The notes beneath the pieces were generated by a model that was given only the letters and a program-made list of their open reading frames with translations, did not search any database and was not told where the DNA came from. From an uncultured Nocardioides sp. (GTDB lineage Bacteria > Actinomycetota > Actinomycetes > Propionibacteriales > Nocardioidaceae), in the NCBI GenBank assembly GCA_947488515.1, contig CANKZF010000002.1, positions 406,294-470,293 on the forward strand: a DNA stretch of 64,000 bases. The letters are read 5' to 3'. Positions 1 through 64,000 of the stretch are shown piece by piece. How positions within the stretch are numbered: position 1 is the stretch's first letter; each line of letters begins with the position of its first letter. Both the position numbers and the translations under genes were made by a program.

Positions 1-1136
1 CCGAGGTAGAGCGCGCCGAGGGTCTCGGCCGCGACCCGCACCGTCGCCCCGTCGTCGGTGGGGGTGACCGTCGCGACGCCGTCCCTGGTGGTCACCGCGA
101 AGCGACCGGCCGCGTGCCCCTGCGGGTCGTCGACCTCGAGCACGACCGTCCCGTCGGCCGCCCAGGGGCGGGCCTCCAGCGCCCGCGGGACGTCGAGCAC
201 GCGCAGCCAGAGGAACTCCTCGAGCTCGGTGGTCTTGACCCGGTTGAGGTCGGCGAGCGCCCACATCAGCGGGTCGTCGGGGTGGACGATGTTGAAGGTC
301 ACGGTCTTCACCCGGTCCAGCGACGCGAGGAACGACCACAGCCCGAGCTGCGCCTGCGGCGTGAGCGCGGCCATCTCGTCGACCTTCACGGTGTCCTTCT
401 CGTCGTGCTTGAAGATCGCGAAGCCGTCGACGCGCCTGTCGTCGTCGAGGTGGACCGCGGTGCGGATCTTGCGGTGGGCGCCGCTCCCGTTGAAGTCGTA
501 GGCCCCGGTGTGCATGTCCTCGTACTGCGCCGGCCACTCGACCGATCCGCGCTGGCGGGCGTGGAAGGTGTCGAAGACCGCCTTCACGTGCGGCCAGGCG
601 TCTGCCGGCTCCAGGAGCTCGACGCGGCCGGGGTCGGTGAACGAGCGGAACGCGAAGCCGGTCGTCGTGTCGACGTCCACGCCCTGCCGGAACGTCGCCG
701 GCCCGAAGCCCCACCGGCCGTAGATCGTGGCCTCGGACGCGGTCAGTGCCGCGATCGGGACCCCCTTCGCCACCGCGTCGTCGAGGTCGTCCTCGATCAT
801 CCGGCGCAGCAGGCCGCGGCGCCGGTGTGCGGCGCTGGTGGTGACGTCGGTGATCATCCGCAGCGGCAGCAGCTCCCGGCCGGCGTTGAGCGTCTTGTCG
901 AGGCTGGCGTACGTCGCGACCGGCATCGGCCCGGCGCCGAACTCTCCCGCAGGAAGCCACGCGCCGCGCACGATGACCTCGTCGGTGCGGTAGTGGCGGA
1001 CCCACCGGTCGATGAGCTCGTCCTCGGGGCGGGGGTCGCGGAAGCCGCGCAGGACGGCGCCGACCCAGCCCCGGCGCCGGGCCACCGCCTCGTCGGACTC
1101 GTCGGAGAAGTCCAGGATCGCGAAGTCGTAGTCCAC
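1..1136 (-). CDS. Eis-family GNAT N-acetyltransferase (C-terminus lies beyond the left window edge)
   Basis: Absent from the ORF track because there is no in-window stop. Hand translation of the minus strand from GTG 1136 (in-frame TAG at 1146-1148 just upstream) gives VDYDFAILDFSDE...TDVTTSAAHRRRGLLRRMIEDDL...IYGRWGFGPA...WLRVLDVPRALEARPW...GALYL. This is the GNAT acetyl-CoA motif plus the Eis-type C-terminal region. Confidence 0.8.
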   Translation of the reverse strand, partial: MDYDFAILDFSDESDEAVARRRGWVGAVLRGFRDPRPEDELIDRWVRHYRTDEVIVRGAWLPAGEFGAGPMPVATYASLDKTLNAGRELLPLRMITDVTTSAAHRRRGLLRRMIEDDLDDAVAKGVPIAALTASEATIYGRWGFGPATFRQGVDVDTTTGFAFRSFTDPGRVELLEPADAWPHVKAVFDTFHARQRGSVEWPAQYEDMHTGAYDFNGSGAHRKIRTAVHLDDDRRVDGFAIFKHDEKDTVKVDEMAALTPQAQLGLWSFLASLDRVKTVTFNIVHPDDPLMWALADLNRVKTTELEEFLWLRVLDVPRALEARPWAADGTVVLEVDDPQGHAAGRFAVTTRDGVATVTPTDDGATVRVAAETLGALYL

Positions 1137-1186
1137 CCCGCCACGCTAGGTGAGCCCGCCGCGTGCGGGCCACGGGTTATCGGGGC

Positions 1187-2062
1187 TCAGCCCAGCAGCA
1201 GCAGCGGCACCGCGACGAGGACCGACCAGATCAGCTCCGCGGCCCCCGTGGCGGCCAGGACGGGGATGAGGGCCGGGCCCGTGGCGCCGCCCAGGACGGC
1301 ACGGGTGGGCGGCAGCGCCCGGGCCAGGAAGCCGAGGCCGACGAGCGCCCACCAGGTCGTGGCGACCGCGACGGCGACCACGGCAGCCGCGGCGACGAGC
1401 ACGAGGAAGGCGTAGACCGAGCGGGTGCGCTCGTCGCCGAGCCGCACCGCGAGCGTCCGCTTGCCGGAAACGGTGTCGGTGGGGATGTCGCGCAGGTTGT
1501 TGGCGACGAGGATGGCGCAGGCGAGCGCGCCGACGCCGACGCCGGCGTAGAGCGCGGGCCACTCCCACGTCTCGGTCTGGACGAACGTCGTGCCGACGAC
1601 CGCCACCAGGCCGAAGAAGACGAAGACCATCACCTCGCCAAGGCCGAGGTAGCCGTAGGGCTTCTCGCCGCCGGTGTAGAACCAGGCCGCGACCACGCAC
1701 ACGAGGCCGACCGCCACGAGCCACCACGCGGTCGTGGCGGCCAGGACCAGGCCGGCCGCGGCTGCCACGCCGAAGGCGGCGAAGGCGGCGGTCTTCACGG
1801 CGCGCGGTGACGCCGCCCCCGAGCCGACGAGCCGCATCGGACCGACTCGGTCGGCGTCGGTGCCGCGGACGCCGTCGGAGTAGTCGTTGGCGTAGTTGAC
1901 GCCGACCTGCAGGGCGAGGCTGACGACCAGGGCGAGCAACGCCTTCCACCACACCGCCTCGTCGACGTACGCCGCCACGCCGGTGCCGGCGAGCACAGGC
2001 GCGACCGCGGCGGGAAGGGTGCGCGGTCGGGCGCCGGCGAGCCAGTCAGCGGAGGAGGTCAC
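1187..2062 (-). CDS. menA: 1,4-dihydroxy-2-naphthoate polyprenyltransferase
   Basis: 291-aa polytopic membrane ORF with the UbiA-type motif NYANDYSDGVRGTD. Lies in a men gene neighbourhood. Confidence 0.9.
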   Translation of the reverse strand: MTSSADWLAGARPRTLPAAVAPVLAGTGVAAYVDEAVWWKALLALVVSLALQVGVNYANDYSDGVRGTDADRVGPMRLVGSGAASPRAVKTAAFAAFGVAAAAGLVLAATTAWWLVAVGLVCVVAAWFYTGGEKPYGYLGLGEVMVFVFFGLVAVVGTTFVQTETWEWPALYAGVGVGALACAILVANNLRDIPTDTVSGKRTLAVRLGDERTRSVYAFLVLVAAAAVVAVAVATTWWALVGLGFLARALPPTRAVLGGATGPALIPVLAATGAAELIWSVLVAVPLLLLG

Positions 2063-2074
2063 CGCCGGATTGTG

Positions 2075-3427
2075 TCAGGGGCTGAGCGGGCTCACGCCGC
2101 CAGGCTCCGCCGGCTGCTCGACCGTCGGCGGTCCCAGTGGCGCGGGCTCGGCCGCCTGCGCCGAGGACGTCGCGTCGGCCAGGATGTCGGCCGGCACGTG
2201 CTGCTCGAGGAAGCGGCGGGCCAGGCGTACGGACGGGTGGAGGCCGACGCCTGCCGCGGTGACGAGCGCGGCGATGACCAGCCAGCCCAGCGAGCTCCAG
2301 TCCATCACGAGGAACGTGTAGAGGGCCGGGGCCCAGACGCGCCCCAGGGTGCCCATCAGCTCGGCCGCCCCCTGGTACTCGCCGCGGCGCCGCGGGTCCA
2401 TCAGCTCGGCCTCGAAGGTCCAGCTCGCGGCCGACAGGAACAGCTCGGCGCCGGTGAGCGTCACGTGCCCCAGGAAGAACAGGACGATCGTCAGCAGGCC
2501 GACCGTGTGGTGGGTCGACAGCGTGATCACGCACGACACGATGAAGAAGACGGTGGAGATCCGGATCGCGCGCAGCCCGGTCGAGAGGTCGCGGACCCCG
2601 CGCGCGGCGGCCAGCGGCAGCAGGATGCACATGACGGTGTTGGTGCCGAAGAGGAAGGCCAGCACCACCCACGGGGCGTCGGTCTTCTGCACGAGCCACA
2701 GCGGGATGACGAGGTTGAGGATGACCTGGTTGGTCCACAGCGTGCCGTTGCAGAACGACGCGGCCAGCCAGCCGACGTTCTTCATCGGGCCGGGGCCCTC
2801 CACCTTGACCTTGCGCTCCTCGGTCGTCTTGAGGTCGTGGGAGGCCGGGGGCAGCCGGGTGATGTTGACGGCGTTGAGGGCGAAGACGGTCGCGGTGAAC
2901 CACGGCAGCGCCGAGATCACCGTCAGCGACTCGGTGGCGAGCGCGATGCCGCCGGCCAGTGCGCCGAGGGTGAAGCCGACGTTGAGCGCGGAGTACATGT
3001 AGGCGCGCGACTCCACGCGCTCCGCCGCGGGGAGGACGTCGATCGTGTAGGCCCCGTGCGCCGCGCCGCCCAGCGACCCGACCACCTCGAGCACCACGGC
3101 CAGGGCGACGTAGCCGGCGAAGGTGTCGATGAAGGGCCAGCTGCACACCAGCGCTGCCTGACCCGCGGAGCTGATCGCCCAGCAGCGCTTGGGTCCGAAC
3201 CGGTCGACCAGCTTGCCCATCGGGTAGGCAGCGATGAAGGCAGCGACGCCGGCGAACGTCAGGCCGAGGCCGACCTGGGGCCCGGTGAGGCCGACCACCT
3301 CGGTGAAGAACACCGCGGACCCCGCCATGAACGTGCCCTCGCCGAGCGCGAAGAGCAGCGACTGCGTCGAGAGGCGACCGGCGAGCCGAGAGGGTGGAGT
3401 GAGGTAGGCGATCAGCGCGATGAACAT
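2075..3427 (-). CDS. MFS transporter (paralog of 6507-7784)
   Basis: 450-aa hydrophobic ORF with about 12 predicted TM segments. Aligns along its whole length with the second MFS, for example SLLFALGEGTFMAGSAVFFTEVVGL versus SILFAVGEGTFITGSAVFFTQIVGL. Confidence 0.8.
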   Translation of the reverse strand: MFIALIAYLTPPSRLAGRLSTQSLLFALGEGTFMAGSAVFFTEVVGLTGPQVGLGLTFAGVAAFIAAYPMGKLVDRFGPKRCWAISSAGQAALVCSWPFIDTFAGYVALAVVLEVVGSLGGAAHGAYTIDVLPAAERVESRAYMYSALNVGFTLGALAGGIALATESLTVISALPWFTATVFALNAVNITRLPPASHDLKTTEERKVKVEGPGPMKNVGWLAASFCNGTLWTNQVILNLVIPLWLVQKTDAPWVVLAFLFGTNTVMCILLPLAAARGVRDLSTGLRAIRISTVFFIVSCVITLSTHHTVGLLTIVLFFLGHVTLTGAELFLSAASWTFEAELMDPRRRGEYQGAAELMGTLGRVWAPALYTFLVMDWSSLGWLVIAALVTAAGVGLHPSVRLARRFLEQHVPADILADATSSAQAAEPAPLGPPTVEQPAEPGGVSPLSP

Positions 3428-3510
3428 CGCCGGCCATTCTCACCCGCCACACCGACAGTCGTCCTGCGATTTTCGGACGCGACCGTCGGCTGGTGGTCCC
3501 GCCCCACGAC

Positions 3511-4398
3511 TCACGCGGGCGGCGTCGGTGCCGCCGCCGGGCGCAACGTCCCCTCGAGCTCGATCATGAGGGTGTCCAGGTCGAGTGCCCACGTGGCGTG
3601 CGGGCCCGGGGCCGCGAGCCGTTGCATGCGAGCACGCGCGTTGCGCACGGCGTCTCGCAGCTCTCGCGCGCGGACCCCACCGGCTTCGTCCGGTGCCGTG
3701 GACTCGAGCACGGTGAGCTGGTCCTCGGCGGCGACGACGCGCTTCTGGCTCACGGACCAGCCGCCCGCCATCTCCTCGTGCGACCCCGCGTGGCGCAGCT
3801 CGCGCAGCAGGTCCCGCGCGAACCACTCGACCTCGGCCTCCTGACGCTCCAGCTCGCGCTGCCACGACGCCCGGCGCCGACCCCGTACGACGAGTGGGAC
3901 CGCGACGAGGCATCCCAGCACGACAGCGGCCGCGACCCACCACACCCAGGACGGCACTCCGTCGTCCTCGCCCGACTGTCCCTCGGCTGCCTGGTCATCG
4001 GGCTCTCCCGTAGGCGTCTGGGTGGGCGTCTGGGTGGGCGTCTGGGTGGGCGTCTGGCTGGGCGTCTCGGTCACCGTCTCGGTCGGAGTCGCGGTGGGTG
4101 TTTCCGTGACCGTCTCAGTAGGGGGCTCGGTAGGCGTTGCCGTAGGGGTGTCGGTGGGGGTGTCGGTGGGGGTGTCGGTGGGGGTCTCGGTGCCCGACGG
4201 CGTGCGGGTCGGGGTGGGCAGCGTCGCGGTGGGCGTCCGCGTGGGGCTGGGCAGCTCGGTGGCCGTGGGCGTCCGGGTCGGCGAGACGGTCGGGCCCCCG
4301 CCCTCTCCGCCACCCTCTCCGCAGGCCGCGAGCAGACCGAACGCCACGAGCAGCAGACCGCCGAGGCGGACTCGTCGCGTCATGACACTCGGTCGCAC
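3511..4398 (-). CDS. Lipoprotein with a Thr/Pro-rich repeat linker, one TM helix and a cytoplasmic C-terminal domain
   Basis: Signal peptide with lipobox LLAAC, then TPT/TQTP/TDTP repeats, a TM segment ([21 protein letters not shown]), and a charged helical tail. The start could instead be the internal ATG at 4383. Confidence 0.65.
4013..4192. repeat. Two blocks of 12-bp tandem repeats inside the lipoprotein CDS
   Basis: GGCGTCTGGGTG occurs 3 times exactly plus 2-3 variants (4013-4084). GGGGTGTCGGTG occurs 3 times exactly plus 1 variant (4145-4192). On the minus strand they encode the TQTP and TDTP repeats. Confidence 0.9.
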
Positions 4399-4605
4399 CG
4401 ATCCTCCCTCGAGGTCGTGGGTGTGACGCAGCCGGACAGGCCCGCCACACGCTGTCCGACCACCGGCCGGCAGGCATCATCCGTGCCGGGTGAGGCGCCC
4501 GCTTCCCCCGCCGAGCGGGATGACAACCCCGTGGGCGCGGTGGACACTGGCAGCCATGCCGCGCCTCGGACGGGGTGCGGCCTCCGCGCTCGAAGGGATG
4601 ATGGC

Positions 4606-5082
4606 GTGACGACGAAGAGCGACTTCTCCGAGGAGGAATGGGCCCGGATCGTGCGGGCCCCGTTCGTGGCCGGCCTGGCGATCTCCCTGGCCGACCCGGG
4701 CGGCCCCATCGAGGCCGCGAAGGAGACGATGGCCGCGATGAAGTCGGCCACCAGCCCGCCGAGCCGCGAGGAGCTCCTGGCCGACGTGGCGCTCGACGTC
4801 CAGGCGATGGTGCAGGAGCGCCGTCATCCGCTCAAGGGCTACAAGCCCACCGGTCCGGCGGTCGGGGACGAGGTGGTCGCCGAGCTCCGCGGGGTGGTGG
4901 AGGTCGTGGCCGCCAAGGCGTCTGCCGAGGAGGCAGCGGCGTACGGCGCCTGGCTGCTGGCGAGTGCCCAGGCCGCGGCCGACGCCGCCAAGGAGGGCGG
5001 CTTCATGGGCTTCCGGGCTGAGCAGGTCAGTGCCGGCGAGCAGGCGATGCTCGACCGGGTCCGCGAGGCCGTCGCCACCTGA
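4606..5082 (+). CDS. Hypothetical cytoplasmic protein (possibly TerB-like helical)
   Basis: Only the 3' third of track ORF 3493-5082 looks like protein: VTTKSDFSEEEWARIVRAPFVAGLAISLADPGG... from GTG 4606. The upstream part is Arg/Gly-rich and antisense to the lipoprotein gene. Confidence 0.55.
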   Translation: MTTKSDFSEEEWARIVRAPFVAGLAISLADPGGPIEAAKETMAAMKSATSPPSREELLADVALDVQAMVQERRHPLKGYKPTGPAVGDEVVAELRGVVEVVAAKASAEEAAAYGAWLLASAQAAADAAKEGGFMGFRAEQVSAGEQAMLDRVREAVAT

Positions 5083-5085
5083 GCC

Positions 5086-5829
5086 TCAACCGGCGGAGCC
5101 CGCACCCGGGCACTGCACCTCCAGCACCGGGTTGCGTGCTGCGGTGCGGTAGGCGTCCAGGTCCCGCACGCCGCGCCTCCACATCGCCAGCCACATCTCG
5201 GTCGCCTTCTCGGGCGACAGGGTGCCCATCCGGAGCATGTCCATGTGGTGCACGTGCGTGTCCCAGGTGTCGATGGACGTCTTGGCCGTCCGGGCGACAC
5301 CGAGCTCTGCCCCGACGAGGCGGGAGCACGAGCGCACTGCTGCCGGAGCGGGACCCAGCAGGGCCGGCGCCGGGCAGTCGACACCCGTGCGCTCGAGGGC
5401 GGTCCACGTCTTCCGGAAACGGTCGACGTTCCGCTGCGCGCCCAGCCTGGTCTGGTTCCAGAAGGCCGTCGCCTGCTGCAGGGTGATCTCGCCGACCACG
5501 AGCTTGTTCATGGCGTCGACGTGCACGTCCCACTGTCGGAGGGCGGGTCGCGCCGCCCCGAGCGGGGCCTCCAGCGCCGCAGCCGCCTCGGAGCAACGCG
5601 CCGCCCGGGTGTCTGCCGGCTGCTGCGCCGGTGCGGCGGCACCGTCACCGGGCACAGGCTCCGGCTCGTCAGCGACGCTGCGGCTGCTCGCCTGCAGGCT
5701 GGCGTCACCGCCGTCGTCGTCCACGACGCTGACCCAGAGGACCACACCCAGCAGGCCCAGGAACGTGCCCACCAGAAAGGTGAGGGCGAGCAACCTGGCC
5801 GGGGCCATCGATCCCACGTTGGTCTCCAT
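5086..5829 (-). CDS. Membrane-anchored protein with an internally duplicated Cys-bounded domain
   Basis: METNVG start, N-terminal TM (LLALTFLVGTFLGLLGVVLWV), then two copies of about 80 aa sharing C...WD.HV..M..L..G.(I/L)...(Q/E)(Q/K)AT..W...(F/Y)R...CP. Confidence 0.6.
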   Translation of the reverse strand: METNVGSMAPARLLALTFLVGTFLGLLGVVLWVSVVDDDGGDASLQASSRSVADEPEPVPGDGAAAPAQQPADTRAARCSEAAAALEAPLGAARPALRQWDVHVDAMNKLVVGEITLQQATAFWNQTRLGAQRNVDRFRKTWTALERTGVDCPAPALLGPAPAAVRSCSRLVGAELGVARTAKTSIDTWDTHVHHMDMLRMGTLSPEKATEMWLAMWRRGVRDLDAYRTAARNPVLEVQCPGAGSAG

Positions 5830-5944
5830 GCCTTTGCCTCCACGACAGAGATCCAGCACTTCCCTGGACCGTAGGTCGCGACCGGCCGCCGGTCACCACC
5901 CTGAGGTGGGTAAAACGACGCGCGCGCCGGGCGTCGGTCCGCGG

Positions 5945-6112
5945 CTACGGAGCCCGGCCGTCCTCGTCGCCGTCCTCCTCCGGGGGGCGGCCCTGCGCCA
6001 TCCGCGCAGTGTCCCGCCTGATCTGCTCGGCCCTGCGTCGCTCGAACAGCAGGATGGCCACGACGACCCCCACCATCACGACGACGGTGGCGACGAGCCG
6101 GAAGGCGTCCAT
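5945..6112 (-). CDS. Possible 55-aa single-TM protein
   Basis: Hand-translated ATG 6112 to TAG 5945: MDAFRLVATVVVMVGVVVAILLFERRRAEQIRRDTARMAQGRPPEEDGDEDGRAP. Below the track size cut-off. Codon usage is typical for the genome. Confidence 0.35.
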   Translation of the reverse strand: MDAFRLVATVVVMVGVVVAILLFERRRAEQIRRDTARMAQGRPPEEDGDEDGRAP

Positions 6113-6179
6113 CCCTCCACCATGCCACGCAGCCGGCAGGGAGCACGGCGGCGGATGACACGGGTCGCGGGGGAGGTGG

Positions 6180-6467
6180 CTACGCGCCGGGCACCACGCG
6201 CATGTCGCGGTCGGCGCCGCCGTCGAGCGCGCGGAGCGCTTCCTGGTAGGCCTCGCTGTCGTGCGCAGCGACGGCCGCCTCGACCGACGGGAACTCGATC
6301 ACGATCGTGCGGGTGGACTCGCCCTTCTCGAAGGTCACCTCGGGCACGCCGCGCACCAGGAACCGGCCACCCGCCGCGGTGAGCGCCGGTCCGGCGAGCG
6401 TGGCGTAGGCCGCCACCTTGTCGGGGTCGTGGACGGCCTTGTGGGTGGTGATCCAGTACGCGGTCAT
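6180..6467 (-). CDS. DUF1330-like small alpha/beta protein
   Basis: 95-aa ORF MTAYWITTHKAVHDPDKVAAYATLAGPALTAAGGRFLVRG...IEFPSVEAAVAAHDSEAYQEAL, matching my memory of the DUF1330 pattern. Confidence 0.65.
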   Translation of the reverse strand: MTAYWITTHKAVHDPDKVAAYATLAGPALTAAGGRFLVRGVPEVTFEKGESTRTIVIEFPSVEAAVAAHDSEAYQEALRALDGGADRDMRVVPGA

Positions 6468-6506
6468 GGCCGCGACCCTACGGCGTACGACCGGGGACGC
6501 GGCCGG

Positions 6507-7784
6507 TCAGGTCGCCGAGCCGTGCCGTGCGAGGTAGCGCTCGGCGGCCCGGGCCGACGGGCCCATGGTGAGCGTGGAGATCGCCACGATGGCTGCGATC
6601 GTGATCCACCCGAACGACCCGTGCTCCATCGCCAGCCACGTGTAGAGCGCGGGCGCCCACACCGAGCCGAGGGTGCCGCCGATGTGGGCGGCGCCCTGGT
6701 ACTCCGCGCGCTGGTCGGCGTCGGTCAGGTCCGACATGAAGCCCCAGTGGCCGGCCGACTGGAAGAGCTCGGCGCCGGTCACCGTGACGTGACCGAGCCA
6801 GACCAGCGCGATCGTGAGCCAGCCGATCGTGTCGTGGGTGACGAGCACGATGGCGCAGGACAGGACGAAGAAGCCGGACGAGATGTACGACGCCCGCAGC
6901 GACCGCGCGACGGAGTCGACGCCGCGTGCAGCGGCGACCTGGAGCAGCACCGCCATGACGGTGTTGGTGGCGAAGAGCCACGCGAGCAGCACGCGGGGGG
7001 CGTCGGTCTCCTCCACGAGCCACAGCGGGATCACGATGTTGAGCAGCACCTGGTTGGTGCCGAGCACGCCGTCGCCCGTCATCAGGGCGAGGAACGGCCG
7101 GTTCTTCAGCGCACGCGGCTTGATCACCTCGTCGTCGGTGGGTCTCGGGGCCTTCGCGGGCGGGTCGGGCAGCCGCGTGATCCAGTACGTGTTCGCGAGC
7201 AGGATGGCGCCGGTGAGGAGCGGCACGGCGCGCACGACGGCGTCGCTGTTGGTCGCCAGTGCGAGGCCGCCGATGAGGGCGCCGACGGTGAACCCGATGT
7301 TGAGCGCGGCCCGCATGAAGGCCTGCGACTGGACGCGCTCCTCGCGGGTGAAGATGTCGATCGTGTAGGCACCGCGGCCGCTCCAGCCGGCCTGGCTGAC
7401 CACCTCGAGCACGACCATCATCGCGAGGTAGGCGGCGAAGCCGTGGATCATCGGCCACACGAGGTAGAGCAGGGCGGTGAGGCCGGCGCCGATCGCCCAC
7501 ATGCGTCTGGTGCCGACGCGGTCGGCGAGCTTGCCCGCCGGCACCGCGAAGAAGAACGACACGACGCCGGCGACGGTGAGGCCGATGCCGACCTGGGCGG
7601 CCGAGAGGCCCACGATCTGGGTGAAGAAGACCGCGGAGCCGGTGATGAACGTGCCTTCGCCGACCGCGAAGAGGATCGACTGGACCGACAGCGACCGTGC
7701 GAGCGGCGACGGGGGGAGCTGCCGCTGCCACCAGGACTGCGCCCCTGGCTCGCGCCGCGTCTCGGTACCGTCCATCGTGCTCAT
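6507..7784 (-). CDS. MFS transporter (paralog of 2075-3427)
   Basis: C-terminal 425 aa of track ORF 6507-8732, starting MSTMDGTETRREPG at ATG 7784. Hydrophobic with multiple TM segments, and collinear with the first MFS. Confidence 0.8.
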   Translation of the reverse strand: MSTMDGTETRREPGAQSWWQRQLPPSPLARSLSVQSILFAVGEGTFITGSAVFFTQIVGLSAAQVGIGLTVAGVVSFFFAVPAGKLADRVGTRRMWAIGAGLTALLYLVWPMIHGFAAYLAMMVVLEVVSQAGWSGRGAYTIDIFTREERVQSQAFMRAALNIGFTVGALIGGLALATNSDAVVRAVPLLTGAILLANTYWITRLPDPPAKAPRPTDDEVIKPRALKNRPFLALMTGDGVLGTNQVLLNIVIPLWLVEETDAPRVLLAWLFATNTVMAVLLQVAAARGVDSVARSLRASYISSGFFVLSCAIVLVTHDTIGWLTIALVWLGHVTVTGAELFQSAGHWGFMSDLTDADQRAEYQGAAHIGGTLGSVWAPALYTWLAMEHGSFGWITIAAIVAISTLTMGPSARAAERYLARHGSAT

Positions 7785-7811
7785 GCTGGCAGAGCCACTA
7801 GCGTTCGTCGT

Positions 7812-8831
7812 GTGAATTTCCTGCGGCCCTCCGACGAGCCCTCCGTCGCCCTCCGGCAGCTGTCGGGGTGGCTGGAGGCCGACGCCCCGCCACCGTTGCT
7901 GATCGAGACCTCGGGGTCGACAGGCAGGCCGAAGGGGGTCGTCCTCCCGCGCCGCGCCGTGCTCGCCAGCGTCGGGGCCTCCGCCCGGCGGCTGGGCGGG
8001 ACGGGTCGGTGGCTGCTCGCGCTGCCGTCGTCGTACGTCGCAGGTGTGCAGGTCATCGTCCGCTCGCTGGTCGCCGGACACGAGCCTGTCGTCGTGGAGG
8101 GCCTCGACATCGGGCGGGCCGTCGCGGCGGACCAGGCCGGGACCCCGACGTTCGCCTCGCTCGTGCCGACCCAGCTCCACCGCATCGTCGGCGACCCCGA
8201 GCAGGTCGCAGCCCTCGCCCGCTGCCACGCGGTCCTCGTCGGCGGCGGCGGCCTCGACCCGGCGGTGCGCAGGCGCGCCGAGGAGCAGGGCGTCCGTGTC
8301 GTCGCCACCTACGGCTCGTCCGAGACCGCCGGCGGGTGCGTCTACGACGGCATGCCGCTCGACGGGGTCGGCGTGACGATCGGCGCCGAGGGACGCGTGC
8401 GCATCGCCGGTCCGACGCTCTTCAGCCACTACGCCGACGACCCCGAGCTGACCGCCGAGTCCGTCGTCGACGGCTGGTTCCTCACCTCCGACGCCGGCCG
8501 CTTCGACGAGGACGGACGCCTGCAGGTCATCGGCCGCGTCGACGACGTGGTCGTCAGCGGCGGCGTGAAGGTCCCGGTCACCGCTGTCGCCCGGCGGCTC
8601 CGCGAGCACCTCCTCGTCACCGACGCCGAGGTCCTCGGTGTCCCCGACCCCGAGTGGGGCCAGCGGGTCGTCGCCGTCGTGGTCGGCAACGTCCGCGAGG
8701 CCGAGCTGCGCGACTGGGTCAGCCTCGAGCACCCCCGGTCGTGGGCGCCCCGCGAGTTCCGGTGGGTCGAGAGCCTGCCCCTGCTGCCCAACGGCAAGGT
8801 CGACCGGCAGGCCATCAGGGCCGCGCTCTGA
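7812..8831 (+). CDS. menE: o-succinylbenzoate-CoA ligase (short actinobacterial form)
   Basis: GTG 7812. ANL P-loop TSGSTGRPKG at residues 33-42, then YGSSETAGG, and C-terminal LPLLPNGKVDR. Its stop overlaps the menC start (TGATG). Confidence 0.85.
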   Translation: MNFLRPSDEPSVALRQLSGWLEADAPPPLLIETSGSTGRPKGVVLPRRAVLASVGASARRLGGTGRWLLALPSSYVAGVQVIVRSLVAGHEPVVVEGLDIGRAVAADQAGTPTFASLVPTQLHRIVGDPEQVAALARCHAVLVGGGGLDPAVRRRAEEQGVRVVATYGSSETAGGCVYDGMPLDGVGVTIGAEGRVRIAGPTLFSHYADDPELTAESVVDGWFLTSDAGRFDEDGRLQVIGRVDDVVVSGGVKVPVTAVARRLREHLLVTDAEVLGVPDPEWGQRVVAVVVGNVREAELRDWVSLEHPRSWAPREFRWVESLPLLPNGKVDRQAIRAAL

Positions 8832-9802
8832 TGGCCCCGCCCGTCGACGAGGTGGACGACCTGCACGTCTTCTCCATCCCGCTGCGCACCCGGTTCCGCG
8901 GCATCACGGTCCGCGAGGGCGTGCTGCTGCGCGGTGACGCCGGCTGGGGGGAGTGGTCGCCGTTCCTGGAGTACGACGACGCCACCGCCCGCCCGTGGCT
9001 CGCCTGCGCGCGCGAAGCAGCCGACGTGGGGTGGCCCGAGCCGTTGCGCACCGTCGTGCCCGTCAACGTCACCGTCCCGGCCACCGACCCCGACCGGGCA
9101 CACGCCATCGTCACCGCCGGCGGCTGCCGCACGGCCAAGGTCAAGGTCGCCGAGCGTGGTCAGACGCTGGCCGACGACCTCGCCCGCGTCGAGGCGGTGC
9201 GCGACGCGCTCGGACCGGACGGCCTGGTGCGGGTCGACGCCAACGGCGCGTGGGACGTCGACGAGGCGGTCCGCGCGATCGTCGCGATCGACCGCGCGGC
9301 CGGCGGCCTGGAGTACGTCGAGCAGCCGGTGATGGCGGTCGAGGACCTCGCTGCCGTACGACGACGCGTGGACGTGCCGGTGGCCGCCGACGAGTCGATC
9401 CGCCGGGTCGAGGACCCCTACCGGGTGCGTGACCTCGAGGCCGCCGACGTTGCCGTGCTGAAGGTGCAGCCGCTCGGTGGGGTGCGGGCCTGCCTGCGCA
9501 TCGCCGAGGACATCGGCCTCCCGGTCGTGGTCTCCAGCGCCGTCGAGTCGAGCGTCGGCATCGCTGCCGGAGTGGCCCTCGCGGCGGCGCTTCCCGAGCT
9601 CCACCACGCCTGCGGGCTCGCGACCGTCCAGCTGCTGACCGACGACGTGGTCACCGAGCCGATGCTGCCGGTCGACGGCATGCTGCGGGTGGCCCGGCCC
9701 GAGGTGGACGCCGCGGCGCTGGCGCGGCTCGCTGCTCCCGCGGACCGGGTGGCCCACTGGCGCGACCGGCTGGCGTCGGTAGGGCAGGATCAGCGAGCGT
9801 GA
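8831..9802 (+). CDS. menC: o-succinylbenzoate synthase (enolase superfamily)
   Basis: MAPPVDEVDDLHVFSIPLRTRFRGITVREGVLL..., with VDANGAW and EYVEQP metal-ligand regions. Sits between menE and menD with overlapping junctions. Confidence 0.85.
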   Translation: MAPPVDEVDDLHVFSIPLRTRFRGITVREGVLLRGDAGWGEWSPFLEYDDATARPWLACAREAADVGWPEPLRTVVPVNVTVPATDPDRAHAIVTAGGCRTAKVKVAERGQTLADDLARVEAVRDALGPDGLVRVDANGAWDVDEAVRAIVAIDRAAGGLEYVEQPVMAVEDLAAVRRRVDVPVAADESIRRVEDPYRVRDLEAADVAVLKVQPLGGVRACLRIAEDIGLPVVVSSAVESSVGIAAGVALAAALPELHHACGLATVQLLTDDVVTEPMLPVDGMLRVARPEVDAAALARLAAPADRVAHWRDRLASVGQDQRA

Positions 9803-11409
9803 CCAACCCCTCGACCGAGCTCGCCCGGACCGTGGTGACCGCGCTCCGCGGCGCCGGGGTGCGTGAGACGGTCATCGCGCCCGGCTCCCGCAACGCGCCG
9901 CTCTCCTTCGCGCTCTACGACGCCGCCACCGCCGGGGCGCTGCGCCTGCACACGCGCATCGACGAGCGGACCGCCGGCTTCCTCGCCCTCGGCCTCGCAA
10001 AGGTCGGCAACCGCCCCGCGGCGGTGTCCTGCACCTCGGGCACGGCCGTCGCCAACCTCCTGCCCGCCGTGGTCGAGGCCGCGCACGCCGGTGTGCCGAT
10101 GGTGGTCGTGACCGCCGACCGGCCCGCGCGCCTGCGGGGCTCCGGCGCCAACCAGACCACCGACCAGGTCGGGATCTTCGGCTCCTTCGCCCCGACGCTC
10201 GACGTCGCCGCCGCCGATCCCGACGCGATCCTCGCTTTCGTCCGCAGCCACGGGGGCAACCGGCCGGTGCACCTCAACGTGCAGCTCGACGAGCCGCTGC
10301 TGCCCGACGACGGGGGCTGGGAGGCCGCCTCCGAGGACCCGCCGTCGTGGCCGGTCACGCCAGCCGCTCCCGTGGAGCGACTGGTCCTCGAGCCCGGGCC
10401 CCGCACGGTCGTCGTCGCCGGGGACGACGCGGGCCCGCCCGCCCGCATCCTCGCCGAGAAGGCGGGCTGGCCGCTCCTCGCCGAGCCGTCCAGCGGGTGT
10501 CGCACCGGCGACCACGTGGTTCGCACCTACCGGCTGCTGCTGTCCGGTGAGCTGGGGCAGCAGGTCGAGCGGGTCGTGGTCCACGGCCACCCCACGCTGT
10601 CGCGCCCGGTCGCACGCCTGCTCGCCCGCGACGACGTCGAGGTCGTCTCGGCCCGCCACCGCGGCAGGTGGGCCGAGCGCCCGTTCGCCGTGGCCCACGA
10701 GGTCGACCAGGTCGACGTCACGGGGTCCGGGGACCCGGCGTGGCTCGAGGCCTGGCGCGAGGCGGACCGTGCCACGTCGCGCGGGCTCGACCGGTTCCTC
10801 GCCGCCGAGCCCGACCTCACGCCGTACGAGGTGGCCGGGGCGGTCAGTCGTGCCCTGCCGGCGGGCGGGCTGCTGTTCGTCGGCGCCTCCAACCCGGTCC
10901 GCGACCTCGACCTGATGGTCGCGCGCTACGAGGTGGGCGGTCGCCGCAAGGTCATCGCCAACCGCGGCCTGGCCGGCATCGACGGCACCATCAGCTCGGC
11001 CATCGGCGCCGCGCTGGGCCGGCCGCGCTCCACGCGCGCACTGGCCCTGATGGGTGACGTGACGTTCCTGCACGACACGACCGGTCTCCTCCTCGGCCCG
11101 CGCGAGGAGCGCCCGGACCTCACGATCGTCGTGGTCAACGACGACGGCGGGTCGATCTTCGCGACGCTCGAGCAGGGCGCACCGGAGCACGCCGACCGCT
11201 TCGACACCCTCTTCGGCACCCCGCACGGCGTCGACGTCGCCAGCCTGTGCGCGGCCGCCCGGGTGCCGCACCTGCAGGTCACCGGGCTGCCCGAGCTCGA
11301 GCAGGCCCTCGCCACGCCCAACGGCGGGATCGAGGTCGTCGAGGCGCGCGTACGACGCGACAACCGCGCCGAGCTGGACGCAAAGATCCGCGCCCTGGTC
11401 CTTCCCTGA
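9799..11409 (+). CDS. menD: SEPHCHC synthase (2-succinyl-5-enolpyruvyl-6-hydroxy-3-cyclohexene-1-carboxylate synthase)
   Basis: 536-aa ThDP enzyme. N-terminal GSRNAPL and C-terminal GDVTFLHD...VVNDDGGSIF ThDP-binding motif. GTGA overlap with menC. Confidence 0.9.
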   Translation: MTNPSTELARTVVTALRGAGVRETVIAPGSRNAPLSFALYDAATAGALRLHTRIDERTAGFLALGLAKVGNRPAAVSCTSGTAVANLLPAVVEAAHAGVPMVVVTADRPARLRGSGANQTTDQVGIFGSFAPTLDVAAADPDAILAFVRSHGGNRPVHLNVQLDEPLLPDDGGWEAASEDPPSWPVTPAAPVERLVLEPGPRTVVVAGDDAGPPARILAEKAGWPLLAEPSSGCRTGDHVVRTYRLLLSGELGQQVERVVVHGHPTLSRPVARLLARDDVEVVSARHRGRWAERPFAVAHEVDQVDVTGSGDPAWLEAWREADRATSRGLDRFLAAEPDLTPYEVAGAVSRALPAGGLLFVGASNPVRDLDLMVARYEVGGRRKVIANRGLAGIDGTISSAIGAALGRPRSTRALALMGDVTFLHDTTGLLLGPREERPDLTIVVVNDDGGSIFATLEQGAPEHADRFDTLFGTPHGVDVASLCAAARVPHLQVTGLPELEQALATPNGGIEVVEARVRRDNRAELDAKIRALVLP

Positions 11410-11459
11410 GACAGGGAGTGGTCCAGGGCGCGGATCGCCGTGCTGGGTGGGTCAGTCGA

Positions 11460-12659
11460 TCAGGGCTGCGGGGTCTCCCACACGCGGACCCAGTCGACGT
11501 ACATGTGCTGCGGGAGCTTCTTGTCCGACATCTCCAGCGCCTCGTAGTCGGAGGCGAGCAGGCTCAGGATGAGGTACTGGCGGGCCTTCGAGACGCGGGC
11601 CGACGTGCGCCAGGTCTCCTTGCCGTCGATGCGGAAGATGATCGTCTTGGGCGTCCACTGGACCGAGAAGACGTGGTAGTTCTTCGACCAGCCGTCCTTC
11701 TTGTTGGTCAGGTACGACTTCGAGTCCTTGATCCACGAGCCGGTCTTGATCAGGCGCTTGCCCTTGTACCAGTGGATGAAGCTGGTGAGGCCACCCTGCG
11801 GGTGCTTGTCACCGAAGTACTCGATGATGTCGATCTCGTGGCCGTCGCTGCCGGGACCGTTGCCACCGTTGGGCTGCGACCAGAAGCTGGCGTGCTGGCC
11901 CTGGGCCTTCTGCATCTTGATGCGCGCGGCGGCGACGCCGTAGCGGAAGTCGAACCCACCCTCAGTGCCGACGTGGCCGTTGAGGCGGTAGGAGATCTTC
12001 TCCTTCTTCTTGCGCGAGGTGGCCGTGCACTTGCCCTTGGCCGACTTGTCCTTGATGACGCTCAGGCGCAGGGCGCCGCTGCCGACCTTGACGGCCTTCG
12101 GGTCACCCTTGGAGCACTTGCGCTTGCTCTGCGGCTCGTACTTCTGGCCGCGCATGCCCCACACCGGGCTGAGGGTGCTGCCGGAGAACTCGTCGGTGAA
12201 GGTCGGGGTCAGCCACTGCGTCGTGTCGGCGGAGGTGCTGGAGACCTTCTTCAGGCCCTTGAACTTCTGCGCGGTGACGCGGTAGGTCAGGGCGGCGCCT
12301 CCGCTGGAGACCGCGGCGGAGAAGTTGGCGCGGCCGGACTTCTCCTGCTTGGCGGTGCCGACCTTCTTCCAGGACGTACCGACGAGGCGCTCGAGGACGA
12401 CCTTGCGGCCGACCTTGACCGGCTTGATGGTCGCGGTGACGGCGCCCTTGGCCGAGTCGGCGCTGGCGGTGCGCTTGCCCTGCTGGACGATCTGCGGGAG
12501 CACCTCCAGGCTGATCTTCTGGCTGGCCTTCTTGGTCACCGACGTCGACGCGGGACGCGCCGCGGAGTCGGTGGCCGAGCCGGTCTCGACCGTCAGGAGC
12601 AGGGACGCGGGCAGGAGCAGCGCGACGGCGCTGCCTGCGAGCACGCGGCGTGCAGACAT
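11460..12659 (-). CDS. Secreted GH16 family glycoside hydrolase (beta-glucanase-like) with an N-terminal beta-sandwich domain
   Basis: Start MSARRVLAGSAVALLLPASLLL (signal peptide). GH16 catalytic motif GHEIDIIEY (ExDxxE). Lysine-rich, and visibly less GC-rich than its neighbours. Confidence 0.8.
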   Translation of the reverse strand: MSARRVLAGSAVALLLPASLLLTVETGSATDSAARPASTSVTKKASQKISLEVLPQIVQQGKRTASADSAKGAVTATIKPVKVGRKVVLERLVGTSWKKVGTAKQEKSGRANFSAAVSSGGAALTYRVTAQKFKGLKKVSSTSADTTQWLTPTFTDEFSGSTLSPVWGMRGQKYEPQSKRKCSKGDPKAVKVGSGALRLSVIKDKSAKGKCTATSRKKKEKISYRLNGHVGTEGGFDFRYGVAAARIKMQKAQGQHASFWSQPNGGNGPGSDGHEIDIIEYFGDKHPQGGLTSFIHWYKGKRLIKTGSWIKDSKSYLTNKKDGWSKNYHVFSVQWTPKTIIFRIDGKETWRTSARVSKARQYLILSLLASDYEALEMSDKKLPQHMYVDWVRVWETPQP

Positions 12660-12795
12660 GTAGGACTCTCTTCGTCTCGGGTGCGATTGGTGATTCCCCC
12701 AGGGCACTCCACCCGTCGGAGGCTGCACCACCCTAACCTTCCGCCCCACCCGTACGACGATTCCCCACCCGCGGGGCGCGCCTAGTGTGGTGACC

Positions 12796-13431
12796 ATGCG
12801 GATCACCAAGTTCGGCCACGCCTGCGTCCGGGTCCAGGGTGACGGCGGCGTCGTCGTCATCGACCCGGGAGTGTTCACCGACCCCGCTGCGCTCGAGGGC
12901 GCGGACGCCGTCCTGATCACCCACGAGCACCCCGACCACGTGCATCCCGACCACCTCCGCGGGAGCGGCGTTCCGATCTGGACCATCGCCGCGGTCGAGC
13001 GGCTGCTGCGCGAGCAGGCGCCCGAGGTCGCCGACCGCGTGACGGTCGTGCGTCCCGGCGACCGGCTCGAGGTCGCGGGCACGGCGGTGGAGGTCGTGGG
13101 GGAGAAGCACGCGGTGATCCACCCCGACTACGACCGCTTCGACAACTCCGGCTTCGTCCTGGAGTCCGCCGGAGCGAGCGTCTACCACCCGGGTGACGCG
13201 CTGACGCCTCCCGGTCGCGAGGTCGACGTCCTCCTCACTCCGGTGAGCGCGCCGTGGCTCAAGGTCAGCGAGGCGATCGACTTCGTGCGCGAGGTCGCGG
13301 CGCCCCGCTCCCTGGCGATCCACGACCGCGTCTACAGCGACATCGGCCTCGACATGGTCGCCACCCACATGGGCAACCTGCTGCCGGCGGGCCAGGCGTT
13401 CGAGCGTCGCGAGCCGGGCCGGGACCTGTAG
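12796..13431 (+). CDS. MBL-fold metallo-hydrolase
   Basis: MRITKFGHACVRV...LITHEHPDHV (HxHxDH motif), about 211 aa. Confidence 0.8.
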   Translation: MRITKFGHACVRVQGDGGVVVIDPGVFTDPAALEGADAVLITHEHPDHVHPDHLRGSGVPIWTIAAVERLLREQAPEVADRVTVVRPGDRLEVAGTAVEVVGEKHAVIHPDYDRFDNSGFVLESAGASVYHPGDALTPPGREVDVLLTPVSAPWLKVSEAIDFVREVAAPRSLAIHDRVYSDIGLDMVATHMGNLLPAGQAFERREPGRDL

Positions 13432-13432
13432 G

Positions 13433-14674
13433 TCAGCCCGCGCCGAGCGCGTCGCGGACGGGCACGAACTTCGCCTGCGACTCGGCCAGCTCGGCCTCGG
13501 GGTCCGAGCTCGCCACGATGCCGCAGCCGGCGAAGAGCCGCACGCCCGACTCGGTCACCATCGCGGAGCGCAACGCGATGCCCCACTCGCCGTCACCGGA
13601 GGCGTCCATCCAGCCCACGGGGCCGGCGTAGCGCTCGCGCGGCATCCCCTCGATCTCGGCGATGACCCGGGTGGCGTCGGTGGTCGGGGTGCCCCCGACC
13701 GCTGCCGAGGGGTGGAGCGACTCGGCCAGCTGCAGCGAGGTCGCGTTGTCGTGGACGACGCCGTTGACGTCGGTGGCCAGGTGCATGACGTTGGGCAGGT
13801 GGAGGACGAACGGCGCCTCCGGCACGTTCATCGACGAGCAGTGCGGCTCGAGGGCGTCGGCGACCGAGCGCACGGCGTACTCGTGCTCCTCGAGGTCCTT
13901 CGACGAGCGGGCCAGGGTGGCGGCCAGCGCGAGGTCGCGCTCGTCGTCGCCCGTACGCCGGATCGTGCCGGCCAGCACGCGGGAGGTCACCAGGCCGCGC
14001 TCGCGGCGCACGAGCATCTCGGGGGTGGCACCGAACAGGCCGTCCACGTGGAAGGTCCAGCACATCTCGTACTGCTCGGCGAGCCGGTGCAGCGGCCAGC
14101 GGACGTCGAGCGACTCGTCGGTGGTCGCGATGAGGTCGCGGGCGAGCACGACCTTCTCCAGGTCGCCGGCGGAGATCCGGCGGACCGCCTCGGCGACGAC
14201 CGTCATCCACTCCTCGCCGTTGCGGGCGCCGTCGGAGAAGACGAGGCCGACGGGCGGCTCGGGGGCAGGAGCGGGGGCGAGCGTGGGTGCCTCGACCGAG
14301 ACGGTGGTCAGCCAGGTCCGGTCGCCCCGGCGGCCCACGATGACCTGCGGGATGACGAGCAGTGACTCGCCGGGTTCGTCGGCGAACGCGAACGCTCCGA
14401 ACGAGACGAGGCCCGTGCCGGGCTCGGCGACCTGGTCCTCGACCTGGGCGCGGGCGACGGTCTCGGACCACCACTTCACCGCGTCGCTGAACCGGGTCGG
14501 CCCCGACGTCTCCAGTCGTGCTGCGACGCCCCAGCCCACCAGGCCCTCGCCGCGGCGCAGCCAGCTGACCGGCTCGTGCCGGGGCAGCAGGTCGAGGAGG
14601 GGGAGATCCGCCAGGTCCACGGGGACGGTGCGCACGACGAGCGGCGGGGTCGAGGCGGACGCGGGGATCGTCAC
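13433..14674 (-). CDS. menF: Isochorismate synthase
   Basis: 413-aa chorismate-binding enzyme with C-terminal motifs SLHPSAAVGGTP...RERYAGPVGW...GIALRSA...FAGCGIV. Confidence 0.9.
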   Translation of the reverse strand: MTIPASASTPPLVVRTVPVDLADLPLLDLLPRHEPVSWLRRGEGLVGWGVAARLETSGPTRFSDAVKWWSETVARAQVEDQVAEPGTGLVSFGAFAFADEPGESLLVIPQVIVGRRGDRTWLTTVSVEAPTLAPAPAPEPPVGLVFSDGARNGEEWMTVVAEAVRRISAGDLEKVVLARDLIATTDESLDVRWPLHRLAEQYEMCWTFHVDGLFGATPEMLVRRERGLVTSRVLAGTIRRTGDDERDLALAATLARSSKDLEEHEYAVRSVADALEPHCSSMNVPEAPFVLHLPNVMHLATDVNGVVHDNATSLQLAESLHPSAAVGGTPTTDATRVIAEIEGMPRERYAGPVGWMDASGDGEWGIALRSAMVTESGVRLFAGCGIVASSDPEAELAESQAKFVPVRDALGAG

Positions 14675-14795
14675 GAGGGGGCAGCCTACGCCGAGGCGTG
14701 GAGGGGGAGGAGGGGAGATCGGCCAAACGGCGAACAGGAGAGGCGCACGTCACCTAGGTTGCCTCGGTAACCGCCACCCCCCAAGGAGCCCGCAC

Positions 14796-15983
14796 GTGCC
14801 TGCCCACGAATCTCCTCTCGTCCGGTTGGAGCGCCACGCGCGCAATCGCGCGCTCGAGGTCGCCGTGACGGAGCTGCGGGACGGGACGTGGACCTCGCTG
14901 ACGTGGAACGAGCTCTACCGGCGGGTGATCGACGGCGCTGCCGGCATGATCGAGGCCGGGGTCAACCCCGGTCAGGTCGTCGTCATCCGGGTCGCGACCG
15001 GTGCCCGCCAGCTCGAGCTCGAGCTCGCCACCCGGGTCGCCGGGGCGGTGCCGCTGCTGCTCCCCGAGCACCTCGACGCTGCGGAGGTGGGTCGGCTCCT
15101 CGACGAGGTCGAGGTGCGCCTCGTCGTCGTCGACGACGAGAGCCGGTTGTCGCTGCTGCGGCGTGCCGCCCTGGCCGAGGCCCAGCTCTTCGAGTGCGAC
15201 GACCGCTCGTGGGAACGCCTGCGAGGGATGGGGCTCGAGCGGCGCAAGCGCCAGCCCGACCTGCTGCCCTGGGTCGCCAACGCCCGCGCCGGTGCATCGT
15301 CCTCGCCGGTGCTGGGACTGCCGCGGGAGAAGAGCCAGGCATGGCTCTTCCGGCCCGAGTGCTCCGGCGCGCTGTCCGAGCTCACCGGCACCGACGTCGT
15401 CCTGCTGACCGGTGAGGCGACCGATCGCTTCACCACCGTCGCGCGTGACGCGCACCTCACGTCGGGGTGCACCCTCGCGTGGGTCGAGACGCCCGACCAG
15501 CTCGAGGGCGCCCTCGCCCACGTCCGACCCACGCACGTGCTGCTCGACCGCGAGGCGGCCCGGGTGCTGGAGCACCTGCTGGAGTCGGCGACCGTCAACG
15601 GGTCCGCGTGGCACGAGACACCCCGAGACGTGCTCGAGGCGATGTCGGCGCAGGTGGCCGAGGCACGACAGGGCTCGCGGGCGCGCAAGCTCGCCGCCGA
15701 CGTGTCCGCCCTCGCTCCCTGGTGGGGCGACCGGCTGCGGGTGCTGGTGATGGACGCCCGGGTCAACCGCACCATCAGCGGCCTGGCGACGACGTTCGGC
15801 TTCCGCATCGGTCGCGTCGCGCACCACCCGGCCATCCGGCTCGAGCTGTCGCGCGAGCACGCCGTGGTCGCCGTACCCGCAGCGCCGAAGGTCGAGGCGG
15901 CCTCGGCGTCGCTCCCGCGCCGTGGGCGGGCGGGCGAGGGCCTGGACTCCGCCTTCTCGCTCGCCGGCAGCACCGGCTCCTGA
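14796..15983 (+). CDS. ANL (acyl-CoA synthetase)-like N-domain protein with a degenerate P-loop, paralog 1
   Basis: GTG 14796, 7 nt after AAGGAG (14783-14788). The N-terminus resembles acyl-CoA ligases (RHARNRALEVAV...LTWNELYRRVIDGAAGMIEAGVNPGQVVVIRV...VRLVVVDD). The TSGTTGxPKG position reads ASSSPVLGLPREKS. Length 395 aa, with no ANL C-domain. Confidence 0.6.
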   Translation: MPAHESPLVRLERHARNRALEVAVTELRDGTWTSLTWNELYRRVIDGAAGMIEAGVNPGQVVVIRVATGARQLELELATRVAGAVPLLLPEHLDAAEVGRLLDEVEVRLVVVDDESRLSLLRRAALAEAQLFECDDRSWERLRGMGLERRKRQPDLLPWVANARAGASSSPVLGLPREKSQAWLFRPECSGALSELTGTDVVLLTGEATDRFTTVARDAHLTSGCTLAWVETPDQLEGALAHVRPTHVLLDREAARVLEHLLESATVNGSAWHETPRDVLEAMSAQVAEARQGSRARKLAADVSALAPWWGDRLRVLVMDARVNRTISGLATTFGFRIGRVAHHPAIRLELSREHAVVAVPAAPKVEAASASLPRRGRAGEGLDSAFSLAGSTGS

Positions 15984-16064
15984 GCACGCCCCGGCTCCGG
16001 CCGGGGACACGATTCCCACACGAGCCGGACAACGGCGGGTAAAGAGCCTGCGGGTGTTCCGTCA

Positions 16065-16110
16065 TCTCCCCGAGAGTGGTCAAACAGTCAACTTGATTCT
16101 CGGGGGGAGA
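16065..16110 (+). promoter_or_regulatory. Hairpin that sequesters the Shine-Dalgarno of the 16119 ORF
   Basis: TCTCCCCGAGA (16065-16075) pairs with TCTCGGGGGGAGA (16098-16110): 11 bp with a 2-nt bulge. The AT-rich loop carries GTCAA-ACA-GTCAA. The 3' arm contains GGGAGAG, 7 nt before ATG 16119. Confidence 0.4.
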
Positions 16111-16118
16111 GTCCACCG

Positions 16119-17354
16119 ATGGGCCACGTACCGGTCGCTCGCGCACAGGCGCTTCCTGGTCGCACCGCGCCACCCGTCCGCGCATCCGCCTGGCAGGCGA
16201 TCTCGCGCCACGCCCGTGACCGCGCCGACGACGTCGCGTACGTGCTCGCCGCGCCCACGGGCCCCGTCCCCCGGACGTGGGCGGAGGTGGCCCACGCCGT
16301 CGAACGCGCAGCCGCGGGCCTGGTCCGCAGCGGCCTCAGGGTCGATCAGGTCGTGGTGTCCCTGCTGCCGGCCGACCACGCCCACCCCGAGCTCGACCTG
16401 GCGCTGCGGACCGTGGGGGCGGTCGTGGTCCACGTCGGACCCGACGCCGGTGCCGACGACCTCGCCCGCGAGCTGGCCGGCGTCGACGTACGCCTCGTGG
16501 TGGCCGAGGGGGCGGACGACGTCGCCCGCCTCGACGGCATCCCGCTGCCGCGCGCGGAGCTCTTCACGCTGGACGGTGGCCGCGGATGGGCGCGGCTCCT
16601 CGAGCTCGGCGCCGAGCGGCTGGTGATGGACCCCGAGGTCGTCCAGCGTGCCGACAGCATCGTGGACCCGGCCGGCGTCGAGCCGCGGTTCCTCTCCGGC
16701 ACGACGCCCCTCGTGCGGGCACCGAGGTCCTCGCTCCGGGAGGGTGTCTTCGACCCCCGGGCGGTGGCCCTGGTCGCCGGCGACGCCGCCGACCCGCTGC
16801 TGCACGTCGTGCGCGAGACCCACCTGTTCGTCGGGTTCACCCTGTGCGTCGTGCAGGACGCCGACCGGCTCCGCGACGTCGCCGCGCACACCCGCCCGAC
16901 CGTCCTGGTCGTGCCGGAGCAGCGCGCCGAGAGGCTGCCCGGGGTCCTCACGGTCCTCGCGCCGCCGCCCCCGGCGGCCCGTCGCTCGCGTGGGTGGCGG
17001 AGCGGCGCCGGCCGCACGCACGGCAACACCCCGTCGACGACCAGGGGGCCGCTCGTGGTGACCCCCGCGCCGAGCGAGGAGGTGCGCGCGAGCGTGGCCG
17101 CGCTGGGCGGCGCCGTCGAGGTCGCCGACCTCGCCGACCCCAGGCCGGCCGACCTGCCCGAGCCGCCGCCGGTGGTGATGGGCGACGCCGCCCTGCTGCC
17201 GCGACGGTCGCGCCGCTCGCCGGGCGACCACTTCGGCCTCCGCCTCGAGCCGGAGATCGACGCCTCGGCGTTCCTGCCGTCGCTCCCCCTCATGTCGGGG
17301 GAGTCCTTCCTCGACCAGCTGCTTCTCTCGCGCGCCCGCCAGGCGCCCGAGTGA
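16119..17354 (+). CDS. ANL (acyl-CoA synthetase)-like N-domain protein with a degenerate P-loop, paralog 2
   Basis: 411 aa, collinear with the upstream ORF (RHARDRADDVAYV...RTWAEVAHAVERAAAGLVRSGLRVDQVVVSLL...VRLVVAEG). The P-loop relic is LSGTTPLVRAPRS. No C-domain. Confidence 0.6.
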   Translation: MGHVPVARAQALPGRTAPPVRASAWQAISRHARDRADDVAYVLAAPTGPVPRTWAEVAHAVERAAAGLVRSGLRVDQVVVSLLPADHAHPELDLALRTVGAVVVHVGPDAGADDLARELAGVDVRLVVAEGADDVARLDGIPLPRAELFTLDGGRGWARLLELGAERLVMDPEVVQRADSIVDPAGVEPRFLSGTTPLVRAPRSSLREGVFDPRAVALVAGDAADPLLHVVRETHLFVGFTLCVVQDADRLRDVAAHTRPTVLVVPEQRAERLPGVLTVLAPPPPAARRSRGWRSGAGRTHGNTPSTTRGPLVVTPAPSEEVRASVAALGGAVEVADLADPRPADLPEPPPVVMGDAALLPRRSRRSPGDHFGLRLEPEIDASAFLPSLPLMSGESFLDQLLLSRARQAPE

Positions 17355-17454
17355 GGGCGCGGCGACGACGCCGCGCCGGCACCGGGGCAACCGCCCCGGG
17401 CCGCTCCCACTTCCCGCCGCAGGCCGCGGTGGGGAACCACACGAAAGGCACCGC

Positions 17455-17820
17455 ATGACCAACGTGGACGTGATCCTCAAGGAAGCAGTCGGCATCGACG
17501 GCGCGATCGCCGCGCTCCTCGTCGACTACCAGTCCGGGATGGCGCTGGGCCAGGCCGGCGACGCCGCCGCCCTCAACCTCGACATCGCCGCCGCCGGCAA
17601 CACCGACGTGGTGCGGGCCAAGATGCGCACGATGGAGAGCCTCGGCCTCGACGACCAGATCGAGGACATCCTGATCACCCTCGGCAAGGCCTACCACCTC
17701 ATCAACCTGCCCAAGGGTCACCCGGGCCTGTTCATCTACCTCGTGCTCGACAAGGGCCGCGCCAACCTCGCGATGGCGCGCCACAAGCTGGCTTCGCTCT
17801 CCACCCAGATCGAGATCTGA
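17455..17820 (+). CDS. Roadblock/LC7 (MglB-like) domain protein
   Basis: 121 aa, MTNVDVILKEAVGIDGAIAALLVDYQSGMALG...ILITLGKAYHLINL...FIYLVLDKGRANLAMARHKL, matching the Roadblock/LC7 pattern. GAAAGG RBS upstream. Confidence 0.75.
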   Translation: MTNVDVILKEAVGIDGAIAALLVDYQSGMALGQAGDAAALNLDIAAAGNTDVVRAKMRTMESLGLDDQIEDILITLGKAYHLINLPKGHPGLFIYLVLDKGRANLAMARHKLASLSTQIEI

Positions 17821-17836
17821 GCCTGGCGGGACCGGG

Positions 17837-18847
17837 TCAGGAGCGGTAGACGATCACCTTGTCGCCGAGCCTGACCCGGTCGAACAGCCACTCCACGACC
17901 GCACGGTCGCGCACGTTGACGCAGCCGTGGGACGCCCCGTTGTAGCCGTTGGCCGCGAAGTCCGGGGAGTAGTGCACGGCCTGCCCGCCCGAGAAGAACA
18001 TCGCGAACGGCATCGGGGTGTTGTAGAGGCTCGACACGTGGTCGCGCGACTTGCGGAACACCGTGAACGCGCCCTCGCGCGTGGGCAGCTCGTCGGAGCC
18101 GAAGCGGACCTCGACGGTCTCGAGGACGGAGCCGTCGACGACCCAGCGCAGCGAGCGAGACGTCTTGTCGACGCACATCGCCCGGCCCGTGAGGCAGCGC
18201 GGGTCGAGGGCGGGGCCGGAGGGCACGATGTTGAAGAGCTCGGCCTTGGTCGGCTCGCGGGTCATCTCCTTGAGCCGCGTGAGGGTGCGGCGGTCGACCG
18301 CACCGGTCACCGGGATCCGGCGCTTGGCCTGGAACCCCTCCACCGCCTTCACGGTCGCCTGCGTGTAGCGACCGGTCACCCGGGCGTCGTACCAGCGGAC
18401 CTGCTTGAGCCGGGCCTGGACCTGGCGCACCCACATGCCGGTGTCGCCACGCTGCAGCAGCGGCTTGCCGGGGGTGTAGACGTTGTGCAGCGCCTCGGTC
18501 GTCGGCTGGGTCGTGAGGCTGACGATCTTGAGCCACGTGCGCTCGTCCACGACGCCGTCGGCGGTCCAGCCGCGCCGACGCTGGACGGTCGCGACGCCGT
18601 CGCGCGTCTCGCGGTCGAAGGTGTTGGTCACGACCTCGGAGTGGAGGCCGAGCTGGTGCAGCCGGCTCTGGAGCACCCGCACCCGCCAGCCGCGGTCGCC
18701 GAGCTGCATCGGCGCGAAGGCGGCACGTGAGCCCGACGCGGAGGGCGCAGCTGCGGCGGACGCGGAACCGGTCGCGGCGACGCCCGTGAGGGTGGTCAGG
18801 GCGCAGAGCAGCGCGAGGACGAGCGCGAGTGCGCGGTGGCGTGACAT
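17837..18847 (-). CDS. L,D-transpeptidase with peptidoglycan-binding repeats
   Basis: Signal peptide, repeated PG-binding-like segments (VLQSRLHQLG, VRQVQARLKQV, VEGFQAKRRIPVTG), and the YkuD catalytic motif GASHGCVNV near the C-terminus. Confidence 0.85.
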   Translation of the reverse strand: MSRHRALALVLALLCALTTLTGVAATGSASAAAAPSASGSRAAFAPMQLGDRGWRVRVLQSRLHQLGLHSEVVTNTFDRETRDGVATVQRRRGWTADGVVDERTWLKIVSLTTQPTTEALHNVYTPGKPLLQRGDTGMWVRQVQARLKQVRWYDARVTGRYTQATVKAVEGFQAKRRIPVTGAVDRRTLTRLKEMTREPTKAELFNIVPSGPALDPRCLTGRAMCVDKTSRSLRWVVDGSVLETVEVRFGSDELPTREGAFTVFRKSRDHVSSLYNTPMPFAMFFSGGQAVHYSPDFAANGYNGASHGCVNVRDRAVVEWLFDRVRLGDKVIVYRS

Positions 18848-18946
18848 GTGGGTCCTCCCGGGAAACCAGCGACGTGGTGATCATAGGGACGCACGACGAC
18901 ACCCCCACGTTGCGCCTCCCGGGGTTCGGACGCCTACGCTCGCGGC

Positions 18947-19636
18947 GTGGCCCGCGCTGACCTGGACAAGCAACCGACCGACGTACGTCGCATGTTCGAC
19001 ACCGTGGCCAAGCGCTACGACCTCACCAACGACCTCATGACGGCCGGCATCCAGCGCACTTGGCGCCGGGCGATGGTCGAGGCCGTCGCACCGCAGCGCG
19101 GCGACCTGGTCCTCGACCTCGCGGCCGGCACCGGGTGCTCGAGCGAGCCCTTCGGTGCCCACGCGGCCACCGCCGTGCCGTGCGACTTCTCCGTCGGCAT
19201 GCTCCAGCAGGGCAAGAAGGACCGGCCCTCGCTGCCGTTCGTCGCCGGCGACGGCACCCGGCTGCCGTTCCTGGACGACACCTTCGACGCGGTGACGATC
19301 TCCTACGGGCTGCGCAACTTCGTCGACCCGGTCGCGGGGCTGAGGGAGATGCTCCGCGTCACGCGCCCGGGCGGTCGCCTCGTCGTGTGCGAGTTCAGCA
19401 CGCCCACCAACGGCGCGCTGCGCACCGTCTACCTCGACGGCTTCATGCAGGCCCTGCCCCGGATCGCCTCGCTCACCGCGAGCGCGGCCGACGCCTACGT
19501 CTACCTCGCGGAGTCGATCCGTGCCTGGCCCGACCAGGAAGGGCTCGCCGCGATGGTCGCCGAGGCCGGTTGGCAGCGTCCCGAGTGGCGCAACCTCACG
19601 GGCGGCATCGTCGCCCTGCACCGCGCCACCGCCTGA
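18947..19636 (+). CDS. menG: Demethylmenaquinone methyltransferase
   Basis: 229 aa, [32 protein letters not shown] motif VLDLAAGTG, and ISYGLRNF. UbiE/MenG family next to the men and nuo genes. Confidence 0.9.
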
Positions 19637-19646
19637 CCACCGCAAT

Positions 19647-19682
19647 GCGTATTTAGGTGACGTCAGCGTTGCCTAAATGCGC
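19647..19682 (+). terminator. AT-rich hairpin just after menG (terminator or operator upstream of nuo)
   Basis: GCGTATTTAGG / CCTAAATGCGC form an 11-bp stem with one G-U pair. The 14-nt loop contains the palindrome TGACGTCA. Starts 11 nt after the menG stop. No U-tract. Confidence 0.35.
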
Positions 19683-19836
19683 AGGTCAGCGCGGCATTGG
19701 CCGCTTCCGAATGGTCCGCACCCCGACGTGACGCACGCCGCACCGGAGTCCTAGACTGTGGCCCGCGCCACTCGTGAAGCCGTTCACAAAGTCACATGCC
19801 CGTCTGGGCGGGCGCAGGTCCACCGGAAGGGAAGCG

Positions 19837-20196
19837 ATGGAGCTCTACACGCCGATCCTGGCGCTGGCACTCATCGCGACGGGCTTCGCGGTCTTCTCCG
19901 TGATCATGAGCGCCGTCGTGGGTCCCAAGCGCTACAACCGGGCCAAGCTCGACTCCTACGAGTGCGGCATCGAGCCGACGCCGCAGCCCGTGGGCGGCGG
20001 CAGGATCCCGGTGAAGTACTTCATCACCGCGATGCTCTTCATCGTCTTCGACATCGAGATCATCTTCCTGTACCCGTGGGCCGTCCACTTCGACCAGATG
20101 GCCCTCTTCGGCCTCGTCGAGATGGTCCTCTTCATCGCAACTGTGTTCGTGGCCTACGCCTACGTGTGGCGCCGCGGCGGACTGGACTGGGACTGA
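19837..20196 (+). CDS. nuoA: NADH-quinone oxidoreductase subunit A
   Basis: MELYTPILALALIATGFAV...YECGIEP...FDIEIIFLYPWA. Start chosen at ATG 19837 after GGAAGGGAAG. Confidence 0.9.
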   Translation: MELYTPILALALIATGFAVFSVIMSAVVGPKRYNRAKLDSYECGIEPTPQPVGGGRIPVKYFITAMLFIVFDIEIIFLYPWAVHFDQMALFGLVEMVLFIATVFVAYAYVWRRGGLDWD

Positions 20197-20282
20197 CCAG
20201 CCATGAGTGAGCGAAGCGAGCGATCAATCCAGCACAGCTGCCGCCGGGCCCCGCGGCAGCCCGGAGCGAAGCGAGGACTGTC
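20197..20282 (-). repeat. nuo junction repeat element, inverted or diverged copy (nuoA/nuoB spacer)
   Basis: On the minus strand it carries the family core CGCTTCGCTC twice and a GGGGCCCGG centre inside the palindrome CTGCCGC...GCGGCAG. This orientation is opposite to the other four copies. Confidence 0.55.
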
Positions 20283-20837
20283 GTGGGTATAGAAGAGAAG
20301 CTGCCGAGCGGCGTCCTGCTGACGACCGTCGAGGGCGTCGCGGGCTACATGCGCAAGGCGTCGTTCTGGCCCGCCACCTTCGGCCTGGCCTGCTGCGCCA
20401 TCGAGATGATGACCACCGGCGGCCCCAAGTACGACCTCGCCCGCTTCGGCATGGAGGTCTTCCGCGCCAGCCCGCGTCAGGCCGACCTGATGATCGTCGC
20501 CGGCCGGGTGAGCCAGAAGATGGCCCCGGTCCTGCGCCAGATCTACGACCAGATGCCCGAGCCCAAGTGGGTCCTCGCGATGGGTGTGTGCGCCTCGTCG
20601 GGCGGCATGTTCAACAACTACGCGGTCGTCCAGGGCGTCGACCACGTCGTGCCCGTCGACATGTACCTCCCCGGCTGCCCGCCGCGCCCGGAGATGCTCA
20701 TCGACGCGATCCTCAAGCTGCACGACCAGGTCCAGCAGACCAAGCTGGGCGCCAACCGTCGTGACGAGGTCGCCGAGCTCGAGACCGCCGCCCTGCGCGC
20801 GCTGCCCACCTCGGAGATGAAGGGCCTGCTGCGATGA
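20283..20837 (+). CDS. nuoB: NADH-quinone oxidoreductase subunit B
   Basis: [17 protein letters not shown]...[11 protein letters not shown]...GCPPRPE (N2 cluster cysteines). Confidence 0.95.
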
Positions 20838-21685
20838 GCGACAAGCCAGACGAGAAGCACGCCGGCAAGGCCCAGGACGAGTCGGACGACAAGACGGACA
20901 AGAACGAGGCGGCGCGTCCCGCCGAGGAGCGCAACCTCGAGAAGGCCAAGTCCGAGACCGGCACCGGCAGCGGCGTCGAGCAGCCCGCGCCCGAGCAGTC
21001 GCCGGAGAACCTCCCCGCACCGACCGGGGAGGTGCACGCGGTCGGCGAGCGCCGCGGCATGTTCGGCGTCAGCGGCACCGGCGACACCTCCGGCTACGGC
21101 GGCCTCGTCAGCGCGAAGGTCTTCCCGTCCCCGTCGCAGAAGCCCTACGGCGGCTGGTTCGACGACGTGGCGGGCGCGCTGGAGGCGCGGCTCGAGGCCA
21201 CCGACCTCACCTCGGCGATCGAGAGCGTCGTGGTGCACCGCGGCGAGATCACCTTCCACGTCCGCCGCGAGGACCTGCCCTTCGTGGCGCAGATGCTGCG
21301 TGACGACGAGGCGCTGCGCTTCGAGCTCTGCTCCGGTGTCAGCGGTGTCCACTACCCCGACGACCACGGTCGCGAGCTGCACGCCGTCTACCACCTGACG
21401 TCGATGACCCACAACCGCCTGATCCGCGTCGAGGTCACCGCACCGGACAGCGACCCCCACCTGCCGAGCCTGGTGAGCATCTACCCGACGCTCGACTGGC
21501 ACGAGCGCGAGACGTACGACATGTTCGGGCTGATCTTCGACGGTCACCCCGCTCTGACCCGGGTGCTCATGCCGGACGACTGGCCGGGCCACCCGCAGCG
21601 CAAGGACTACCCCCTCGGCGGCATCCCCGTGGAGTACAAGGGTGGGTCCATCCCTCCGCCGGACCAGCGCAGGAGCTACAACTGA
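20834..21685 (+). CDS. nuoC: NADH-quinone oxidoreductase subunit C (with a charged low-complexity N-terminal extension)
   Basis: ATGA overlap with nuoB. Conserved part runs from [20 protein letters not shown] to [20 protein letters not shown]. Confidence 0.9.
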
Positions 21686-21773
21686 TGGCACCCCACGACG
21701 TTCTTCGTCTCCTTCGCTTCGCTCCCCCGCCGAACAAAGGGGCGGGGACCCCGCCCCTTGGGAAGGGTCTGTC
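21686..21773 (+). repeat. nuo junction repeat element (nuoC/nuoD spacer) with a bridging mini-ORF 21685-21777
   Basis: CACCCCACGACGTTCTTCGTCTCCTTCGCTTCGCTCCCCCGCCGAACAAAGGGGCGGGGACCCCG.... A mini-frame runs from ATG 21685 (overlapping the nuoC TGA) to TGA 21775-21777 (overlapping the nuoD ATG 21774). Confidence 0.8.
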
Positions 21774-23114
21774 ATGACGACCGAACAGGACTTCTACGCC
21801 GCGCCCGGCGACACCAGCCAGGGCAAGGTCTTCACCGTCACCGGCCAGGACTGGGACTCGATCACGCAGAGCATCGGCGAGTCCGCCGAGGAGCGGGTCG
21901 TGGTCAACATGGGCCCGCAGCACCCGTCGACCCACGGGGTGCTCCGCCTCATCCTGGAGCTCGAGGGCGAGACGGTCACCGAGGCCCGCTGCGGCATCGG
22001 CTACCTGCACACGGGCATCGAGAAGAACATGGAGTACCGCTCCTGGGTGCAGGGCACGACGTTCTGCACCCGCATGGACTACCTCTCCCCGTTCTTCAAC
22101 GAGGCGACCTACGCGCTCGGCGTCGAGCGGCTGCTCGACATCGAGGACGACGTCCCGGAGAAGGCGCAGGTCATGCGGGTGCTCCTCATGGAGCTCAACC
22201 GGATGTCCTCCCACCTGGTCGCCATCGCGACCGGCGGGATGGAGATCGGCGCCCTGACCGTCATGACCATCGGCTTCCGCGAGCGTGAGCTCGTGCTCGA
22301 CCTGTTCGAGCTGATCACCGGCCTCCGGATGAACCACGCGTTCATCCGTCCCGGCGGCGTCGCCCAGGACCTGCCGCCCGGCGCGCTCGACGAGATCCGC
22401 GACTTCATCGCCCTGATGAGGAAGCGGCTGCCGGAGTACGCCGCCCTCTGCAACGCCAACCCGATCTTCAAGGGCCGTCTCGAGGGCGTCGGCCACCTCG
22501 ACCTCGCCGGGTGCATCGCGCTCGGGCTCACCGGTCCGGTGCTCCGCTCCACTGGCTACGCCTGGGACCTGCGCAAGACCCAGCCCTACTGCGGCTACGA
22601 GGACTACGACTTCGAGGTCCAGACCTGGGACACCGCCGACTCCTACGGCCGGTTCCGCATCCGACTCAACGAGATGTGGGAGTCGCTCAAGATCGTCGAG
22701 CAGGCCGCCGACCGCCTCGCCGGCCTCGAGGGCGCGCCCGTGATGGTGGGCGACAAGAAGATCGCGTGGCCCAGCCAGCTCGCGATCGGCAGCGACGGCA
22801 TGGGCAACAGCCTCGACCACATCCGCCACATCATGGGCGAGTCGATGGAGGCACTGATCCACCACTTCAAGCTGGTCACCGAGGGCTTCCGCGTCCCGGC
22901 CGGCCAGGCCTACGTCCCGATCGAGTCGCCCCGCGGCGAGCTGGGCGCCCACGTCGTCTCCGACGGCGGCACGCGTCCCTTCCGTGCGCACTTCCGCGAC
23001 CCGTCGTTCACCAACCTGCAGGCGACGAGCGTGATGAGCGAGGGCGGCATGGTCGCCGACGTCATCGTCGCCATCGCCTCGATCGACCCCGTCATGGGAG
23101 GAGTCGACCGATGA
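21774..23114 (+). CDS. nuoD: NADH-quinone oxidoreductase subunit D
   Basis: MTTEQDFY...[22 protein letters not shown]...; C-terminal [16 protein letters not shown]. Confidence 0.95.
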
Positions 23115-23184
23115 GTCACCCCACGAGCTTCTCGTCCTCCTCCGCTCCGCTCCTCCGCCCGACGACTTCGAGGGGACCCCGACG
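23115..23184 (+). repeat. nuo junction repeat element (nuoD/nuoE spacer) with a bridging mini-ORF 23111-23188
   Basis: CACCCCACGAGCTTCTCGTCCTCCTCCGCTCCGCTCCTCCGCCCGACGACTTCGAGGGGACCCCGA. Mini-[28 protein letters not shown] starts in ATGA at the nuoD stop and ends in ATGA at the nuoE start. CGATGAG is duplicated at both ends. Confidence 0.85.
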
Positions 23185-23907
23185 ATGAGCCACCAGCCCA
23201 ACGGGGCCGACGGCCTCGAGCGCGCCGGCCTGGGCGAGAAGACCTGGGCGGAGATGCGCGAGATCGCAGACCGCTACCCCGAGAAGCGCTCCGGCCTGCT
23301 GCCGATGCTGCACCTGGTGCAGTCGGTCGAGGGCCGGATCACGCCCGAGGGCATCGAGGCGTGCGCGGAGATCCTCGGGATCAGCGCCGCCGAGGTCAAC
23401 GGGGTCGCGACGTTCTACACGATGTACAAGCGCAAGCCGGTCGGCGACTACCACGTCGGCGTCTGCACCAACACGCTGTGCGCGGTCATGGGCGGCGACC
23501 TGATCTTCGAGCGGCTCAAGGACCACCTCGACGTCGGCAACGACGAGACCACCGAGGACGGCAAGATCACCCTCGAGCACGTCGAGTGCAACGCGGCCTG
23601 CGACTACGCCCCGGTGATGATGGTCAACTGGGAGTTCATGGACAACCAGACGCCCGAGTCGGCCGTCCAGGTCGTCGACGACCTGCGCGCCGGCCGGGAG
23701 GTCCACTCGACCCGCGGTCCGCGGCTGTGCACCTGGCGCGAGGCCGAGCGCGTGCTCGCCGGCTTCCCCGACGACCGCGCCGACGAGGGGCCGGCCGCCG
23801 GCCCCGCCTCGCTGGCCGGCCTGGCCGTCGCCCGCGAGAAGGGCTGGACGGCGGGCGCCGACAGGTCAGCCACGGAGTCCTCGGGAGCCAAGGGAGAGAG
23901 CAAGTGA
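23185..23907 (+). CDS. nuoE: NADH-quinone oxidoreductase subunit E
   Basis: 240 aa, RSGLLPMLHLVQ...VGVCTNTLCAVMGG...ECNAACDYAPVMMVN (2Fe-2S ligands). Confidence 0.95.
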   Translation: MSHQPNGADGLERAGLGEKTWAEMREIADRYPEKRSGLLPMLHLVQSVEGRITPEGIEACAEILGISAAEVNGVATFYTMYKRKPVGDYHVGVCTNTLCAVMGGDLIFERLKDHLDVGNDETTEDGKITLEHVECNAACDYAPVMMVNWEFMDNQTPESAVQVVDDLRAGREVHSTRGPRLCTWREAERVLAGFPDDRADEGPAAGPASLAGLAVAREKGWTAGADRSATESSGAKGESK

Positions 23908-25214
23908 CGGACACCCTGACCCCGGTCCTCACCGACAACTGGGACGCCGACCGCGCCTGGACGTTGGCGTCGTACGAGGAGCGCGGTGGCTACGCCGCCC
24001 TCGACAAGGCGTTCGCGATGACGCCCGACGCCGTGATCGACACCGTCAAGGACTCCGGTCTCCGCGGCCGCGGTGGCGCCGGCTTCCCGACGGGCATGAA
24101 GTGGGGCTTCATCCCGCAGGACAACCCGAGGCCGAAGTACCTCGTCGTCAACGCCGACGAGTCCGAGCCCGGGACGTGCAAGGACATCCCGCTGATGATG
24201 GCCAGCCCCCACACGCTGGTCGAGGGCGTCATCGTCAGCTCCTACGCCATCCGCGCCAACACCGCGTTCATCTACGTGCGCGGCGAGGTCCTCCACGTCA
24301 TCCGCCGCCTGCAGCGCGCGGTGCAGGAGGCCTACCTGGCCGGCCACCTCGGCAAGAACATCCACGGCTCGGGCTACGACCTCGACCTCATCGTGCACGC
24401 AGGTGCCGGCGCCTACATCTGCGGCGAGGAGACGGCCCTGCTCGAGGGCCTCGAGGGTCGCCGCGGCCAGCCGCGCCTGCGGCCGCCGTTCCCCGCCGTC
24501 GCCGGCCTCTACGCCAGCCCGACGGTGATCAACAACGTCGAGTCGATCGCGTCGGTGCCGAGCATCATCACCAACGGCGCCGCCTGGTTCGCCGGGATGG
24601 GCACCGAGAAGTCCAACGGCTTCGGCATCTTCAGCCTGTCGGGTCACGTGACGAACCCGGGCCAGTACGAGGCGCCGCTGGGCATCACCCTGCGTGAGCT
24701 CATCGACCTCGCCGGCGGGATGCGCGAGGGTCACGAGCTGAAGTTCTGGACCCCCGGCGGGTCGAGCACCCCGCTCCTGACGCCGGAGCACCTCGACGTG
24801 CCGCTCGACTTCGAGTCCGTCGGCGCTGCCGGCTCCATGCTGGGCACGCGCGCCCTGCAGCTCTTCGACGAGACCACCTGCGTGGTCCGCGCTGTGCTGC
24901 GGTGGACCGAGTTCTACAAGCACGAGTCCTGCGGCAAGTGCACCCCGTGCCGCGAGGGCACGTGGTGGCTGACGCAGACGATGGCCCGCCTCGAGAAGGG
25001 CCAGGGGGACGAGGGCGACCTCGACCTGCTGCTCGACCAGTGCGACAACATCCTGGGCCGCTCGTTCTGCGCCCTCGGCGACGGCGCGACCAGCCCCATC
25101 TCGAGCTCCATCCAGCACTTCCGCGACGAGTACCTCGCACACCTGACCCACGGCGGCTGCCCGTTCGACCCGGCCGCCTCGACCGCCTTCGCACCCGTGG
25201 GAGCCCCCGCATGA
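23904..25214 (+). CDS. nuoF: NADH-quinone oxidoreductase subunit F
   Basis: GTGA overlap with nuo[14 protein letters not shown] (FMN site), [27 protein letters not shown] (4Fe-4S). Confidence 0.95.
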
Positions 25215-27661
25215 GCACCACCGACAAGGCGCCCGAGAAGGTCGACACCGGCCTGGTCACCCTGACCATCGACGGCGTCCAGGTCAGCGTCCCGAAGGAC
25301 ACCCTGGTCATCCGCGCCGCCGAGCAGGTCGGGGTGCAGATCCCGCGCTTCTGCGACCACCCGCTGCTCGACCCGGTCGGCGCCTGCCGCCAGTGCCTGG
25401 TCGACATCCCCGACGCCGGCAACGGACGCGGCTTCCCCAAGCCGCAGGCCTCGTGCACCTTGCCGGTCGCGGAGGGTATGGTCGTCAACACCCAGGCGAC
25501 CAGCGAGGTCGCCGACAAGGCGCAGCAGGGCATCATGGAGTTCCTGCTCATCAACCACCCGCTCGACTGCCCGGTCTGCGACAAGGGCGGCGAGTGCCCC
25601 CTCCAGAACCAGGCCATGAGCAACGGCCGTGGCGAGAGCCGGTTCGCCGAGCGAGGCGGCATCAAGCGCACCTTCCCCAAGCCGATCAACATCTCCGCCC
25701 AGGTCCTGCTCGACCGCGAGCGCTGCGTGCTGTGCGCTCGCTGCACCCGCTTCTCCGAGCAGGTCGCCGGCGACCCCTTCATCGCCCTCGCCGAGCGTGG
25801 CGCGCTGCAGCAGGTCGCGATCTACGAGCGCGAGCCCTACGAGAGCTACTTCTCCGGCAACGCGATCCAGATCTGCCCGGTAGGTGCGCTCACGTCGGCC
25901 GACTACCGCTTCCGCTCGCGTCCCTTCGACCTCGTCTCCACGCCGGGTGTCGCCGAGCACGACGCCTGTGGTGCCGCGATCCGCGTGGACCACCGCCGCG
26001 GCAAGGTCATGCGGCGCCTCGCCGGCAACGACCCCGAGGTCAACGAGGAGTGGATCAGCGACAAGGACCGCTTCGCGTTCCGCTACGCCCAGGTCGCCGA
26101 CCGGATCACCTACCCGCAGGTCCGCGAGGACGGCGAGCTGCGCCCCGCGTCGTGGACCGAGGCGTTCGCCGTCGCCGCCCGCGGCCTCCGCGACGCCGGC
26201 GCTGCGGCCGTGCTCACCGGCGGCCGGCTCACCGCCGAGGACGCCTACGCCTACGCGAAGTTCGCCCGGGTCTCCCTCGGCACCAACGACATCGACTTCC
26301 GAGCCCGCCCGCACACCGCGGAGGAGGCGAGCTTCCTCGCCTCCCACGTCGCGCTGTCCGGTGACGTCACCTACGCCGACCTCGAGGCCGCGCCCGTCGT
26401 GGTGCTGCTCGGCCTCGAGCCCGAGGACGAGGCGGCCACGCTCTTCCTGCGGCTGCGCAAGGCCGCCCAGCGCGGTCGTACGCAGGTCGTGTCGGTGGCG
26501 TCCCACGCCTCGCGCGGACTGACGAAGATGAACGGCCGGCTCGTCCCGGCCGCTCCCGGCACCGAGGTCGAGGTGATCGGCTCCCTCAAGGACGCCGAGC
26601 ACGGCGTCACCAAGGACGCCGTCATCCTGGTCGGCGAGCGCCTGGCCCAGACGCACGGCGCGCTCAGCGCCGCCGCCGACCTCGCGGCCGGCACCGGTGC
26701 CCGCATCGCCTGGGTGCCGCGACGTGCGGGTGACCGCGGCGCGGTCGAGGCCGGCGCGCTGCCCAACCTGCTGCCCGGCGGACGTCCGCTCACCGAGGCG
26801 TCCGCGCGCGTCGACCTGGGCGCCGCGTGGGGTGCGGACACCCTCCCGGCCAAGGTCGGCCGTGACGGCAACGCGATCGTCGCGGCGCTGGCCAAGGGTG
26901 ACCTCGGCGGCCTCGTCGTCGGTGGGGTCGACCCCGACGACACCGCCGACCCGGCCGCGTTCCGCGCCGCCCTCGACGCCGCCCGCTTCGTCGTCAGCCT
27001 CGAGCTGCGCGAGACCGACGTGACCCGCGTGGCCGACGTCGTCCTGCCGGTGGCCCCGGTCGCCGACAAGGCCGGCACCTTCGTCACGTGGGACGGACGT
27101 GCGAGGTCCTTCGACGCGGTGTTCGCCAACCCGGCCTCGCTGCCCGACCTGCGGGTCCTGTCGGGCATCGCCGACGAGCTCGCCGCGATCGGTCACGGAC
27201 GCCCGCTCGGCTTCCGCACGGTCGCGGAGGTGCGCGACGAGATGCAGTCTCTCGGCCCGTGGGACGGTGCGCGCCCGGCGCTCGACGCCGGCAAGGCGCC
27301 GAAGCCGGTCAAGGCGCCCAGGAAGGGCGAGACCGCCTTCGCCCTCGCCACCTGGAAGCAGCTCGTCGACCTCGGCTCGATGCAGGACGGCGAGGAGCAC
27401 CTGCGGGCCACCGCCCGCAGGCCGGTCGCCCGCGTCAGCCGCGCGTCGTACGAGTCCGTGCTCGGCATGCTCGAGGCACAGCCCGGCGGCGACCAGCTCG
27501 TCACGGTCACCGGTGACCGCGGCAGCGTGACGCTGCCCGTCGTGGTCGCCGACATGCCCGACGGCGTCGTCTGGGTCCCGGCCCGGTCCTTCGGCCGCGG
27601 TGTCCTCGCCGAGCTGGCCTCGCCCGGCAGCACGGTCACCCTGAAGGGAGCCACCTCATGA
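25211..27661 (+). CDS. nuoG: NADH-quinone oxidoreductase subunit G
   Basis: ATGA overlap with nuo[14 protein letters not shown]...[17 protein letters not shown]...[18 protein letters not shown], 816 aa. Confidence 0.95.
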
Positions 27662-29001
27662 TGCAGCTCGCTCCGCTGGCGGCGGACCTGCCCGACCCGG
27701 GTCTGGCCGCCTTCGGTCACGACCCGTGGTGGGTGATCCTGCTCAAGGCCGTGTTCATCTTCCTGATCCTGGTGCTGCTGACGCTGTTCAACATCTGGTT
27801 CGAGCGCCGCGTGGTCGCCCGGATGCAGCACCGCGTCGGCCCCAACGTTCACGGCCCCTTCGGCCTCCTGCAGTCGCTCGCCGACGGCGTGAAGCTCGCG
27901 CTCAAGGAGGACATCGTCCCCAAGGCGGCCGACAAGGTCGTCTTCCTCATCGCGCCGGTCATCGCCGTCGTTCCCGCCTTCGTCACGTGGGCGGTCATCC
28001 CGCTCGGCCCCGTGGTCAACTTCTTCGGGTACGAGACCCCGCTGCAGCTCACCGACATGCCGGTGGCGGTGCTCTTCATGCTCGCCATCGCCTCGATCGG
28101 CATCTACGGCATCGTCCTCGGCGGCTGGTCCTCCGGCTCGACGTACTCCCTGTTGGGGGGCCTGCGATCGAGCGCGCAGATGATCTCCTACGAGGTCGCG
28201 ATGGGCCTCGCGCTCGTGGCGGTCTTCCTCTACGCCGGGTCGATGTCGACGTCGGAGATCGTCGCCGCGCAGGACCGGCTGTGGTTCGGCCTGATCCTGC
28301 TGCCGTCGTTCGTCATCTACGTGATCTCGATGGTCGGCGAGACCAACCGTGCCCCCTTCGACCTCCCCGAGGCCGAGGGCGAGCTGGTCGGCGGCTTCCA
28401 CACCGAGTACTCCAGCCTGAAGTTCGCGCTGTTCTTCCTGGCCGAGTACATCAACCTCGCGACCGTGTCGGCCATCGCCACGACGCTGTTCCTGGGCGGC
28501 TGGGCGGCACCGTGGGGCATCGAGAACGTGTGGGAGGGCGCCAACAGCGGCTACTGGCCGCTGCTCTGGTTCTTCGGCAAGGTCTTCTGCTTCATCTTCC
28601 TGTTCGTCTGGCTGCGCGGCTCGCTGCCCCGCATGCGCTACGACCAGTTCATGGCGCTGGGCTGGAAGGTCCTGATCCCCGTCTCGCTGGCCTGGATCGT
28701 GGCCGTCGCGACCATCCGTGTCATCTCGCTCGAGGGCAACATCAACCGCACCTACCTCGTCGCCGCGATCGCCGTCCTGCTCGTCCTCACCGTGGCGCTG
28801 ATGTTCGTCGGTGACCGGGGCGGCAAGTCCGACGAGGAGAGCGCGGTCGAGGCGAGCGACGAGCCGCACGACGCGTTCGCCGGCGGCTTCCCCGTGCCGC
28901 CGATGCCCGCGGGTGGCGCAGTGCGCGGCGGCGCCGCGCCGCTGACGTTCGCCCAGAGCCGCACCACCGTCACCGCTTCAGCGGAGGAGAACCATGAGTG
29001 A
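27658..29001 (+). CDS. nuoH: NADH-quinone oxidoreductase subunit H
   Basis: 447-aa polytopic protein, [15 protein letters not shown]...[26 protein letters not shown]. Confidence 0.95.
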
Positions 29002-29551
29002 GTCCCCTCAGTCCGAGCAGGGGTCCAAGGGCATCAAGGAGAGCCTCTGGGACCCGATCGCCGGGTTCGGCGTCACCTTCAGGACGATGTTCAAGAAGGT
29101 CGTCACCGAGCAGTACCCGTTCGAGAAGCTCCCGACGGCACCGCGGTTCCACGGCCGCCACCAGCTCAACCGCTGGCCCGACGGCCTGGAGAAGTGCATC
29201 GGCTGCGAGCTGTGCGCGTGGGCCTGCCCGGCCGACGCCATCTACGTGGAGGGCGCGTCCAACGTCGACCTCCCGGACGGCTCGGGACGCTTCAGCCCCG
29301 GCGAGCGCTACGGCCGCGTCTACCAGATCAACTACCTGCGCTGCATCCTGTGCGGGCTCTGCATCGAGGCGTGCCCGACCCGCGCGCTCACGATGACCAA
29401 CGAGTACGAGCTGGCCGACAACAACCGCGCCGACCTCATCTACGAGAAGTCCGACCTGCTGGCCCCGCTGCTGCCGGGCATGGAGGAGCCGCCGCACGCG
29501 ATGCGGCTCGGCGACGACGAGGGCGACTACTACCGGGGGGCCACGAGATGA
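28994..29551 (+). CDS. nuoI: NADH-quinone oxidoreductase subunit I
   Basis: Two 4Fe-4S ferredoxin motifs, [12 protein letters not shown] and [12 protein letters not shown]. Confidence 0.95.
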
Positions 29552-29618
29552 ACCACCCCACGAAGTTCTCGTCCTCCTCCGCTGCGCTCCTCCGCACGAC
29601 AACTCCGAGGGGACCCCG
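29552..29618 (+). repeat. nuo junction repeat element (nuoI/nuoJ spacer) with a bridging mini-ORF 29548-29622
   Basis: CACCCCACGAAGTTCTCGTCCTCCTCCGCTGCGCTCCTCCGCACGACAACTCCGAGGGGACCCCGA. Mini-[27 protein letters not shown] runs from ATGA at the nuoI stop to ATGA at the nuoJ start. GATGA is duplicated at both ends. Confidence 0.85.
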
Positions 29619-30446
29619 ATGACGTTCTGGATCCTGGCCCCGATCATGGTGGCCGCCGCGCTGGGCATCCTCTTCGTCCGCAAGGCCGTGCACGCCGCGC
29701 TGCTGCTCGCCGTGGTGATGATCAGCCTGGCGTTCCTCTACGCCGTGCTCGACGCCCCGTTCCTCTTCGCGGTGCAGATCATCGTCTACACCGGCGCGAT
29801 CCTCATGCTGTTCCTCTTCGTGATGATGCTGATCGGCGTCGACGCGACCGACTCCGTCGTGGAGACGATCCGCGGCCAGCGCGTGATGGCGGTCGTCCTC
29901 GGCCTGCTCTTCGGCGTCGTGCTGGTCGTCGGCATCAGCCAGGTCACGCTCGGCACGGTGGTCGGGCTCGACGAGGCCAACGCCGGCGGCAACGTCCCGG
30001 CGATCGCCAACATCCTGTTCTCCCGCTACGTGTTCGCCTTCGAGGCGACCAGCGCCCTGCTCATCACCGCCGCGCTCGGCGCGATGGTGCTCGCCCACCG
30101 CGAGCGCCTGACCCCGAAGCAGACGCAGGCCGACCAGGCCGCCCAGCGCATGCGCGACTACGCCGAGCACGGCAAGCACCTCGGCCCGCTGCCCTCGCCG
30201 GGCGTCTACGCCCGCCACAACGCGGTGGACACCCCGGCCCTGCTGCCCGACGGCACCGCCGCCGAGTCGTCGGTCTCCCGGGTGCTCGCCGCCCGCGGCA
30301 CGGTCCGCTCGGCTCCCGCGCTCGCCGACGACATCGACGACGTACGCCGCCAGATCGCCGGTCTGGACGGGAAGAGCCCTGCCGCGATGCCCGAGACCTC
30401 GGGCAAGGCCGGCGCGCCCGCCGCGACGGAAGAGGACGTGAAGTGA
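29619..30446 (+). CDS. nuoJ: NADH-quinone oxidoreductase subunit J
   Basis: MTFWILAPIMVAAALGILFVRKAVHAALLLAVVMISLAFLY...; 275 aa with a hydrophilic C-terminal tail. Confidence 0.9.
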   Translation: MTFWILAPIMVAAALGILFVRKAVHAALLLAVVMISLAFLYAVLDAPFLFAVQIIVYTGAILMLFLFVMMLIGVDATDSVVETIRGQRVMAVVLGLLFGVVLVVGISQVTLGTVVGLDEANAGGNVPAIANILFSRYVFAFEATSALLITAALGAMVLAHRERLTPKQTQADQAAQRMRDYAEHGKHLGPLPSPGVYARHNAVDTPALLPDGTAAESSVSRVLAARGTVRSAPALADDIDDVRRQIAGLDGKSPAAMPETSGKAGAPAATEEDVK

Positions 30447-30545
30447 CTGAGTACGTAGTCGCCACCCCAGCAACTTCTTCGCTCCTCCGCTTCGCTCCTC
30501 CGCGAACAACTCGCCGGGGACCCCGACGCTCGATGAGGTCGAACC
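30447..30545 (+). repeat. nuo junction repeat element (nuoJ/nuoK spacer) flanked by a 16-nt duplication
   Basis: CACCCCAGCAACTTCTTCGCTCCTCCGCTTCGCTCCTCCGCGAACAACTCGCCGGGGACCCCGA. TGACTGAGTACGTAGT occurs at 30444-30459 and again at 30547-30562. Mini-ORF 30443-30553. Confidence 0.85.
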
Positions 30546-30839
30546 TTGACTGAGTACGTAGTTCTTTCGGCGATCCTGTTCACGATCGGCTGCGTGGGTG
30601 TCCTCACGCGCCGCAACGCCATCGTGGTGTTCATGTGCGTCGAGCTGATGCTGAACGCCTGCAACCTGGCGTTCGTGGCCTTCGCCCGGCAGCACGGCAA
30701 CCTCGACGGCCAGATCACCGCCTTCTTCGTGATGGTGGTGGCTGCTGCCGAGGTCGTGATCGGGCTCGCGATCATCATGACCATCTTCCGCACCCGACGC
30801 TCGGCCTCGGTCGACGACGCCAGCCTGCTGAAGTACTGA
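30546..30839 (+). CDS. nuoK: NADH-quinone oxidoreductase subunit K (TTG start)
   Basis: [38 protein letters not shown]..., 97 aa. The only in-frame start after the element is TTG 30546. Confidence 0.9.
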
Positions 30840-30849
30840 GGGAGCGCTC

Positions 30850-32844
30850 GTGAACCTGTTGTCCCACTCAGTCCTCGCGGCCGGCCTGCCGATGGCCGAG
30901 GAGGGCGCCCACGCGCCCGTGATCGCGCCCGACATGGGCGCGGGCGGTGTGTTCGACCTGCTCTGGCTGGTCATCGCGCTCCCGGTGCTCGGCGCGGTCC
31001 TGCTGCTCGGCGTCGCGCCGTTCCTGCCGTCCTCGCTCAGGGCCGTCGCCGACAAGCACGGCCACCTCCTCGGCACCGCGATGGCGGCGCTGTCCTTCGT
31101 GCTCAGCCTCGTGCTGTTCCTAGCGCTGGTGGGCCGCGACGCCGAGTCGCGACAGGTCGGCCAGCAGCTGTGGACGTGGTTCGAGACCGGCTCGCTGACG
31201 GTCGGCATGGACCTGCTCTACGACCAGCTGGCCGCGCTGTTCCTGCTCCTCATCACCGGCGTCGGGACGCTGATCCACGTCTACGCCATCGGCTACATGG
31301 AGCACGACCCGCGTCGCCGCCGCTTCTTCGGCTACCTCAACCTGTTCGTCGCGGCGATGCTCACGCTGATCCTGTCGGCCAACTTCGTGGGCCTGTTCCT
31401 GGGCTGGGAGGGCGTCGGCCTGGCGTCGTACCTGCTCATCGGCTTCTGGCAGCACAAGCCGTCGGCCGCTGCGGCCGCCAAGAAGGCGTTCGTCATCAAC
31501 CGTGTCGGTGACATCGGCCTGTCGCTGGCGATCGCGCTGATGTTCGCCACCTTCGGCACCGCCGACTTCGGCGCCGTGAGCGAGCTCGCGGGGGAGGCGA
31601 GCCAGGGCACGCTCAACGCCCTCGGCCTGCTGCTCCTGCTCGGTGCGTGCGGCAAGTCCGCGCAGGTGCCGCTGCAGGCGTGGCTCCTCGACGCGATGGA
31701 GGGCCCGACCCCGGTCTCGGCCCTCATCCACGCCGCGACGATGGTCACGGCCGGCGTCTACCTCGTCGTCCGGTCCAACTTCATCTTCGATCTCACGCCC
31801 GTCGCGCAGACCGCGGTCGTCGTCGTCGCCACCGTCACGCTCCTCTGGGGTGCGATCCTCGGCTGCGCCAAGGACGACATCAAGAAGGCGCTGGCCGGCT
31901 CGACGATGAGCCAGATCGGCTACATGATGCTCGCCGCCGGCCTCGGCCCGGTGGGCTACCCGTTCGCGATCTTCCACCTGCTGACGCACGGCTTCTTCAA
32001 GGCCAACATGTTCCTCGGCGCCGGTTCGGTCATGCACGGGATGAACGACGACGTCGACATGCGTCATTACGGCGCGCTCAACAAGGCGATGCCGGTCACC
32101 TTCCTGACCTTTGCGATGGGCTACCTCGCGATCATCGGCTTCCCGGGGTTCTCCGGCTTCTGGTCCAAGGACCGGATCATCGAGACTGCGCTGGCCGAGA
32201 ACCTGATCATCGGCATCCTGGCGCTGATCGGTGCGGGCATCACCGGCTTCTACATGACCCGCCTCATGCTGATGACGTTCTTCGGCGAGAAGCGCTGGGA
32301 GAAGGACGTCCACCCGCACGAGTCGCCCAAGGTGATGACGGTCCCGCTGATCGTGCTGGCCGCGCTGTCGGTCCTCGGTGGCCTCCTGCTGTTCAACGAC
32401 TGGATCGTCACCTGGCTCGAGCCGGTGACCGGTCACGTCGAGCACCACGAGCCGCCGCTGCCGGCGATCGTGATCACGCTGATCATCACCGCCGTCGTCG
32501 CGATCGGCGTCGCCGCGGCCTGGTTCCTCGTGGGCAGGCGCGCGGTCCCGCGCGAGGCCCCGCAGGACGTGTCGTTCGCGACCCGCGCCGCTCGCGCCGA
32601 CCTCTACGGTGACGCAATCAACGACGCGGTCGTCGTACGCCCCGGAGCCGCGCTCGTCGGTGGTCTGGCCACCTTCGACCGCGTCGGCGTCGACGGCGTC
32701 GTCGAGGGTGGTTCGTCCGCCGTCGGCGGCCTGTCCACCACGATGCGTCGAGTCCAGAACGGCTTCGTCCGCTCCTACGCCCTGTCCCTCCTCGGTGGCG
32801 CCCTGCTGGTCGTCCTCGCTCTGCTGGCGGTGAACCTCGGATGA
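30850..32844 (+). CDS. nuoL: NADH-quinone oxidoreductase subunit L
   Basis: 664-aa antiporter-like subunit, [29 protein letters not shown]...[20 protein letters not shown]. Confidence 0.95.
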
Positions 32845-34328
32845 TCCTGACTGTCCTGATCCTGCTGCCGCTCGTCGGCGCCCTCGTCACGGCCTTCGTG
32901 CCGGCCGCGGTCGCCCGGCTGGTCGGCCTCGGCTTCGCCGCCGCGACCCTGGTCGCCGGCATCGTGGTCGCTGCGCAGTACAACGCCGGCGACGGCATGC
33001 AGCTCACCGAGACCCGCACGTGGATCGAGTCGCTCGGCGTCCACTACGCGCTCGGCGTCGACGGCCTCGGCCTGCTGATGGTCCTGCTCACGGTCGTCCT
33101 CGTGCCGATCGTGCTGCTGGCCGGCTGGCACGAGTCGGAGGCCCCGGGCAACAACGGCGCGAAGGCCTTCTTCGCCTGGACCCTGGCCCTCGAGGCGATG
33201 TCGCTGGCGGTCTTCACCGCCACCGACGTGCTGCTCTTCTACGTCGTGTTCGAGGCGACGCTGATCCCGGCCTACTTCCTGATCGGCGGCTTCGGTCGAG
33301 CCGGCCGGGGCCGTGCCGCGACCAAGTTCCTCATCTACCAGCTCGCCGGCGGGCTGATCATGCTCGCCTCGGTGATCGGGCTCTACGTCGTCTCCGCGAA
33401 CGCGGGCAACCCGAGCTTCCTGATCAGCGACCTCGCTGCGCTCGACATCGACGAGACCACGCAGCGCTGGCTGTTCGTCGGCTTCTTCATCGCCTTCGCG
33501 ATCAAGGCGCCGATGTTCCCGGTCCACACCTGGCTGGCCGACACGACGGAGAAGGCGACCACCGGCACCTCGGTCCTGCTGGTCTGCATCCTCGACAAGA
33601 TCGGCACGTTCGGCATGCTGCGGTTCTGCCTCGGACTGCTGCCCGACGCCTCGCAGTGGGCGACGCCGGTCGTGATCGTGCTCGCGCTCATCTCGATCAT
33701 CTACGGCGCGCTGGTCGCCATCGGGCAGGACGACGTCCTGCGCCTGATCGGTCTCACGTCGCTCTCGCACTTCGGCTTCATCGTGCTGGGCATCTTCGTG
33801 TTCAGCTCGAACGGCAGCTCCGGCGCGATCCTCTACATGGTCAACCACGGCATCGCGACGGCGCTGATGTTCCTCGTCGCCGGGTTCCTGATCCGTCGCA
33901 CCGGCACCGCGTCCATCCGTGAGATGGGCGGGGTGGAGAAGGCAGCCCCGCTCCTGGCCGGCTTCTTCCTCGTCGGTGGCCTCGCCGCGGCCGGCCTCCC
34001 CGGCCTGTCGCCGTTCGTCTCCGAGATGCTCGTCATCATCGCCGCGTTCGAGCACCACTGGCTGGCCGGCTCGGTCGCCGTCCTCGCGATCGTCCTCGCC
34101 GCGTTCTACGCGCTCTGGATGTACCAGCGGACGATGACCGGTCCCGATCGGGTCGGCATGGCGCCGGTGGCCGACCTCGATCGGCGTGAGGTGGGCATCC
34201 TCGCTCCGCTCCTGCTCGCGCTCCTGCTGTTCGGCTTCTACCCGATGCCGCTGCTCGACGTCATCAACCCGTTCGTCCACGAGTCGCTCGCGAGTGTGGG
34301 CATCGGCCAGGAGGGTGGTCCCCAGTGA
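32841..34328 (+). CDS. nuoM: NADH-quinone oxidoreductase subunit M
   Basis: 495-aa antiporter-like subunit, [21 protein letters not shown] overlap with nuoL. Confidence 0.95.
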
Positions 34329-35917
34329 CCGAGTTCGTGAAGCCCAGCGTCGAGTACTTCGAGCTCTGGCCGCTGCTGGCCGTCTTCGGTGTCGCCTGCC
34401 TCGGCGTCGTCGTGGAGGCGTTCCTCCCGCGCTCCATCCGCTACACCGCCCAGGTCGTGCTGGCCCTCGGTGGCCTCGTGCTCGCCCTCGTCGGCGTGGT
34501 GCTGGTCGCGCAGCGGGTCCAGACGTACGACGACGGCGCCGCGCGCGGCGTGCTCGCCGTCGGCGGGACGATCGCCGTCGACGGCCCGAGCCTCTTCATC
34601 TGGGGCCTGGTTCTCGCGCTGGCCATCGCCGGCGTGCTGCTCTTCGCCGAGCGGCACCTCGACGGCGGGGTGTCGGCGTTCGCCGGCCAGGCCGCCGCCG
34701 TGCCGGGCACGGACGCGGAGACCGCGTCGATCGCGGCCAACCGCGAGCACACCGAGGTCTACCCGCTGATGATGTTCGCGGTCTTCGGCATGATGCTCTT
34801 CCCGGCGGCCAACGACCTGCTGACGATGTTCGTCGGCCTCGAGGTCCTGTCGCTGCCGCTCTACCTGCTGAGCGGCCTCGCGCGCCGCCGCCGCCTGCTC
34901 AGCCAGGAGGCCGCACTCAAGTACTTCCTCCTCGGCGCGTTCTCCTCGGGCTTCTTCCTCTACGGCGCGGCCCTGCTCTACGGCTTCGCCGGCGCCCTGG
35001 ACTTCGCCTCGATCAACGAGGCGGTGCGCAACGACGTGGGCAGCCAGTCCCTGCTGCTCATCGGCACGGGCCTGCTCTCGGTCGGTCTGCTGTTCAAGGT
35101 CGGCGCCGTGCCGTTCCAGGCGTGGACGCCCGACGTCTACCAGGGCGCCCCGACCCCGGTCACCGCCTTCATGGCGGCCGGCACCAAGGTCGCGGCCTTC
35201 GGCGCGATCATGCGCCTGTTCTACGTCGCCCTCGGCGCGGACCGCTGGTCGTGGCAGCCGATGCTGTGGATCATCGCCGTGCTGTCGATGTTCGTCGGTG
35301 CCGTGCTGGCCATCACCCAGACCGACATCAAGCGCCTGCTGGCCTACTCGTCGGTCGCCCACACCGGCTTCATCCTCACCGGCGTCCTCGGCCTGCAGGC
35401 TGCCGACCAGCTGGCCGTCGGCGAGATCAGCTCGGTCCAGGCCGTGCTCTTCTACCTCGCGACCTACGGGTTCGCGACGATCGGCGCGTTCGCGGTGGTC
35501 AGCCTGGTCCGTGACGGCGCCGGTGAGACCACCGCGATCGACCGGTGGGCCGGCCTCGGCAAGGAGTCGCCGGTGGTGGCTGCGGTGTTCGCCTTCTTCC
35601 TGCTGGCGATGGCGGGCATCCCGCTCACGTCCGGCTTCGTGGGCAAGCTCGCAGTCTTCTCCGTGGCCCTCGCCGCGGGCGCATGGCCCGTCGTCGTGGC
35701 GGCCGTGATCGCGAGCATCATCGCGGCGTTCCTCTACGTCCGGGTCATCAAGGTCATGTACTTCGACAAGCCGATCGGCGACGGTCCGAGCGTGGCTTAC
35801 CCGTCCGTGCTCACCGCGACGACCATCGCCGTCGGTGCCGCGATCACCCTCGTCCTCGGCGTGCTGCCGGGGCCGGTGCTCGATCTCGCGGCCGTTGCGG
35901 GAGAATTCATCAGGTGA
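34325..35917 (+). CDS. nuoN: NADH-quinone oxidoreductase subunit N
   Basis: 530-aa antiporter-like subunit, KVGAVPFQAWTPDVYQGAPTPVTAFMAAGTK. GTGA overlap with nuoM. Confidence 0.95.
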   Translation: MTEFVKPSVEYFELWPLLAVFGVACLGVVVEAFLPRSIRYTAQVVLALGGLVLALVGVVLVAQRVQTYDDGAARGVLAVGGTIAVDGPSLFIWGLVLALAIAGVLLFAERHLDGGVSAFAGQAAAVPGTDAETASIAANREHTEVYPLMMFAVFGMMLFPAANDLLTMFVGLEVLSLPLYLLSGLARRRRLLSQEAALKYFLLGAFSSGFFLYGAALLYGFAGALDFASINEAVRNDVGSQSLLLIGTGLLSVGLLFKVGAVPFQAWTPDVYQGAPTPVTAFMAAGTKVAAFGAIMRLFYVALGADRWSWQPMLWIIAVLSMFVGAVLAITQTDIKRLLAYSSVAHTGFILTGVLGLQAADQLAVGEISSVQAVLFYLATYGFATIGAFAVVSLVRDGAGETTAIDRWAGLGKESPVVAAVFAFFLLAMAGIPLTSGFVGKLAVFSVALAAGAWPVVVAAVIASIIAAFLYVRVIKVMYFDKPIGDGPSVAYPSVLTATTIAVGAAITLVLGVLPGPVLDLAAVAGEFIR

Positions 35918-36912
35918 CCGACTCGCCCCTTGCAATGCCCGTCGTCGACGCCGCTCTCGAGCAGCGGCTGCTCGAGCGGATGGCGCGCATCGAGGTGATG
36001 CTCGCCGACCACTGCCGGGGGCGTGCGCAGTTCGTGTCGGAGGCCGCGGCGCACCTGATGATGGCCGGTGGCAAACGCTTCCGACCGCTGCTCGTGCTGC
36101 TCGCCGCTGAGGCGGGTCCGGACCCCGACGCCGACGCGGTCGACACGGCCGCCTGCGTCGTCGAGCTGACCCACGTCGCCTCGCTCTACCACGACGACGT
36201 GATGGACGAGGCGTCCCTGCGGCGCGGCGCCCGCACCGCCAACGCCCGCTGGGACAACAACGTCGCGATCCTCACCGGCGACTTCCTGTTCGGTCGCTCC
36301 TCGGAGCTCACCGCCGAGCTGGGGCCCGAGGCGGTCCTCATCCAGGCGCGCACCTTCACCCGGCTCGTCGAGGGCCAGATCATGGAGACCGTCCCGCCCG
36401 GACCGGGTGAGGACCCGCTGGCGCACTACCTCGACGTCGTCGCGGGCAAGACGGGCTCGTTGATCGCCACGTCCGCCCGCTACGGCGCGATGTTCAGCGG
36501 CGCCCGCCCGGACGTCGTCGAGGCCCTGAGCTCCTACGGCGAGATCGTCGGCTCGGCCTTCCAGCTGACCGACGACATCCTCGACATCGCCTCCGAGTCC
36601 GACACGTCCGGCAAGACGCCCGGCACCGACCTGCGCGAGGGCGTACCCACCCTCCCCGTCCTCATGGCCCAGGCCTCCACCGACCCGGCCGACGCCCGGC
36701 TGCTGTCGCTCCTCGGCCGCCCGCTGACCGACGACGCCGAGCACGCCGAGGCCCTCGAGCTCATGCGCCGCCACCCGGCCATGGACCAGGCGCGCGACCA
36801 CGTGCTGGCCGAGGCCGCCCGCGCCAAGAAGCTCCTCGAGGCCCTCGACCCGGGCCCCGTGCGTACGGCGCTGGAGTCCTTCGCCGACATCGTCGCGACC
36901 CGCTCGTCCTGA
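35914..36912 (+). CDS. trans-Polyprenyl diphosphate synthase (menaquinone side-chain synthase type)
   Basis: GTGA overlap with the nuoN stop. First Asp-rich motif LYHDDVMDE and second FQLTDDILD, about 332 aa. Confidence 0.9.
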   Translation: MTDSPLAMPVVDAALEQRLLERMARIEVMLADHCRGRAQFVSEAAAHLMMAGGKRFRPLLVLLAAEAGPDPDADAVDTAACVVELTHVASLYHDDVMDEASLRRGARTANARWDNNVAILTGDFLFGRSSELTAELGPEAVLIQARTFTRLVEGQIMETVPPGPGEDPLAHYLDVVAGKTGSLIATSARYGAMFSGARPDVVEALSSYGEIVGSAFQLTDDILDIASESDTSGKTPGTDLREGVPTLPVLMAQASTDPADARLLSLLGRPLTDDAEHAEALELMRRHPAMDQARDHVLAEAARAKKLLEALDPGPVRTALESFADIVATRSS

Positions 36913-37050
36913 CCTCGCCGCTGGGCGGTGCCTGAGCCACGTTCCACGAGCTCGGGATGTGGGTGGGTCACCGCTGGTCGGCGTGTCGTATGCCGCCTCG
37001 CCGCTGGGCGGTGCCTGACCCACGTTCCACGAGCTCGGGATGTGGGTGGG
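36913..37050. repeat. Tandem direct duplication (55-bp unit, 83-bp period) between convergent genes
   Basis: CCTCGCCGCTGGGCGGTGCCTGA(G/C)CCACGTTCCACGAGCTCGGGATGTGGGTGGG occurs at 36913-36967 and 36996-37050, with a single mismatch. Confidence 0.9.
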
Positions 37051-37074
37051 CCACCGCCCCGAGCAGCGCGCCGC

Positions 37075-37983
37075 TCAGAGCGCGCTGGCGTGCGCCACGA
37101 GCCGCAGCTGGCGGCGGCGGTGGTTGACCGCCTCGACCGTGAAGATCGCGAGCGCGACCCAGACGAGGCCGAAGCCGATCCAGCGGCTGGCGGGCATGGC
37201 CTCGTCGAAGACGAGGATGCCGAGGGCGAACTGGATGGTGGGGGCGAGGTACTGCAGCAGCCCGAGCGAGACCATCGAGACCCGGATCGCCGCGGCGCCG
37301 AAGAGCATCAGCGGGACGGCGGTGATGATGCCGGTGGTCGTGAAGAGGATCGCGTGCCCGGCGCCCTGGCTGCCGAAGGTGGACTCGCCGGTGCTGACCA
37401 GCCAGGCGATGTACGCCGCTGCGAACGGTGCGATGACCAGGGTCTCCAGCGTGATGCTCTCCACGGCTCCGACGCCCGCCTGCTTCTTGAGCAGGCCGTA
37501 GGTGCCGAAGGAGAAGGCGAGGACGAGCGCGACCCAGGGCGGGCGCCCGTAGTCGATCGTGAGCACGACGACCGCGACGAACGCGATGCCCATCGCGATC
37601 CACTGCAGGCGCCGCAGGTGCTCGCCGAGGATGAGCACGCCCATCAGCACGGTCACGAGCGGGTTGATGAAGTAGCCCAGCGAGGTCTCGACGACGCGGC
37701 CGTTGTTGACGCCCCAGATGTAGCCGCCCCAGTTGATCGTGATCACGACCGCTGCGCTGCAGATGAGGAGCAGCTTGCGGCGGTCGCGCAGCAGCGCACG
37801 GAACTGGCCCACACGTCGCGCCAGGACGAGGATGACCAGCATCGTGAGCACCGACCACACGATGCGGTGGGCGAGGATCTCGATCGCACCGGCCGGCTCG
37901 AGCAGCGTCCAGTAGAGGGGGAAGGTGCCCCAGAGGATGTAGGCCGCTGCGCCGAAGATCAGTCCGCGTCGGCTATCTGGCAC
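37075..37983 (-). CDS. rarD: EamA/RarD family transporter
   Basis: 302-aa 10-TM protein, GLIFGAAAYILWGTFPLYW...GYFINPLVTVLMGVLILGE (RarD signature as I remember it). Confidence 0.8.
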   Translation of the reverse strand: MPDSRRGLIFGAAAYILWGTFPLYWTLLEPAGAIEILAHRIVWSVLTMLVILVLARRVGQFRALLRDRRKLLLICSAAVVITINWGGYIWGVNNGRVVETSLGYFINPLVTVLMGVLILGEHLRRLQWIAMGIAFVAVVVLTIDYGRPPWVALVLAFSFGTYGLLKKQAGVGAVESITLETLVIAPFAAAYIAWLVSTGESTFGSQGAGHAILFTTTGIITAVPLMLFGAAAIRVSMVSLGLLQYLAPTIQFALGILVFDEAMPASRWIGFGLVWVALAIFTVEAVNHRRRQLRLVAHASAL

Positions 37984-38083
37984 TCCCGGAGTGTAGAGGC
38001 GGCCGGTCGCCTACGATGGAGCGGCCTCGGGGCGTGGGACCCCGCCGGCCACGAAGTCATCATCACTCGAGGGGGAACTCACC

Positions 38084-38494
38084 ATGCGGACTCTCCGCAC
38101 CGTCCTGTCGGCCCTGGTCGCCGCACTGCTCCTGGTCGGCGGGCTCAGCACGAGCGCCGGCGCCGGGTCGCTTCCGAAGCGCGTCATCGAGGAGGTGCCG
38201 CCGAAGACCAAGCAGGTCTCCTACAACGCCTTCAAGCTCAAGGGCACGGTGTCGGAGCCGCAGCTCGACGGCACCCTGCTGCCCTACGCCAACCAGAAGG
38301 TGAAGATCCTCAAGAAGGCGTGCGGCTCCTGCAAGTGGAAGACCGTGAAGAAGGTGAAGACCAACGACAGCGGCGTCTTCAAGACCCGCATCTTCGCCCC
38401 GGACAAGGGTCGCTGGAAGTGGCGCTCGAAGGTCGACCACTCCAACGGCTTCGGCAACACCAAGGGCAAGGTCTGGACGCTCTACTTCGACTGA
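38084..38494 (+). CDS. Small secreted lysine-rich beta-sandwich protein
   Basis: Signal peptide MRTLRTVLSALVAALLLVGGLSTSAGA. The segment NQKVKILKKACGSCKWKTVKKVKTNDSGVFKTRIF resembles the N-terminal domain of the GH16 protein (GRKVVLERLVGTSWKKVGTAKQEKSGRANF). Confidence 0.6.
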   Translation: MRTLRTVLSALVAALLLVGGLSTSAGAGSLPKRVIEEVPPKTKQVSYNAFKLKGTVSEPQLDGTLLPYANQKVKILKKACGSCKWKTVKKVKTNDSGVFKTRIFAPDKGRWKWRSKVDHSNGFGNTKGKVWTLYFD

Positions 38495-38514
38495 GCCCCG
38501 ATCCCGGTCACCGC

Positions 38515-38564
38515 ACCTGGACGATCCGGCGACGATCAGCTGATCGTCAGATGATCGTCCAGGT
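38515..38564. terminator. Nested palindromes at the convergent junction (overlaps the korB 3' end)
   Basis: ACCTGGACGATC (38515-38526) pairs with GATCGTCCAGGT (38553-38564). Between them is the perfect 18-bp palindrome GACGATCAGCTGATCGTC (38531-38548). Confidence 0.45.
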
Positions 38565-39676
38565 GTCGCCGCCGCCGATCAGCGACGCCAGACGGGCGGA
38601 GCGGTCGGCGGCGTCGCCATTTCCGGCCTCGGCGACGGCCGCGGTGACCTGCTCGCGAGCCTGGTCGTCGTACGTCGGTCGCTCGACCTGGCGGAAGATG
38701 CCGATCGGCGAGGTGTTGAGGTAGCCGGAGTCGGTGAGTCGCGAGATCGCGAAGGCCATCGTCGGGTCGGGGCTGTGGGCGTCGTGGACCACGATGTCAG
38801 CGGCGTCCACGTCGGCGGTCGCCACGACCTGGACACCGCCGGTCGCGGTGTCGCGGACCAGGGCCTTCGCCCCGCGCCCGTCCTCGAGCGTGCTGCCGAA
38901 CGTGATCGGCTCGCCGTGCACGAGCGGGATGATCGCATCGGCCTTGGTGTCGGGCGACTTGATGGCGTCGAACGCACCGTCGTTGAAGATCGGGCAGTTC
39001 TGGTAGATCTCCACGAGCGACGTGCCGCGGTGGGCGGCGGCGGCGGCGAGCACCGCGGTGAGGTGCTTGCGGTCGGAGTCGATGGTGCGCGCGACGAACG
39101 ACGCCTCGGCGCCCAGGGCCAGCGACACGGGGTTGAACGGGTGGTCCAGGGAGCCCATCGGGGTCGACTTGGTGACCTTGCCGGTCTCAGACGTGGGGGA
39201 GTACTGCCCCTTGGTCAGGCCGTAGATGCGGTTGTTGAAGAGCAGGATCGTCATGTTGACGTTGCGACGCAGGGCGTGGATCAGGTGGTTGCCACCGATC
39301 GACAGCGCGTCGCCGTCACCCGTGACGACCCACACCGACAGGTCCTCGCGCGCCGTGGCGATGCCCGTCGCGATCGACGGCGCGCGGCCGTGGATCGAGT
39401 GCATGCCATAGGTGTCGAGGTAGTAGGGGAAGCGCGAGGAGCAGCCGATGCCGGAGACGAACACGATGTTCTCGCGGCGCAGGCCGAGGTCGGGCAGGAA
39501 CGACTGGACGGCCTTGAGCACGGCGTAGTCGCCGCACCCGGGGCACCAGCGCACCTCTTGGTCGGAGGTGAAGTCCTTGCCGGTCTGCGGTCCGTCGGCC
39601 GCCGGCACCTGCTCGGTGCCGGAGCGCAGGCCGGGGAGGCCCAGCTGGACGGGCGTGCCGGTCAGGGGGGTGCTCA

Positions 39677-39677
<1 letters not shown>
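38547..39677 (-). CDS. korB: 2-oxoglutarate:ferredoxin oxidoreductase, beta subunit
   Basis: Start MSTPLTGTPVQLG at 39677. RWCPGCGDYAVL and the ThDP motif VVTGDGDALSIGGNH. Confidence 0.9.
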
Positions 39678-41602
<1,925 letters not shown>

Positions 41603-41788
41603 CTCTGCCCTGCTTCCTACGTGTCACGAGACTCGTCTACCAGCTGCCCACGATAGTCGCGGCCGGGGCGGAATCCCGCCGCTCCCCACGTGATGGACGC
41701 CTCCCCGGTACCCCGTCGGCGCCGTGCGTGACCCACGACACGCGCCCGAACTCCGGTCAATGTCATCGCGGTCGATAAAGTCATGTAT

Positions 41789-41819
41789 CTTTCTCGACAT
41801 TGCACACCGATCGAGAAAG
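41789..41819. promoter_or_regulatory. Inverted repeat upstream of the sulfate-transporter operon (candidate operator)
   Basis: CTTTCTCGA (41789-41797) and TCGAGAAAG (41811-41819) are perfect 9-bp arms with a 13-nt spacer. They lie in the locally AT-richer korA/sulfate-operon divergent region, 14 nt before ATG 41833. Confidence 0.4.
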
Positions 41820-41832
41820 TCGAGCATCCCCC

Positions 41833-42870
41833 ATGCAGATCCGTTCACGTGCCGCGCTTGCGGCCGCACTTGTCGGGGCACTGGCCCTGTCCGCCTGCGC
41901 CCCCGGTGGCGCCAGCAGCAGCGACGAGGATGACTCCAACACCATCCACATCGTCGGCTTCGCGGTCCCCGAGGCCGCCAACAAGAACATCGCCACGGAG
42001 TTCAACAAGACGCCCGAGGGTGAGGGCGTGAAGTTCCAGACCTCCTACGGTCCTTCGGGGGACCAGAGCCGCGCGGTCGCCGCCGGCCTCAAGGCCGACT
42101 ACGTCCACTTCTCGGTTCCGACCGACGTCACCCGCCTCGTCGACGAGGGCCTCGTGGCCGACGACTGGGACGCCGGTGACAACAAGGGCGTCGTGTCGCG
42201 CTCGGTCGTGGTGTTCGGTGTCCGCGACGGCAACCCCAAGAACATCAAGGACTGGGACGACCTGGTCAAGCCGGGCGTCGAGATCGTCACGCCCAACCCC
42301 GCGTCCTCCGGCGCCGCGCGCTGGAACGCCCTCGCGGCCTACGGCCAGGTGATCAGCGACGGTGGCACCGAGAAGGAGGCCAAGGAGTACGTCGACAAGT
42401 TCTTCAAGAACGTCGTCTCGCTGCCCAGCAGCGGTCGTGATGCCACCACCGCCTTCCTCGGCGGCACCGGTGACGTCCTGATGGCCTACGAGAACGAGGC
42501 GATCCTCGCCGCGCAGAACGACGAGGGCTTCGAGTACGTCCTCCCGGACACCAGCCTCCTGATCGAGAACGCGGGCGCCATCCTGGAGGACGCCTCCGAG
42601 CCGTCGCAGGCCTGGCTGGACTTCGTCCTCTCCGACGAGGGCCAGAAGCAGTTCGCCCTCACCGGCTTCCGCCCGATCCGCGACGACGTCGACTACGGCG
42701 GCACCGTCGAGGGTGCGGCCGACCCGTCCAACCCGTTCCCCGAGGTCGGCACGCTGCTGACGGTCGACGAGGACTTCGGCGGCTGGGACGAGGTCTCGAC
42801 CAAGTTCTTCGACGAGGAGAACGGCCTGATCTTCGAGGCCATCCTCGGTGCCGGCCTCTCCCTCGAGTGA
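41833..42870 (+). CDS. Sulfate/thiosulfate ABC transporter substrate-binding lipoprotein (Sbp/CysP/SubI type)
   Basis: MQIRSRAALAAALVGALALSAC lipobox. NPASSGAARWN motif. Followed by cysTWA. Confidence 0.85.
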   Translation: MQIRSRAALAAALVGALALSACAPGGASSSDEDDSNTIHIVGFAVPEAANKNIATEFNKTPEGEGVKFQTSYGPSGDQSRAVAAGLKADYVHFSVPTDVTRLVDEGLVADDWDAGDNKGVVSRSVVVFGVRDGNPKNIKDWDDLVKPGVEIVTPNPASSGAARWNALAAYGQVISDGGTEKEAKEYVDKFFKNVVSLPSSGRDATTAFLGGTGDVLMAYENEAILAAQNDEGFEYVLPDTSLLIENAGAILEDASEPSQAWLDFVLSDEGQKQFALTGFRPIRDDVDYGGTVEGAADPSNPFPEVGTLLTVDEDFGGWDEVSTKFFDEENGLIFEAILGAGLSLE

Positions 42871-42894
42871 CCTGCGGCGCCACTCACATCTGTC

Positions 42895-43743
42895 ATGACC
42901 TCAACTGAGATCGCAGCGGTCCGACCGGCGAGGACTCCTCGCCGGTCGGGGCCGCGCTCGACGCTCACGCGGTCGTCGGGACTCGGGCTCGGCATCGCCA
43001 TGATCTGGTTCAGCGCGCTGGTCCTGATCCCCCTGGCGGCCGTCGTCGTCACCGCCATCGACGGCGGCTGGGACGTCTTCTGGACGACCATCACCAACGG
43101 CCAGACCGCCGCCGCCATCAAGCTCACCGTCTTCACCGCCGCCGGCGTCACGGCCGTCAACGTCGTGATGGGCCCGCTCATCGCCTGGGTCCTGGTCCGT
43201 GACCGCTTCTGGGGCAAGTCGGTGCTCGAGGTGCTGATCGACATCCCGTTCGCGCTGCCGACCATCGTCGCCGGCCTGGTGCTGCTCTCGCTCTACGGCA
43301 CCGACAGCCCGATCGGCATCGACATCGCCAACCAGCGACCGGCCGTGTTCCTCGCGTTCCTCTTCGTCACGCTGCCGTTCGTGGTCCGCATGGTGCAGCC
43401 GGTGCTCGAGGAGCTCGAGCTCGACGTGGAGGAGGCTGCGGCCTCGCTCGGCGCGAGCCGGTTCACCACCTTCCGCCGCATCATCCTGCCCAGCCTCACG
43501 CCGGCCATCACCGCCGGCGCGGCCCTGTCCTTTGCCCGCGGCGTCAGCGAGTACGGCTCGCTGGTCCTGCTCTCGGGCAACCTCCCGTTCAAGACCGAGG
43601 TCACCTCCGTGCGCATCCTCAGCAGCATCGAGAACGACAACGTCGCGGGGGCTGCGGCCGTCGCGACGGTGCTGTTGGCCATCTCGCTCGCGGTGATCGT
43701 GGTCCTGGACCTGATCCAGAGGCGGGTGGCCGCACGTGGCTGA
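42895..43743 (+). CDS. cysT: Sulfate ABC transporter permease
   Basis: 282-aa permease, EAAASLGASRFTTFRRIILP (EAA loop). Confidence 0.85.
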   Translation: MTSTEIAAVRPARTPRRSGPRSTLTRSSGLGLGIAMIWFSALVLIPLAAVVVTAIDGGWDVFWTTITNGQTAAAIKLTVFTAAGVTAVNVVMGPLIAWVLVRDRFWGKSVLEVLIDIPFALPTIVAGLVLLSLYGTDSPIGIDIANQRPAVFLAFLFVTLPFVVRMVQPVLEELELDVEEAAASLGASRFTTFRRIILPSLTPAITAGAALSFARGVSEYGSLVLLSGNLPFKTEVTSVRILSSIENDNVAGAAAVATVLLAISLAVIVVLDLIQRRVAARG

Positions 43744-44611
43744 CACGCTGATCCGTCCGCCCGCCGACGCGCCTCCTCCCGTCGAGGAGCGCCGTCGGCC
43801 CCCGCGGGTGCGCAAGACCCCGGTCACCTACCTGCTCCGGTTCATCGTCACCGCCTACCTGTTCTTCCTGGTGGCGTGGCCGGTGTCGTTGGTCGTGACC
43901 CACACGTTCGACAACGGGTGGGAGTCGATCCGCTCCCTCCTCGAGGACCCCGACATGGTCGTGGCGCTGCAGCTCAGCGCGTACGTCGCCGTGTGGTCGG
44001 TGCTCATCAACACGGTGTTCGGCGTCGGCATGTCCCTGCTCCTGGTCCGCTACGAGTTCCCCGGCAAGCGACTGCTCAACTCCCTGCTCGACCTCCCGCT
44101 GTCGGTCTCGCCGATCGTCGTGGGCCTCGCGCTGGTGCTGGTCTACGGCGGCCGCAACGGCTGGTTCGGTCCGACGCTCGCCGGCTGGGGCTTCGACGTC
44201 ATCTTCTCGACGCCCGGCATCATCATGGCCACCACGTTCGTGGCGCTGCCGCTGATGATCCGCGAGCTCGTGCCGGTGCTCGAGGAGATCGGCATCGAGC
44301 AGGAGCAGGCGGCCCAGAGCCTCGGCGCGAGCGGGTTCCAGCGCTTCGTGCGGATCACGTTGCCGTCCATCAAGTGGGGCATCACGTACGGCGTCGTGCT
44401 GACGCTGGCGCGCTCGCTCGGCGAGTTCGGGGCGGTCAAGGTCGTCTCGGGCAATGTGCTCGGCCAGACCCGCACGGCGACCCTGGCGGTCGAGGAGAAG
44501 TACCTCAACTTCGACCAGCAGGGGGCCTACGCCACGGCCTTCCTGCTCGCGATGGTGTCGGTCGCCTGCATCGTCGTCGTCGGGATCATCCGGCCCAAGA
44601 ACAACCACTGA
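43736..44611 (+). CDS. cysW: Sulfate ABC transporter permease
   Basis: 291-aa permease, EQAAQSLGASGFQRFVRITLP. Overlaps the cysT stop. Confidence 0.85.
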   Translation: MADTLIRPPADAPPPVEERRRPPRVRKTPVTYLLRFIVTAYLFFLVAWPVSLVVTHTFDNGWESIRSLLEDPDMVVALQLSAYVAVWSVLINTVFGVGMSLLLVRYEFPGKRLLNSLLDLPLSVSPIVVGLALVLVYGGRNGWFGPTLAGWGFDVIFSTPGIIMATTFVALPLMIRELVPVLEEIGIEQEQAAQSLGASGFQRFVRITLPSIKWGITYGVVLTLARSLGEFGAVKVVSGNVLGQTRTATLAVEEKYLNFDQQGAYATAFLLAMVSVACIVVVGIIRPKNNH

Positions 44612-44659
44612 CCCGTATCCCTGAACCCGTACCCCCTGATCGACCAGAGAGGCACCCCC

Positions 44660-45637
44660 ATGAGCATCGAAGTGACCGGCCTGAACAAGAAGTTCGGCGA
44701 CTTCGTGGCGCTCGACGACGTCAACGTCACGATCCCGACCGGCCAGCTCACCGCCCTGCTCGGGCCCAGCGGCGGCGGCAAGTCGACCCTGCTCCGCATC
44801 ATCGCGGGCCTGGAGAAGGCCGACACCGGCTCGGTCACGATCGAGGGCGTCGAGGCCACCCACCTGCCCGCGCAGAAGCGCAACGTCGGCTTCGTCTTCC
44901 AGCACTACGCCGTCTTCAAGCACATGACGGTCGCCAAGAACGTCGCCTTCGGCCTCGAGATCCGCAAGCGCCCCAAGGACGAGATCGAGCACCGCGTCCA
45001 GGAGCTGCTCAAGCTCGTGCACCTCTCGCAGTTCGCCCACCGGCTGCCCTCGCAGCTCTCCGGCGGCCAGCGCCAGCGCATGGCGCTCGCCCGGGCCCTC
45101 GCGGTGGAGCCGTCGGTGCTGCTGCTCGACGAGCCGTTCGGCGCCCTCGACGCCAAGGTCCGCAAGGAGCTGCGCGACTGGCTGCGCCGCCTCCACGACG
45201 ACGTGCACGTGACGACCGTCTTCGTCACCCACGACCAGGAGGAGGCCCTCGAGGTCGCCGACGAGATCGTCGTGATCAACGAGGGCCGCGTCGAGCAGGT
45301 CGGCACCCCCGACCAGCTGTACGACGAGCCGGCCAACGACTTCGTGATGTCGTTCCTCGGCGAGGTGACGCACCTCGGTGGTGTCTCGCTCCGCCCCCAC
45401 GACATCGAGCTCGAGGCGTCCCCCCAGCTCGCGGGCAGCGTCGAGGGCACGGTCTCCCGCATGGTGCGCATCGGCTTCGAGGTGCGCCTCACGGTCCTCA
45501 CCGTCGACGGCGACGAGGTGTCGGTGGTGGTCACGCGCGCCCACGCGCGCGCCCACGGGATCGAGGAGGGCAGCACCGTCTGGCTCACCCCTGCGGCTGG
45601 GGCGACCGTGGTGCCGCGGATGGCTGCGGCCGTCTGA
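44660..45637 (+). CDS. cysA: Sulfate/thiosulfate import ATP-binding protein
   Basis: Walker [10 protein letters not shown], signature LSGGQRQR, Walker B LLLDEPF, and a C-terminal TOBE-like domain. Confidence 0.9.
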
Positions 45638-45695
45638 CCACCGCGGGCTCGGCCAGAAGGTCACGGATGCGTGTGGCGAGCGTTACCGTGCGCCT

Positions 45696-46349
45696 GTGAC
45701 CATCGCGACGACCGCCGACGAGCTGTGGGCCGCCGTTGAGACCTTCGATGCCGAGGCTGCGGAGATCGCCATCGCCCGGCTCCTGTGGGACGTGCCGCTG
45801 TCCGGTGCGGTGACCGGGGTGGTCCTGCCGTTCCTGCAGGAGGTCGGCGACCGCTGGGAGGCCGGCTCGATCTCGGTCGCCCACGAGCACTTCGTCAGCG
45901 ACATGCTGCGCCGCACGCTGACCGCGCTGGCCGCCGTGCCCCCGGCACCGGTGCTGGCGGACGCCACCGCGGTCGCACCGGTCGTCCTCCTCGCCTGCCC
46001 GCCGGGGGAGCGGCACGACATGGTGCTGCTCTGCGTGGCGCTGATGCTGCGCGAGCGGGGCGTGCGGGCGCGGTTCCTGGGGGCGGACACCCCGGTGCCG
46101 GCCATCCTCACCGCGGCGCGGGGCTCGCGTGCGGACGCCGTCGTGCTCGCGGCGACGCGGCCGACGATGTTCACCGCGCACGCGTCGGCGCTGCGCAAGC
46201 TCGCTGCCGACCACCCGCTGTACGCCGCCGGGCGCGGCGCGGACGAGCAGACGCTCGCCGAGATCGGGGCGCTGCCGCTGCCGGCCGACCCCGTGAGGGC
46301 GGTCGTGGTGCTCGTCGGCGCGCTGACCACGCTCACCAGTCGCTGGTGA
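45696..46349 (+). CDS. Stand-alone CarH/LitR-like cobalamin-binding module (no DNA-binding domain)
   Basis: GTG 45696, only 58 nt after cysA. Helical-bundle motif RWEAGSISVAHEH (W-x9-EH), then a Rossmann-type B12 domain with VVLLACPPGERHDMV (ExHxx-). No HTH-like sequence fits upstream. Confidence 0.6.
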   Translation: MTIATTADELWAAVETFDAEAAEIAIARLLWDVPLSGAVTGVVLPFLQEVGDRWEAGSISVAHEHFVSDMLRRTLTALAAVPPAPVLADATAVAPVVLLACPPGERHDMVLLCVALMLRERGVRARFLGADTPVPAILTAARGSRADAVVLAATRPTMFTAHASALRKLAADHPLYAAGRGADEQTLAEIGALPLPADPVRAVVVLVGALTTLTSRW

Positions 46350-46581
46350 AGCGCTGAGCCCCGCCAGCCCCCCAGGCCTGACGGGGCTCGACCCCATCCC
46401 CACATCTGCGAACGACGGTACGCCCGAGGTCGGGATTCGGTAAGAGGCGTTGGCCGACTTCACCGCTCAGGGTGGGAGAGGCCTAGACCATTGTGGAGAT
46501 CGCGGGGGGCGGGCGCGCTGTGAAGCACGTCACCACGCCTTTACCTTCGGTGGCCCCGGCCGCCCTGCCTACACTCGTCGA

Positions 46582-46697
46582 GACCCCGGTCGTTCAACCC
46601 CCGTGAGCGATCGGGGTCACCCATGCTCCGGCGCCGTCGCTGACGTCTGGCGACGAGAAGAACGCCCCACGACCAACCCCCTGGTCGCGGGGCGTTC
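46582..46697 (+). ncRNA. Candidate small RNA with two C-rich-loop hairpins (6C-like), tentative
   Basis: Hairpin 1: GACCCCGGTCG / CGATCGGGGTC (46582-46618), loop TTCAACCCCCGTGAG. Hairpin 2: GAACGCCCCACGACC / GGTCGCGGGGCGTTC (46660-46697), loop AACCCCCT. Located in a 500-bp gap between convergent genes with no credible ORF. Confidence 0.25.
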
Positions 46698-46852
46698 CCG
46701 TCTCCGGCGACGATGCGGTCACCCCCGTGGGACTGCCCGTCGCTCGCGTACAAACGTAGGCAGCGGGGCCGGTGGCGTCCCCGGCTTCGAGAGATCTTCG
46801 ACGTTCCACCCAGTTCAGCACCGACGCGCGCCCACGCCCGCGGCCTTCCCCG

Positions 46853-47344
46853 TCAGCGGTAGTTGGTGAACTGCACCGCGAAGTCGTAGTCCTGCGACTT
46901 CACCAGCTGCTGGACGGCCTGCAGGTCGTCACGCTTCTTCGACGAGACCCGCAGCTCCTCGCCCTGGACCTGCGCCTTGACGCCCTTGGGGCCCTCGTCG
47001 CGGATGAGCTTGGAGATCTTCTTGGCGTCCTCGGAGGTGATGCCCTCCTTGAGCGCGATGTCGATCTTGGAGACCTGGCCGGACTGGCGCGGCTCGGAGG
47101 CGTCGAGGATCTTCAGGCTCTGGTTGCGCTTGATCAGCTTGTCCTGGAAGACGCTGAGCACGGCGCTCGCACGGTCGTCTGCCGAGGCGGTGATCTCGAT
47201 CGCCTGCTCGCCCTTCCACTCGATGGACGCCCCGGTGCCCTTGAAGTCGAAGCGGTTCGCGATCTCGCGGGCCGTCTGGCTGAGCGCGTTGTCGACCTCC
47301 TGGCGGTCCAGCTTGCTCACGATGTCGAAGCTCGAGTCAGCCAT
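46853..47344 (-). CDS. yajQ: YajQ family nucleotide-binding protein (UPF0234)
   Basis: [36 protein letters not shown]...[17 protein letters not shown] lies 8 nt upstream of ATG 47344. Confidence 0.9.
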
Positions 47345-47440
47345 GGTTGTGCCTCCTGAGGGGCTCGTCGCGGGGCTCGCCACAGCGTGCCCCGGCAATT
47401 CGTGGTGAAGTGCGTGCCTTGCTATTGTTCCGCACGGCCC

Positions 47441-47522
47441 GGCAGGTTGCCCGAGCGGCCAAAGGGAGCTGACTGTAAATCAGCCGGCATTGCCTACAGA
47501 GGTTCGAATCCTCTACCTGCCA
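47441..47522 (+). tRNA. tRNA-Tyr (anticodon GTA), CCA not encoded
   Basis: GGCAGGT-TG-CCCG-AGCGGCCAAA-GGGA-G-CTGAC-TGTAAAT-CAGCC-long variable arm-GAGGTTCGAATCCTC-TACCTGCC-A. Nearly collinear with E. coli tRNA-Tyr as I recall it. Confidence 0.95.
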
Positions 47523-47540
47523 CTGGACGTAGTCCAGTCG

Positions 47541-47572
47541 CGAGACCCCCGCACCGGTGTGCGGGGGTCTCG
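47541..47572 (+). terminator. Stem-loop terminator after tRNA-Tyr
   Basis: CGAGACCCCCGCAC-CGGT-GTGCGGGGGTCTCG, a perfect 14-bp stem with no U-tract. A smaller hairpin CTGGAC-GTA-GTCCAG sits at 47523-47537. Confidence 0.6.
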
Positions 47573-47605
47573 TGCGTCACGGGTGGTGGCTGCTTGACTG
47601 CCCGG

Positions 47606-48871
47606 ATGGACGACGCCTCCCTCTCCTGCGACACCCAGGACGCCGGCCCGGACGACGCCTGGCTCGACGCCGAGTGCCGGCGCCTGCTCGGCTTCGGCCG
47701 ACGCGTCGTGCACCCCCTGGGCGGTGCGGCGTGGCTCGACGACGACGGCGCGCCCGACCTCGACCGTCCGGTGCACACCTGGATCACGAGCCGCACAGTC
47801 CACGTCCACGGGATCGGCGCGCTGCTGGGCGTCGACGGGGCCGCCTCGACCGCCACGGGGGCCCTCGACGGCCTCCGCGGCGTGCTCCGCGACCCCGAGC
47901 ACGGCGGCTGGTTCGGCGAGGTCGGTCCGGACGGCGAGCCCGACGACGCCAAGTCCTGCTACGCCCACGCGTTCGTGATGCTCGCCGCCTCGACCGCCGT
48001 CGTCGCGGGCCTGCCGGGCGCCGACGACGTGCTCGCCGAGGCTACGCAGGTCTTCGAGGAGCACTTCTGGGACGACGACCTCGGCCGCGTCGTCGACGAG
48101 TGGGACCGGGCCTGGACCACCCCCGCGCCCTACCGCGGCCTCAACTCGACGATGCACTCGCTCGAGGCGATGCTCGCGGTCGGCGACGTCACCGGCGACG
48201 TCACCGGCGACGACGTCTGGCACCGGAGGGCGGCCCGGCTGGCCGGCCTGGTGCTCGAGCTCGCACCGTCGTACGACGGCCGGCTGCCCGAGCACTTCGG
48301 CCCGGACTGGTCGGTCGACCTCGAGCTCAACAGCCACCGGCCCGACGACCCGTTCAAGCCCTACGGCGCGACCGTCGGGCACGGCCTCGAGTGGTCGCGG
48401 CTGCTGCTCCACCTCGAGGCCACCCTGGGCGACGCGGCGCCCGCCGGACTGCTCGACACCTCGCGCCTGCTCTTCGACCGCGCGGTCGCCGACGGCTGGC
48501 ACGCCGACGGCGCGCCGGGCTTCGTCTACACGACGGACTGGCAGGGCCGACCCGTCGTGCGCCAGCGGATGCACTGGGTGGTCGCCGAGGGCATCTCGGC
48601 CGCCGCGGCGCTGCACCGCCGTACGGGCGAGGAGGGCTACGCCCGACGCTACGCCGAGTGGTGGGCCTACGCCCGCGACCACCTGATCGACCTCGAGCGC
48701 GGGTCGTGGCACCACGAGCTCGACGCCGCCAACCGGCCGCAAGCCAGCGTGTGGCCCGGCAAGCCCGACCTCTACCACGCGGTGCAGGCGACCCTCCTCC
48801 CGCGACTGCCCCTCGCCCCGAGTCTCGCCCGTGCGGTCGCGATGTCGGGCGGGCTCCGCGCACCGGCATGA
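47606..48871 (+). CDS. AGE-family (N-acylglucosamine 2-epimerase fold) sugar epimerase/isomerase
   Basis: 421 aa from ATG 47606 (MDDASLSC). (alpha/alpha)6-barrel signatures: YAHAFVMLA, NSTMHSLEAMLA, GHGLEWSRLLL, WHHELD. Confidence 0.7.
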   Translation: MDDASLSCDTQDAGPDDAWLDAECRRLLGFGRRVVHPLGGAAWLDDDGAPDLDRPVHTWITSRTVHVHGIGALLGVDGAASTATGALDGLRGVLRDPEHGGWFGEVGPDGEPDDAKSCYAHAFVMLAASTAVVAGLPGADDVLAEATQVFEEHFWDDDLGRVVDEWDRAWTTPAPYRGLNSTMHSLEAMLAVGDVTGDVTGDDVWHRRAARLAGLVLELAPSYDGRLPEHFGPDWSVDLELNSHRPDDPFKPYGATVGHGLEWSRLLLHLEATLGDAAPAGLLDTSRLLFDRAVADGWHADGAPGFVYTTDWQGRPVVRQRMHWVVAEGISAAAALHRRTGEEGYARRYAEWWAYARDHLIDLERGSWHHELDAANRPQASVWPGKPDLYHAVQATLLPRLPLAPSLARAVAMSGGLRAPA

Positions 48872-48878
48872 TGGGGGC

Positions 48879-49835
48879 ATGACCGACGCGCAGCCCCGGA
48901 TCCTCGTCGTCGGCGAGGCGCTCGTCGACGTGGTGCCCGGCCCCGACGGCACGACCCGCGACCACCCCGGCGGCAGCCCCGCCAACGTCGCGATCACCCT
49001 GGGCCGGCTCGGGCGCGACGTACGTCTCGTGACGCTCCTCGGCGACGACCCGCGTGGTGCCGCCGTGCGGGCGTGGCTGGAGGCCAGCGACGTCACCGTG
49101 CTCGCGGGTCCGACCGGCTCCGGCCGTACGTCGACCGCGGCGGTGACGCTCGACGAGTCGGGCGCCGCGACCTACGACTTCGACCTCGACTGGCACCTGC
49201 AGTCGGTGCCCGACGAGCCGTGCGACGTGCTCCACGTGGGCTCCATCGCGACGGTCCTCGACCCCGGCGCCGACACCGTGCTCGAGGCGTTCCGCACCCA
49301 CCGTGGGCGGGCGCTGCTCTCGCTCGACCCGAACGCGCGCCCGGCGATCACCCCGGACCGCACCGGCCCCGTCGCCCGCGTCGAGGAGCTCGTCGCGCTC
49401 GCCGACGTGGTCAAGGTCAGCGACGAGGACCTCCACTGGCTCCACCCCGACGACGACCCCGTCGCCACCGCCGCCCGCTGGGCCGAGGCCGGCCCCGGCC
49501 TGGTCGTCGTCACGCGCGGCGGTGCCGGCGCGGTCGCCGTACGCCCCGGTGGGACCGTGCTCGACGTGCCCGGCGTGCCGGTCGCCGTGGCCGACACCGT
49601 GGGCGCGGGTGACACCTTCAGCGGCGTGCTGGTCGATGCCCTGCTGGCTCGCGGCGTGCGCGGCGCGGGGGCAGCCGAGTCGCTCCGTGCGCTGACCGAC
49701 CGCGACCTGCTCGAGGTCGTCACCACCGCCGCCATCGGCGCGGCGATCAACGTCTCCCGGCCCGGGGCCGACCCGCCGACGCGCGCGGAGCTCTCCGCCG
49801 CGCTCGGCGTGGACCACGAAGCCGGGCAGGAGTGA
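48879..49835 (+). CDS. PfkB-family sugar kinase (fructokinase-like)
   Basis: MTDAQPRILVVGEALVDVV...GGSPANVA...DPNARP...DTVGAGDTF (PfkB signature). Confidence 0.85.
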   Translation: MTDAQPRILVVGEALVDVVPGPDGTTRDHPGGSPANVAITLGRLGRDVRLVTLLGDDPRGAAVRAWLEASDVTVLAGPTGSGRTSTAAVTLDESGAATYDFDLDWHLQSVPDEPCDVLHVGSIATVLDPGADTVLEAFRTHRGRALLSLDPNARPAITPDRTGPVARVEELVALADVVKVSDEDLHWLHPDDDPVATAARWAEAGPGLVVVTRGGAGAVAVRPGGTVLDVPGVPVAVADTVGAGDTFSGVLVDALLARGVRGAGAAESLRALTDRDLLEVVTTAAIGAAINVSRPGADPPTRAELSAALGVDHEAGQE

Positions 49836-51172
49836 CCGCGGAGCAGATCCACGACATCGGCAAGCGGAGGGCCTGGGTCATCTGGGTCGTCTCGCTCGCC
49901 GTCTACGTGCTGGCGGTCTTCAACCGCAGCTCGCTCGGTGTCGCGGGGATCATCGCGTCCGACCGGTTCCACATCAGCGCCACCAGCCTGGCGACGTTCA
50001 CCGTGCTGCAGCTCGCCGTGTACGCCGGCATGCAGGTGCCGGTCGGGGTGCTGCTCGACCGCTACGGCTCGCGCGCCATGCTGCTGGCCGGCCTGGTGCT
50101 GATGAGTGCGGGCCAGCTGGCCTTCGCCTTCACGACCTCCTTCGGCGGGGCCGTCGCGGCGCGCGCCGTCGTGGGCGCGGGCGACGCGATGATCTTCGTG
50201 AGCGTGATCCGGCTCGTCACGATCTGGTTCCTGGTGCGGCAGGCGCCGATGGTCACCCAGCTCACCGGCCTGACCGGGCAGCTCGGCGCGATCGCCGCGG
50301 CCGGCCCGCTGTCGTACCTCCTCCACGAGCTGGGCTGGACGCGCACGTTCGCGCTGGCCTCCAGCCTCGGCCTCGTGCTGCTCGTCGCCGTCGTCGCGCT
50401 CGTCAAGGACTCGCCCTACCGGCGCGACGCGGTCGTCGCGATCAAGCTCCGGGCGCTCGCCCAGTCGGTCCGCACGGTGTGGGGCAACCCCGGCACGCGG
50501 CTGGGGATGTGGTCCCACTTCTCCTCCCAGTTCTCCGTCACCGTCTTCACGCTGCTGTGGGGCTACCCGTTCCTGGTGCAGGGCCTGGGTTGGTCCTCCG
50601 CCGAGGCGAGCACGCTGCTGATGGCGATGACCGCGTGGGCCGTGGTGAGCGGGCTGGTGCTGGCGCGGCTGGTGGGCCGGCTGCCCTACTACCGCTCCTG
50701 GATCGTGGTCGGCGTCGTGCTGATGATGGTCGTGCCGTGGACCGTGGTGCTGCTCTGGCCCGGCGCCGCGCCGACGTGGCTGGTGGTCGTCATGGCGTTC
50801 GCGACGGCCAGCGGCGGACCGGCGTCGATGGTCGGCTTCGACCTGGCCCGCTCGTTCACACCCCCGCACGAGACGGGCCGCGCCAACGGGCTCGTCAACA
50901 TCGGCGGCTTCACCGCGTCGCTGCTGACGATGGCCCTGATCGGCGTCGTCCTCGACCTGTCGTCCTCCGGTGGCATGGAGTCCTACACGCTCGGTGACTT
51001 CAAGCTCGCGATGTCCGTGCAGTACGTCTTCTGGACGCTCGGCGTCGTGCAGACCCTCCGCTACCGCCGCCGCGGGCTGGCCCACCTCGCTCGCGTCCAC
51101 CCCGGGTCGGTCGAGCAGATGCGGGCCGGCCACCCGTTCGTCCACCCGGGGATCGGCACGGAGGGCGTCTAG
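49832..51172 (+). CDS. MFS transporter
   Basis: 446-aa protein with about 12 TM segments. Overlaps the kinase stop by 4 nt. Confidence 0.8.
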   Translation: MTAEQIHDIGKRRAWVIWVVSLAVYVLAVFNRSSLGVAGIIASDRFHISATSLATFTVLQLAVYAGMQVPVGVLLDRYGSRAMLLAGLVLMSAGQLAFAFTTSFGGAVAARAVVGAGDAMIFVSVIRLVTIWFLVRQAPMVTQLTGLTGQLGAIAAAGPLSYLLHELGWTRTFALASSLGLVLLVAVVALVKDSPYRRDAVVAIKLRALAQSVRTVWGNPGTRLGMWSHFSSQFSVTVFTLLWGYPFLVQGLGWSSAEASTLLMAMTAWAVVSGLVLARLVGRLPYYRSWIVVGVVLMMVVPWTVVLLWPGAAPTWLVVVMAFATASGGPASMVGFDLARSFTPPHETGRANGLVNIGGFTASLLTMALIGVVLDLSSSGGMESYTLGDFKLAMSVQYVFWTLGVVQTLRYRRRGLAHLARVHPGSVEQMRAGHPFVHPGIGTEGV

Positions 51173-51429
51173 CCCTGGGCCAGCGGGTCCTTCGGGAGGT
51201 CCTGCGGGTCGACGACCGCGGGGTCGACGAACTGGTGCGCGTCGCCCATGAACGTGTGGACGAAGCCGCAGCGGATGCAGATCACGCCCTCCGCCGAGCG
51301 GTTCAACCAGTCGAGGTCGAAGAACGTCATCCCGGTCGTCGTCATCTTCACCTCGCGCCGCGCGAACACCAGCCCCTCGCAGACGTGGCAGGCGAGGAAG
51401 GACTGGGTCGGCCGGATGAAGACGTGCAC
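51169..51429 (-). CDS. Small CxxC...CxxC zinc-ribbon protein
   Basis: VHVFIRPTQSFLACHVCEGLVFARREVKMTTTGMTFFDLDWLNRSAEGVICIRCGFVHTF. The start at GTG 51429 is uncertain, since an upstream in-frame ATG also exists. Confidence 0.55.
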   Translation of the reverse strand: MHVFIRPTQSFLACHVCEGLVFARREVKMTTTGMTFFDLDWLNRSAEGVICIRCGFVHTFMGDAHQFVDPAVVDPQDLPKDPLAQG

Positions 51430-51550
51430 GGGACGAACGTAGCGGCGCGACGGACCGGAGGGGCCACCACCGCCGCACGTTTGCGGCATGTCGCCCTCCG
51501 GAGTCGCCGCGCGATCCCCGGCTGACCGGGGATTCCTGGCCGCGCAGGGA

Positions 51551-52231
51551 TCAGCCGATCTCGCCGTCCCCGTCGGGGTCGAGGTCGCCGGTGGGGTCCT
51601 CGGCGGTCGGGTCCTCGAGGAAGTCACCGCCGACGGGGTGGCCCTGCCAGGACACCATCTCCCAGCCGGAGTCGTGGTCGCCCTCGAGCACGACGAGCGC
51701 GGTGTTGTGGAGCGGCTGGGTCGCGGGCGGCGCGTCGGGGTGGGGTGTCATCCGGGTCGAGACCCAGGTGCGGAGCGCGGCCCCGTGGCTGACGACCAAC
51801 GCGGCGTCGTGGCCCGCCTCGACGATGGTGCGGACGGCCGCGTCGTAGCGGGCGAGGAACTCCTCGCCGGTCTCGCCGCCGGGCATCCGATGGGAGAGGT
51901 CGCCCTCGAGCCAGGTGGCGACGGCGCCGATGTAGCCGGCGACCGCGTCGTGGTCGCTGCGCATCTCGAAGTCACCGGCGTCGATCTCCTGCAACCCGTC
52001 GAGCTGGACCGGCGCGATGCCGCGGTCCTCGGCGGTGGGTGCGGCGGTCTGGTGGGTACGCACGCGGCTGGAGACGTAGATCGCGTCGAGCCGTTCGCCG
52101 GCGATCGCCTTCGCGGCCGCCGCGGCCTGGGCGCGACCGAGGTCGGTGAGGTCGAGCCCGGGGTGGGCGGTGTCGAGCTCGCCGGAGACGTTGGCGTGGG
52201 TCTGGCCGTGGCGCATGAGCAGGAGTCGCAA
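51551..52231 (-). CDS. Histidine phosphatase family protein (phosphoglycerate mutase-like)
   Basis: TTG 52231 gives RLLLMRHGQTHANV (RHG motif), and later VVSHGAALR. Confidence 0.8.
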   Translation of the reverse strand: MRLLLMRHGQTHANVSGELDTAHPGLDLTDLGRAQAAAAAKAIAGERLDAIYVSSRVRTHQTAAPTAEDRGIAPVQLDGLQEIDAGDFEMRSDHDAVAGYIGAVATWLEGDLSHRMPGGETGEEFLARYDAAVRTIVEAGHDAALVVSHGAALRTWVSTRMTPHPDAPPATQPLHNTALVVLEGDHDSGWEMVSWQGHPVGGDFLEDPTAEDPTGDLDPDGDGEIG

Positions 52232-52263
52232 GGAGGGTCCTCTGAGCAGGGGCTGGTCGCTGG

Positions 52264-53169
52264 CTAGTCGTTGAACGGGGACGTCTTGCTGGAGGCGAGC
52301 TCGCGGGCCTGCTCCAGCGGCACGCCCTCCAGCGCCTCGGCGATGTCGGAGCCGACGTGGCTCACCTCGGTGCCGCGCTCGAGCAGCACCTGGGTGTGCA
52401 CGAGGCGGTCGTCGTAGGTGTGCACCATCGTGAAGCCCTGGCCGGCGTCGACGCCCGACACGAAGCGGTCCACCGGCGCCGGGTCGATGGTGTAGCAGCT
52501 GGCCGCGGTCACCGAGACCGGTACGCCGGCGAAGGTCGACCACGTCGGCAGGTGGAGGTGCCCGGCCAGGATGCCGCGCACGTCTGTGCCGGTGATCACC
52601 TCGGCGAGCGCCTGCTGGTCGTGCAGCTCGATGAGCTCGGCGGCTCGGATCATCGGCAGCGGGAGCGGCGGGTGGTGCATCGCCAGCAGCGTGCCGTGCT
52701 CGGCAGGCGTGGCGAGCACGTCGGCCAGCCACGCCAGCTGCTCGGGGAGCAGCTCACCGTGGTGGTAGCCCGGCACGCTGGTGTCGAGGGCGACGATCCG
52801 CAGACCGTCGACCTCGTGCACCCGGTCCTGGCAGCCCGCGTCGTCGGAGTCGAAGAGGGCCTTCGCGAAGGGTGCGCGCTCGTCGTGGTTGCCCATCGTC
52901 CAGACCAGCGTCGCGCCGATCCCGGCGGCGAAGGGCTCGACGATCGATCGGAGCCGGTCGTAGGCGTCGGGCTCGGCCCGGTCGGCGAGGTCGCCGGTGA
53001 AGACGATCGCCTGCGGTGCCGGTTGCACGGCCGCCAGCCGGTCGAGCGTCCGGCGCAGGTTGGCGTCGTTGTCGATGACGCCGTAGTGGAGGCCGCCGCC
53101 TCCGATGAGGTGCGGGTCGCTGAGGTGCGCGACGACGTGCCGCGGGGCGGCGTACTGGCCGAGCTGCAT
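52264..53169 (-). CDS. Metallophosphoesterase, class III cyclic-nucleotide phosphodiesterase-like
   Basis: MQLGQY...VAHLSDPHL, TGDLAD, MGNHD, MHHPP, GHLH motifs in canonical order. Confidence 0.8.
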   Translation of the reverse strand: MQLGQYAAPRHVVAHLSDPHLIGGGGLHYGVIDNDANLRRTLDRLAAVQPAPQAIVFTGDLADRAEPDAYDRLRSIVEPFAAGIGATLVWTMGNHDERAPFAKALFDSDDAGCQDRVHEVDGLRIVALDTSVPGYHHGELLPEQLAWLADVLATPAEHGTLLAMHHPPLPLPMIRAAELIELHDQQALAEVITGTDVRGILAGHLHLPTWSTFAGVPVSVTAASCYTIDPAPVDRFVSGVDAGQGFTMVHTYDDRLVHTQVLLERGTEVSHVGSDIAEALEGVPLEQARELASSKTSPFND

Positions 53170-53222
53170 CACGGTGAGCAGCCTAGGACCCGGACGGGCG
53201 TGCCGGGAGCCCCAGCCGTGCG

Positions 53223-54449
53223 TCAGCGCGCGGGCAGGATCCGACCGGTGACCTCGCCGAGGGTGATGCGGCCGCCGCCCGTGCTGGGCGCGGAGTAGCG
53301 CAGCGTCACCTCGTCGCCGTCCTCGAGGAACGTGCGCTCGCGCCCGCCGGCCGTGAACGGCTCCTTGCCGCCCCAGCTCAGCTCGAGCAGCGAGCCGCGC
53401 TGGTCCGGCTCCGGGCCCGAGATCGTGCCGGAGGCCCACAGGTCACCGGTGCGCAGGCCGGCGCCGTTGACGGTGGTGTGGGCCAGCATCTGCGCCGGCG
53501 ACCAGTACATGTCGCGGTAGGGCGGACGGGCGACGACCTCGCCGCCGAGCACCACCTCCACCTCGATGTCGAGGCCGGCGGGCCCGTCGACGCGGAGGTA
53601 GTCGAGCACCGGCGGGTCGTCCTGGCCGGGCAGGTCGGTCCAGGCGGCCTCGAGTGCCGCCAGCGGGGTGACCCAGGCGCTGATCGAGGTCGCGAACGAC
53701 TTGCCGAGGAACGGCCCGAGCGGGACGTACTCCCAGGCCTGGATGTCACGCGCCGACCAGTCGTTGAGGCCCACGACACCGAAGGTGTGCCGCGCGAAGT
53801 CCGCCGTGGGCACCCGCTCGCCCATCGCGGACGGAACGCCGACCACGAAGCCGAGCTCGGCCTCGATGTCGAGGCGCTGCGACGGGCCGTAGGTCGGGAG
53901 GTCGTCCGTCGGTGCCTTGCGCTGCCCGCACGGGCGTACGACGTCGGTGCCCGACACGACCACCGTGCCGGAGCGGCCGTGGTAGCCCACCGGGAGGTTC
54001 TTCCAGTTGGGCAGCAGGGGCTCGGAGTCGGGCCGGAACATCCGGCCGACGTTGGAGGCGTGGTGCTCGGAGGCGTAGAAGTCGACGTAGTCGCCCACGG
54101 CGAACGGCAGCAGCATCGTCACCGAGTCCACCGGCGCGAGCGCGGGCTCGACGAGGTCGCGCTCGGTCTGGTCGGTGAGCAGGCCCGCGACCCACGCCCG
54201 GGTGGACTCCCAGACGGCCGGGCCGGCCGCCATGAACGGGTTGAGGGTGGGCTGGTCGAACAGCTCGTGCGTGTCGACCATGTCGGCGGCCGCGACGACG
54301 CTCAGGTCGAGCACCTGGTCGCCGATCCGCACCGCGACCCGCGGCCGTTCGCCGGAGCGCGCGAAGACGCCGTAGGGCAGGTGGTCGACGTCGAACCCGG
54401 AGCCCGCGGCTTCCTCGACCCAGCTGGTGCGGCTCTTCGGGGTGGTCAT
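53223..54449 (-). CDS. fahA: Fumarylacetoacetase
   Basis: 408 aa from ATG 54449. HLPYGVF, DFYASEHHA, GYHGRSGTVVVSG, ELGFVVG, NDWSARDIQAWEY. Confidence 0.9.
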   Translation of the reverse strand: MTTPKSRTSWVEEAAGSGFDVDHLPYGVFARSGERPRVAVRIGDQVLDLSVVAAADMVDTHELFDQPTLNPFMAAGPAVWESTRAWVAGLLTDQTERDLVEPALAPVDSVTMLLPFAVGDYVDFYASEHHASNVGRMFRPDSEPLLPNWKNLPVGYHGRSGTVVVSGTDVVRPCGQRKAPTDDLPTYGPSQRLDIEAELGFVVGVPSAMGERVPTADFARHTFGVVGLNDWSARDIQAWEYVPLGPFLGKSFATSISAWVTPLAALEAAWTDLPGQDDPPVLDYLRVDGPAGLDIEVEVVLGGEVVARPPYRDMYWSPAQMLAHTTVNGAGLRTGDLWASGTISGPEPDQRGSLLELSWGGKEPFTAGGRERTFLEDGDEVTLRYSAPSTGGGRITLGEVTGRILPAR

Positions 54450-55309
54450 GCGGGGTCCTCCACGAGTCCGAGGGCGATCAGGTCGTCGAGCGGCTCCGTG
54501 ACCGAGCACGAGCCGAACGAGGTGAACCAGCGACGCGCGGCGGCGACGCCGCCGTCGGCGAGGCCGGCCGAGAGTGCGGCGCCGTCGCGCTGCTCGAGCT
54601 GCGCGGTCGCGTCGTCGACCGAGCCGCCGTCCCACAGCGTCCTCGTCGCGGCCAGCACGTTGAGGAAGCCGTGCACGCCCCCGCCCTCGGGGTCGTGGCG
54701 GACGGCGCGGTGCAGCCCGGCCGTGGCCTTGAAGCGGGTCTCGCGGTCGAGTGCGGCGTCGATCCAGGCGGCGACGGTCGCGGAGTCGGGGACCAGGTCG
54801 TGGTCGACGTTGCCGAGGCGCAGCTTGAGGCGGTGCCCGCAGGCCGCGACCTCGTCGGCGGCGCTGAGCCAGGTGGCGGTGGCGGGCCCGGGCAGCTCGA
54901 TGAAGAGGGGTACGTCGACCTCGGCCGCGCGCAGCGCGGCGTCGATGCGGCGGACGTTGCCCACCGGGTCGTCGACGTCGCGGACGGCGATCTCGACGGC
55001 CGCCACCTGCAGCCCGAGCCGGGTGGCCACGCCGAGCGGTCCGGCGAGCTGGCCGGCTCCGCCGGTGACCACGGCCGACAGCGGCGCACCGAACCCGCGG
55101 ACGAGCGGCAGGTCGGTGTCGCGGAGCACGAAGCTGCCCACGAGGTCGGCCCACCACTCGCCACGGCGCCCGGTGTGGGCGGTGGTGGCGTCGTGGAGGG
55201 GCGCGTCGCCCGGCGGGAAGATCGCGGCGTCGTCGACGAGGCCGCGCCACTCCTCTGGCCAGGTGGAGGCCCGCGGTGCGGGATCGACAGGTGCGTGACG
55301 GGAGACCAC
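54446..55309 (-). CDS. Uncharacterised protein co-transcribed with fahA
   Basis: 287-aa ORF with normal amino-acid composition. Its stop overlaps the fahA start (ATGA-type 4-nt overlap). Divergent from hmgA. I recognise no family. Confidence 0.6.
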   Translation of the reverse strand: MVSRHAPVDPAPRASTWPEEWRGLVDDAAIFPPGDAPLHDATTAHTGRRGEWWADLVGSFVLRDTDLPLVRGFGAPLSAVVTGGAGQLAGPLGVATRLGLQVAAVEIAVRDVDDPVGNVRRIDAALRAAEVDVPLFIELPGPATATWLSAADEVAACGHRLKLRLGNVDHDLVPDSATVAAWIDAALDRETRFKATAGLHRAVRHDPEGGGVHGFLNVLAATRTLWDGGSVDDATAQLEQRDGAALSAGLADGGVAAARRWFTSFGSCSVTEPLDDLIALGLVEDPA

Positions 55310-55345
55310 GGGGTTACTCTACCCACCAGATAGCGGACGTTTGTG

Positions 55346-55358
55346 TCCGATAATCGGA
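55346..55358. promoter_or_regulatory. AT-rich palindrome in the hmgA/fahA divergent promoter region
   Basis: TCCGATAATCGGA, a perfect 6-1-6 palindrome in the 67-bp intergenic region. Confidence 0.35.
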
Positions 55359-55376
55359 TGATTGGATCGCACCCCG

Positions 55377-56609
55377 ATGGCCCACTACCGCGCACTCGGC
55401 CGGTTGCCCCGGCAGCGCCACACCCAGCTCCGCGACGACGACGGCCACCTCTTCCGCGAGGAGCTGATGGGGGAGGAGGGCTTCTCGTCCGACTCCTCGC
55501 TGCTCTACCGCCGGGGTGTGCCGAGCGCGATCACCGACAGCCGGGTGTGGGAGCTGCCCGACCAGTCGCGCACGCCCAACCACCCGCTCAAGCCGCGCCA
55601 CCTCAAGCTCCACGACCTGGAGACGGGGACGTGCCCCGTCGAGGGCCGTCGGCTGGTCCTCGGAAACAACGACGTCCGCATCACGTACGTCGTCACGGGC
55701 ACCGACCCCTCGCCGCTCTACCGCAACGCCATCGGTGACGAGTGCGTCTTCGTCGAGTCCGGCACCGGGGTCGTCGAGACCGTCTTCGGCGTCGTGCCCT
55801 ACCGCGCCGGCGACTACGTGCTCGTCCCGCGCGCGACCGACCACCGCTGGGTGCCGGCCGAGCCGTCGCGGCTCTACGCGATCGAGGCGAACAGCCACAT
55901 CCACCCGCCCAAGCGCTACCTCTCGCGCTTCGGCCAGCTCCTCGAGCACGCGCCCTACTGCGAGCGGGACCTCCACGGTCCTGCCGACACCTTCCAGGCC
56001 GAGGGCACCGACGTCGAGGTCCTGGTCAAGCACCGCACCAGCGCGGGCATCGTGGGCACGCGACTGACCTACGCGACGCACCCCTTCGACGTGGTCGGCT
56101 GGGACGGCTGCCTCTACCCCTACACGTTCAACATCGAGGACTACATGCCGATCACCGGCAAGGTCCACCAGCCCCCGCCGGTGCACCAGGTCTTCGAGGG
56201 CTGGAACTTCGTGATCTGCAACTTCCTGCCCCGCAAGGTCGACTACCACGACCTCGCCATCCCGGTGCCCTACTACCACTCCAACGTCGACTCCGACGAG
56301 GTCATGTTCTACGTCGGCGGCGACTACGAGGCCCGCAAGGGCTCGGGGATCGGCATCGGCTCGATCAGCCTGCACCCCGGCGGCCACGCGCACGGTCCGC
56401 AGCCCAGCGCGATCGAGGCCAGCCTGGGGGTCCAGTACTTCGACGAGTCGGCCGTCATGGTCGACACGTTCGCCCCGCTCGAGCTGGGCGAGGGCGGCCT
56501 CGCCGTCGAGGACCCGGCGTACGCCTGGACCTGGGCCGGGCGCGGCCCCAGTCCCGCGGGTGGTGCGGCCGGCGACGACGGCGGCCCGGCGGTCTACAGC
56601 AACAGCTGA
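55377..56609 (+). CDS. hmgA: Homogentisate 1,2-dioxygenase
   Basis: [17 protein letters not shown]...[13 protein letters not shown]...[17 protein letters not shown]...[11 protein letters not shown]. Confidence 0.85.
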
Positions 56610-56661
56610 GGCCGCCGCCGGCTCCGGACCACTCCTTCGGGTGATCGTTAGCGTGGCGAGC

Positions 56662-58083
56662 ATGACGACCGCCGCGCTGCCGCCCTGCGTCTTCCTGCTG
56701 TTCGGCGCCCGCGGAGATCTCGCGGCGCGCAAGCTGTTCCCTGGCCTCTACCGGCTGGCCGCGGCCGGTCGGCTGCCCGAGGACTACGCCGTCATCGGCA
56801 GCGGGCGGCACTCGCCGGGCTCGGACGACGACTTCCGCGACGAGGTGCGCGAGGGGCTGCGCGAGTCGGTCGACGACCTCGACGAGGACGTCGCGCGCGC
56901 CTTGCTCGACCGGGTGTCGTTCCGGACCTCCGACGCCGACGACGGCGCGGACCTCGCGGCCCGGGTGCGGGAGGTCGAGGAGGGCCTCGGGGACGCCGTA
57001 CGCCGTGTCGTCTACCTGTCGGTGCCGCCGACCGCGATGTCCGGGATGGTCGGCATGCTCGGGCGCGAGGGGCTGGCCGAGCGGGCCCGCCTGGTGATCG
57101 AGAAGCCCTTCGGCCTCGACCTTCAGTCCTTCGAGGAGCTCGACCGGGACGTCCACGAGGTCTTCGAGGAGGAGCAGGTCTTCCGCATCGACCACTTCCT
57201 CGGCAAGGAGGCCGTGCAGAACCTGCTGGCGCTGCGCTTCGCCAACGCCCTCTTCGAGCCGGCGTGGGACCGCCGCAGCATCGCCTCGGTGCAGGTCGAC
57301 GTCCCCGAGACGCTGGCCATGGAGGGTCGTGGCTCGTTCTACGAGTCCACCGGAGCGCTGCGCGACATGGTCTCCACCCACCTGTTCCAGATCCTCGGCG
57401 CGGTCGCCCTCGAGGACCCGGGGGAGTGGTCGGCCGACGCCGTACGACGAGCCCGGGCCGCGGTCTTCGCCGACGTCCGTCCGCTCGACCCGGCGCGCGT
57501 CGTGCTCGGGCAGTACGACGGCTACCGCGACGAGGAGGACGTGGACGAGGACTCCGACGTCGAGACCTTCGTGGCGCTCGAGGCGTGGGTCGACAACGAC
57601 CGGTGGCGGGACGTGCCGTTCCACCTGCGCACCGGCAAGGCGATGGCCGAGACCCGGCGCACCGTCACCCTCCGCTTCCGTGCGCCCGACTCGACGGTCT
57701 TCGGCGGCGACGGCCTGCGGCGCGACGAGCTGGTCCTGGAGCTCACCGACGAGGCGCAGATCCACGTCGACCTGCTCGGCAAGCGACCGGGCCCGGAGAT
57801 GGAGCTCGCGCAGGCCACGATGCGCCTCGACCTGGGCGAGGAGCTGCCGCACGACGAGCCGCTGGAGGCCTACGAGCGGCTGCTCCTCGACGTGCTCGCC
57901 GGCGACCACACGCTGTTCGCCCATGCCGACGAGACGCGGCGGCTGTGGGAGGTGTGCCAGCCGGTGCTCGACGACCGGCCCGCGCCGCTGCCGTACGACC
58001 AGGAGTCGTGGGGACCGGCCGAGGCGCTCGACCTGCCCGAGGGCGGCTGGCGGCTCGGGAGCGGTGACGCCGATGGCGAGTGA
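56662..58083 (+). CDS. zwf: Glucose-6-phosphate dehydrogenase
   Basis: [17 protein letters not shown] (NADP site), EKPFG, and the active-site motif RIDHFLGKE. Confidence 0.9.
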
Positions 58084-59932
58084 GGGTGCGCGCGGCCCGG
58101 CCACACCCATCGCCGACCACGGCCTGATCGGCGACCTCCGCACGGCGGCGCTCGTCGCCACGGACGGCACGATCGACTGGTTCTGCCCCGGCCGCTTCGA
58201 CGCCCCGAGCGTGTTCGCCTCGATCCTCGACCCCGACGGCGGGTCCTGGCGGATCGGTCCCGACGACCCCGAGGCCCGCAGCCAGCAGTACTACCACCCC
58301 GAGACCAACATCCTCGTGACCCGGTTCATGACCGAGCACGGGGTGGTCGAGGTGCAGGACTTCATGCCCGTGCTGCGGGCGCACGACCCGGACCACCGGC
58401 AACGGCTGGTGCGGCGGGTGGTGGGCCTGCGTGGCTCGGTGGACCTCACCATGCACATGGCGCCCCGGCCCGACTACGCCGCCACCGACCCGGACCTGAG
58501 CGTCGAGGACGGCGTCGTCCGCTTCGCCGACGGCGACCTCCACCTGGCCCTGTCGAGCACTGTCGACCTCGACGTCGCCGAGAGCGCGGCGACGGCGCGG
58601 CTGGGGCTGGCCACGGGCGAGTCCGCGCTCTTCGTGCTCGAGGTCCTGGCGCCGGGCGAGCCGGCTCGGGGGTGCGACCGGTCCGACGTCTCCGCGCTCT
58701 TCGAGGCCACGGCCGCCTTCTGGCGGGGCTGGCTCGCGCAGTCGACGTACACCGGACGGTGGCGCGAGTGGGTGGACCGCTCGGCCCTCACCCTCAAGCT
58801 GCTGTGCCACGAGCCCACCGGCGGCATCGTCGCGGCCCCCACCACCAGCCTCCCCGAGAGCATCGGCGGCAGCCGCAACTGGGACTACCGCTACGTGTGG
58901 GTCCGTGACGCCGCGTTCAGCGTCTACGCCCTGCTCCGCCTCGGCTTCACCGACGAGGCGGCGGAGTTCGTCCGCTTCCTGTCCGAGCGGCTCGGCGAGG
59001 CGGCCGACGGTCAGGACGACGAGCTCGGCCCGCTGCGCGTGATGTACGACCTCGACGGCGGGCTGCCTCACGAGCGGGAGCTCGACCACCTCGCCGGCTA
59101 CCGCGACTCCCGTCCCGTGCGGGTCGGCAACGGCGCGGTCGACCAGCTGCAGCTCGACGTCTACGGCGAGATCGTCGACTCGGTCTACCTCTTCGACAAG
59201 CACGGCCGCGGCATCAGCCACGACGCCTGGAGCGACCTGCGCGGCATCGTCGCGTGGCTGATGGACAACTGGCAGCGTCCCGACGCCGGCATGTGGGAGA
59301 TCCGGTCCGAGCCCCGCACCCACACCACGTCGCTGGTGATGAGCTGGGTGGCGGTCGAGCGGATGATGCGCGTGGCGCGACGCCGCGGGCTCCCCGGCGA
59401 CCTGACCGAGCTGGCCGCCACGCGCGACAAGATCTACGAGCGCGTGATGACCGAGTGCTGGAACGACGAGCTCGGCGCCTTCACCGCCTTCGCGAACAGC
59501 GACGTGCTGGACGCCGGCGCCCTGCTGATGCCGATGGTGAAGATGCTCGCGCCCGACGACCCACGGTTCCTCTCCACCCTCGCCGCGATCGAGGACCGGC
59601 TCGTCACCGACAGCCTGGTGCTGCGCTACGACCCCCACGCGTTCGGCGACGGCGTGACCGAGGGCGACGGCGAGGACGGCGACGGCGACCCGGTCGGGGA
59701 GGGCACGTTCTCGCTCTGCTCGTTCTGGTACGTCGAGGCGCTGACCCGCGCGGGACGGCTCGCGGACGCCCGCCTGGCGCTGGAGAAGATGTTCACCTAC
59801 GCCAACCACCTCGGCCAGTACGCCGAGCAGGTCGCGCTCAACGGCGAGCAGCTGGGCAACTTCCCGCAGGGCTTCACCCACCTGAGCCTGATCAGCGCCG
59901 TGATCAACCTCGATCGGAGCCTCGACGGCTGA
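58073..59932 (+). CDS. GH15 family glycoside hydrolase (glucoamylase/trehalase type)
   Basis: [31 protein letters not shown]...[12 protein letters not shown]...[12 protein letters not shown]. Overlaps the zwf 3' end by 11 nt. Confidence 0.85.
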
Positions 59933-59948
59933 GGCGCCCGCTCTCGGG

Positions 59949-60219
59949 GGTGGCGGCGGATTGCAGGTGGGTGTGCCGGGACGGTGCGATGTGCCGCCAC
60001 CGTGGCGGGGTGCGGTGTGCGGGTGGCGGCGGATTGCAGGTGGGTGTGCCGGGCGGTGGGATGTGCCGCCACCGTGGCGGGGTGCGGTGTGCGGGTGGCG
60101 GCGGATTGCAGGCCGTGCGACCGCGGATGCGCGATCTGCCGCCACCGTGGCGGGACTCCGGGTCGGGGTGGCGGCGGATTGCACCTGGGGTCGCCGAAGA
60201 GGTGCGATCTGCCGCCACC
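59949..60219. repeat. Four tandem 72-73 bp units, each a long imperfect hairpin
   Basis: Units start at 59949, 60022, 60094 and 60167. Each has GGTGGCGGCGGATTGCA, about 20 variable nt, then TGCGAT(G/C)TGCCGCCACC. Units 1-3 continue with GTGGCGGG, which can pair alternatively with GCCGCCAC. Confidence 0.9.
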
Positions 60220-60303
60220 ATCCGGTCGTCAGACATCTGATCGGACTTTGCACCCGACTCTCCTGCTGGCTGTTGGCTGCTGGCCGCCCACCGGATATCC
60301 GGG

Positions 60304-62229
60304 TCAGGACGTCCAGGCGTGCCAGAGGGCGGCGTACTCCCCGCCGAGGTCGAGCAGCTCCTCGTGGCTCCCGAGCTCGACGATGCGACCCTCGAGGACC
60401 ACCGCGATGCGGTCGGCGTCGTGGGCGGTGTGGAGTCGGTGGGCGATCGCCACCACGGTGCGGCCCTCGAGGAGGTTGTTCATCGAGCCCTCGAGCGTGC
60501 GCGCGGTGCGGGGGTCGATGAGCGACGTCGCCTCGTCGAGCACGAGCGTGTGAGGGTCGGCGATGATCAGGCGGGCCAGCGCGACCTGCTGCGCCTGGGC
60601 GGGCGTGAGGGAGAAGCGGCCGGAGCCGATCTCCGTGTCGAGCCCCCCGGGCAGCCGCTCGACCCAGGCCAGTCCGCCGACCGCGGCGAGCGCCTCCCGC
60701 ACGGCGTCGTCGGAGGAGTCCTCGCGGGCCAGCACGACGTTGTCCCGCACGGTGCCGATGAAGACGTGGTGCTCCTGGGTGACGAGCGCGACCTCGGTCC
60801 GCAGCACCTCCAGGGGCAGGTCGACGAGGTCGACGCCGCCCACGCGGGCGGAGCCGGTGCGGGGGCGGTTGATGCCCGACAGCAGCCGGCCGAGGGTCGA
60901 CTTGCCCGACCCGCTGGGGCCCACGACCGCCAGCCGCTCGCCGGTGCGCAGGCGCAGGTCGACGCCGTGCAGCACGTCGTGGTCCTCGCGGTAGGCGAAG
61001 CGGAGGTCGTCGGCCACCAGCTCGACGCCGTCCGGCAGCCGGTCGCCGGGCTCCCGGTCGGGAGGCACCTCGGCGATGCCGAGCAGCCGGCTGGTCGAGG
61101 CGGCGCCGACCTGGAGGCGGTCGACCTCGCCGATCACCGCGTCGAGCGGCTCGGCCAGCGCCACGACGTACAGCAGCGCGGCGGTGATCTGGCCCAGGTC
61201 GACCCAGCCCTGGCTGTAGCCGTAGGCGCCCACGACGAGCGTGACCACCTGCGGCACCTGGAAGGCGCCGTTGAGCGCCGCGAAGAGCACGTTGCGCAGC
61301 GTCATGCCGTAGCGCTCGGCCTGCGCGGAGACGGCGATGTCGTCGGAGCCCGCCTGCACCCGGGCCTGCGAGAGGCCGAGCGCCTCGACGGTGCGCGAAC
61401 CCTCGACGGTCTCGGTCAGGGTGGTGTTGATGCGGGAGTACGTCGCGCCCTCGGTGATGTACGCCTTCGGCGCGCGCCGCAGGTAGGTGCGGACGGCCGG
61501 GGTGCACAGCGCGAAGACGACGAGCGCGGGCAGCGCGAGCACGAGCGAGTTGAGCATCATCGCCACGATCGACAGCAGGACGGTCATCAGCGAGATCAGC
61601 AGGCGCGGGACGCCCCACTGCACCGAGCGCGCCATCGTCCCGACGTCGCGGGTGACGCGGGTGACGAGGTCGCCCGTGCTCGCACCCTCGACGCGGCCGA
61701 CCGGGAGCCGCAGGATCGTGCTGACCACGTGCTCGCGCGCGGAGGCGAGGAGGTCCTGCCCGAAGTGGGTGGAGGTCCACTGGGCGCCGAAGGTGAAGAT
61801 CGACTGGAGGATCACGACCCCGACCACGGCCAGGGCGAGCGTGTCGAGGCCGGCTGCCGCGGCGCCGGCGTCGGCGACCCGGTTGACCAGCGACCCGAGC
61901 AGCCGCGGGATGACCAGCGCGGAACCGGCGGCGAGCGCGTTGAGCAGGACCAGCAGCGCGAAGGAGCGCCTGCGGGTGCGCACCAGGTCGCCGAAGAAGG
62001 CGAGCACGGCTCGGTTGCCCGACACGGGCCAGCCGCGCACCGGGTTGCGCGAGGCGGCGTAGACGTCCTCGGCGCGCTGCCGGCGCAGGTCGTGGCGCTG
62101 CCAGAGGGCGCGGTTGCGCGCGCGGAGCCCGACGTGACCGGGAGGATCCAGCTCGGGCGGGACGGCCGGCGGGTCGCCGGCCCGGTCGCGCCACGTGCCG
62201 GCGGAGCTGGCGAGGAGGTCGGTGGTCAT
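60304..62229 (-). CDS. ABC exporter, fused permease/ATPase, consensus NBD with a degenerate signature motif
   Basis: 641 aa from ATG 62229. Walker A GPSGSGKST, Walker B LVLDEATS, H-loop AIAHRL. The signature reads FSLTPAQAQQ instead of LSGGQ. Confidence 0.85.
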   Translation of the reverse strand: MTTDLLASSAGTWRDRAGDPPAVPPELDPPGHVGLRARNRALWQRHDLRRQRAEDVYAASRNPVRGWPVSGNRAVLAFFGDLVRTRRRSFALLVLLNALAAGSALVIPRLLGSLVNRVADAGAAAAGLDTLALAVVGVVILQSIFTFGAQWTSTHFGQDLLASAREHVVSTILRLPVGRVEGASTGDLVTRVTRDVGTMARSVQWGVPRLLISLMTVLLSIVAMMLNSLVLALPALVVFALCTPAVRTYLRRAPKAYITEGATYSRINTTLTETVEGSRTVEALGLSQARVQAGSDDIAVSAQAERYGMTLRNVLFAALNGAFQVPQVVTLVVGAYGYSQGWVDLGQITAALLYVVALAEPLDAVIGEVDRLQVGAASTSRLLGIAEVPPDREPGDRLPDGVELVADDLRFAYREDHDVLHGVDLRLRTGERLAVVGPSGSGKSTLGRLLSGINRPRTGSARVGGVDLVDLPLEVLRTEVALVTQEHHVFIGTVRDNVVLAREDSSDDAVREALAAVGGLAWVERLPGGLDTEIGSGRFSLTPAQAQQVALARLIIADPHTLVLDEATSLIDPRTARTLEGSMNNLLEGRTVVAIAHRLHTAHDADRIAVVLEGRIVELGSHEELLDLGGEYAALWHAWTS

Positions 62230-64000
62230 CGGACCGGCTCCTCCTCGTCGAGCTCGCGGATGACGACGCGCCGGTAGGCCTCGTCGTCGGCGAGCAGGTC
62301 GGCGTGGCGGCCCTCGGCGACCACGGTGCCGTCGTGGAGGAGCGCGACGCGGTCGGCGTGGTGCAGCCACAGGGGCGAGACGGTCGTGACCACGGTCGTA
62401 CGGCCGCGGCGGGACTCCGCGACCCGCGCCGCGATGCGGGCCTCGGTGTGGGCGTCGACCGCGGAGGTCGGCTCGACCAGGACGAGGACGGGTGCGTCGG
62501 CGGCCATGGCGCGCGCGAGCACCACCCGCTGGCGCTGGCCGCCGGACAGGCCGCGGCCACGCTCGTCGAGCTGGCCCTGCCAGCCCTCGGGCAGCGCGTC
62601 GTAGACGTCCTCGGCGCTGGCGATGCGCAGCGCCTCCTCGGCCTGCTCCCGGGTCAGCCGGGCGTGCGGGTCGACGGCGTCCTGGAGGGTGCCGGCGAAG
62701 AGCTGGCTCGTCGTGTCGCTGACCAGCACCTGGCGTCGTACGTCGTCGAGGAGGGCGTGGGAGAGGTCGACGCCGCCGAGGGTGACGCCCCACTCGCGGC
62801 GCACCCGCTCCTCGTCCTGGGCCGCGATCCGGGCGCGTTCCTCCGCGCGCTCGGCCCTCGAGCGGCGGGCTGCCCGGCCCTTGGTGCCGGTCTCCTCGAC
62901 CGAGGGGACGGGCTCGGTGTCGGCGGGCAGGTAGCGGCCGAGCCGGTCGGCGAGGGCCGCGCTCTGCTCCGGCACGGCGCTGACGACGACGGTCAGGATC
63001 CCGGGCTCGACGGTGAGGCCGCTCGCCACGTCGTGCAGCGGCGCGCTGCCGTCGAGGGAGACCGGGGCGGCCGGGTCGTGCCACGGGGGCTGCTCGTCGA
63101 AGAGCACGATCGCCCGGCGGGCGCTGACCAGCGACCGCACGCCCTTCTGGGCGAACTCGAAGAAGGTCCGGATCGGGCCGACCATGAAGAGGCCGTAGCC
63201 GAGGAAGGTGATGAGCTCGCCGACGGTGAGCAGACCGTCCTCCACCTGCCGGGTGCCGAGCCACACCAGCGCCACGAGGAAGATCCCCGAGAGCAGCACG
63301 CCGACGGCCTCGACCACGGCCTGCCAGATGCCGGCGGCGACGCCGGCCTCGCGGGCCGACTGCGACTGGCGGGCGTAGTTGGCGCCGAAGGTCTGCTCGC
63401 CGCCGATACCGCGCAGGATCCGCAGCCCGGCCACGATGTCGGTGGCCAGCGAGGTCAGGTCGGCGGTGCGTGCGCGCTCGAGCTGCTGGCGGCGGTGCAA
63501 CGGCCGCAGCAGCGGCAGCGCCGCGCCGACGAGGACCGGCGCCGCGACCAGGGTCAGCAGCCCGAGCTGCCACGACATGGTCAGCACGATGAAGGCCACG
63601 GTGAGGTACGACGCCAGCTGGCCCACCGTGCGCGCCAGGATCTCGCTGAGCGCACCGAACTCGTCGGAGTCGCTCGAGGCGACGCTCAGCACCTCGCCGG
63701 TCGGCGACCGGCGGGGCAGCACGTGGCCCATCTGCGCCACCTTGCGGGTGACCATCTCGAGGGCGCCGTAGAGCGCGACCAGCCAGCTGCGCACCACGAG
63801 GGTGTGCGACACGACGCCGAAGACGCCGCCGATCACGACCACGAGGAGCAGCAGCGCCGCCCAGCCCGCGAGGGCCGCCTCGGAGCCACCGACGATGCCC
63901 TGGTCGACGGCACGGCCGAAGATCCACGGCCCCAGCGTCATCGGCAGGAACCACAGCGCGTAGCAGAGGGACGAGAGGGCGATCAGGCCCTTCTGGCGCC
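62226..64000 (-). CDS. ABC exporter partner, fused permease/ATPase with a degenerate NBD (N-terminus beyond the window)
   Basis: The reading frame stays open to the window edge (...RQKGLIALSSLCYALWFLPMTLGPW...). No Walker A lysine (VVSAVPEQSAAL). A charged insertion of roughly 50 aa. Canonical LSGGQRQR. Walker B reads VLVLVEPTS. Confidence 0.8.
   Translation of the reverse strand, partial: RQKGLIALSSLCYALWFLPMTLGPWIFGRAVDQGIVGGSEAALAGWAALLLLVVVIGGVFGVVSHTLVVRSWLVALYGALEMVTRKVAQMGHVLPRRSPTGEVLSVASSDSDEFGALSEILARTVGQLASYLTVAFIVLTMSWQLGLLTLVAAPVLVGAALPLLRPLHRRQQLERARTADLTSLATDIVAGLRILRGIGGEQTFGANYARQSQSAREAGVAAGIWQAVVEAVGVLLSGIFLVALVWLGTRQVEDGLLTVGELITFLGYGLFMVGPIRTFFEFAQKGVRSLVSARRAIVLFDEQPPWHDPAAPVSLDGSAPLHDVASGLTVEPGILTVVVSAVPEQSAALADRLGRYLPADTEPVPSVEETGTKGRAARRSRAERAEERARIAAQDEERVRREWGVTLGGVDLSHALLDDVRRQVLVSDTTSQLFAGTLQDAVDPHARLTREQAEEALRIASAEDVYDALPEGWQGQLDERGRGLSGGQRQRVVLARAMAADAPVLVLVEPTSAVDAHTEARIAARVAESRRGRTTVVTTVSPLWLHHADRVALLHDGTVVAEGRHADLLADDEAYRRVVIRELDEEEPVR

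Follow-up and report, generated by a model that had tools for sequence, protein, structure and literature searches.

An NTGA-associated interspersed repeat of Nocardioides with MIRU-type architecture

Four spacers in the nuo operon of a 64-kb stretch of DNA from an uncultured Nocardioides sp. (the window) are copies of one short repeat. It is likely, in our judgement, that this repeat is a genus-wide, interspersed, non-autonomous element of Nocardioides/Nocardioidaceae with the architecture described for mycobacterial MIRUs, and that insertion at start codons combined with a translational relay explains its distribution. MIRU stands for mycobacterial interspersed repetitive units, reportedly after Supply et al. 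1997. A MIRU-like interpretation in which translational coupling is preserved had been put forward in an earlier note on the window; it is supported by the further copies, their orientation and phase and the empty sites described below, and published accounts of MIRUs agree with the analogy (PMC12548453, PMC3184786).

Five of the thirteen nuo junctions in the window carry long spacers (A/B 86, C/D 88, D/E 70, I/J 67 and J/K 99 nt), and the remaining eight are tight, with -4 or -8 overlaps and 10 nt at K/L; measuring the lengths gave the picture previously claimed. The nuoC/D, D/E, I/J and J/K junctions each hold a copy of one element of 65-88 nt, all four in the same orientation, again as proposed: the copies are recovered with nhmmer E-values of 4e-19 to 5e-22 and covariance model (CM) scores of 74-89 bits, and a repeat-finding scan of the window groups them into one family. 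The D/E and I/J copies, said to differ at about 6 of 66 positions, show ~8 differences in 67 on recounting (88% identity). No repeat copies beyond these four were found in the window (next nhmmer hit E>2; remaining CM hits ≤17.8 bits). The window has a GC content of 71% and contains many spurious repeats and open frames, which could suggest chance similarity of GC-rich, low-complexity spacers; this explanation is refuted by E-values of 1e-19 to 1e-22, by the lack of any other match in the 64 kb and by more than 100 full-length copies elsewhere, and we give it practically no weight. The copies and their bridging frames are located as follows:

21686..21773, + strand: nuoC/D copy of the repeat (core 21687-21753; nhmmer E 4.6e-22; CM 76.2 bits), with a 20-nt 3′ tail that gives GGGAAGGG before the nuoD ATG at 21774
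21685..21777, + strand: C/D bridging mini-ORF, 30 codons
23115..23184, + strand: nuoD/E copy of the repeat (core 23115-23181; nhmmer E 7e-19; CM 74.4 bits)
23111..23188, + strand: D/E bridging mini-ORF, 25 codons, both ends being ATGA overlaps
29552..29618, + strand: nuoI/J copy of the repeat (nhmmer E 3.8e-19; CM 88.9 bits)
29548..29622, + strand: I/J bridging mini-ORF, 24 codons, both ends being ATGA overlaps
30460..30546, + strand: nuoJ/K insert between two 16-mers, 87 nt (core 30461-30525; nhmmer E 5e-20; CM 79.5 bits)
30444..30459 (first copy) and 30547-30562 (second copy), + strand: 16-nt junction duplication TGACTGAGTACGTAGT, by comparison with the empty site of the relative L001
30443..30553, + strand: J/K bridging mini-ORF, 36 codons

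Translation of the four ORFs bore out the observation that every same-orientation copy is spanned by a frame starting on the upstream stop and ending in a TGA that overlaps or lies just past the downstream start. At C/D, the ATG has one base in common with the nuoC TGA (TGATG) and the TGA overlaps the nuoD ATG (ATGA); this copy is read in another phase than those at D/E and I/J. The D/E mini-ORF has its native Shine-Dalgarno sequence, GGGAGGAG, within nuoD, 8-15 nt upstream. At J/K, the mini-ORF starts at the original nuoK GTG, in a GTGA overlap with the nuoJ stop, has the duplicated nuoK N-terminus VTEYVV as its first residues and stops at a TGA lying 3 nt beyond the new nuoK start, the TTG at 30546. 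The first 16-mer consists of the nuoJ stop and the displaced original 5′ end of nuoK, and the CCT of the insert represents the last bases of the 3′ tail. All junction duplications reported for three of the copies were found: GATGA on both flanks at I/J, CGATGAG on both flanks at D/E and the 16-mer at J/K.

The fifth spacer is a different small insertion:

20197..20282, + strand: nuoA/B spacer, lacking in L001, where 11 nt separate the two genes

GAGCGAAGCGAG is present twice, as described in the earlier note (20209-20220 and 20264-20275). The two lie on either side of a hairpin with the arms GCTGCCGC (20237-20244) and GCGGCAGC (20253-20260), and an ORF (20203-20292) runs across the spacer. Its proposed membership of the family finds no support (minus-strand nhmmer hit, E 4.2; CM 17.8 bits, E 0.17), and the CCCACGAC part of the match is nuoB's own native start, just as it is in L107. 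No second copy of this spacer was found in ~950 kb of Nocardioides DNA.

Outside the window, the repeat occurs in dozens of Nocardioides genomes. Scanning a genome collection yielded 116 nhmmer hits, equivalent to ~109 distinct copies, from at least 27 named Nocardioides isolates as well as Marmoricola and Nocardioidaceae MAGs. The body of the repeat comprises ~57-64 nt and the unit 65-74 nt; two-copy tandems are present at L041, L051, L095, L111 and L121. Nuo operons make up 17 of ~118 copy-bearing loci, with insertions known at seven junctions (B/C, C/D, D/E, F/G, I/J, J/K and L/M) that are patchy across the 17 loci. Many unrelated genes also have copies upstream, at dozens of loci and always in the same orientation and with the same boundaries. 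Viral contigs and plasmids gave no hits, Rfam holds no matching family, and neither a transposase nor an autonomous parent element turned up in ~950 kb around known copies, which is a weak test. Because the search pattern that gathered the copies was anchored at the core and the 3′ end, those columns are conserved by construction; the copies are related, and the p-values given here overstate their independence.

The copies are positioned non-randomly relative to gene junctions and reading frame. The downstream gene is co-oriented with the repeat in 94/98 copies, both flanking genes in 78/98. NTGA is found on both sides of the repeat, which sits directly on an NTGA start-codon context: the TGA of the bridging frame overlaps the downstream gene start as NTGA in 84/94 copies, with the start in the coding frame (one third expected by chance), and the start of the frame overlaps the upstream gene's stop in 54/80. 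From NTGA to NTGA, the distance is 2 mod 3 in 67 of 73 copies (binomial p 1.7e-25), a phase kept by at least 14 different combinations of body and spacer length. Insertion exactly at stop/start junctions, as originally described, holds for the ~58% of copies at true stop/start overlaps; the others lie at other starts, including those of operon first genes, and the preferred site is the NTGA start codon in general. The frame in use has no stop codon within the repeat. An open frame over ~70 nt is no signal here, because, owing to composition, none of the three forward frames is closed in 89/98 copies; what is informative is the phase, together with the way the frame overlaps stop and start codons.

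All three reading phases of the repeat are used (34, 25 and 8 copies), and the flanking spacers compensate. The conserved feature is the relay frame and not a peptide, in line with the view first taken of the window copies. In the tandems L041 and L051, chains of mini-ORFs each end on the next start, and L111 (69 nt period) has a single longer ORF ending in TGATG on the gene start. That the frames are kept for functional micropeptides would agree with the likeness of the D/E and I/J peptides over 16 residues, but the three phases give unrelated peptides, the end-to-end phase alone is conserved, and the downstream gene of L121 has the same sequence fused to it in frame. The micropeptide reading is strongly disfavoured, and we regard it as very improbable.

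Read from the sequence, the displaced original start, with its native Shine-Dalgarno sequence and often overlapping the upstream stop, opens a frame of 21-36 codons, which ends in the TGA of the second NTGA, atop the real start codon. Ribosomes bound for the gene would translate this relay frame and then pass on by termination-reinitiation, for which the GAGGGG or GCGGGG run at the 3′ end of the element, 7-10 nt before the start, would be an aid. Expression and coupling would survive the insertion, and copies breaking the relay would be purged by selection, which would account for the orientation, the phase and the concentration of copies in operons with many tight junctions, for example nuo.

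Empty sites were found in relatives. In L001, a metagenome relative 96-97% identical to the window, all five junctions filled in the window are empty and the ORFs seamlessly restored (TGATGAC at C/D, GACCGATGACC at D/E, AGTGACCCAGTACGTAGTC at J/K). The I/J site is also empty in L002 and L003, and presence in related species is patchy. Flanking direct repeats are slightly longer than in shuffled pairings, with at least 7 nt in 19 copies versus 9.5 expected. Whereas a classical target-site duplication has a fixed length, the duplications beside the repeat range from 3 to 7 nt and reach 16 nt at J/K. The window copies are most similar to same-junction copies of other species: the closest relative of the C/D copy is the C/D copy in L107 (90%), the I/J copy is 96-97% identical to the I/J copies of L015 and L023, and L082 has an orthologous J/K copy (91%) with a diverged duplication. 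Several of the nuo insertions are probably old, because of this same-junction similarity. Recent transposition is not supported, since similarity follows the site and the nearest relative lies within the same genome for only 11 of 57 copies. The same-site similarity requires either precise loss on five occasions in the L001 lineage or repeated insertion at identical sites, and the empty alleles may have arisen by precise loss instead of being ancestral.

These patterns bear on whether the repeat spread by recombination instead of transposition, without a dedicated enzyme. Tandem duplication, slippage, gene conversion between NTGA-flanked junctions or homologous import with flanking DNA between strains would be possible routes, in keeping with the tandem pairs, the variable direct repeats including the 16-mer, and the tracking of similarity with site rather than genome. 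Gene termini adjoining the filled or empty sites are, moreover, unusually divergent between the window and L001. However, 4-7 nt of homology is very short for exchange between distant loci, orientation and boundaries are constant at dozens of unrelated loci, and identity to L001 stays at 96-97% in the flanks as far as the junctions themselves. We consider this explanation unlikely.

A 17-bp stem in the repeat covaries strongly, with 79% of stem cells paired and 207 compensatory cells versus 52 in shuffles and at most 39 in slid controls; in the nuoI/J copy, its arms are 29556-29572 and 29596-29612. The antisense strand folds ~10 kcal/mol better, and, with three fixed mismatch positions set aside, the sense strand has 42 A.C against 10 G.T mismatches. 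The loop is near-invariant, also in columns outside the search pattern. Its centre, GCTnCGC (n = T 47, G 38, C 28, A 0), reads GCGNAGC on the antisense strand, an extraordinarily stable DNA mini-hairpin (PMC13037366); in the I/J copy, GCTGCGC (29581-29587) corresponds to the mini-hairpin GCGCAGC. As sequence patterns, the stem mismatches and this central mini-hairpin indicate that the antisense DNA strand is the one folding. The antisense-strand signals could instead reflect selection for a C-rich, unstructured mRNA. In the sense-strand RNA, stability does not exceed that of shuffled sequences (z -1.2 to +1.0). More tentatively than for the relay, we suggest that the element would spread and be lost via a single-stranded DNA hairpin of the antisense strand, formed by the 17-bp covarying stem with G.T wobbles and capped by the GCGNAGC mini-hairpin. 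Either a putative hairpin-recognising enzyme would act on it or replication would slip between the flanking NTGA repeats, and slippage would also yield tandem copies and precise deletions.

The covarying stem and the nearly invariant loop would also agree with a host-selected cis-acting module, not merely a tolerated parasite. As an mRNA or DNA site, such a module could tune the stoichiometry of subunits, the processing or stability of transcripts, or the binding of proteins in long operons, and its retention at the same nuo junctions in several species would be accounted for. Between species with flanking genes at ~88-90% identity, copies at the same site share 90-97%, and the share of nuo operons among the loci points the same way. 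Against this stand close relatives without any copies and with seamlessly restored ORFs, the patchy presence at each junction, the copies upstream of many unrelated genes, the ordinary stability of the sense-strand RNA and the lack of an Rfam match. Nuo, furthermore, has most of the tight junctions in the window anyway (~10/15), and the clustering of copies there is not significant (p ~0.15). A host-selected module seems to us a doubtful alternative to an inserted element that leaves coupling intact.

Among known systems, MITEs are likewise small, non-coding and interspersed, with inverted-repeat ends, short flanking direct repeats and empty/filled polymorphism. For the Nocardioides repeat, in contrast, no parent insertion sequence sharing its ends came to light, its flanking repeats are not fixed in length, its arms form a covarying stem whereas MITE arms are conserved transposase sites, and MITEs do not have its near-absolute orientation and phase relative to start codons. 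With REP/BIME-RAYT and IS200/IS605-type elements (PATEs), it shares a short imperfect palindrome with a covarying stem, one DNA strand that is apparently the folded, active one, and a conserved short sequence at the hairpin foot. The IS200/IS605 family inserts beside a specific tetra- or pentanucleotide and excises seamlessly, which would fit the precise empty sites. No Y1/HUH transposase could be linked to the repeat here, and REPs are typically extragenic, located after operon ends and not phase-locked to start codons; this comparison is an analogy of mechanism only. The GCGNAGC mini-hairpin (Hirao; PMC13037366) is matched by the antisense loop centre, in which no position but N varies freely and N = T, the least stable variant, does not occur; it is a structural motif and not a genetic element, and its role in the repeat is a presumed one.

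The closest likeness is to MIRUs, which are reported to have start codons as their insertion sites and an internal ORF coupled at -4 (PMC12548453). They are described as 40-100 bp long, with imperfect inverted repeats, direct repeats of four nucleotides and sites that may be empty or filled (PMC3184786). The Nocardioides repeat, too, is a unit of this size inside polycistronic operons, co-oriented with the genes and inserted at start codons, and its internal ORF overlaps the neighbouring stop and start (-4 spacing); tetranucleotide direct repeats, empty/filled sites, tandem copies and imperfect terminal and internal GC-rich inverted repeats complete the resemblance. MIRU units of 77 and 53 bp (PMC2453075) are 2 mod 3, like the 71, 74, 65 and 68 nt units found here. 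The two differ in host (Nocardioides/Nocardioidaceae versus Mycobacterium), the likeness being one of architecture taken from published descriptions, and in the arrays, which comprise only 2-3 units among those seen here. Stem covariation, strand-asymmetric pairing and the GCGNAGC apex are features of the Nocardioides repeat that we did not find stated for MIRUs. Judged by this analogy, the repeat is MIRU-type in architecture and appears to be a second, undescribed family of a kind known only as the mycobacterial MIRUs.

The window (~71% GC) carries a complete nuoA-N operon, in which eight junctions are overlaps of –4 or –8 nt or a 10-nt gap. The remaining five are filled by long spacers, as an earlier note made from the sequence alone had described: 86 nt at nuoA/nuoB (A/B), 88 nt at C/D, 70 nt at D/E, 67 nt at I/J, and 99 nt at J/K.

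Features of the nuo operon in the window
nuoA 19837-20196 to nuoN 34325-35917, + strand: complete nuoA-N operon
20197-20282: nuoA/B spacer, absent from the 96-97% identical metagenome contig L001
21685-21777, + strand: mini-ORF through the C/D copy
23111-23188, + strand: mini-ORF through the D/E copy
29548-29622, + strand: mini-ORF through the I/J copy
30443-30553, + strand: mini-ORF through the J/K copy

The spacers at C/D, D/E, I/J and J/K are copies of one sequence on the same strand, and profile and covariance model agree on this. The nhmmer profile recovered the four copies at E values of 4e-19 to 5e-22, with no other match below E 2 in 64 kb, and the covariance model scored them at 74-89 bits and everything else in the window at 17.8 bits or less. 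Repeat-finding within the window grouped three of the four together. Each copy is spanned by a mini-ORF that begins on or beside the stop codon of the preceding gene and closes on, or just beyond, the start of the following one, and the mini-ORF translations bear out the observation that the C/D copy is read in a different phase from the D/E and I/J copies. The loop of the J/K copy contains an exact 13-nt tandem duplication (30477-30503, CTTCGCTCCTCCG, 2.1 copies); an imperfect direct repeat, CTCCCCCGCT / TCGCTCCTCCGC, also makes up the loop of the family consensus.

Elsewhere in the window, a G-rich 73-nt tandem repeat (59948-60219, 3.7 copies, 83% matches) separates convergent genes whose ends lie near 59932 and 60304. 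Tandem repeats of 12 and 24 nt, GGCGTCTGGGTG and GGGGTGTCGGTG, with about seven copies, lie at 4013-4192, where our crude gene map places no gene. The regions 2262-3397 and 6586-7715, which are 69-77% identical and ~4.3 kb apart (repeat families D1, D2 and D13), probably represent minus-strand paralogues.

Empty orthologous sites were found in other species and on three metagenome contigs encoding the exact NuoI protein (L001, L002 and L003); exact matches to NuoJ, NuoE and NuoC were sought in public assemblies and gave none. L001, a 190-kb ENA contig with 96-97% identity to the window over the operon, lacks all five inserts, and L002 and L003 lack the I/J insert. In the alignments, I/J reads CCAC..GATGACGTTC when empty versus GATGA-[element]-GATGACGTTC in the window, D/E reads GACCGATGACC versus CGATGAG-[element]-CGATGAG, and the empty C/D site of L001 is TGATGAC. 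At J/K, the original GTGA overlap is retained and 16 nt (TGACTGAGTACGTAGT) are duplicated on either side of the insert, so that the mini-ORF opens with the old nuoK N-terminus; in the window, the nuoK start is now a TTG formed at the boundary of the element. The junction duplications first noticed by eye (GATGA at I/J, CGATGAG at D/E and the 16-mer at J/K) are all present. Beside all five junctions, the first or last 10-20 nt of the genes are far more divergent between the window and L001 than the 96-97% average, with both substitutions and indels (e.g., nuoE MSHQPNGAD vs MTVTSQGAD). This divergence could reflect relaxed constraint at the termini or scars of insertion and excision.

The A/B spacer, in which the earlier note had seen the core twice on the opposite strand, does contain GAGCGAAGCGAG twice, surrounding a GCTGCCGC...GCGGCAGC hairpin. 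Its membership in the family, in reverse orientation, is unsupported: the nhmmer E value is 4.2, and the covariance score of 17.8 bits equals a window-wide E of 0.17, the best of the noise. Part of this match comes from GTGGGTAT, the native start of nuoB, also found in comparison locus L107. The spacer has a 43-nt segment with the GCTGCCGC..GCGGCAGC hairpin, bounded by the 12-nt direct repeat GAGCGAAGCGAG, and no second copy of the spacer was found in ~950 kb of Nocardioides DNA. The best reading of A/B is that a separate insertion of 55 nt, carrying a 12-nt direct repeat, was added to ~31 nt of native spacer. Scanning metagenomes for pairs of GAGCGAAGCGAG boxes 30-60 nt apart returned at least 120 contigs (L122-L241) with 28-74% GC, where the box mostly serves as the loop joining variable complementary stems in many unrelated tandem or dispersed repeats. 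Because the 12-mer is common to so many unrelated repeats, sharing it defines no family. It contains the GCGAAGC DNA mini-hairpin, with possible tandem G.A pairs beside it, and looks like a widespread hairpin-cap module, of which we know no description.

To look beyond the window, we scanned a collection holding one genome per species with a pattern taken from the core and the 3′ end of the element, which yielded at least 118 stretches among the matches listed. The pattern itself makes the columns it covers invariant; it places no condition on the flanks, the 5′ arm or the context. Confirmation by nhmmer left 116 matches, corresponding to ~109 distinct full-length copies among the matches listed, at dozens of different loci. 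The unit measures 65-88 nt, with the consensus AnCACCCCACGACGTTCTTCGnCTCCCCCGCTnCGCTCCTCCGCCGAACAACnCCGCGGGGACCCCG, and up to four or five copies per genome were seen within the 8-kb loci among the matches listed. Nearly all hosts are Nocardioides (at least 27 named isolates), joined by Marmoricola and Nocardioidaceae MAGs. Every confirmed copy among the matches listed lies in a record of these taxa or on a MAG contig resembling them, and none in Mycobacterium. The few pattern matches in Streptomyces, Planomonospora, Nonomuraea and other phyla either had no profile match or lie on apparently mis-binned contigs. Viral contigs and plasmids yielded no copies, an Rfam scan of window positions 19500-31500 gave no match at E ≤1, and the searchable literature returned no MIRU-like family in Nocardioides or any other non-mycobacterial host.

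Two short MAG contigs, L049 (binned as Gemmatimonadales) and L094 (binned as Streptomyces), carry the element at sites orthologous to Nocardioides ones; the nuoF/G region of L094 is 82% identical to the window, and both contigs are probably mis-binned or mislabelled. Two sites outside nuo are filled in several species, one after ...TTCAGGATGTGA (L034, L045, L053, L088 and L091) and one after ...GAGGTTCTTCTGA (L032, L049, L056 and L071). At both, the element directly follows the upstream stop and its 3′ end does not lie on a start codon, the downstream gene retaining its own spacer and Shine-Dalgarno sequence. Composite copies with one complete element nested in the loop of another (...CCGCAACGC / TTCACCCC...GACCCCGAAGC / GCTCCTCCG...), were observed in L083 (~7072-7190), L112 (4167-4268), L118 (6017-6153) and L018 (3579-3733). 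The same composite recurs at separate loci, nuoL/M among them, and seems to propagate as one unit.

Coding strand and frame around the copies were assigned from the GC3 pattern, which left 98 evaluable copies. Co-oriented genes flank 78 of them on both sides; the downstream gene is co-oriented in 94, and only two copies are reversed. In 84 of these 94, the frame through the element ends in a TGA that overlaps the downstream start as NTGA, and four more are of the TGATG type. The start overlapped in the 84 lies in the coding frame of the downstream gene, for which the chance expectation is one third; over all 88 copies, it is ATG in 69, GTG in 15 and TTG in 4. At the other end, the mini-ORF start overlaps the upstream stop as NTGA in 54 of 80 copies, plus three others, and both ends are tight in 51 of 78; all four window copies show the overlaps. 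Measured on the 109 distinct copies, an NTGA lies 7-10 nt ahead of the CCCC run in 88 and 0-4 nt past ACCCCG in 77, and adjoins both ends in 73. Copies carry the 5′ NTGA even at sites where no co-oriented gene terminates, which argues that the preferred site is an NTGA start codon generally, the stop/start overlaps of the earlier note being a subset.

The placement of copies is non-random in frame as well as in orientation. The distance from NTGA to NTGA is 2 mod 3 in 67 of the 73 copies with NTGA at both ends (71 nt in 42 copies, 74 in 20, 65 in three and 68 in two; binomial p 1.7e-25, a value that overstates the independence of the copies). The phase is maintained by at least 14 combinations of a 57-64 nt body with differing 5′ and 3′ spacers, and all three reading phases of the element are used (34, 25 and 8 copies). 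These varied spacers and phases indicate that a relay frame and not a peptide is conserved, as had been suspected from the window alone. An open bridging frame per se was rejected as evidence, since none of the three forward frames contains a stop in 89 of the 98 copies. A matching first letter of the two NTGAs is weak proof of duplication (GTGA/GTGA in 4 copies vs ~2 expected).

Tandem copies chain such frames. In L041, and at nuoD/E in L051, two 71-nt units give two successive mini-ORFs, the stop of each lying on the ATG or GTG that follows, and the tandem of L111, with a 69-nt period, reads as one longer ORF whose stop forms TGATG with the nuoE start. A tandem array in L121 (6312-6500) has a 72-nt period (0 mod 3); its units share the reading frame of the downstream gene, to which they would contribute a Pro/Ser-rich N-terminal extension in place of a mini-ORF relay. 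From these sequence statistics and published work on –4 coupling, we infer a translational relay, in which translation would be handed on through the mini-ORF by –4 coupling to the next gene.

The element can also be folded into a hairpin, in which columns 5-21 of alignment A2 pair with columns 46-63 and 79% of cells are paired. Compensatory cells number 207, compared with 52 in shuffles and at most 39 with the partner slid. Thermodynamic stability was better than that of the element's own shuffles for neither strand; only covariation and strand asymmetry are informative. Three sense-strand positions are systematically unpaired (A.C, A.C and C.C), and both fixed A.C positions become G.T on the antisense strand. 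The mean MFE is –19.1 kcal/mol for the sense strand versus –29.8 kcal/mol for the antisense strand (alifold –11.8 vs –22.3), and mismatches other than the three fixed ones comprise 42 sense A.C versus 10 sense G.T. The exact loop centre is GCTnCGC, where n is T in 47 copies, G in 38, C in 28 and A in none. On the antisense strand it reads GCGNAGC, with N as the sole free position and the least stable variant absent. GCGNAGC is described as an extraordinarily stable DNA mini-hairpin (PMC13037366). Together, covariation and asymmetry point to the antisense DNA strand as the folded form that would be under selection. Alternatively, the antisense signals could stem from selection keeping a C-rich mRNA unstructured; the element mRNA is 50% C and 22% G.

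Among the matches listed, nuo operons account for 17 of ~118 loci. The junctions B/C, C/D, D/E, F/G, I/J, J/K and L/M are occupied in various species, and presence is patchy. Enrichment in nuo within the window is not significant, as nuo holds ~10 of its ~15 tight junctions. The window copies are closest to same-junction copies elsewhere: the I/J copy is 96-97% identical to those of L015 and N. alpinus (L023), the C/D copy 90% to that of L107, and the J/K copy 91% to that of L082, with its diverged 16-nt duplication. The nearest relative comes from the same genome for only 11 of 57 copies. A recent transposition burst in this genome is not the simplest reading, since the closest relatives of its copies occupy the matching site in other species. 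These relatives suggest instead that several nuo insertions are probably old; the empty alleles of L001 may have arisen by precise loss, or insertion may have hit these sites repeatedly. Direct repeats of 3-7 nt, and of 16 nt at J/K, flank the copies. We saw no parent element with the same ends and no lone arm pairs flanking a gene in ~950 kb.

In the searchable literature, MIRUs are the only described start-codon repeat kept harmless by a relay frame, and they are known from one genus and mostly used as typing markers. The element adds a second, apparently undescribed family from another actinobacterial lineage, with more than 100 copies for comparison, and turns an anecdote into a statistically testable rule: a unit of 2 mod 3, NTGA at both ends, any reading phase. 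Its filled and empty junctions are natural pairs in an essential 14-gene operon for work on termination-reinitiation, and its strand-asymmetric hairpin with the GCGNAGC apex is a concrete lead on how such elements move. For annotation, the elements produce 65-100 nt "intergenic" gaps and spurious small ORFs in operons, and can shift predicted start codons, as with the nuoK TTG at the element boundary. Tentatively, and with more doubt than confidence, we propose the family as a tractable model for mobile DNA homing to start codons: the bottom-strand GCGNAGC-capped hairpin might be the substrate for NTGA-adjacent insertion and seamless excision, and the 2 mod 3 unit length might hide the element from translation. 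If MIRUs share this design, the mechanism of their mobility, unexplained in the literature we found, would become directly testable. On this tentative view, the hairpin cap may also connect the element to the many GAGCGAAGCGAG-loop repeats of unrelated bacteria in metagenomes.

MITEs would show terminal inverted repeats in common with an autonomous IS and a target duplication of fixed length; the element has inverted arms, and flanking repeats of 3-7 nt (16 nt at J/K). Hairpin elements of the REP/RAYT or IS200/IS605 type would show a strand-specific DNA hairpin recognised by a Y1/HUH transposase; for the element, a strand-asymmetric hairpin is supported. The closest likeness in architecture is to MIRUs. 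According to a 2025 review, these appear mobile, insert at start codons and carry an internal ORF coupled to the gene with –4 spacing (PMC12548453, citing Supply 1997). They measure 40-100 bp, occur in 40-50 copies and are transcribed polycistronically; they have empty and filled sites, tetranucleotide direct repeats, imperfect terminal and internal inverted repeats, and ORF ends that overlap neighbouring genes (PMC3184786, Delihas). The element is equally short (65-88 nt) and interspersed at many loci, lies in one orientation between or ahead of co-oriented operon genes, overlaps the upstream stop and the downstream start (–4) with its internal ORF, and shows tetranucleotide direct repeats (NTGA) with empty and filled sites. 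Its unit length is 2 mod 3, as are the MIRU units of 77 and 53 bp (PMC2453075, PMC4213456), and its tandems chain successive ORFs. Each feature compared was thus found in the element, with MIRUs taken from their published description; the host differs, being Nocardioides/Nocardioidaceae and not Mycobacterium. The earlier observation was real and its interpretation is supported, with corrections, among them that A/B is not a supported member of the family and that the NTGA start is the general site. On this architectural likeness to MIRUs as described, we file the element as a putative new family of the MIRU kind and not as a MIRU.

Follow-up and report, generated by a model that had tools for sequence, protein, structure and literature searches.

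A MIRU-like insertion in the nuoJ/nuoK overlap of Nocardioides and a predicted TTG start for NuoK

In the 64,000-nt stretch of DNA from an uncultured Nocardioides sp. that was analysed here (the window), the nuoJ and nuoK genes are separated by 87 inserted nucleotides, made up of a 66-nt hairpin repeat and a 21-nt tail and flanked by two copies of a 16-nt direct repeat (Table 1). In the explanation that we consider probable, an old insertion resembling the mycobacterial MIRU entered the GTGA overlap between the two genes, moved the start of nuoK to a TTG codon and left its translation to a relay through a bridging ORF, while the identity of the flanking repeats arose secondarily and the element itself belongs to a family that spreads as selfish DNA.

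Table 1 Features of the nuoJ/nuoK junction and the other copies of the element family in the window
Feature	Positions	Strand	Basis or content
nuoJ CDS, 275 aa	29619..30446	+	ORF list; TGA stop (30444-30446) opens repeat copy 1
Bridging mini-ORF, 36 codons	30443..30553	+	Ancestral nuoK GTG to TGA 30551-30553; reads through the element
Direct repeat copy 1, TGACTGAGTACGTAGT	30444..30459	+	nuoJ stop plus 13 nt copying nuoK codons 2-6
Repeat element core	30460..30525	+	nhmmer family profile, E=1.5e-13; left arm 30465-30481, CT-rich loop 30482-30502, right arm 30503-30519, then ACCCCG
21-nt tail of the inserted DNA, ACGCTCGATGAGGTCGAACCT+T	30526..30546	+	Missing from element-free junctions; conserved in all six carriers
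nuoK, 97 aa, TTG start	30546..30839	+	ORF list; full-length alignment with a solved chain; Pfam PF00420
Direct repeat copy 2, TGACTGAGTACGTAGT	30547..30562	+	Bases 2-17 of functional nuoK
nuoI/nuoJ copy	29548..29622	+	Profile and ORFs; 67-nt insert (29552-29618) between two ATGA, 24-aa bridging ORF
nuoD/nuoE copy	23111..23188	+	ATGA...ATGA, 25-aa bridging ORF, hairpin decayed
nuoC/nuoD copy	21683..21777	+	Left TGATG, 20-nt spacer, right ATGA, 30-aa bridging ORF, hairpin decayed

The nuoJ/nuoK junction and the start of NuoK

The sequence TGACTGAGTACGTAGT has exactly two sites on the + strand, one on either side of the inserted bases, and no third site was found elsewhere even with two mismatches allowed; it was matched in none of 100 dinucleotide shuffles, and its analytic expectation is 3e-5. 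The allele is no assembly artefact, because contigs from four independent soil-metagenome runs, spanning copy 1 plus the element as well as the element plus copy 2, agree on it and carry the perfect repeats without differences. In relatives that lack the element, nuoJ runs straight into nuoK through a GTGA or ATGA (...GAGGAGGACGTGAA-GTGA-CC(C/G)AGTACGT...), and the duplicated target, GTGACC(C/G)AGTACGT(C/G/A)GT, is present once in them and twice in carriers, around the 87-nt insert. The preliminary description of this DNA had expected such direct joining in relatives, and had claimed both that a 16-nt piece of the junction was duplicated around the element and that its first copy was the ancestral GTGA junction; the exact pair of repeats and the overlap in element-free genomes agree with it on each point. 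In the other carriers, copy 1 reads TGACCCA(G/C)TACGT(C/A)(G/A/C)(T/A), resembling the junction of the element-free relatives, and copy 2 reads TGACTGA(G/A)TACGTTGT. Pfam PF00499 (Oxidored_q3) matches the orthologous NuoJ that lies 5' of an identical NuoK in other genomes.

Of 95 nuoK loci, 58 begin with GTG, 30 with ATG and seven with TTG. All seven TTG loci are carriers of the nuoJ/nuoK insertion, and TTG was seen in none of the 88 element-free loci. The tail holds an in-frame TGA (30534-30536) that closes the nuoK frame upstream of the TTG, a likely Shine-Dalgarno sequence, GAGG (30535-30538), 7 nt 5' of the TTG, and the first base of the TTG itself; both the GAGG and this T are inside the inserted DNA and outside the duplicated target, a placement that the preliminary description had overlooked. 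Each of the six carrier genomes keeps TTG and GAGG. Further into the frame, the first canonical start is a GTG at codon 17; in no carrier would another in-frame start preserve the first membrane helix, and upstream of the TTG the frame offers no start in any carrier. The 97-aa NuoK product is full length when aligned with solved NuoK chains (residues 3-97 against residues 5-99 of the M. smegmatis complex I subunit K, 8e9g_K, E=1.2e-43), and the PF00420 match was obtained on an identical product. Judged from these reading frames, NuoK must now initiate at the TTG, the sole start predicted to give a full-length product, and the shift from GTG to TTG that had been proposed from the window alone is supported by the restriction of TTG to carriers, the in-frame TGA and the full-length alignment. 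A search for RNA or ribosome-profiling runs for the nuoJ/nuoK locus returned DNA metagenomes only, and no stable mRNA structure was predicted around the TTG, the MFE of 30420-30600 being no better than that of shuffles (z=-0.63).

That NuoK instead starts later, at the GTG of codon 17, that it uses a non-canonical start codon, or that the gene is impaired, seems to us most improbable. TTG is a weak start codon and is backed here by gene prediction alone; however, a later start would lose residues 1-16, whose counterparts in the solved chains lie in the first helix region and which are conserved at the protein level in all carriers. TTG plus GAGG is kept across six genomes, and the nuoK ORF is intact, its DNA being 94-97% identical to that of relatives. 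Very doubtful, too, is the view that the duplication originally covered ~31 nt (the Shine-Dalgarno sequence, the codons for the C-terminus of NuoJ, the stop/start and five codons of nuoK), under which TTGA would be a diverged GTGA and its T would not be inserted DNA. The tail, GAAGAGGTCG(T/A)(G/A)CCT-TGA, does resemble GAAGAGGACGTGAAG-TGA upstream of copy 1, but the in-register identity is just 9-10/21, a resemblance that shared Shine-Dalgarno placement accounts for; among 806 unrelated NTGA junctions, at least 10 identities are reached in 5% and at least 9 in 14%. As its identity falls within the top 5-14% of unrelated junctions, the extended 31-nt duplication including the Shine-Dalgarno sequence was rejected. 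A donor locus for the tail was sought among species-representative genomes, where the scan gave the nuoJ/nuoK loci of four species only and otherwise chance matches within coding sequences, and in two metagenome scans, which gave nothing.

Hairpin, bridging ORFs and the element family

The window contains four copies of the family, all on the + strand and all at junctions of the nuo operon. The nuoI/nuoJ site is a clean ATGA duplication, since empty sites read ...ACGCG-ATGA-CG and filled ones ATGA-67 nt-ATGA. The core is 63-67 nt long. Among 75 distinct copies, the left tetranucleotide is ATGA or GTGA in 57, where it contains the stop of the upstream gene just 5' of CACCCC, and the right one is NTGA in 49. 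The first bases of the left and right tetranucleotides are correlated (Fisher p=0.0066), with 35 ATGA/ATGA and three GTGA/GTGA pairs. Compared with this family norm of a 4-nt repeat, the 16-nt repeat and 21-nt tail of the nuoJ/nuoK copy are atypical. L116, L195, L175, L110 and L109 have tandem arrays of 2-3 units and the window has none, and at two loci (L166, L206) NuoJ continues into the element and so gains 24 residues at its C-terminus. A tandem repeat at 59948-60196 was considered as a further member and rejected, as it is not of the same family.

The family stem is 14 bp long and supported by covariation in 41 members, with compensatory changes at 10 pairs and covariation values that none of 500 shuffles reached. 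Its two strands are not equivalent: where one has conserved A.C mismatches, the other has G.T pairs, the mean folding energy is -30.5 kcal/mol antisense vs -20.6 kcal/mol sense, and the nuoJ/nuoK hairpin forms on the antisense strand only. Orthologous nuoJ/nuoK stems show double compensatory changes, from C.C to A-T (L174, L207, L202) and from A-T to G-C (L202). The CT-rich loop sits inside the motif CTCCTCCGCTTCGCTCCTCCGC (30482-30503), and on the sense strand it carries two CCUCC motifs that are anti-Shine-Dalgarno-like. No promoter or terminator was found in the insert, and a comparison of 19000-37000 with Rfam yielded nothing at E<=1.

Bridging mini-ORFs characterise the family in general, a point absent from the preliminary description; unit length is 2 mod 3, with an exactly bridging ORF, in 40 of 47 copies. 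For the nuoJ/nuoK copy, the claim that the old GTG opens a 36-codon mini-ORF repeating the first six residues of NuoK proved accurate. This ORF starts at the old GTG in its GTGA overlap with the nuoJ stop, with the Shine-Dalgarno sequence GGAAGAGGA upstream, its first six codons encode residues identical to those of nuoK, and its end falls 5 nt beyond the first TTG base and not within an NTGA. The same 36-codon ORF is open in five of the six carrier genomes, the sixth (L105) having 29 codons and a stop 15 nt before the TTG.

Termination-reinitiation at overlapping stop and start codons is a known form of translational coupling (PMC6728339, PMC12548453). As in that system, the nuoJ stop overlaps the start of the bridge (GTGA) and the bridge ends within 8 nt of where nuoK begins (TTGACTGA), but unlike ordinary coupling, the putative relay would take two steps and run via a parasitic ORF. 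The nuoJ stop, the old Shine-Dalgarno sequence and the old GTG are all retained at the upstream repeat copy, and the downstream copy supplies the real nuoK N-terminus. In the relay, ribosomes leaving nuoJ would re-initiate on the bridging ORF, as they formerly did on nuoK, unwind the weak sense-strand structure, terminate at the TGA of the mini-ORF and then re-initiate at the TTG with the aid of the GAGG. The coupling of nuoK to nuoJ would thus be retained through the relay. The nuoJ/nuoK copy is a concrete, testable case of such putative two-step coupling, and also a natural translation experiment, in which the start codon and ribosome-binding site have been replaced by inserted DNA that is retained in six genomes. 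The family as a whole may spread as selfish DNA into NTGA overlaps, with survival of those copies that leave both genes translatable.

Age of the insertion and origin of the perfect repeat

Judged from its occurrence at the same place in several related genomes, the nuoJ/nuoK insertion is old and not fresh. Its six carriers are the genome analysed here, Nocardioides sp. Soil774 (L202, identical to L251), L207, L174, N. zhouii (L169) and L105; the insertion, down to its boundaries, tail and TTG, is therefore shared by at least five further Nocardioides genomes. Between the two repeat copies, 16/16 positions match in this genome, compared with 10-13/16 elsewhere among the carriers. The codon pair ACT GAG is found in both copies here and in copy 2 of every carrier, the examined element-free junctions all having ACC, and L202 and L207 have GTAGT in copy 1. 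The repeat sequence here is therefore a mosaic, in which CTGAG follows copy 2 of the other carriers and GTAGT follows copy 1 of those two genomes. Because the repeat is a mosaic of two diverged copies, its 16/16 identity is most likely secondary, through later homogenisation by gene conversion or unequal exchange between the short repeats. The earlier claim that the perfect repeat directly records the insertion event is not supported, given the orthologous insertions with their diverged repeats and the mosaic, and perfect identity did not serve here as a sign of recent insertion. For annotation this carries a warning, namely that perfect flanking repeats do not necessarily mark recent insertions.

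The relationships of the genomes complicate this history. Carriers do not group apart from element-free genomes on a 1-kb nuoK-nuoL tree but are interspersed with them, and therefore a single old insertion needs several precise losses or recombinational spread. The flanks here are closest to genomes without the nuoJ/nuoK insertion, at 93-95% identity in the tree segment. A sliding-window comparison, in which recombinational import of the junction was looked for, gave no local rise in similarity toward carriers beside the insert, and to either side of it the flanks remain most similar to L206, L002 and L200.

If the insertion had entered this lineage recently and the perfect 16-nt repeat were its untouched target-site duplication, both that perfection and the lack of the insertion in the closest relatives by flanks (L206, L002, L200) would fit, and the element-free junction GTGACTGAGTACGTAGTTCTT / GTGACTGAGTACGTAGT would be expected in relatives. 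We regard such a history as quite unlikely, given that five other genomes hold the same insert with identical boundaries and 21-nt tail but diverged repeats, that no other location of the tail was found that could be its source, and that ACT GAG is a state of carriers and not of the examined element-free junctions, with GTAGT matching copy 1 of L202 and L207. The host could also have maintained an old insertion for a function of its RNA or DNA structure in the nuo operon, beyond tolerated selfish DNA, for example with a role in the relative translation, processing or stability of long nuo mRNA segments. The location of all four window copies in this operon, the compensatory stem changes that followed insertion in the orthologous nuoJ/nuoK copies and the two CCUCC motifs in the sense-strand loop would fit such a role. 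Against it, the presence of each copy varies among close relatives, the hairpin is lost in two of the four window copies, folding is far better on the antisense strand (-30.5 vs -20.6 kcal/mol), and neither an Rfam family match nor a terminator-like site was found; we consider host use of this kind unlikely.

Relation to MIRU and other small repeats

MIRU-type repeats have been used for decades in M. tuberculosis typing. The name stands for mycobacterial interspersed repetitive units and reportedly goes back to Supply et al. 1997, and we know of no account of the mechanism by which they move or of their effect on operon translation. A MIRU is an intra-operon unit with a tetranucleotide direct repeat and an internal small ORF (PMC3184786, PMC12548453). 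The Nocardioides family likewise consists of 40-100-bp units in fixed orientation between co-transcribed genes, and in both families there is a tetranucleotide direct repeat ATGA that is single in empty sites, an internal GC-rich inverted repeat, an ORF overlapping the flanking stop and start codons (in all four window copies), a unit length of 2 mod 3 and the formation of tandem arrays (for the Nocardioides family, in relatives). At senX3-regX3, for example, MIRU sites are empty in L262 and filled in L263, L264, L266 and L267, with the ATGA repeat, the 2 mod 3 length and a bridging ORF. The two differ in their hosts, Nocardioidaceae vs Mycobacterium, and the nuoJ/nuoK copy departs from the tetranucleotide rule, with its 16-nt repeat, 21-nt tail and TTG start. 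The nhmmer family profile gave no match to MIRU at E<=10 in 82 loci, comprising 80 RegX3-anchored loci (19 mycobacterial) plus L049 and L064 and including the four filled senX3-regX3 sites, which hold a clear 53-nt MIRU. A 16/18 motif, GAGCGAAGCG--GAGGAG, is shared with MIRU (2 of 2000 shuffles reach its score, p about 0.001), although it sits on the opposite strand relative to the genes.

The family is undescribed in the searched literature and occurs mainly in Nocardioidaceae. A broader interpretation, quite possible and offered tentatively, is that it is an undescribed family of mobile hairpins, analogous and perhaps distantly related to MIRU, that specifically colonises NTGA overlaps, has its folded active form on the antisense strand and survives by means of the relay ORF and a Shine-Dalgarno sequence, with the nuoJ/nuoK copy kept across species under compensatory changes and concerted evolution of its repeats. 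If this is true, the nuoJ/nuoK element has captured the ribosome-binding site and the first start-codon base of a core respiratory subunit, and the many empty and filled sites could expose the mechanism that moves MIRU-type repeats. With its polymorphic sites, covariation-backed stem and clear strand asymmetry, the Nocardioides family is tractable for a search for the mover.

Other small bacterial repeats, namely MITEs, Rickettsia palindromic elements, RUP/BOX and ERIC, have been reviewed (PMC3184786). Like these, the elements described here are short, non-autonomous inverted-repeat units that are co-transcribed and at times read in frame, but their target is a stop-start overlap and not a coding sequence or free intergenic site; in comparison with the terminal inverted repeats of MITEs, the arms of the Nocardioides element form an internal hairpin. 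The palindromes of REP/RAYT and those derived from IS200/IS605 are moved as single-stranded hairpins, at tetra- or pentanucleotide targets and without target duplication. As a lead for comparison, the strand-asymmetric hairpin and the fixed tetranucleotide adjoining the element resemble theirs, whereas ATGA is duplicated here, which argues against membership of that family.

The nuoJ/nuoK junction and the start of nuoK

The preliminary description reported a 16-nt repeat on either side of the element, and the exact 16-mer TGACTGAGTACGTAGT indeed occurs only twice in the whole window, at 30444-30459 (copy 1) and 30547-30562 (copy 2), both on the + strand. No extra match with up to two mismatches was found in the window (0 in 100 shuffles), and the analytic chance expectation for the repeat is 3e-5. 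The copies enclose an insert with a core of CGCCACCCC-AGCAACTTCTTCG-CTCCTCCGCTTCGCTCCTCCGC-GAACAACTCGCC-GGGGACCCCG and a tail of ACGCTCGATGAGGTCGAACCT + T. The ORF map agrees with that given earlier: nuoJ, a GTG-initiated mini-ORF running through the element from the nuoJ stop to the nuoK start (the bridging ORF), and a TTG-initiated nuoK. Since copy 1 plus element and element plus copy 2 were both reproduced in contigs of four independent soil-metagenome runs, with the repeats unchanged, an assembly artefact does not account for the arrangement.

Features of the nuo gene junctions in the window
Feature	Position	Strand	Remarks
nuoC/D copy	21683-21777	same strand as other copies	30-codon bridging ORF; hairpin lost
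nuoD/E copy	23111-23188	same strand as other copies	25-codon bridging ORF; hairpin lost
nuoI/J copy	29548-29622	same strand as other copies	24-codon bridging ORF; clean ATGA duplication
nuoJ	29619-30446	+	ORF map
Bridging ORF at nuoJ/K	30443-30553	+	ORF map; 36 codons, GTG start
nuoJ/K insert	30460-30546	+	87 nt: 66-nt repeat core + 21-nt tail
nuoK	30546-30839	+	ORF map; 97 codons, TTG start

Because a TGA lies in the nuoK frame at 30534-36, TTG 30546 is the earliest possible nuoK start; in frame, the next canonical start (GTG) follows at codon 17, and any start downstream of the TTG would cost NuoK its first helix region. Solved NuoK chains align with the 97-aa product over its whole length (8e9g_K residues 5-99, E=1e-43), and GAGG (30535-38) is found 7 nt 5' of the TTG. 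Among 95 loci surveyed, nuoK starts with GTG in 58, ATG in 30 and TTG in 7, and all seven TTG loci, representing six genomes (L202 and L251 being one record), carry the same nuoJ/K insertion; no carrier has an in-frame start 5' of the TTG. The TTG start proposed earlier thus appears to hold, judging from the upstream TGA, the full-length alignment and the TTG in all carriers. The T of this codon and the GAGG belong to the inserted tail, outside the duplicated target, and the repeat begins at the TGA. On this reading the insert would supply both the ribosome-binding site and the start base of nuoK.

NuoK relatives were collected from 80 genomes plus 10 further contigs encoding an identical NuoK protein. 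In three of them without the element (L001, L002 and L008) the genes are joined directly as ...GAGGAGGACGTGAA-GTGA-CCCAGTACGTCGTCCTC, and in four others (L200, L201, L204 and L205) the junction reads GTGACCGAGTACGT. The ancestral GTGA overlap of nuoJ and nuoK that had been predicted is therefore seen in close relatives lacking the element.

The element family and its likeness to mycobacterial MIRUs

The window holds four core copies on the same strand, all at nuo gene junctions and each with a bridging ORF; a family profile found no further copies in the 64 kb, and no Rfam family matched the element. The nuoI/J copy is polymorphic among relatives, with an empty site of ...ACGCG-ATGA-CGTTCTGG and a filled site of ATGA-67 nt-ATGA. 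Family copies, gathered by an exact loop-motif scan of species-representative genomes, were matched in Nocardioides, Marmoricola, Aeromicrobium, Pseudactinotalea and related MAGs, and several genomes contain tandem arrays of 2-3 units. In 75 distinct full-length copies, ATGA or GTGA stands directly 5' of CACCCC in 57, and ATGA, GTGA or TTGA directly 3' of GGGGACCCCG in 49; the first bases of the two tetranucleotides are correlated (ATGA/ATGA 35, GTGA/GTGA 3, mixed 4; Fisher p=0.0066). The unit length is 2 mod 3 (mostly 71 or 74 nt) in 40 of the 47 copies with NTGA on both sides (binomial 3e-13, although lengths are inherited and the copies hence not independent events), and each of these 40 has an ORF from the left NTG to the TGA of the right NTGA.

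A 14-bp stem formed by the arms shows compensatory changes at 10 pairs, with 93.7% of cells paired; none of 500 shuffles reached these values, and slid controls gave far lower ones. Where the sense (mRNA) strand has two conserved A.C mismatches, the antisense strand has G.T pairs and consequently forms a much more stable hairpin (mean RNA MFE of family copies -30.5 vs -20.6 kcal/mol). Folded as DNA, the nuoJ/K copy gives -13.4 for the antisense strand (full hairpin) vs -6.6 for the sense strand (no hairpin). Given this difference of ~10 kcal/mol for the family, the selected structure may be antisense-strand DNA or antisense RNA rather than mRNA. The strand asymmetry was seen in the family alignment and at 30460-30526 and 29551-29618 in the window. 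Double compensatory stem changes, C.C to A-T and A-T to G-C, are seen between orthologous nuoJ/K copies (L202, L207 and L174 vs L169, L105 and the window); such changes after insertion hint that the hairpin is still constrained, or that other copies acted as conversion donors. A longer, different palindromic family with the central motif CTCCTCCGCTTCGCTCCTCCGC, not sited at stop-start overlaps, was observed in Nocardia (L088, L114, L121-L123, L128, L158 and others), Antrihabitans (L108) and Embleya (L190).

With its unusually long repeat of 16 nt and its 21-nt tail, the nuoJ/K copy departs from the 4-nt repeat of the family. An original duplication of ~31 nt including the Shine-Dalgarno was considered and rejected, as its in-register identity of 9-10/21 falls in the top 5-14% of 806 unrelated NTGA junctions and is not significant. 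A tail scan matched only nuoJ/K, in four species-representative genomes, and two metagenome scans gave no match to the tail. In N. baculatus (L175, 7479-7640) two tandem units lie between 8-nt direct repeats of TGACCGAC, and TTG is the start codon of the downstream gene; the joint occurrence of a long repeat and a downstream TTG in these two cases may be coincidence.

Among known systems, the mycobacterial MIRU comes closest. The senX3-regX3 intergenic regions of environmental mycobacteria were fetched with a RegX3 query, which served only as a lead and was confirmed by tblastn at 98-99% identity. At positions ~1440-1500 these regions are empty in two loci (L262, L265) and filled in four (L263, L264, L266, L267), with a 53-nt unit between two ATGA (ATGA and GTGA in L264) that holds an 18-aa bridging ORF (MTRAYDDAERSDEEESRP in L267). 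MIRUs are described as 40-100-bp operon units with tetranucleotide direct repeats, internal GC-rich inverted repeats and tandem arrays, whose ORFs overlap the flanking stop and start codons (PMC3184786, PMC2734929, PMC12548453). The Nocardioides family shares this design, including ATGA and the 2 mod 3 unit length, but its profile had no matches in 82 scanned loci, MIRU-bearing ones included. The only sequence link is GAGCGAAGCG--GAGGAG, present in MIRU and in the reverse complement of the Nocardioides loop (2/2000 shuffles equalled the score); if the two families were related, their orientation relative to the genes would be opposite. No description of the Nocardioides family was found in the literature searched, and we file it as a putative new variant that works like MIRU, not a member by sequence.

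A proposed translation relay

Alongside the observed anatomy, the conservation of the TTG and the bridging ORF, and the family design, we propose a mechanism for nuoK translation. Because copy 1 keeps the old nuoK initiation signals intact (the Shine-Dalgarno and the GTG overlapping the nuoJ stop), the bridging ORF should be translated as nuoK formerly was. Its ribosomes would traverse the element, whose sense-strand structure is weak, terminate at 30551-53, at most 8 nt from the TTG, and then re-initiate at TTG 30546 aided by the GAGG. Translational coupling by termination-reinitiation, described for overlapping gene pairs (PMC6728339, PMC12548453), would here be stretched to a two-step relay. 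Neither a sigma-70-like promoter nor an intrinsic terminator was found in the nuoJ/K region.

History of the insertion and of its flanking repeats

The window shares its insertion with Nocardioides sp. Soil774 (L202=L251), N. zhouii (L169), the MAGs L174 and L105, and the metagenome contig L207, and the carriers agree in left and right boundaries, tail and cTTGACTGA. In the other carriers, copy 1 reads TGACCCA(G/C)TACGT..., resembling the element-free junction, and copy 2 reads TGACTGA(G/A)TACGTTGT, so that the two match at only 10-13 of 16 positions, compared with 16/16 in the window. The window 16-mer is a composite of CTGAG, as found in copy 2 of every carrier, and GTAGT, as found in copy 1 of L202 and L207; relative to an L202-like ancestor all four inter-copy differences are erased, with the copy 2 base retained at three and the copy 1 base at one, and ACT GAG is absent from every element-free junction examined. 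The simplest account of the 16/16 identity is secondary homogenisation via short-tract gene conversion or unequal exchange, the latter of the kind that also gives rise to tandem arrays. The flanking repeats thus appear to undergo concerted evolution, and their identity is no date for the insertion. What stands of the preliminary description is the observation, the GTGA ancestry and the TTG start; its view of the repeat as a direct, pristine record of the insertion does not, given the diverged copies of other carriers and the mosaic in the window. A CC-to-TG change in copy 2, common to all carriers, keeps Thr, results in Glu (frequent in relatives) and makes the TGA at which the bridging ORF terminates, 5 nt past the first base of the TTG.

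Carriers and element-free genomes interleave in a neighbour-joining tree of ~1 kb of nuoK-nuoL, where the window is closest to L206 (95%), which has a different copy at the junction, and to L002 and L200 (both 94%), which have none. A sliding-window comparison found no local rise in similarity to carriers beside the insert. The tree and this lack of a local rise therefore lead to a choice between repeated precise loss of the insertion, which the 16-nt repeats would favour, and its spread by short-patch recombination.

The nuoJ/K junction is an insertion hot spot and a recurrent landing site. The different copies in N. sediminis (L166, 6030-6100) and L206 (666-735) lack the upstream stop, and NuoJ reads through the element, gaining 24 and 25 C-terminal residues, respectively, before ATGA/GTGA. 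Further independent ATGA...ATGA copies occur in L022 and L080, and other repeats lie just 5' of nuoK in the distant actinobacteria Mycolicibacterium brisbanense (L049; three tandem units of TCTGCGGACGCGAGGAGCA) and Kribbella sp. (L064; a purine-rich GAGCGAGCGGAGCGAGCGAA element). Elsewhere in the window, an unrelated palindromic intergenic repeat (GGTGGCGGCGGATTGCAGG...GATGTGCCGCCACC) occurs in tandem at 59948-60196, with at least three units of 72-73 nt, and the segments 2262-3397 and 6586-7715, 69-77% identical over >1 kb and 4318-4324 nt apart, are probably tandem paralogous genes.
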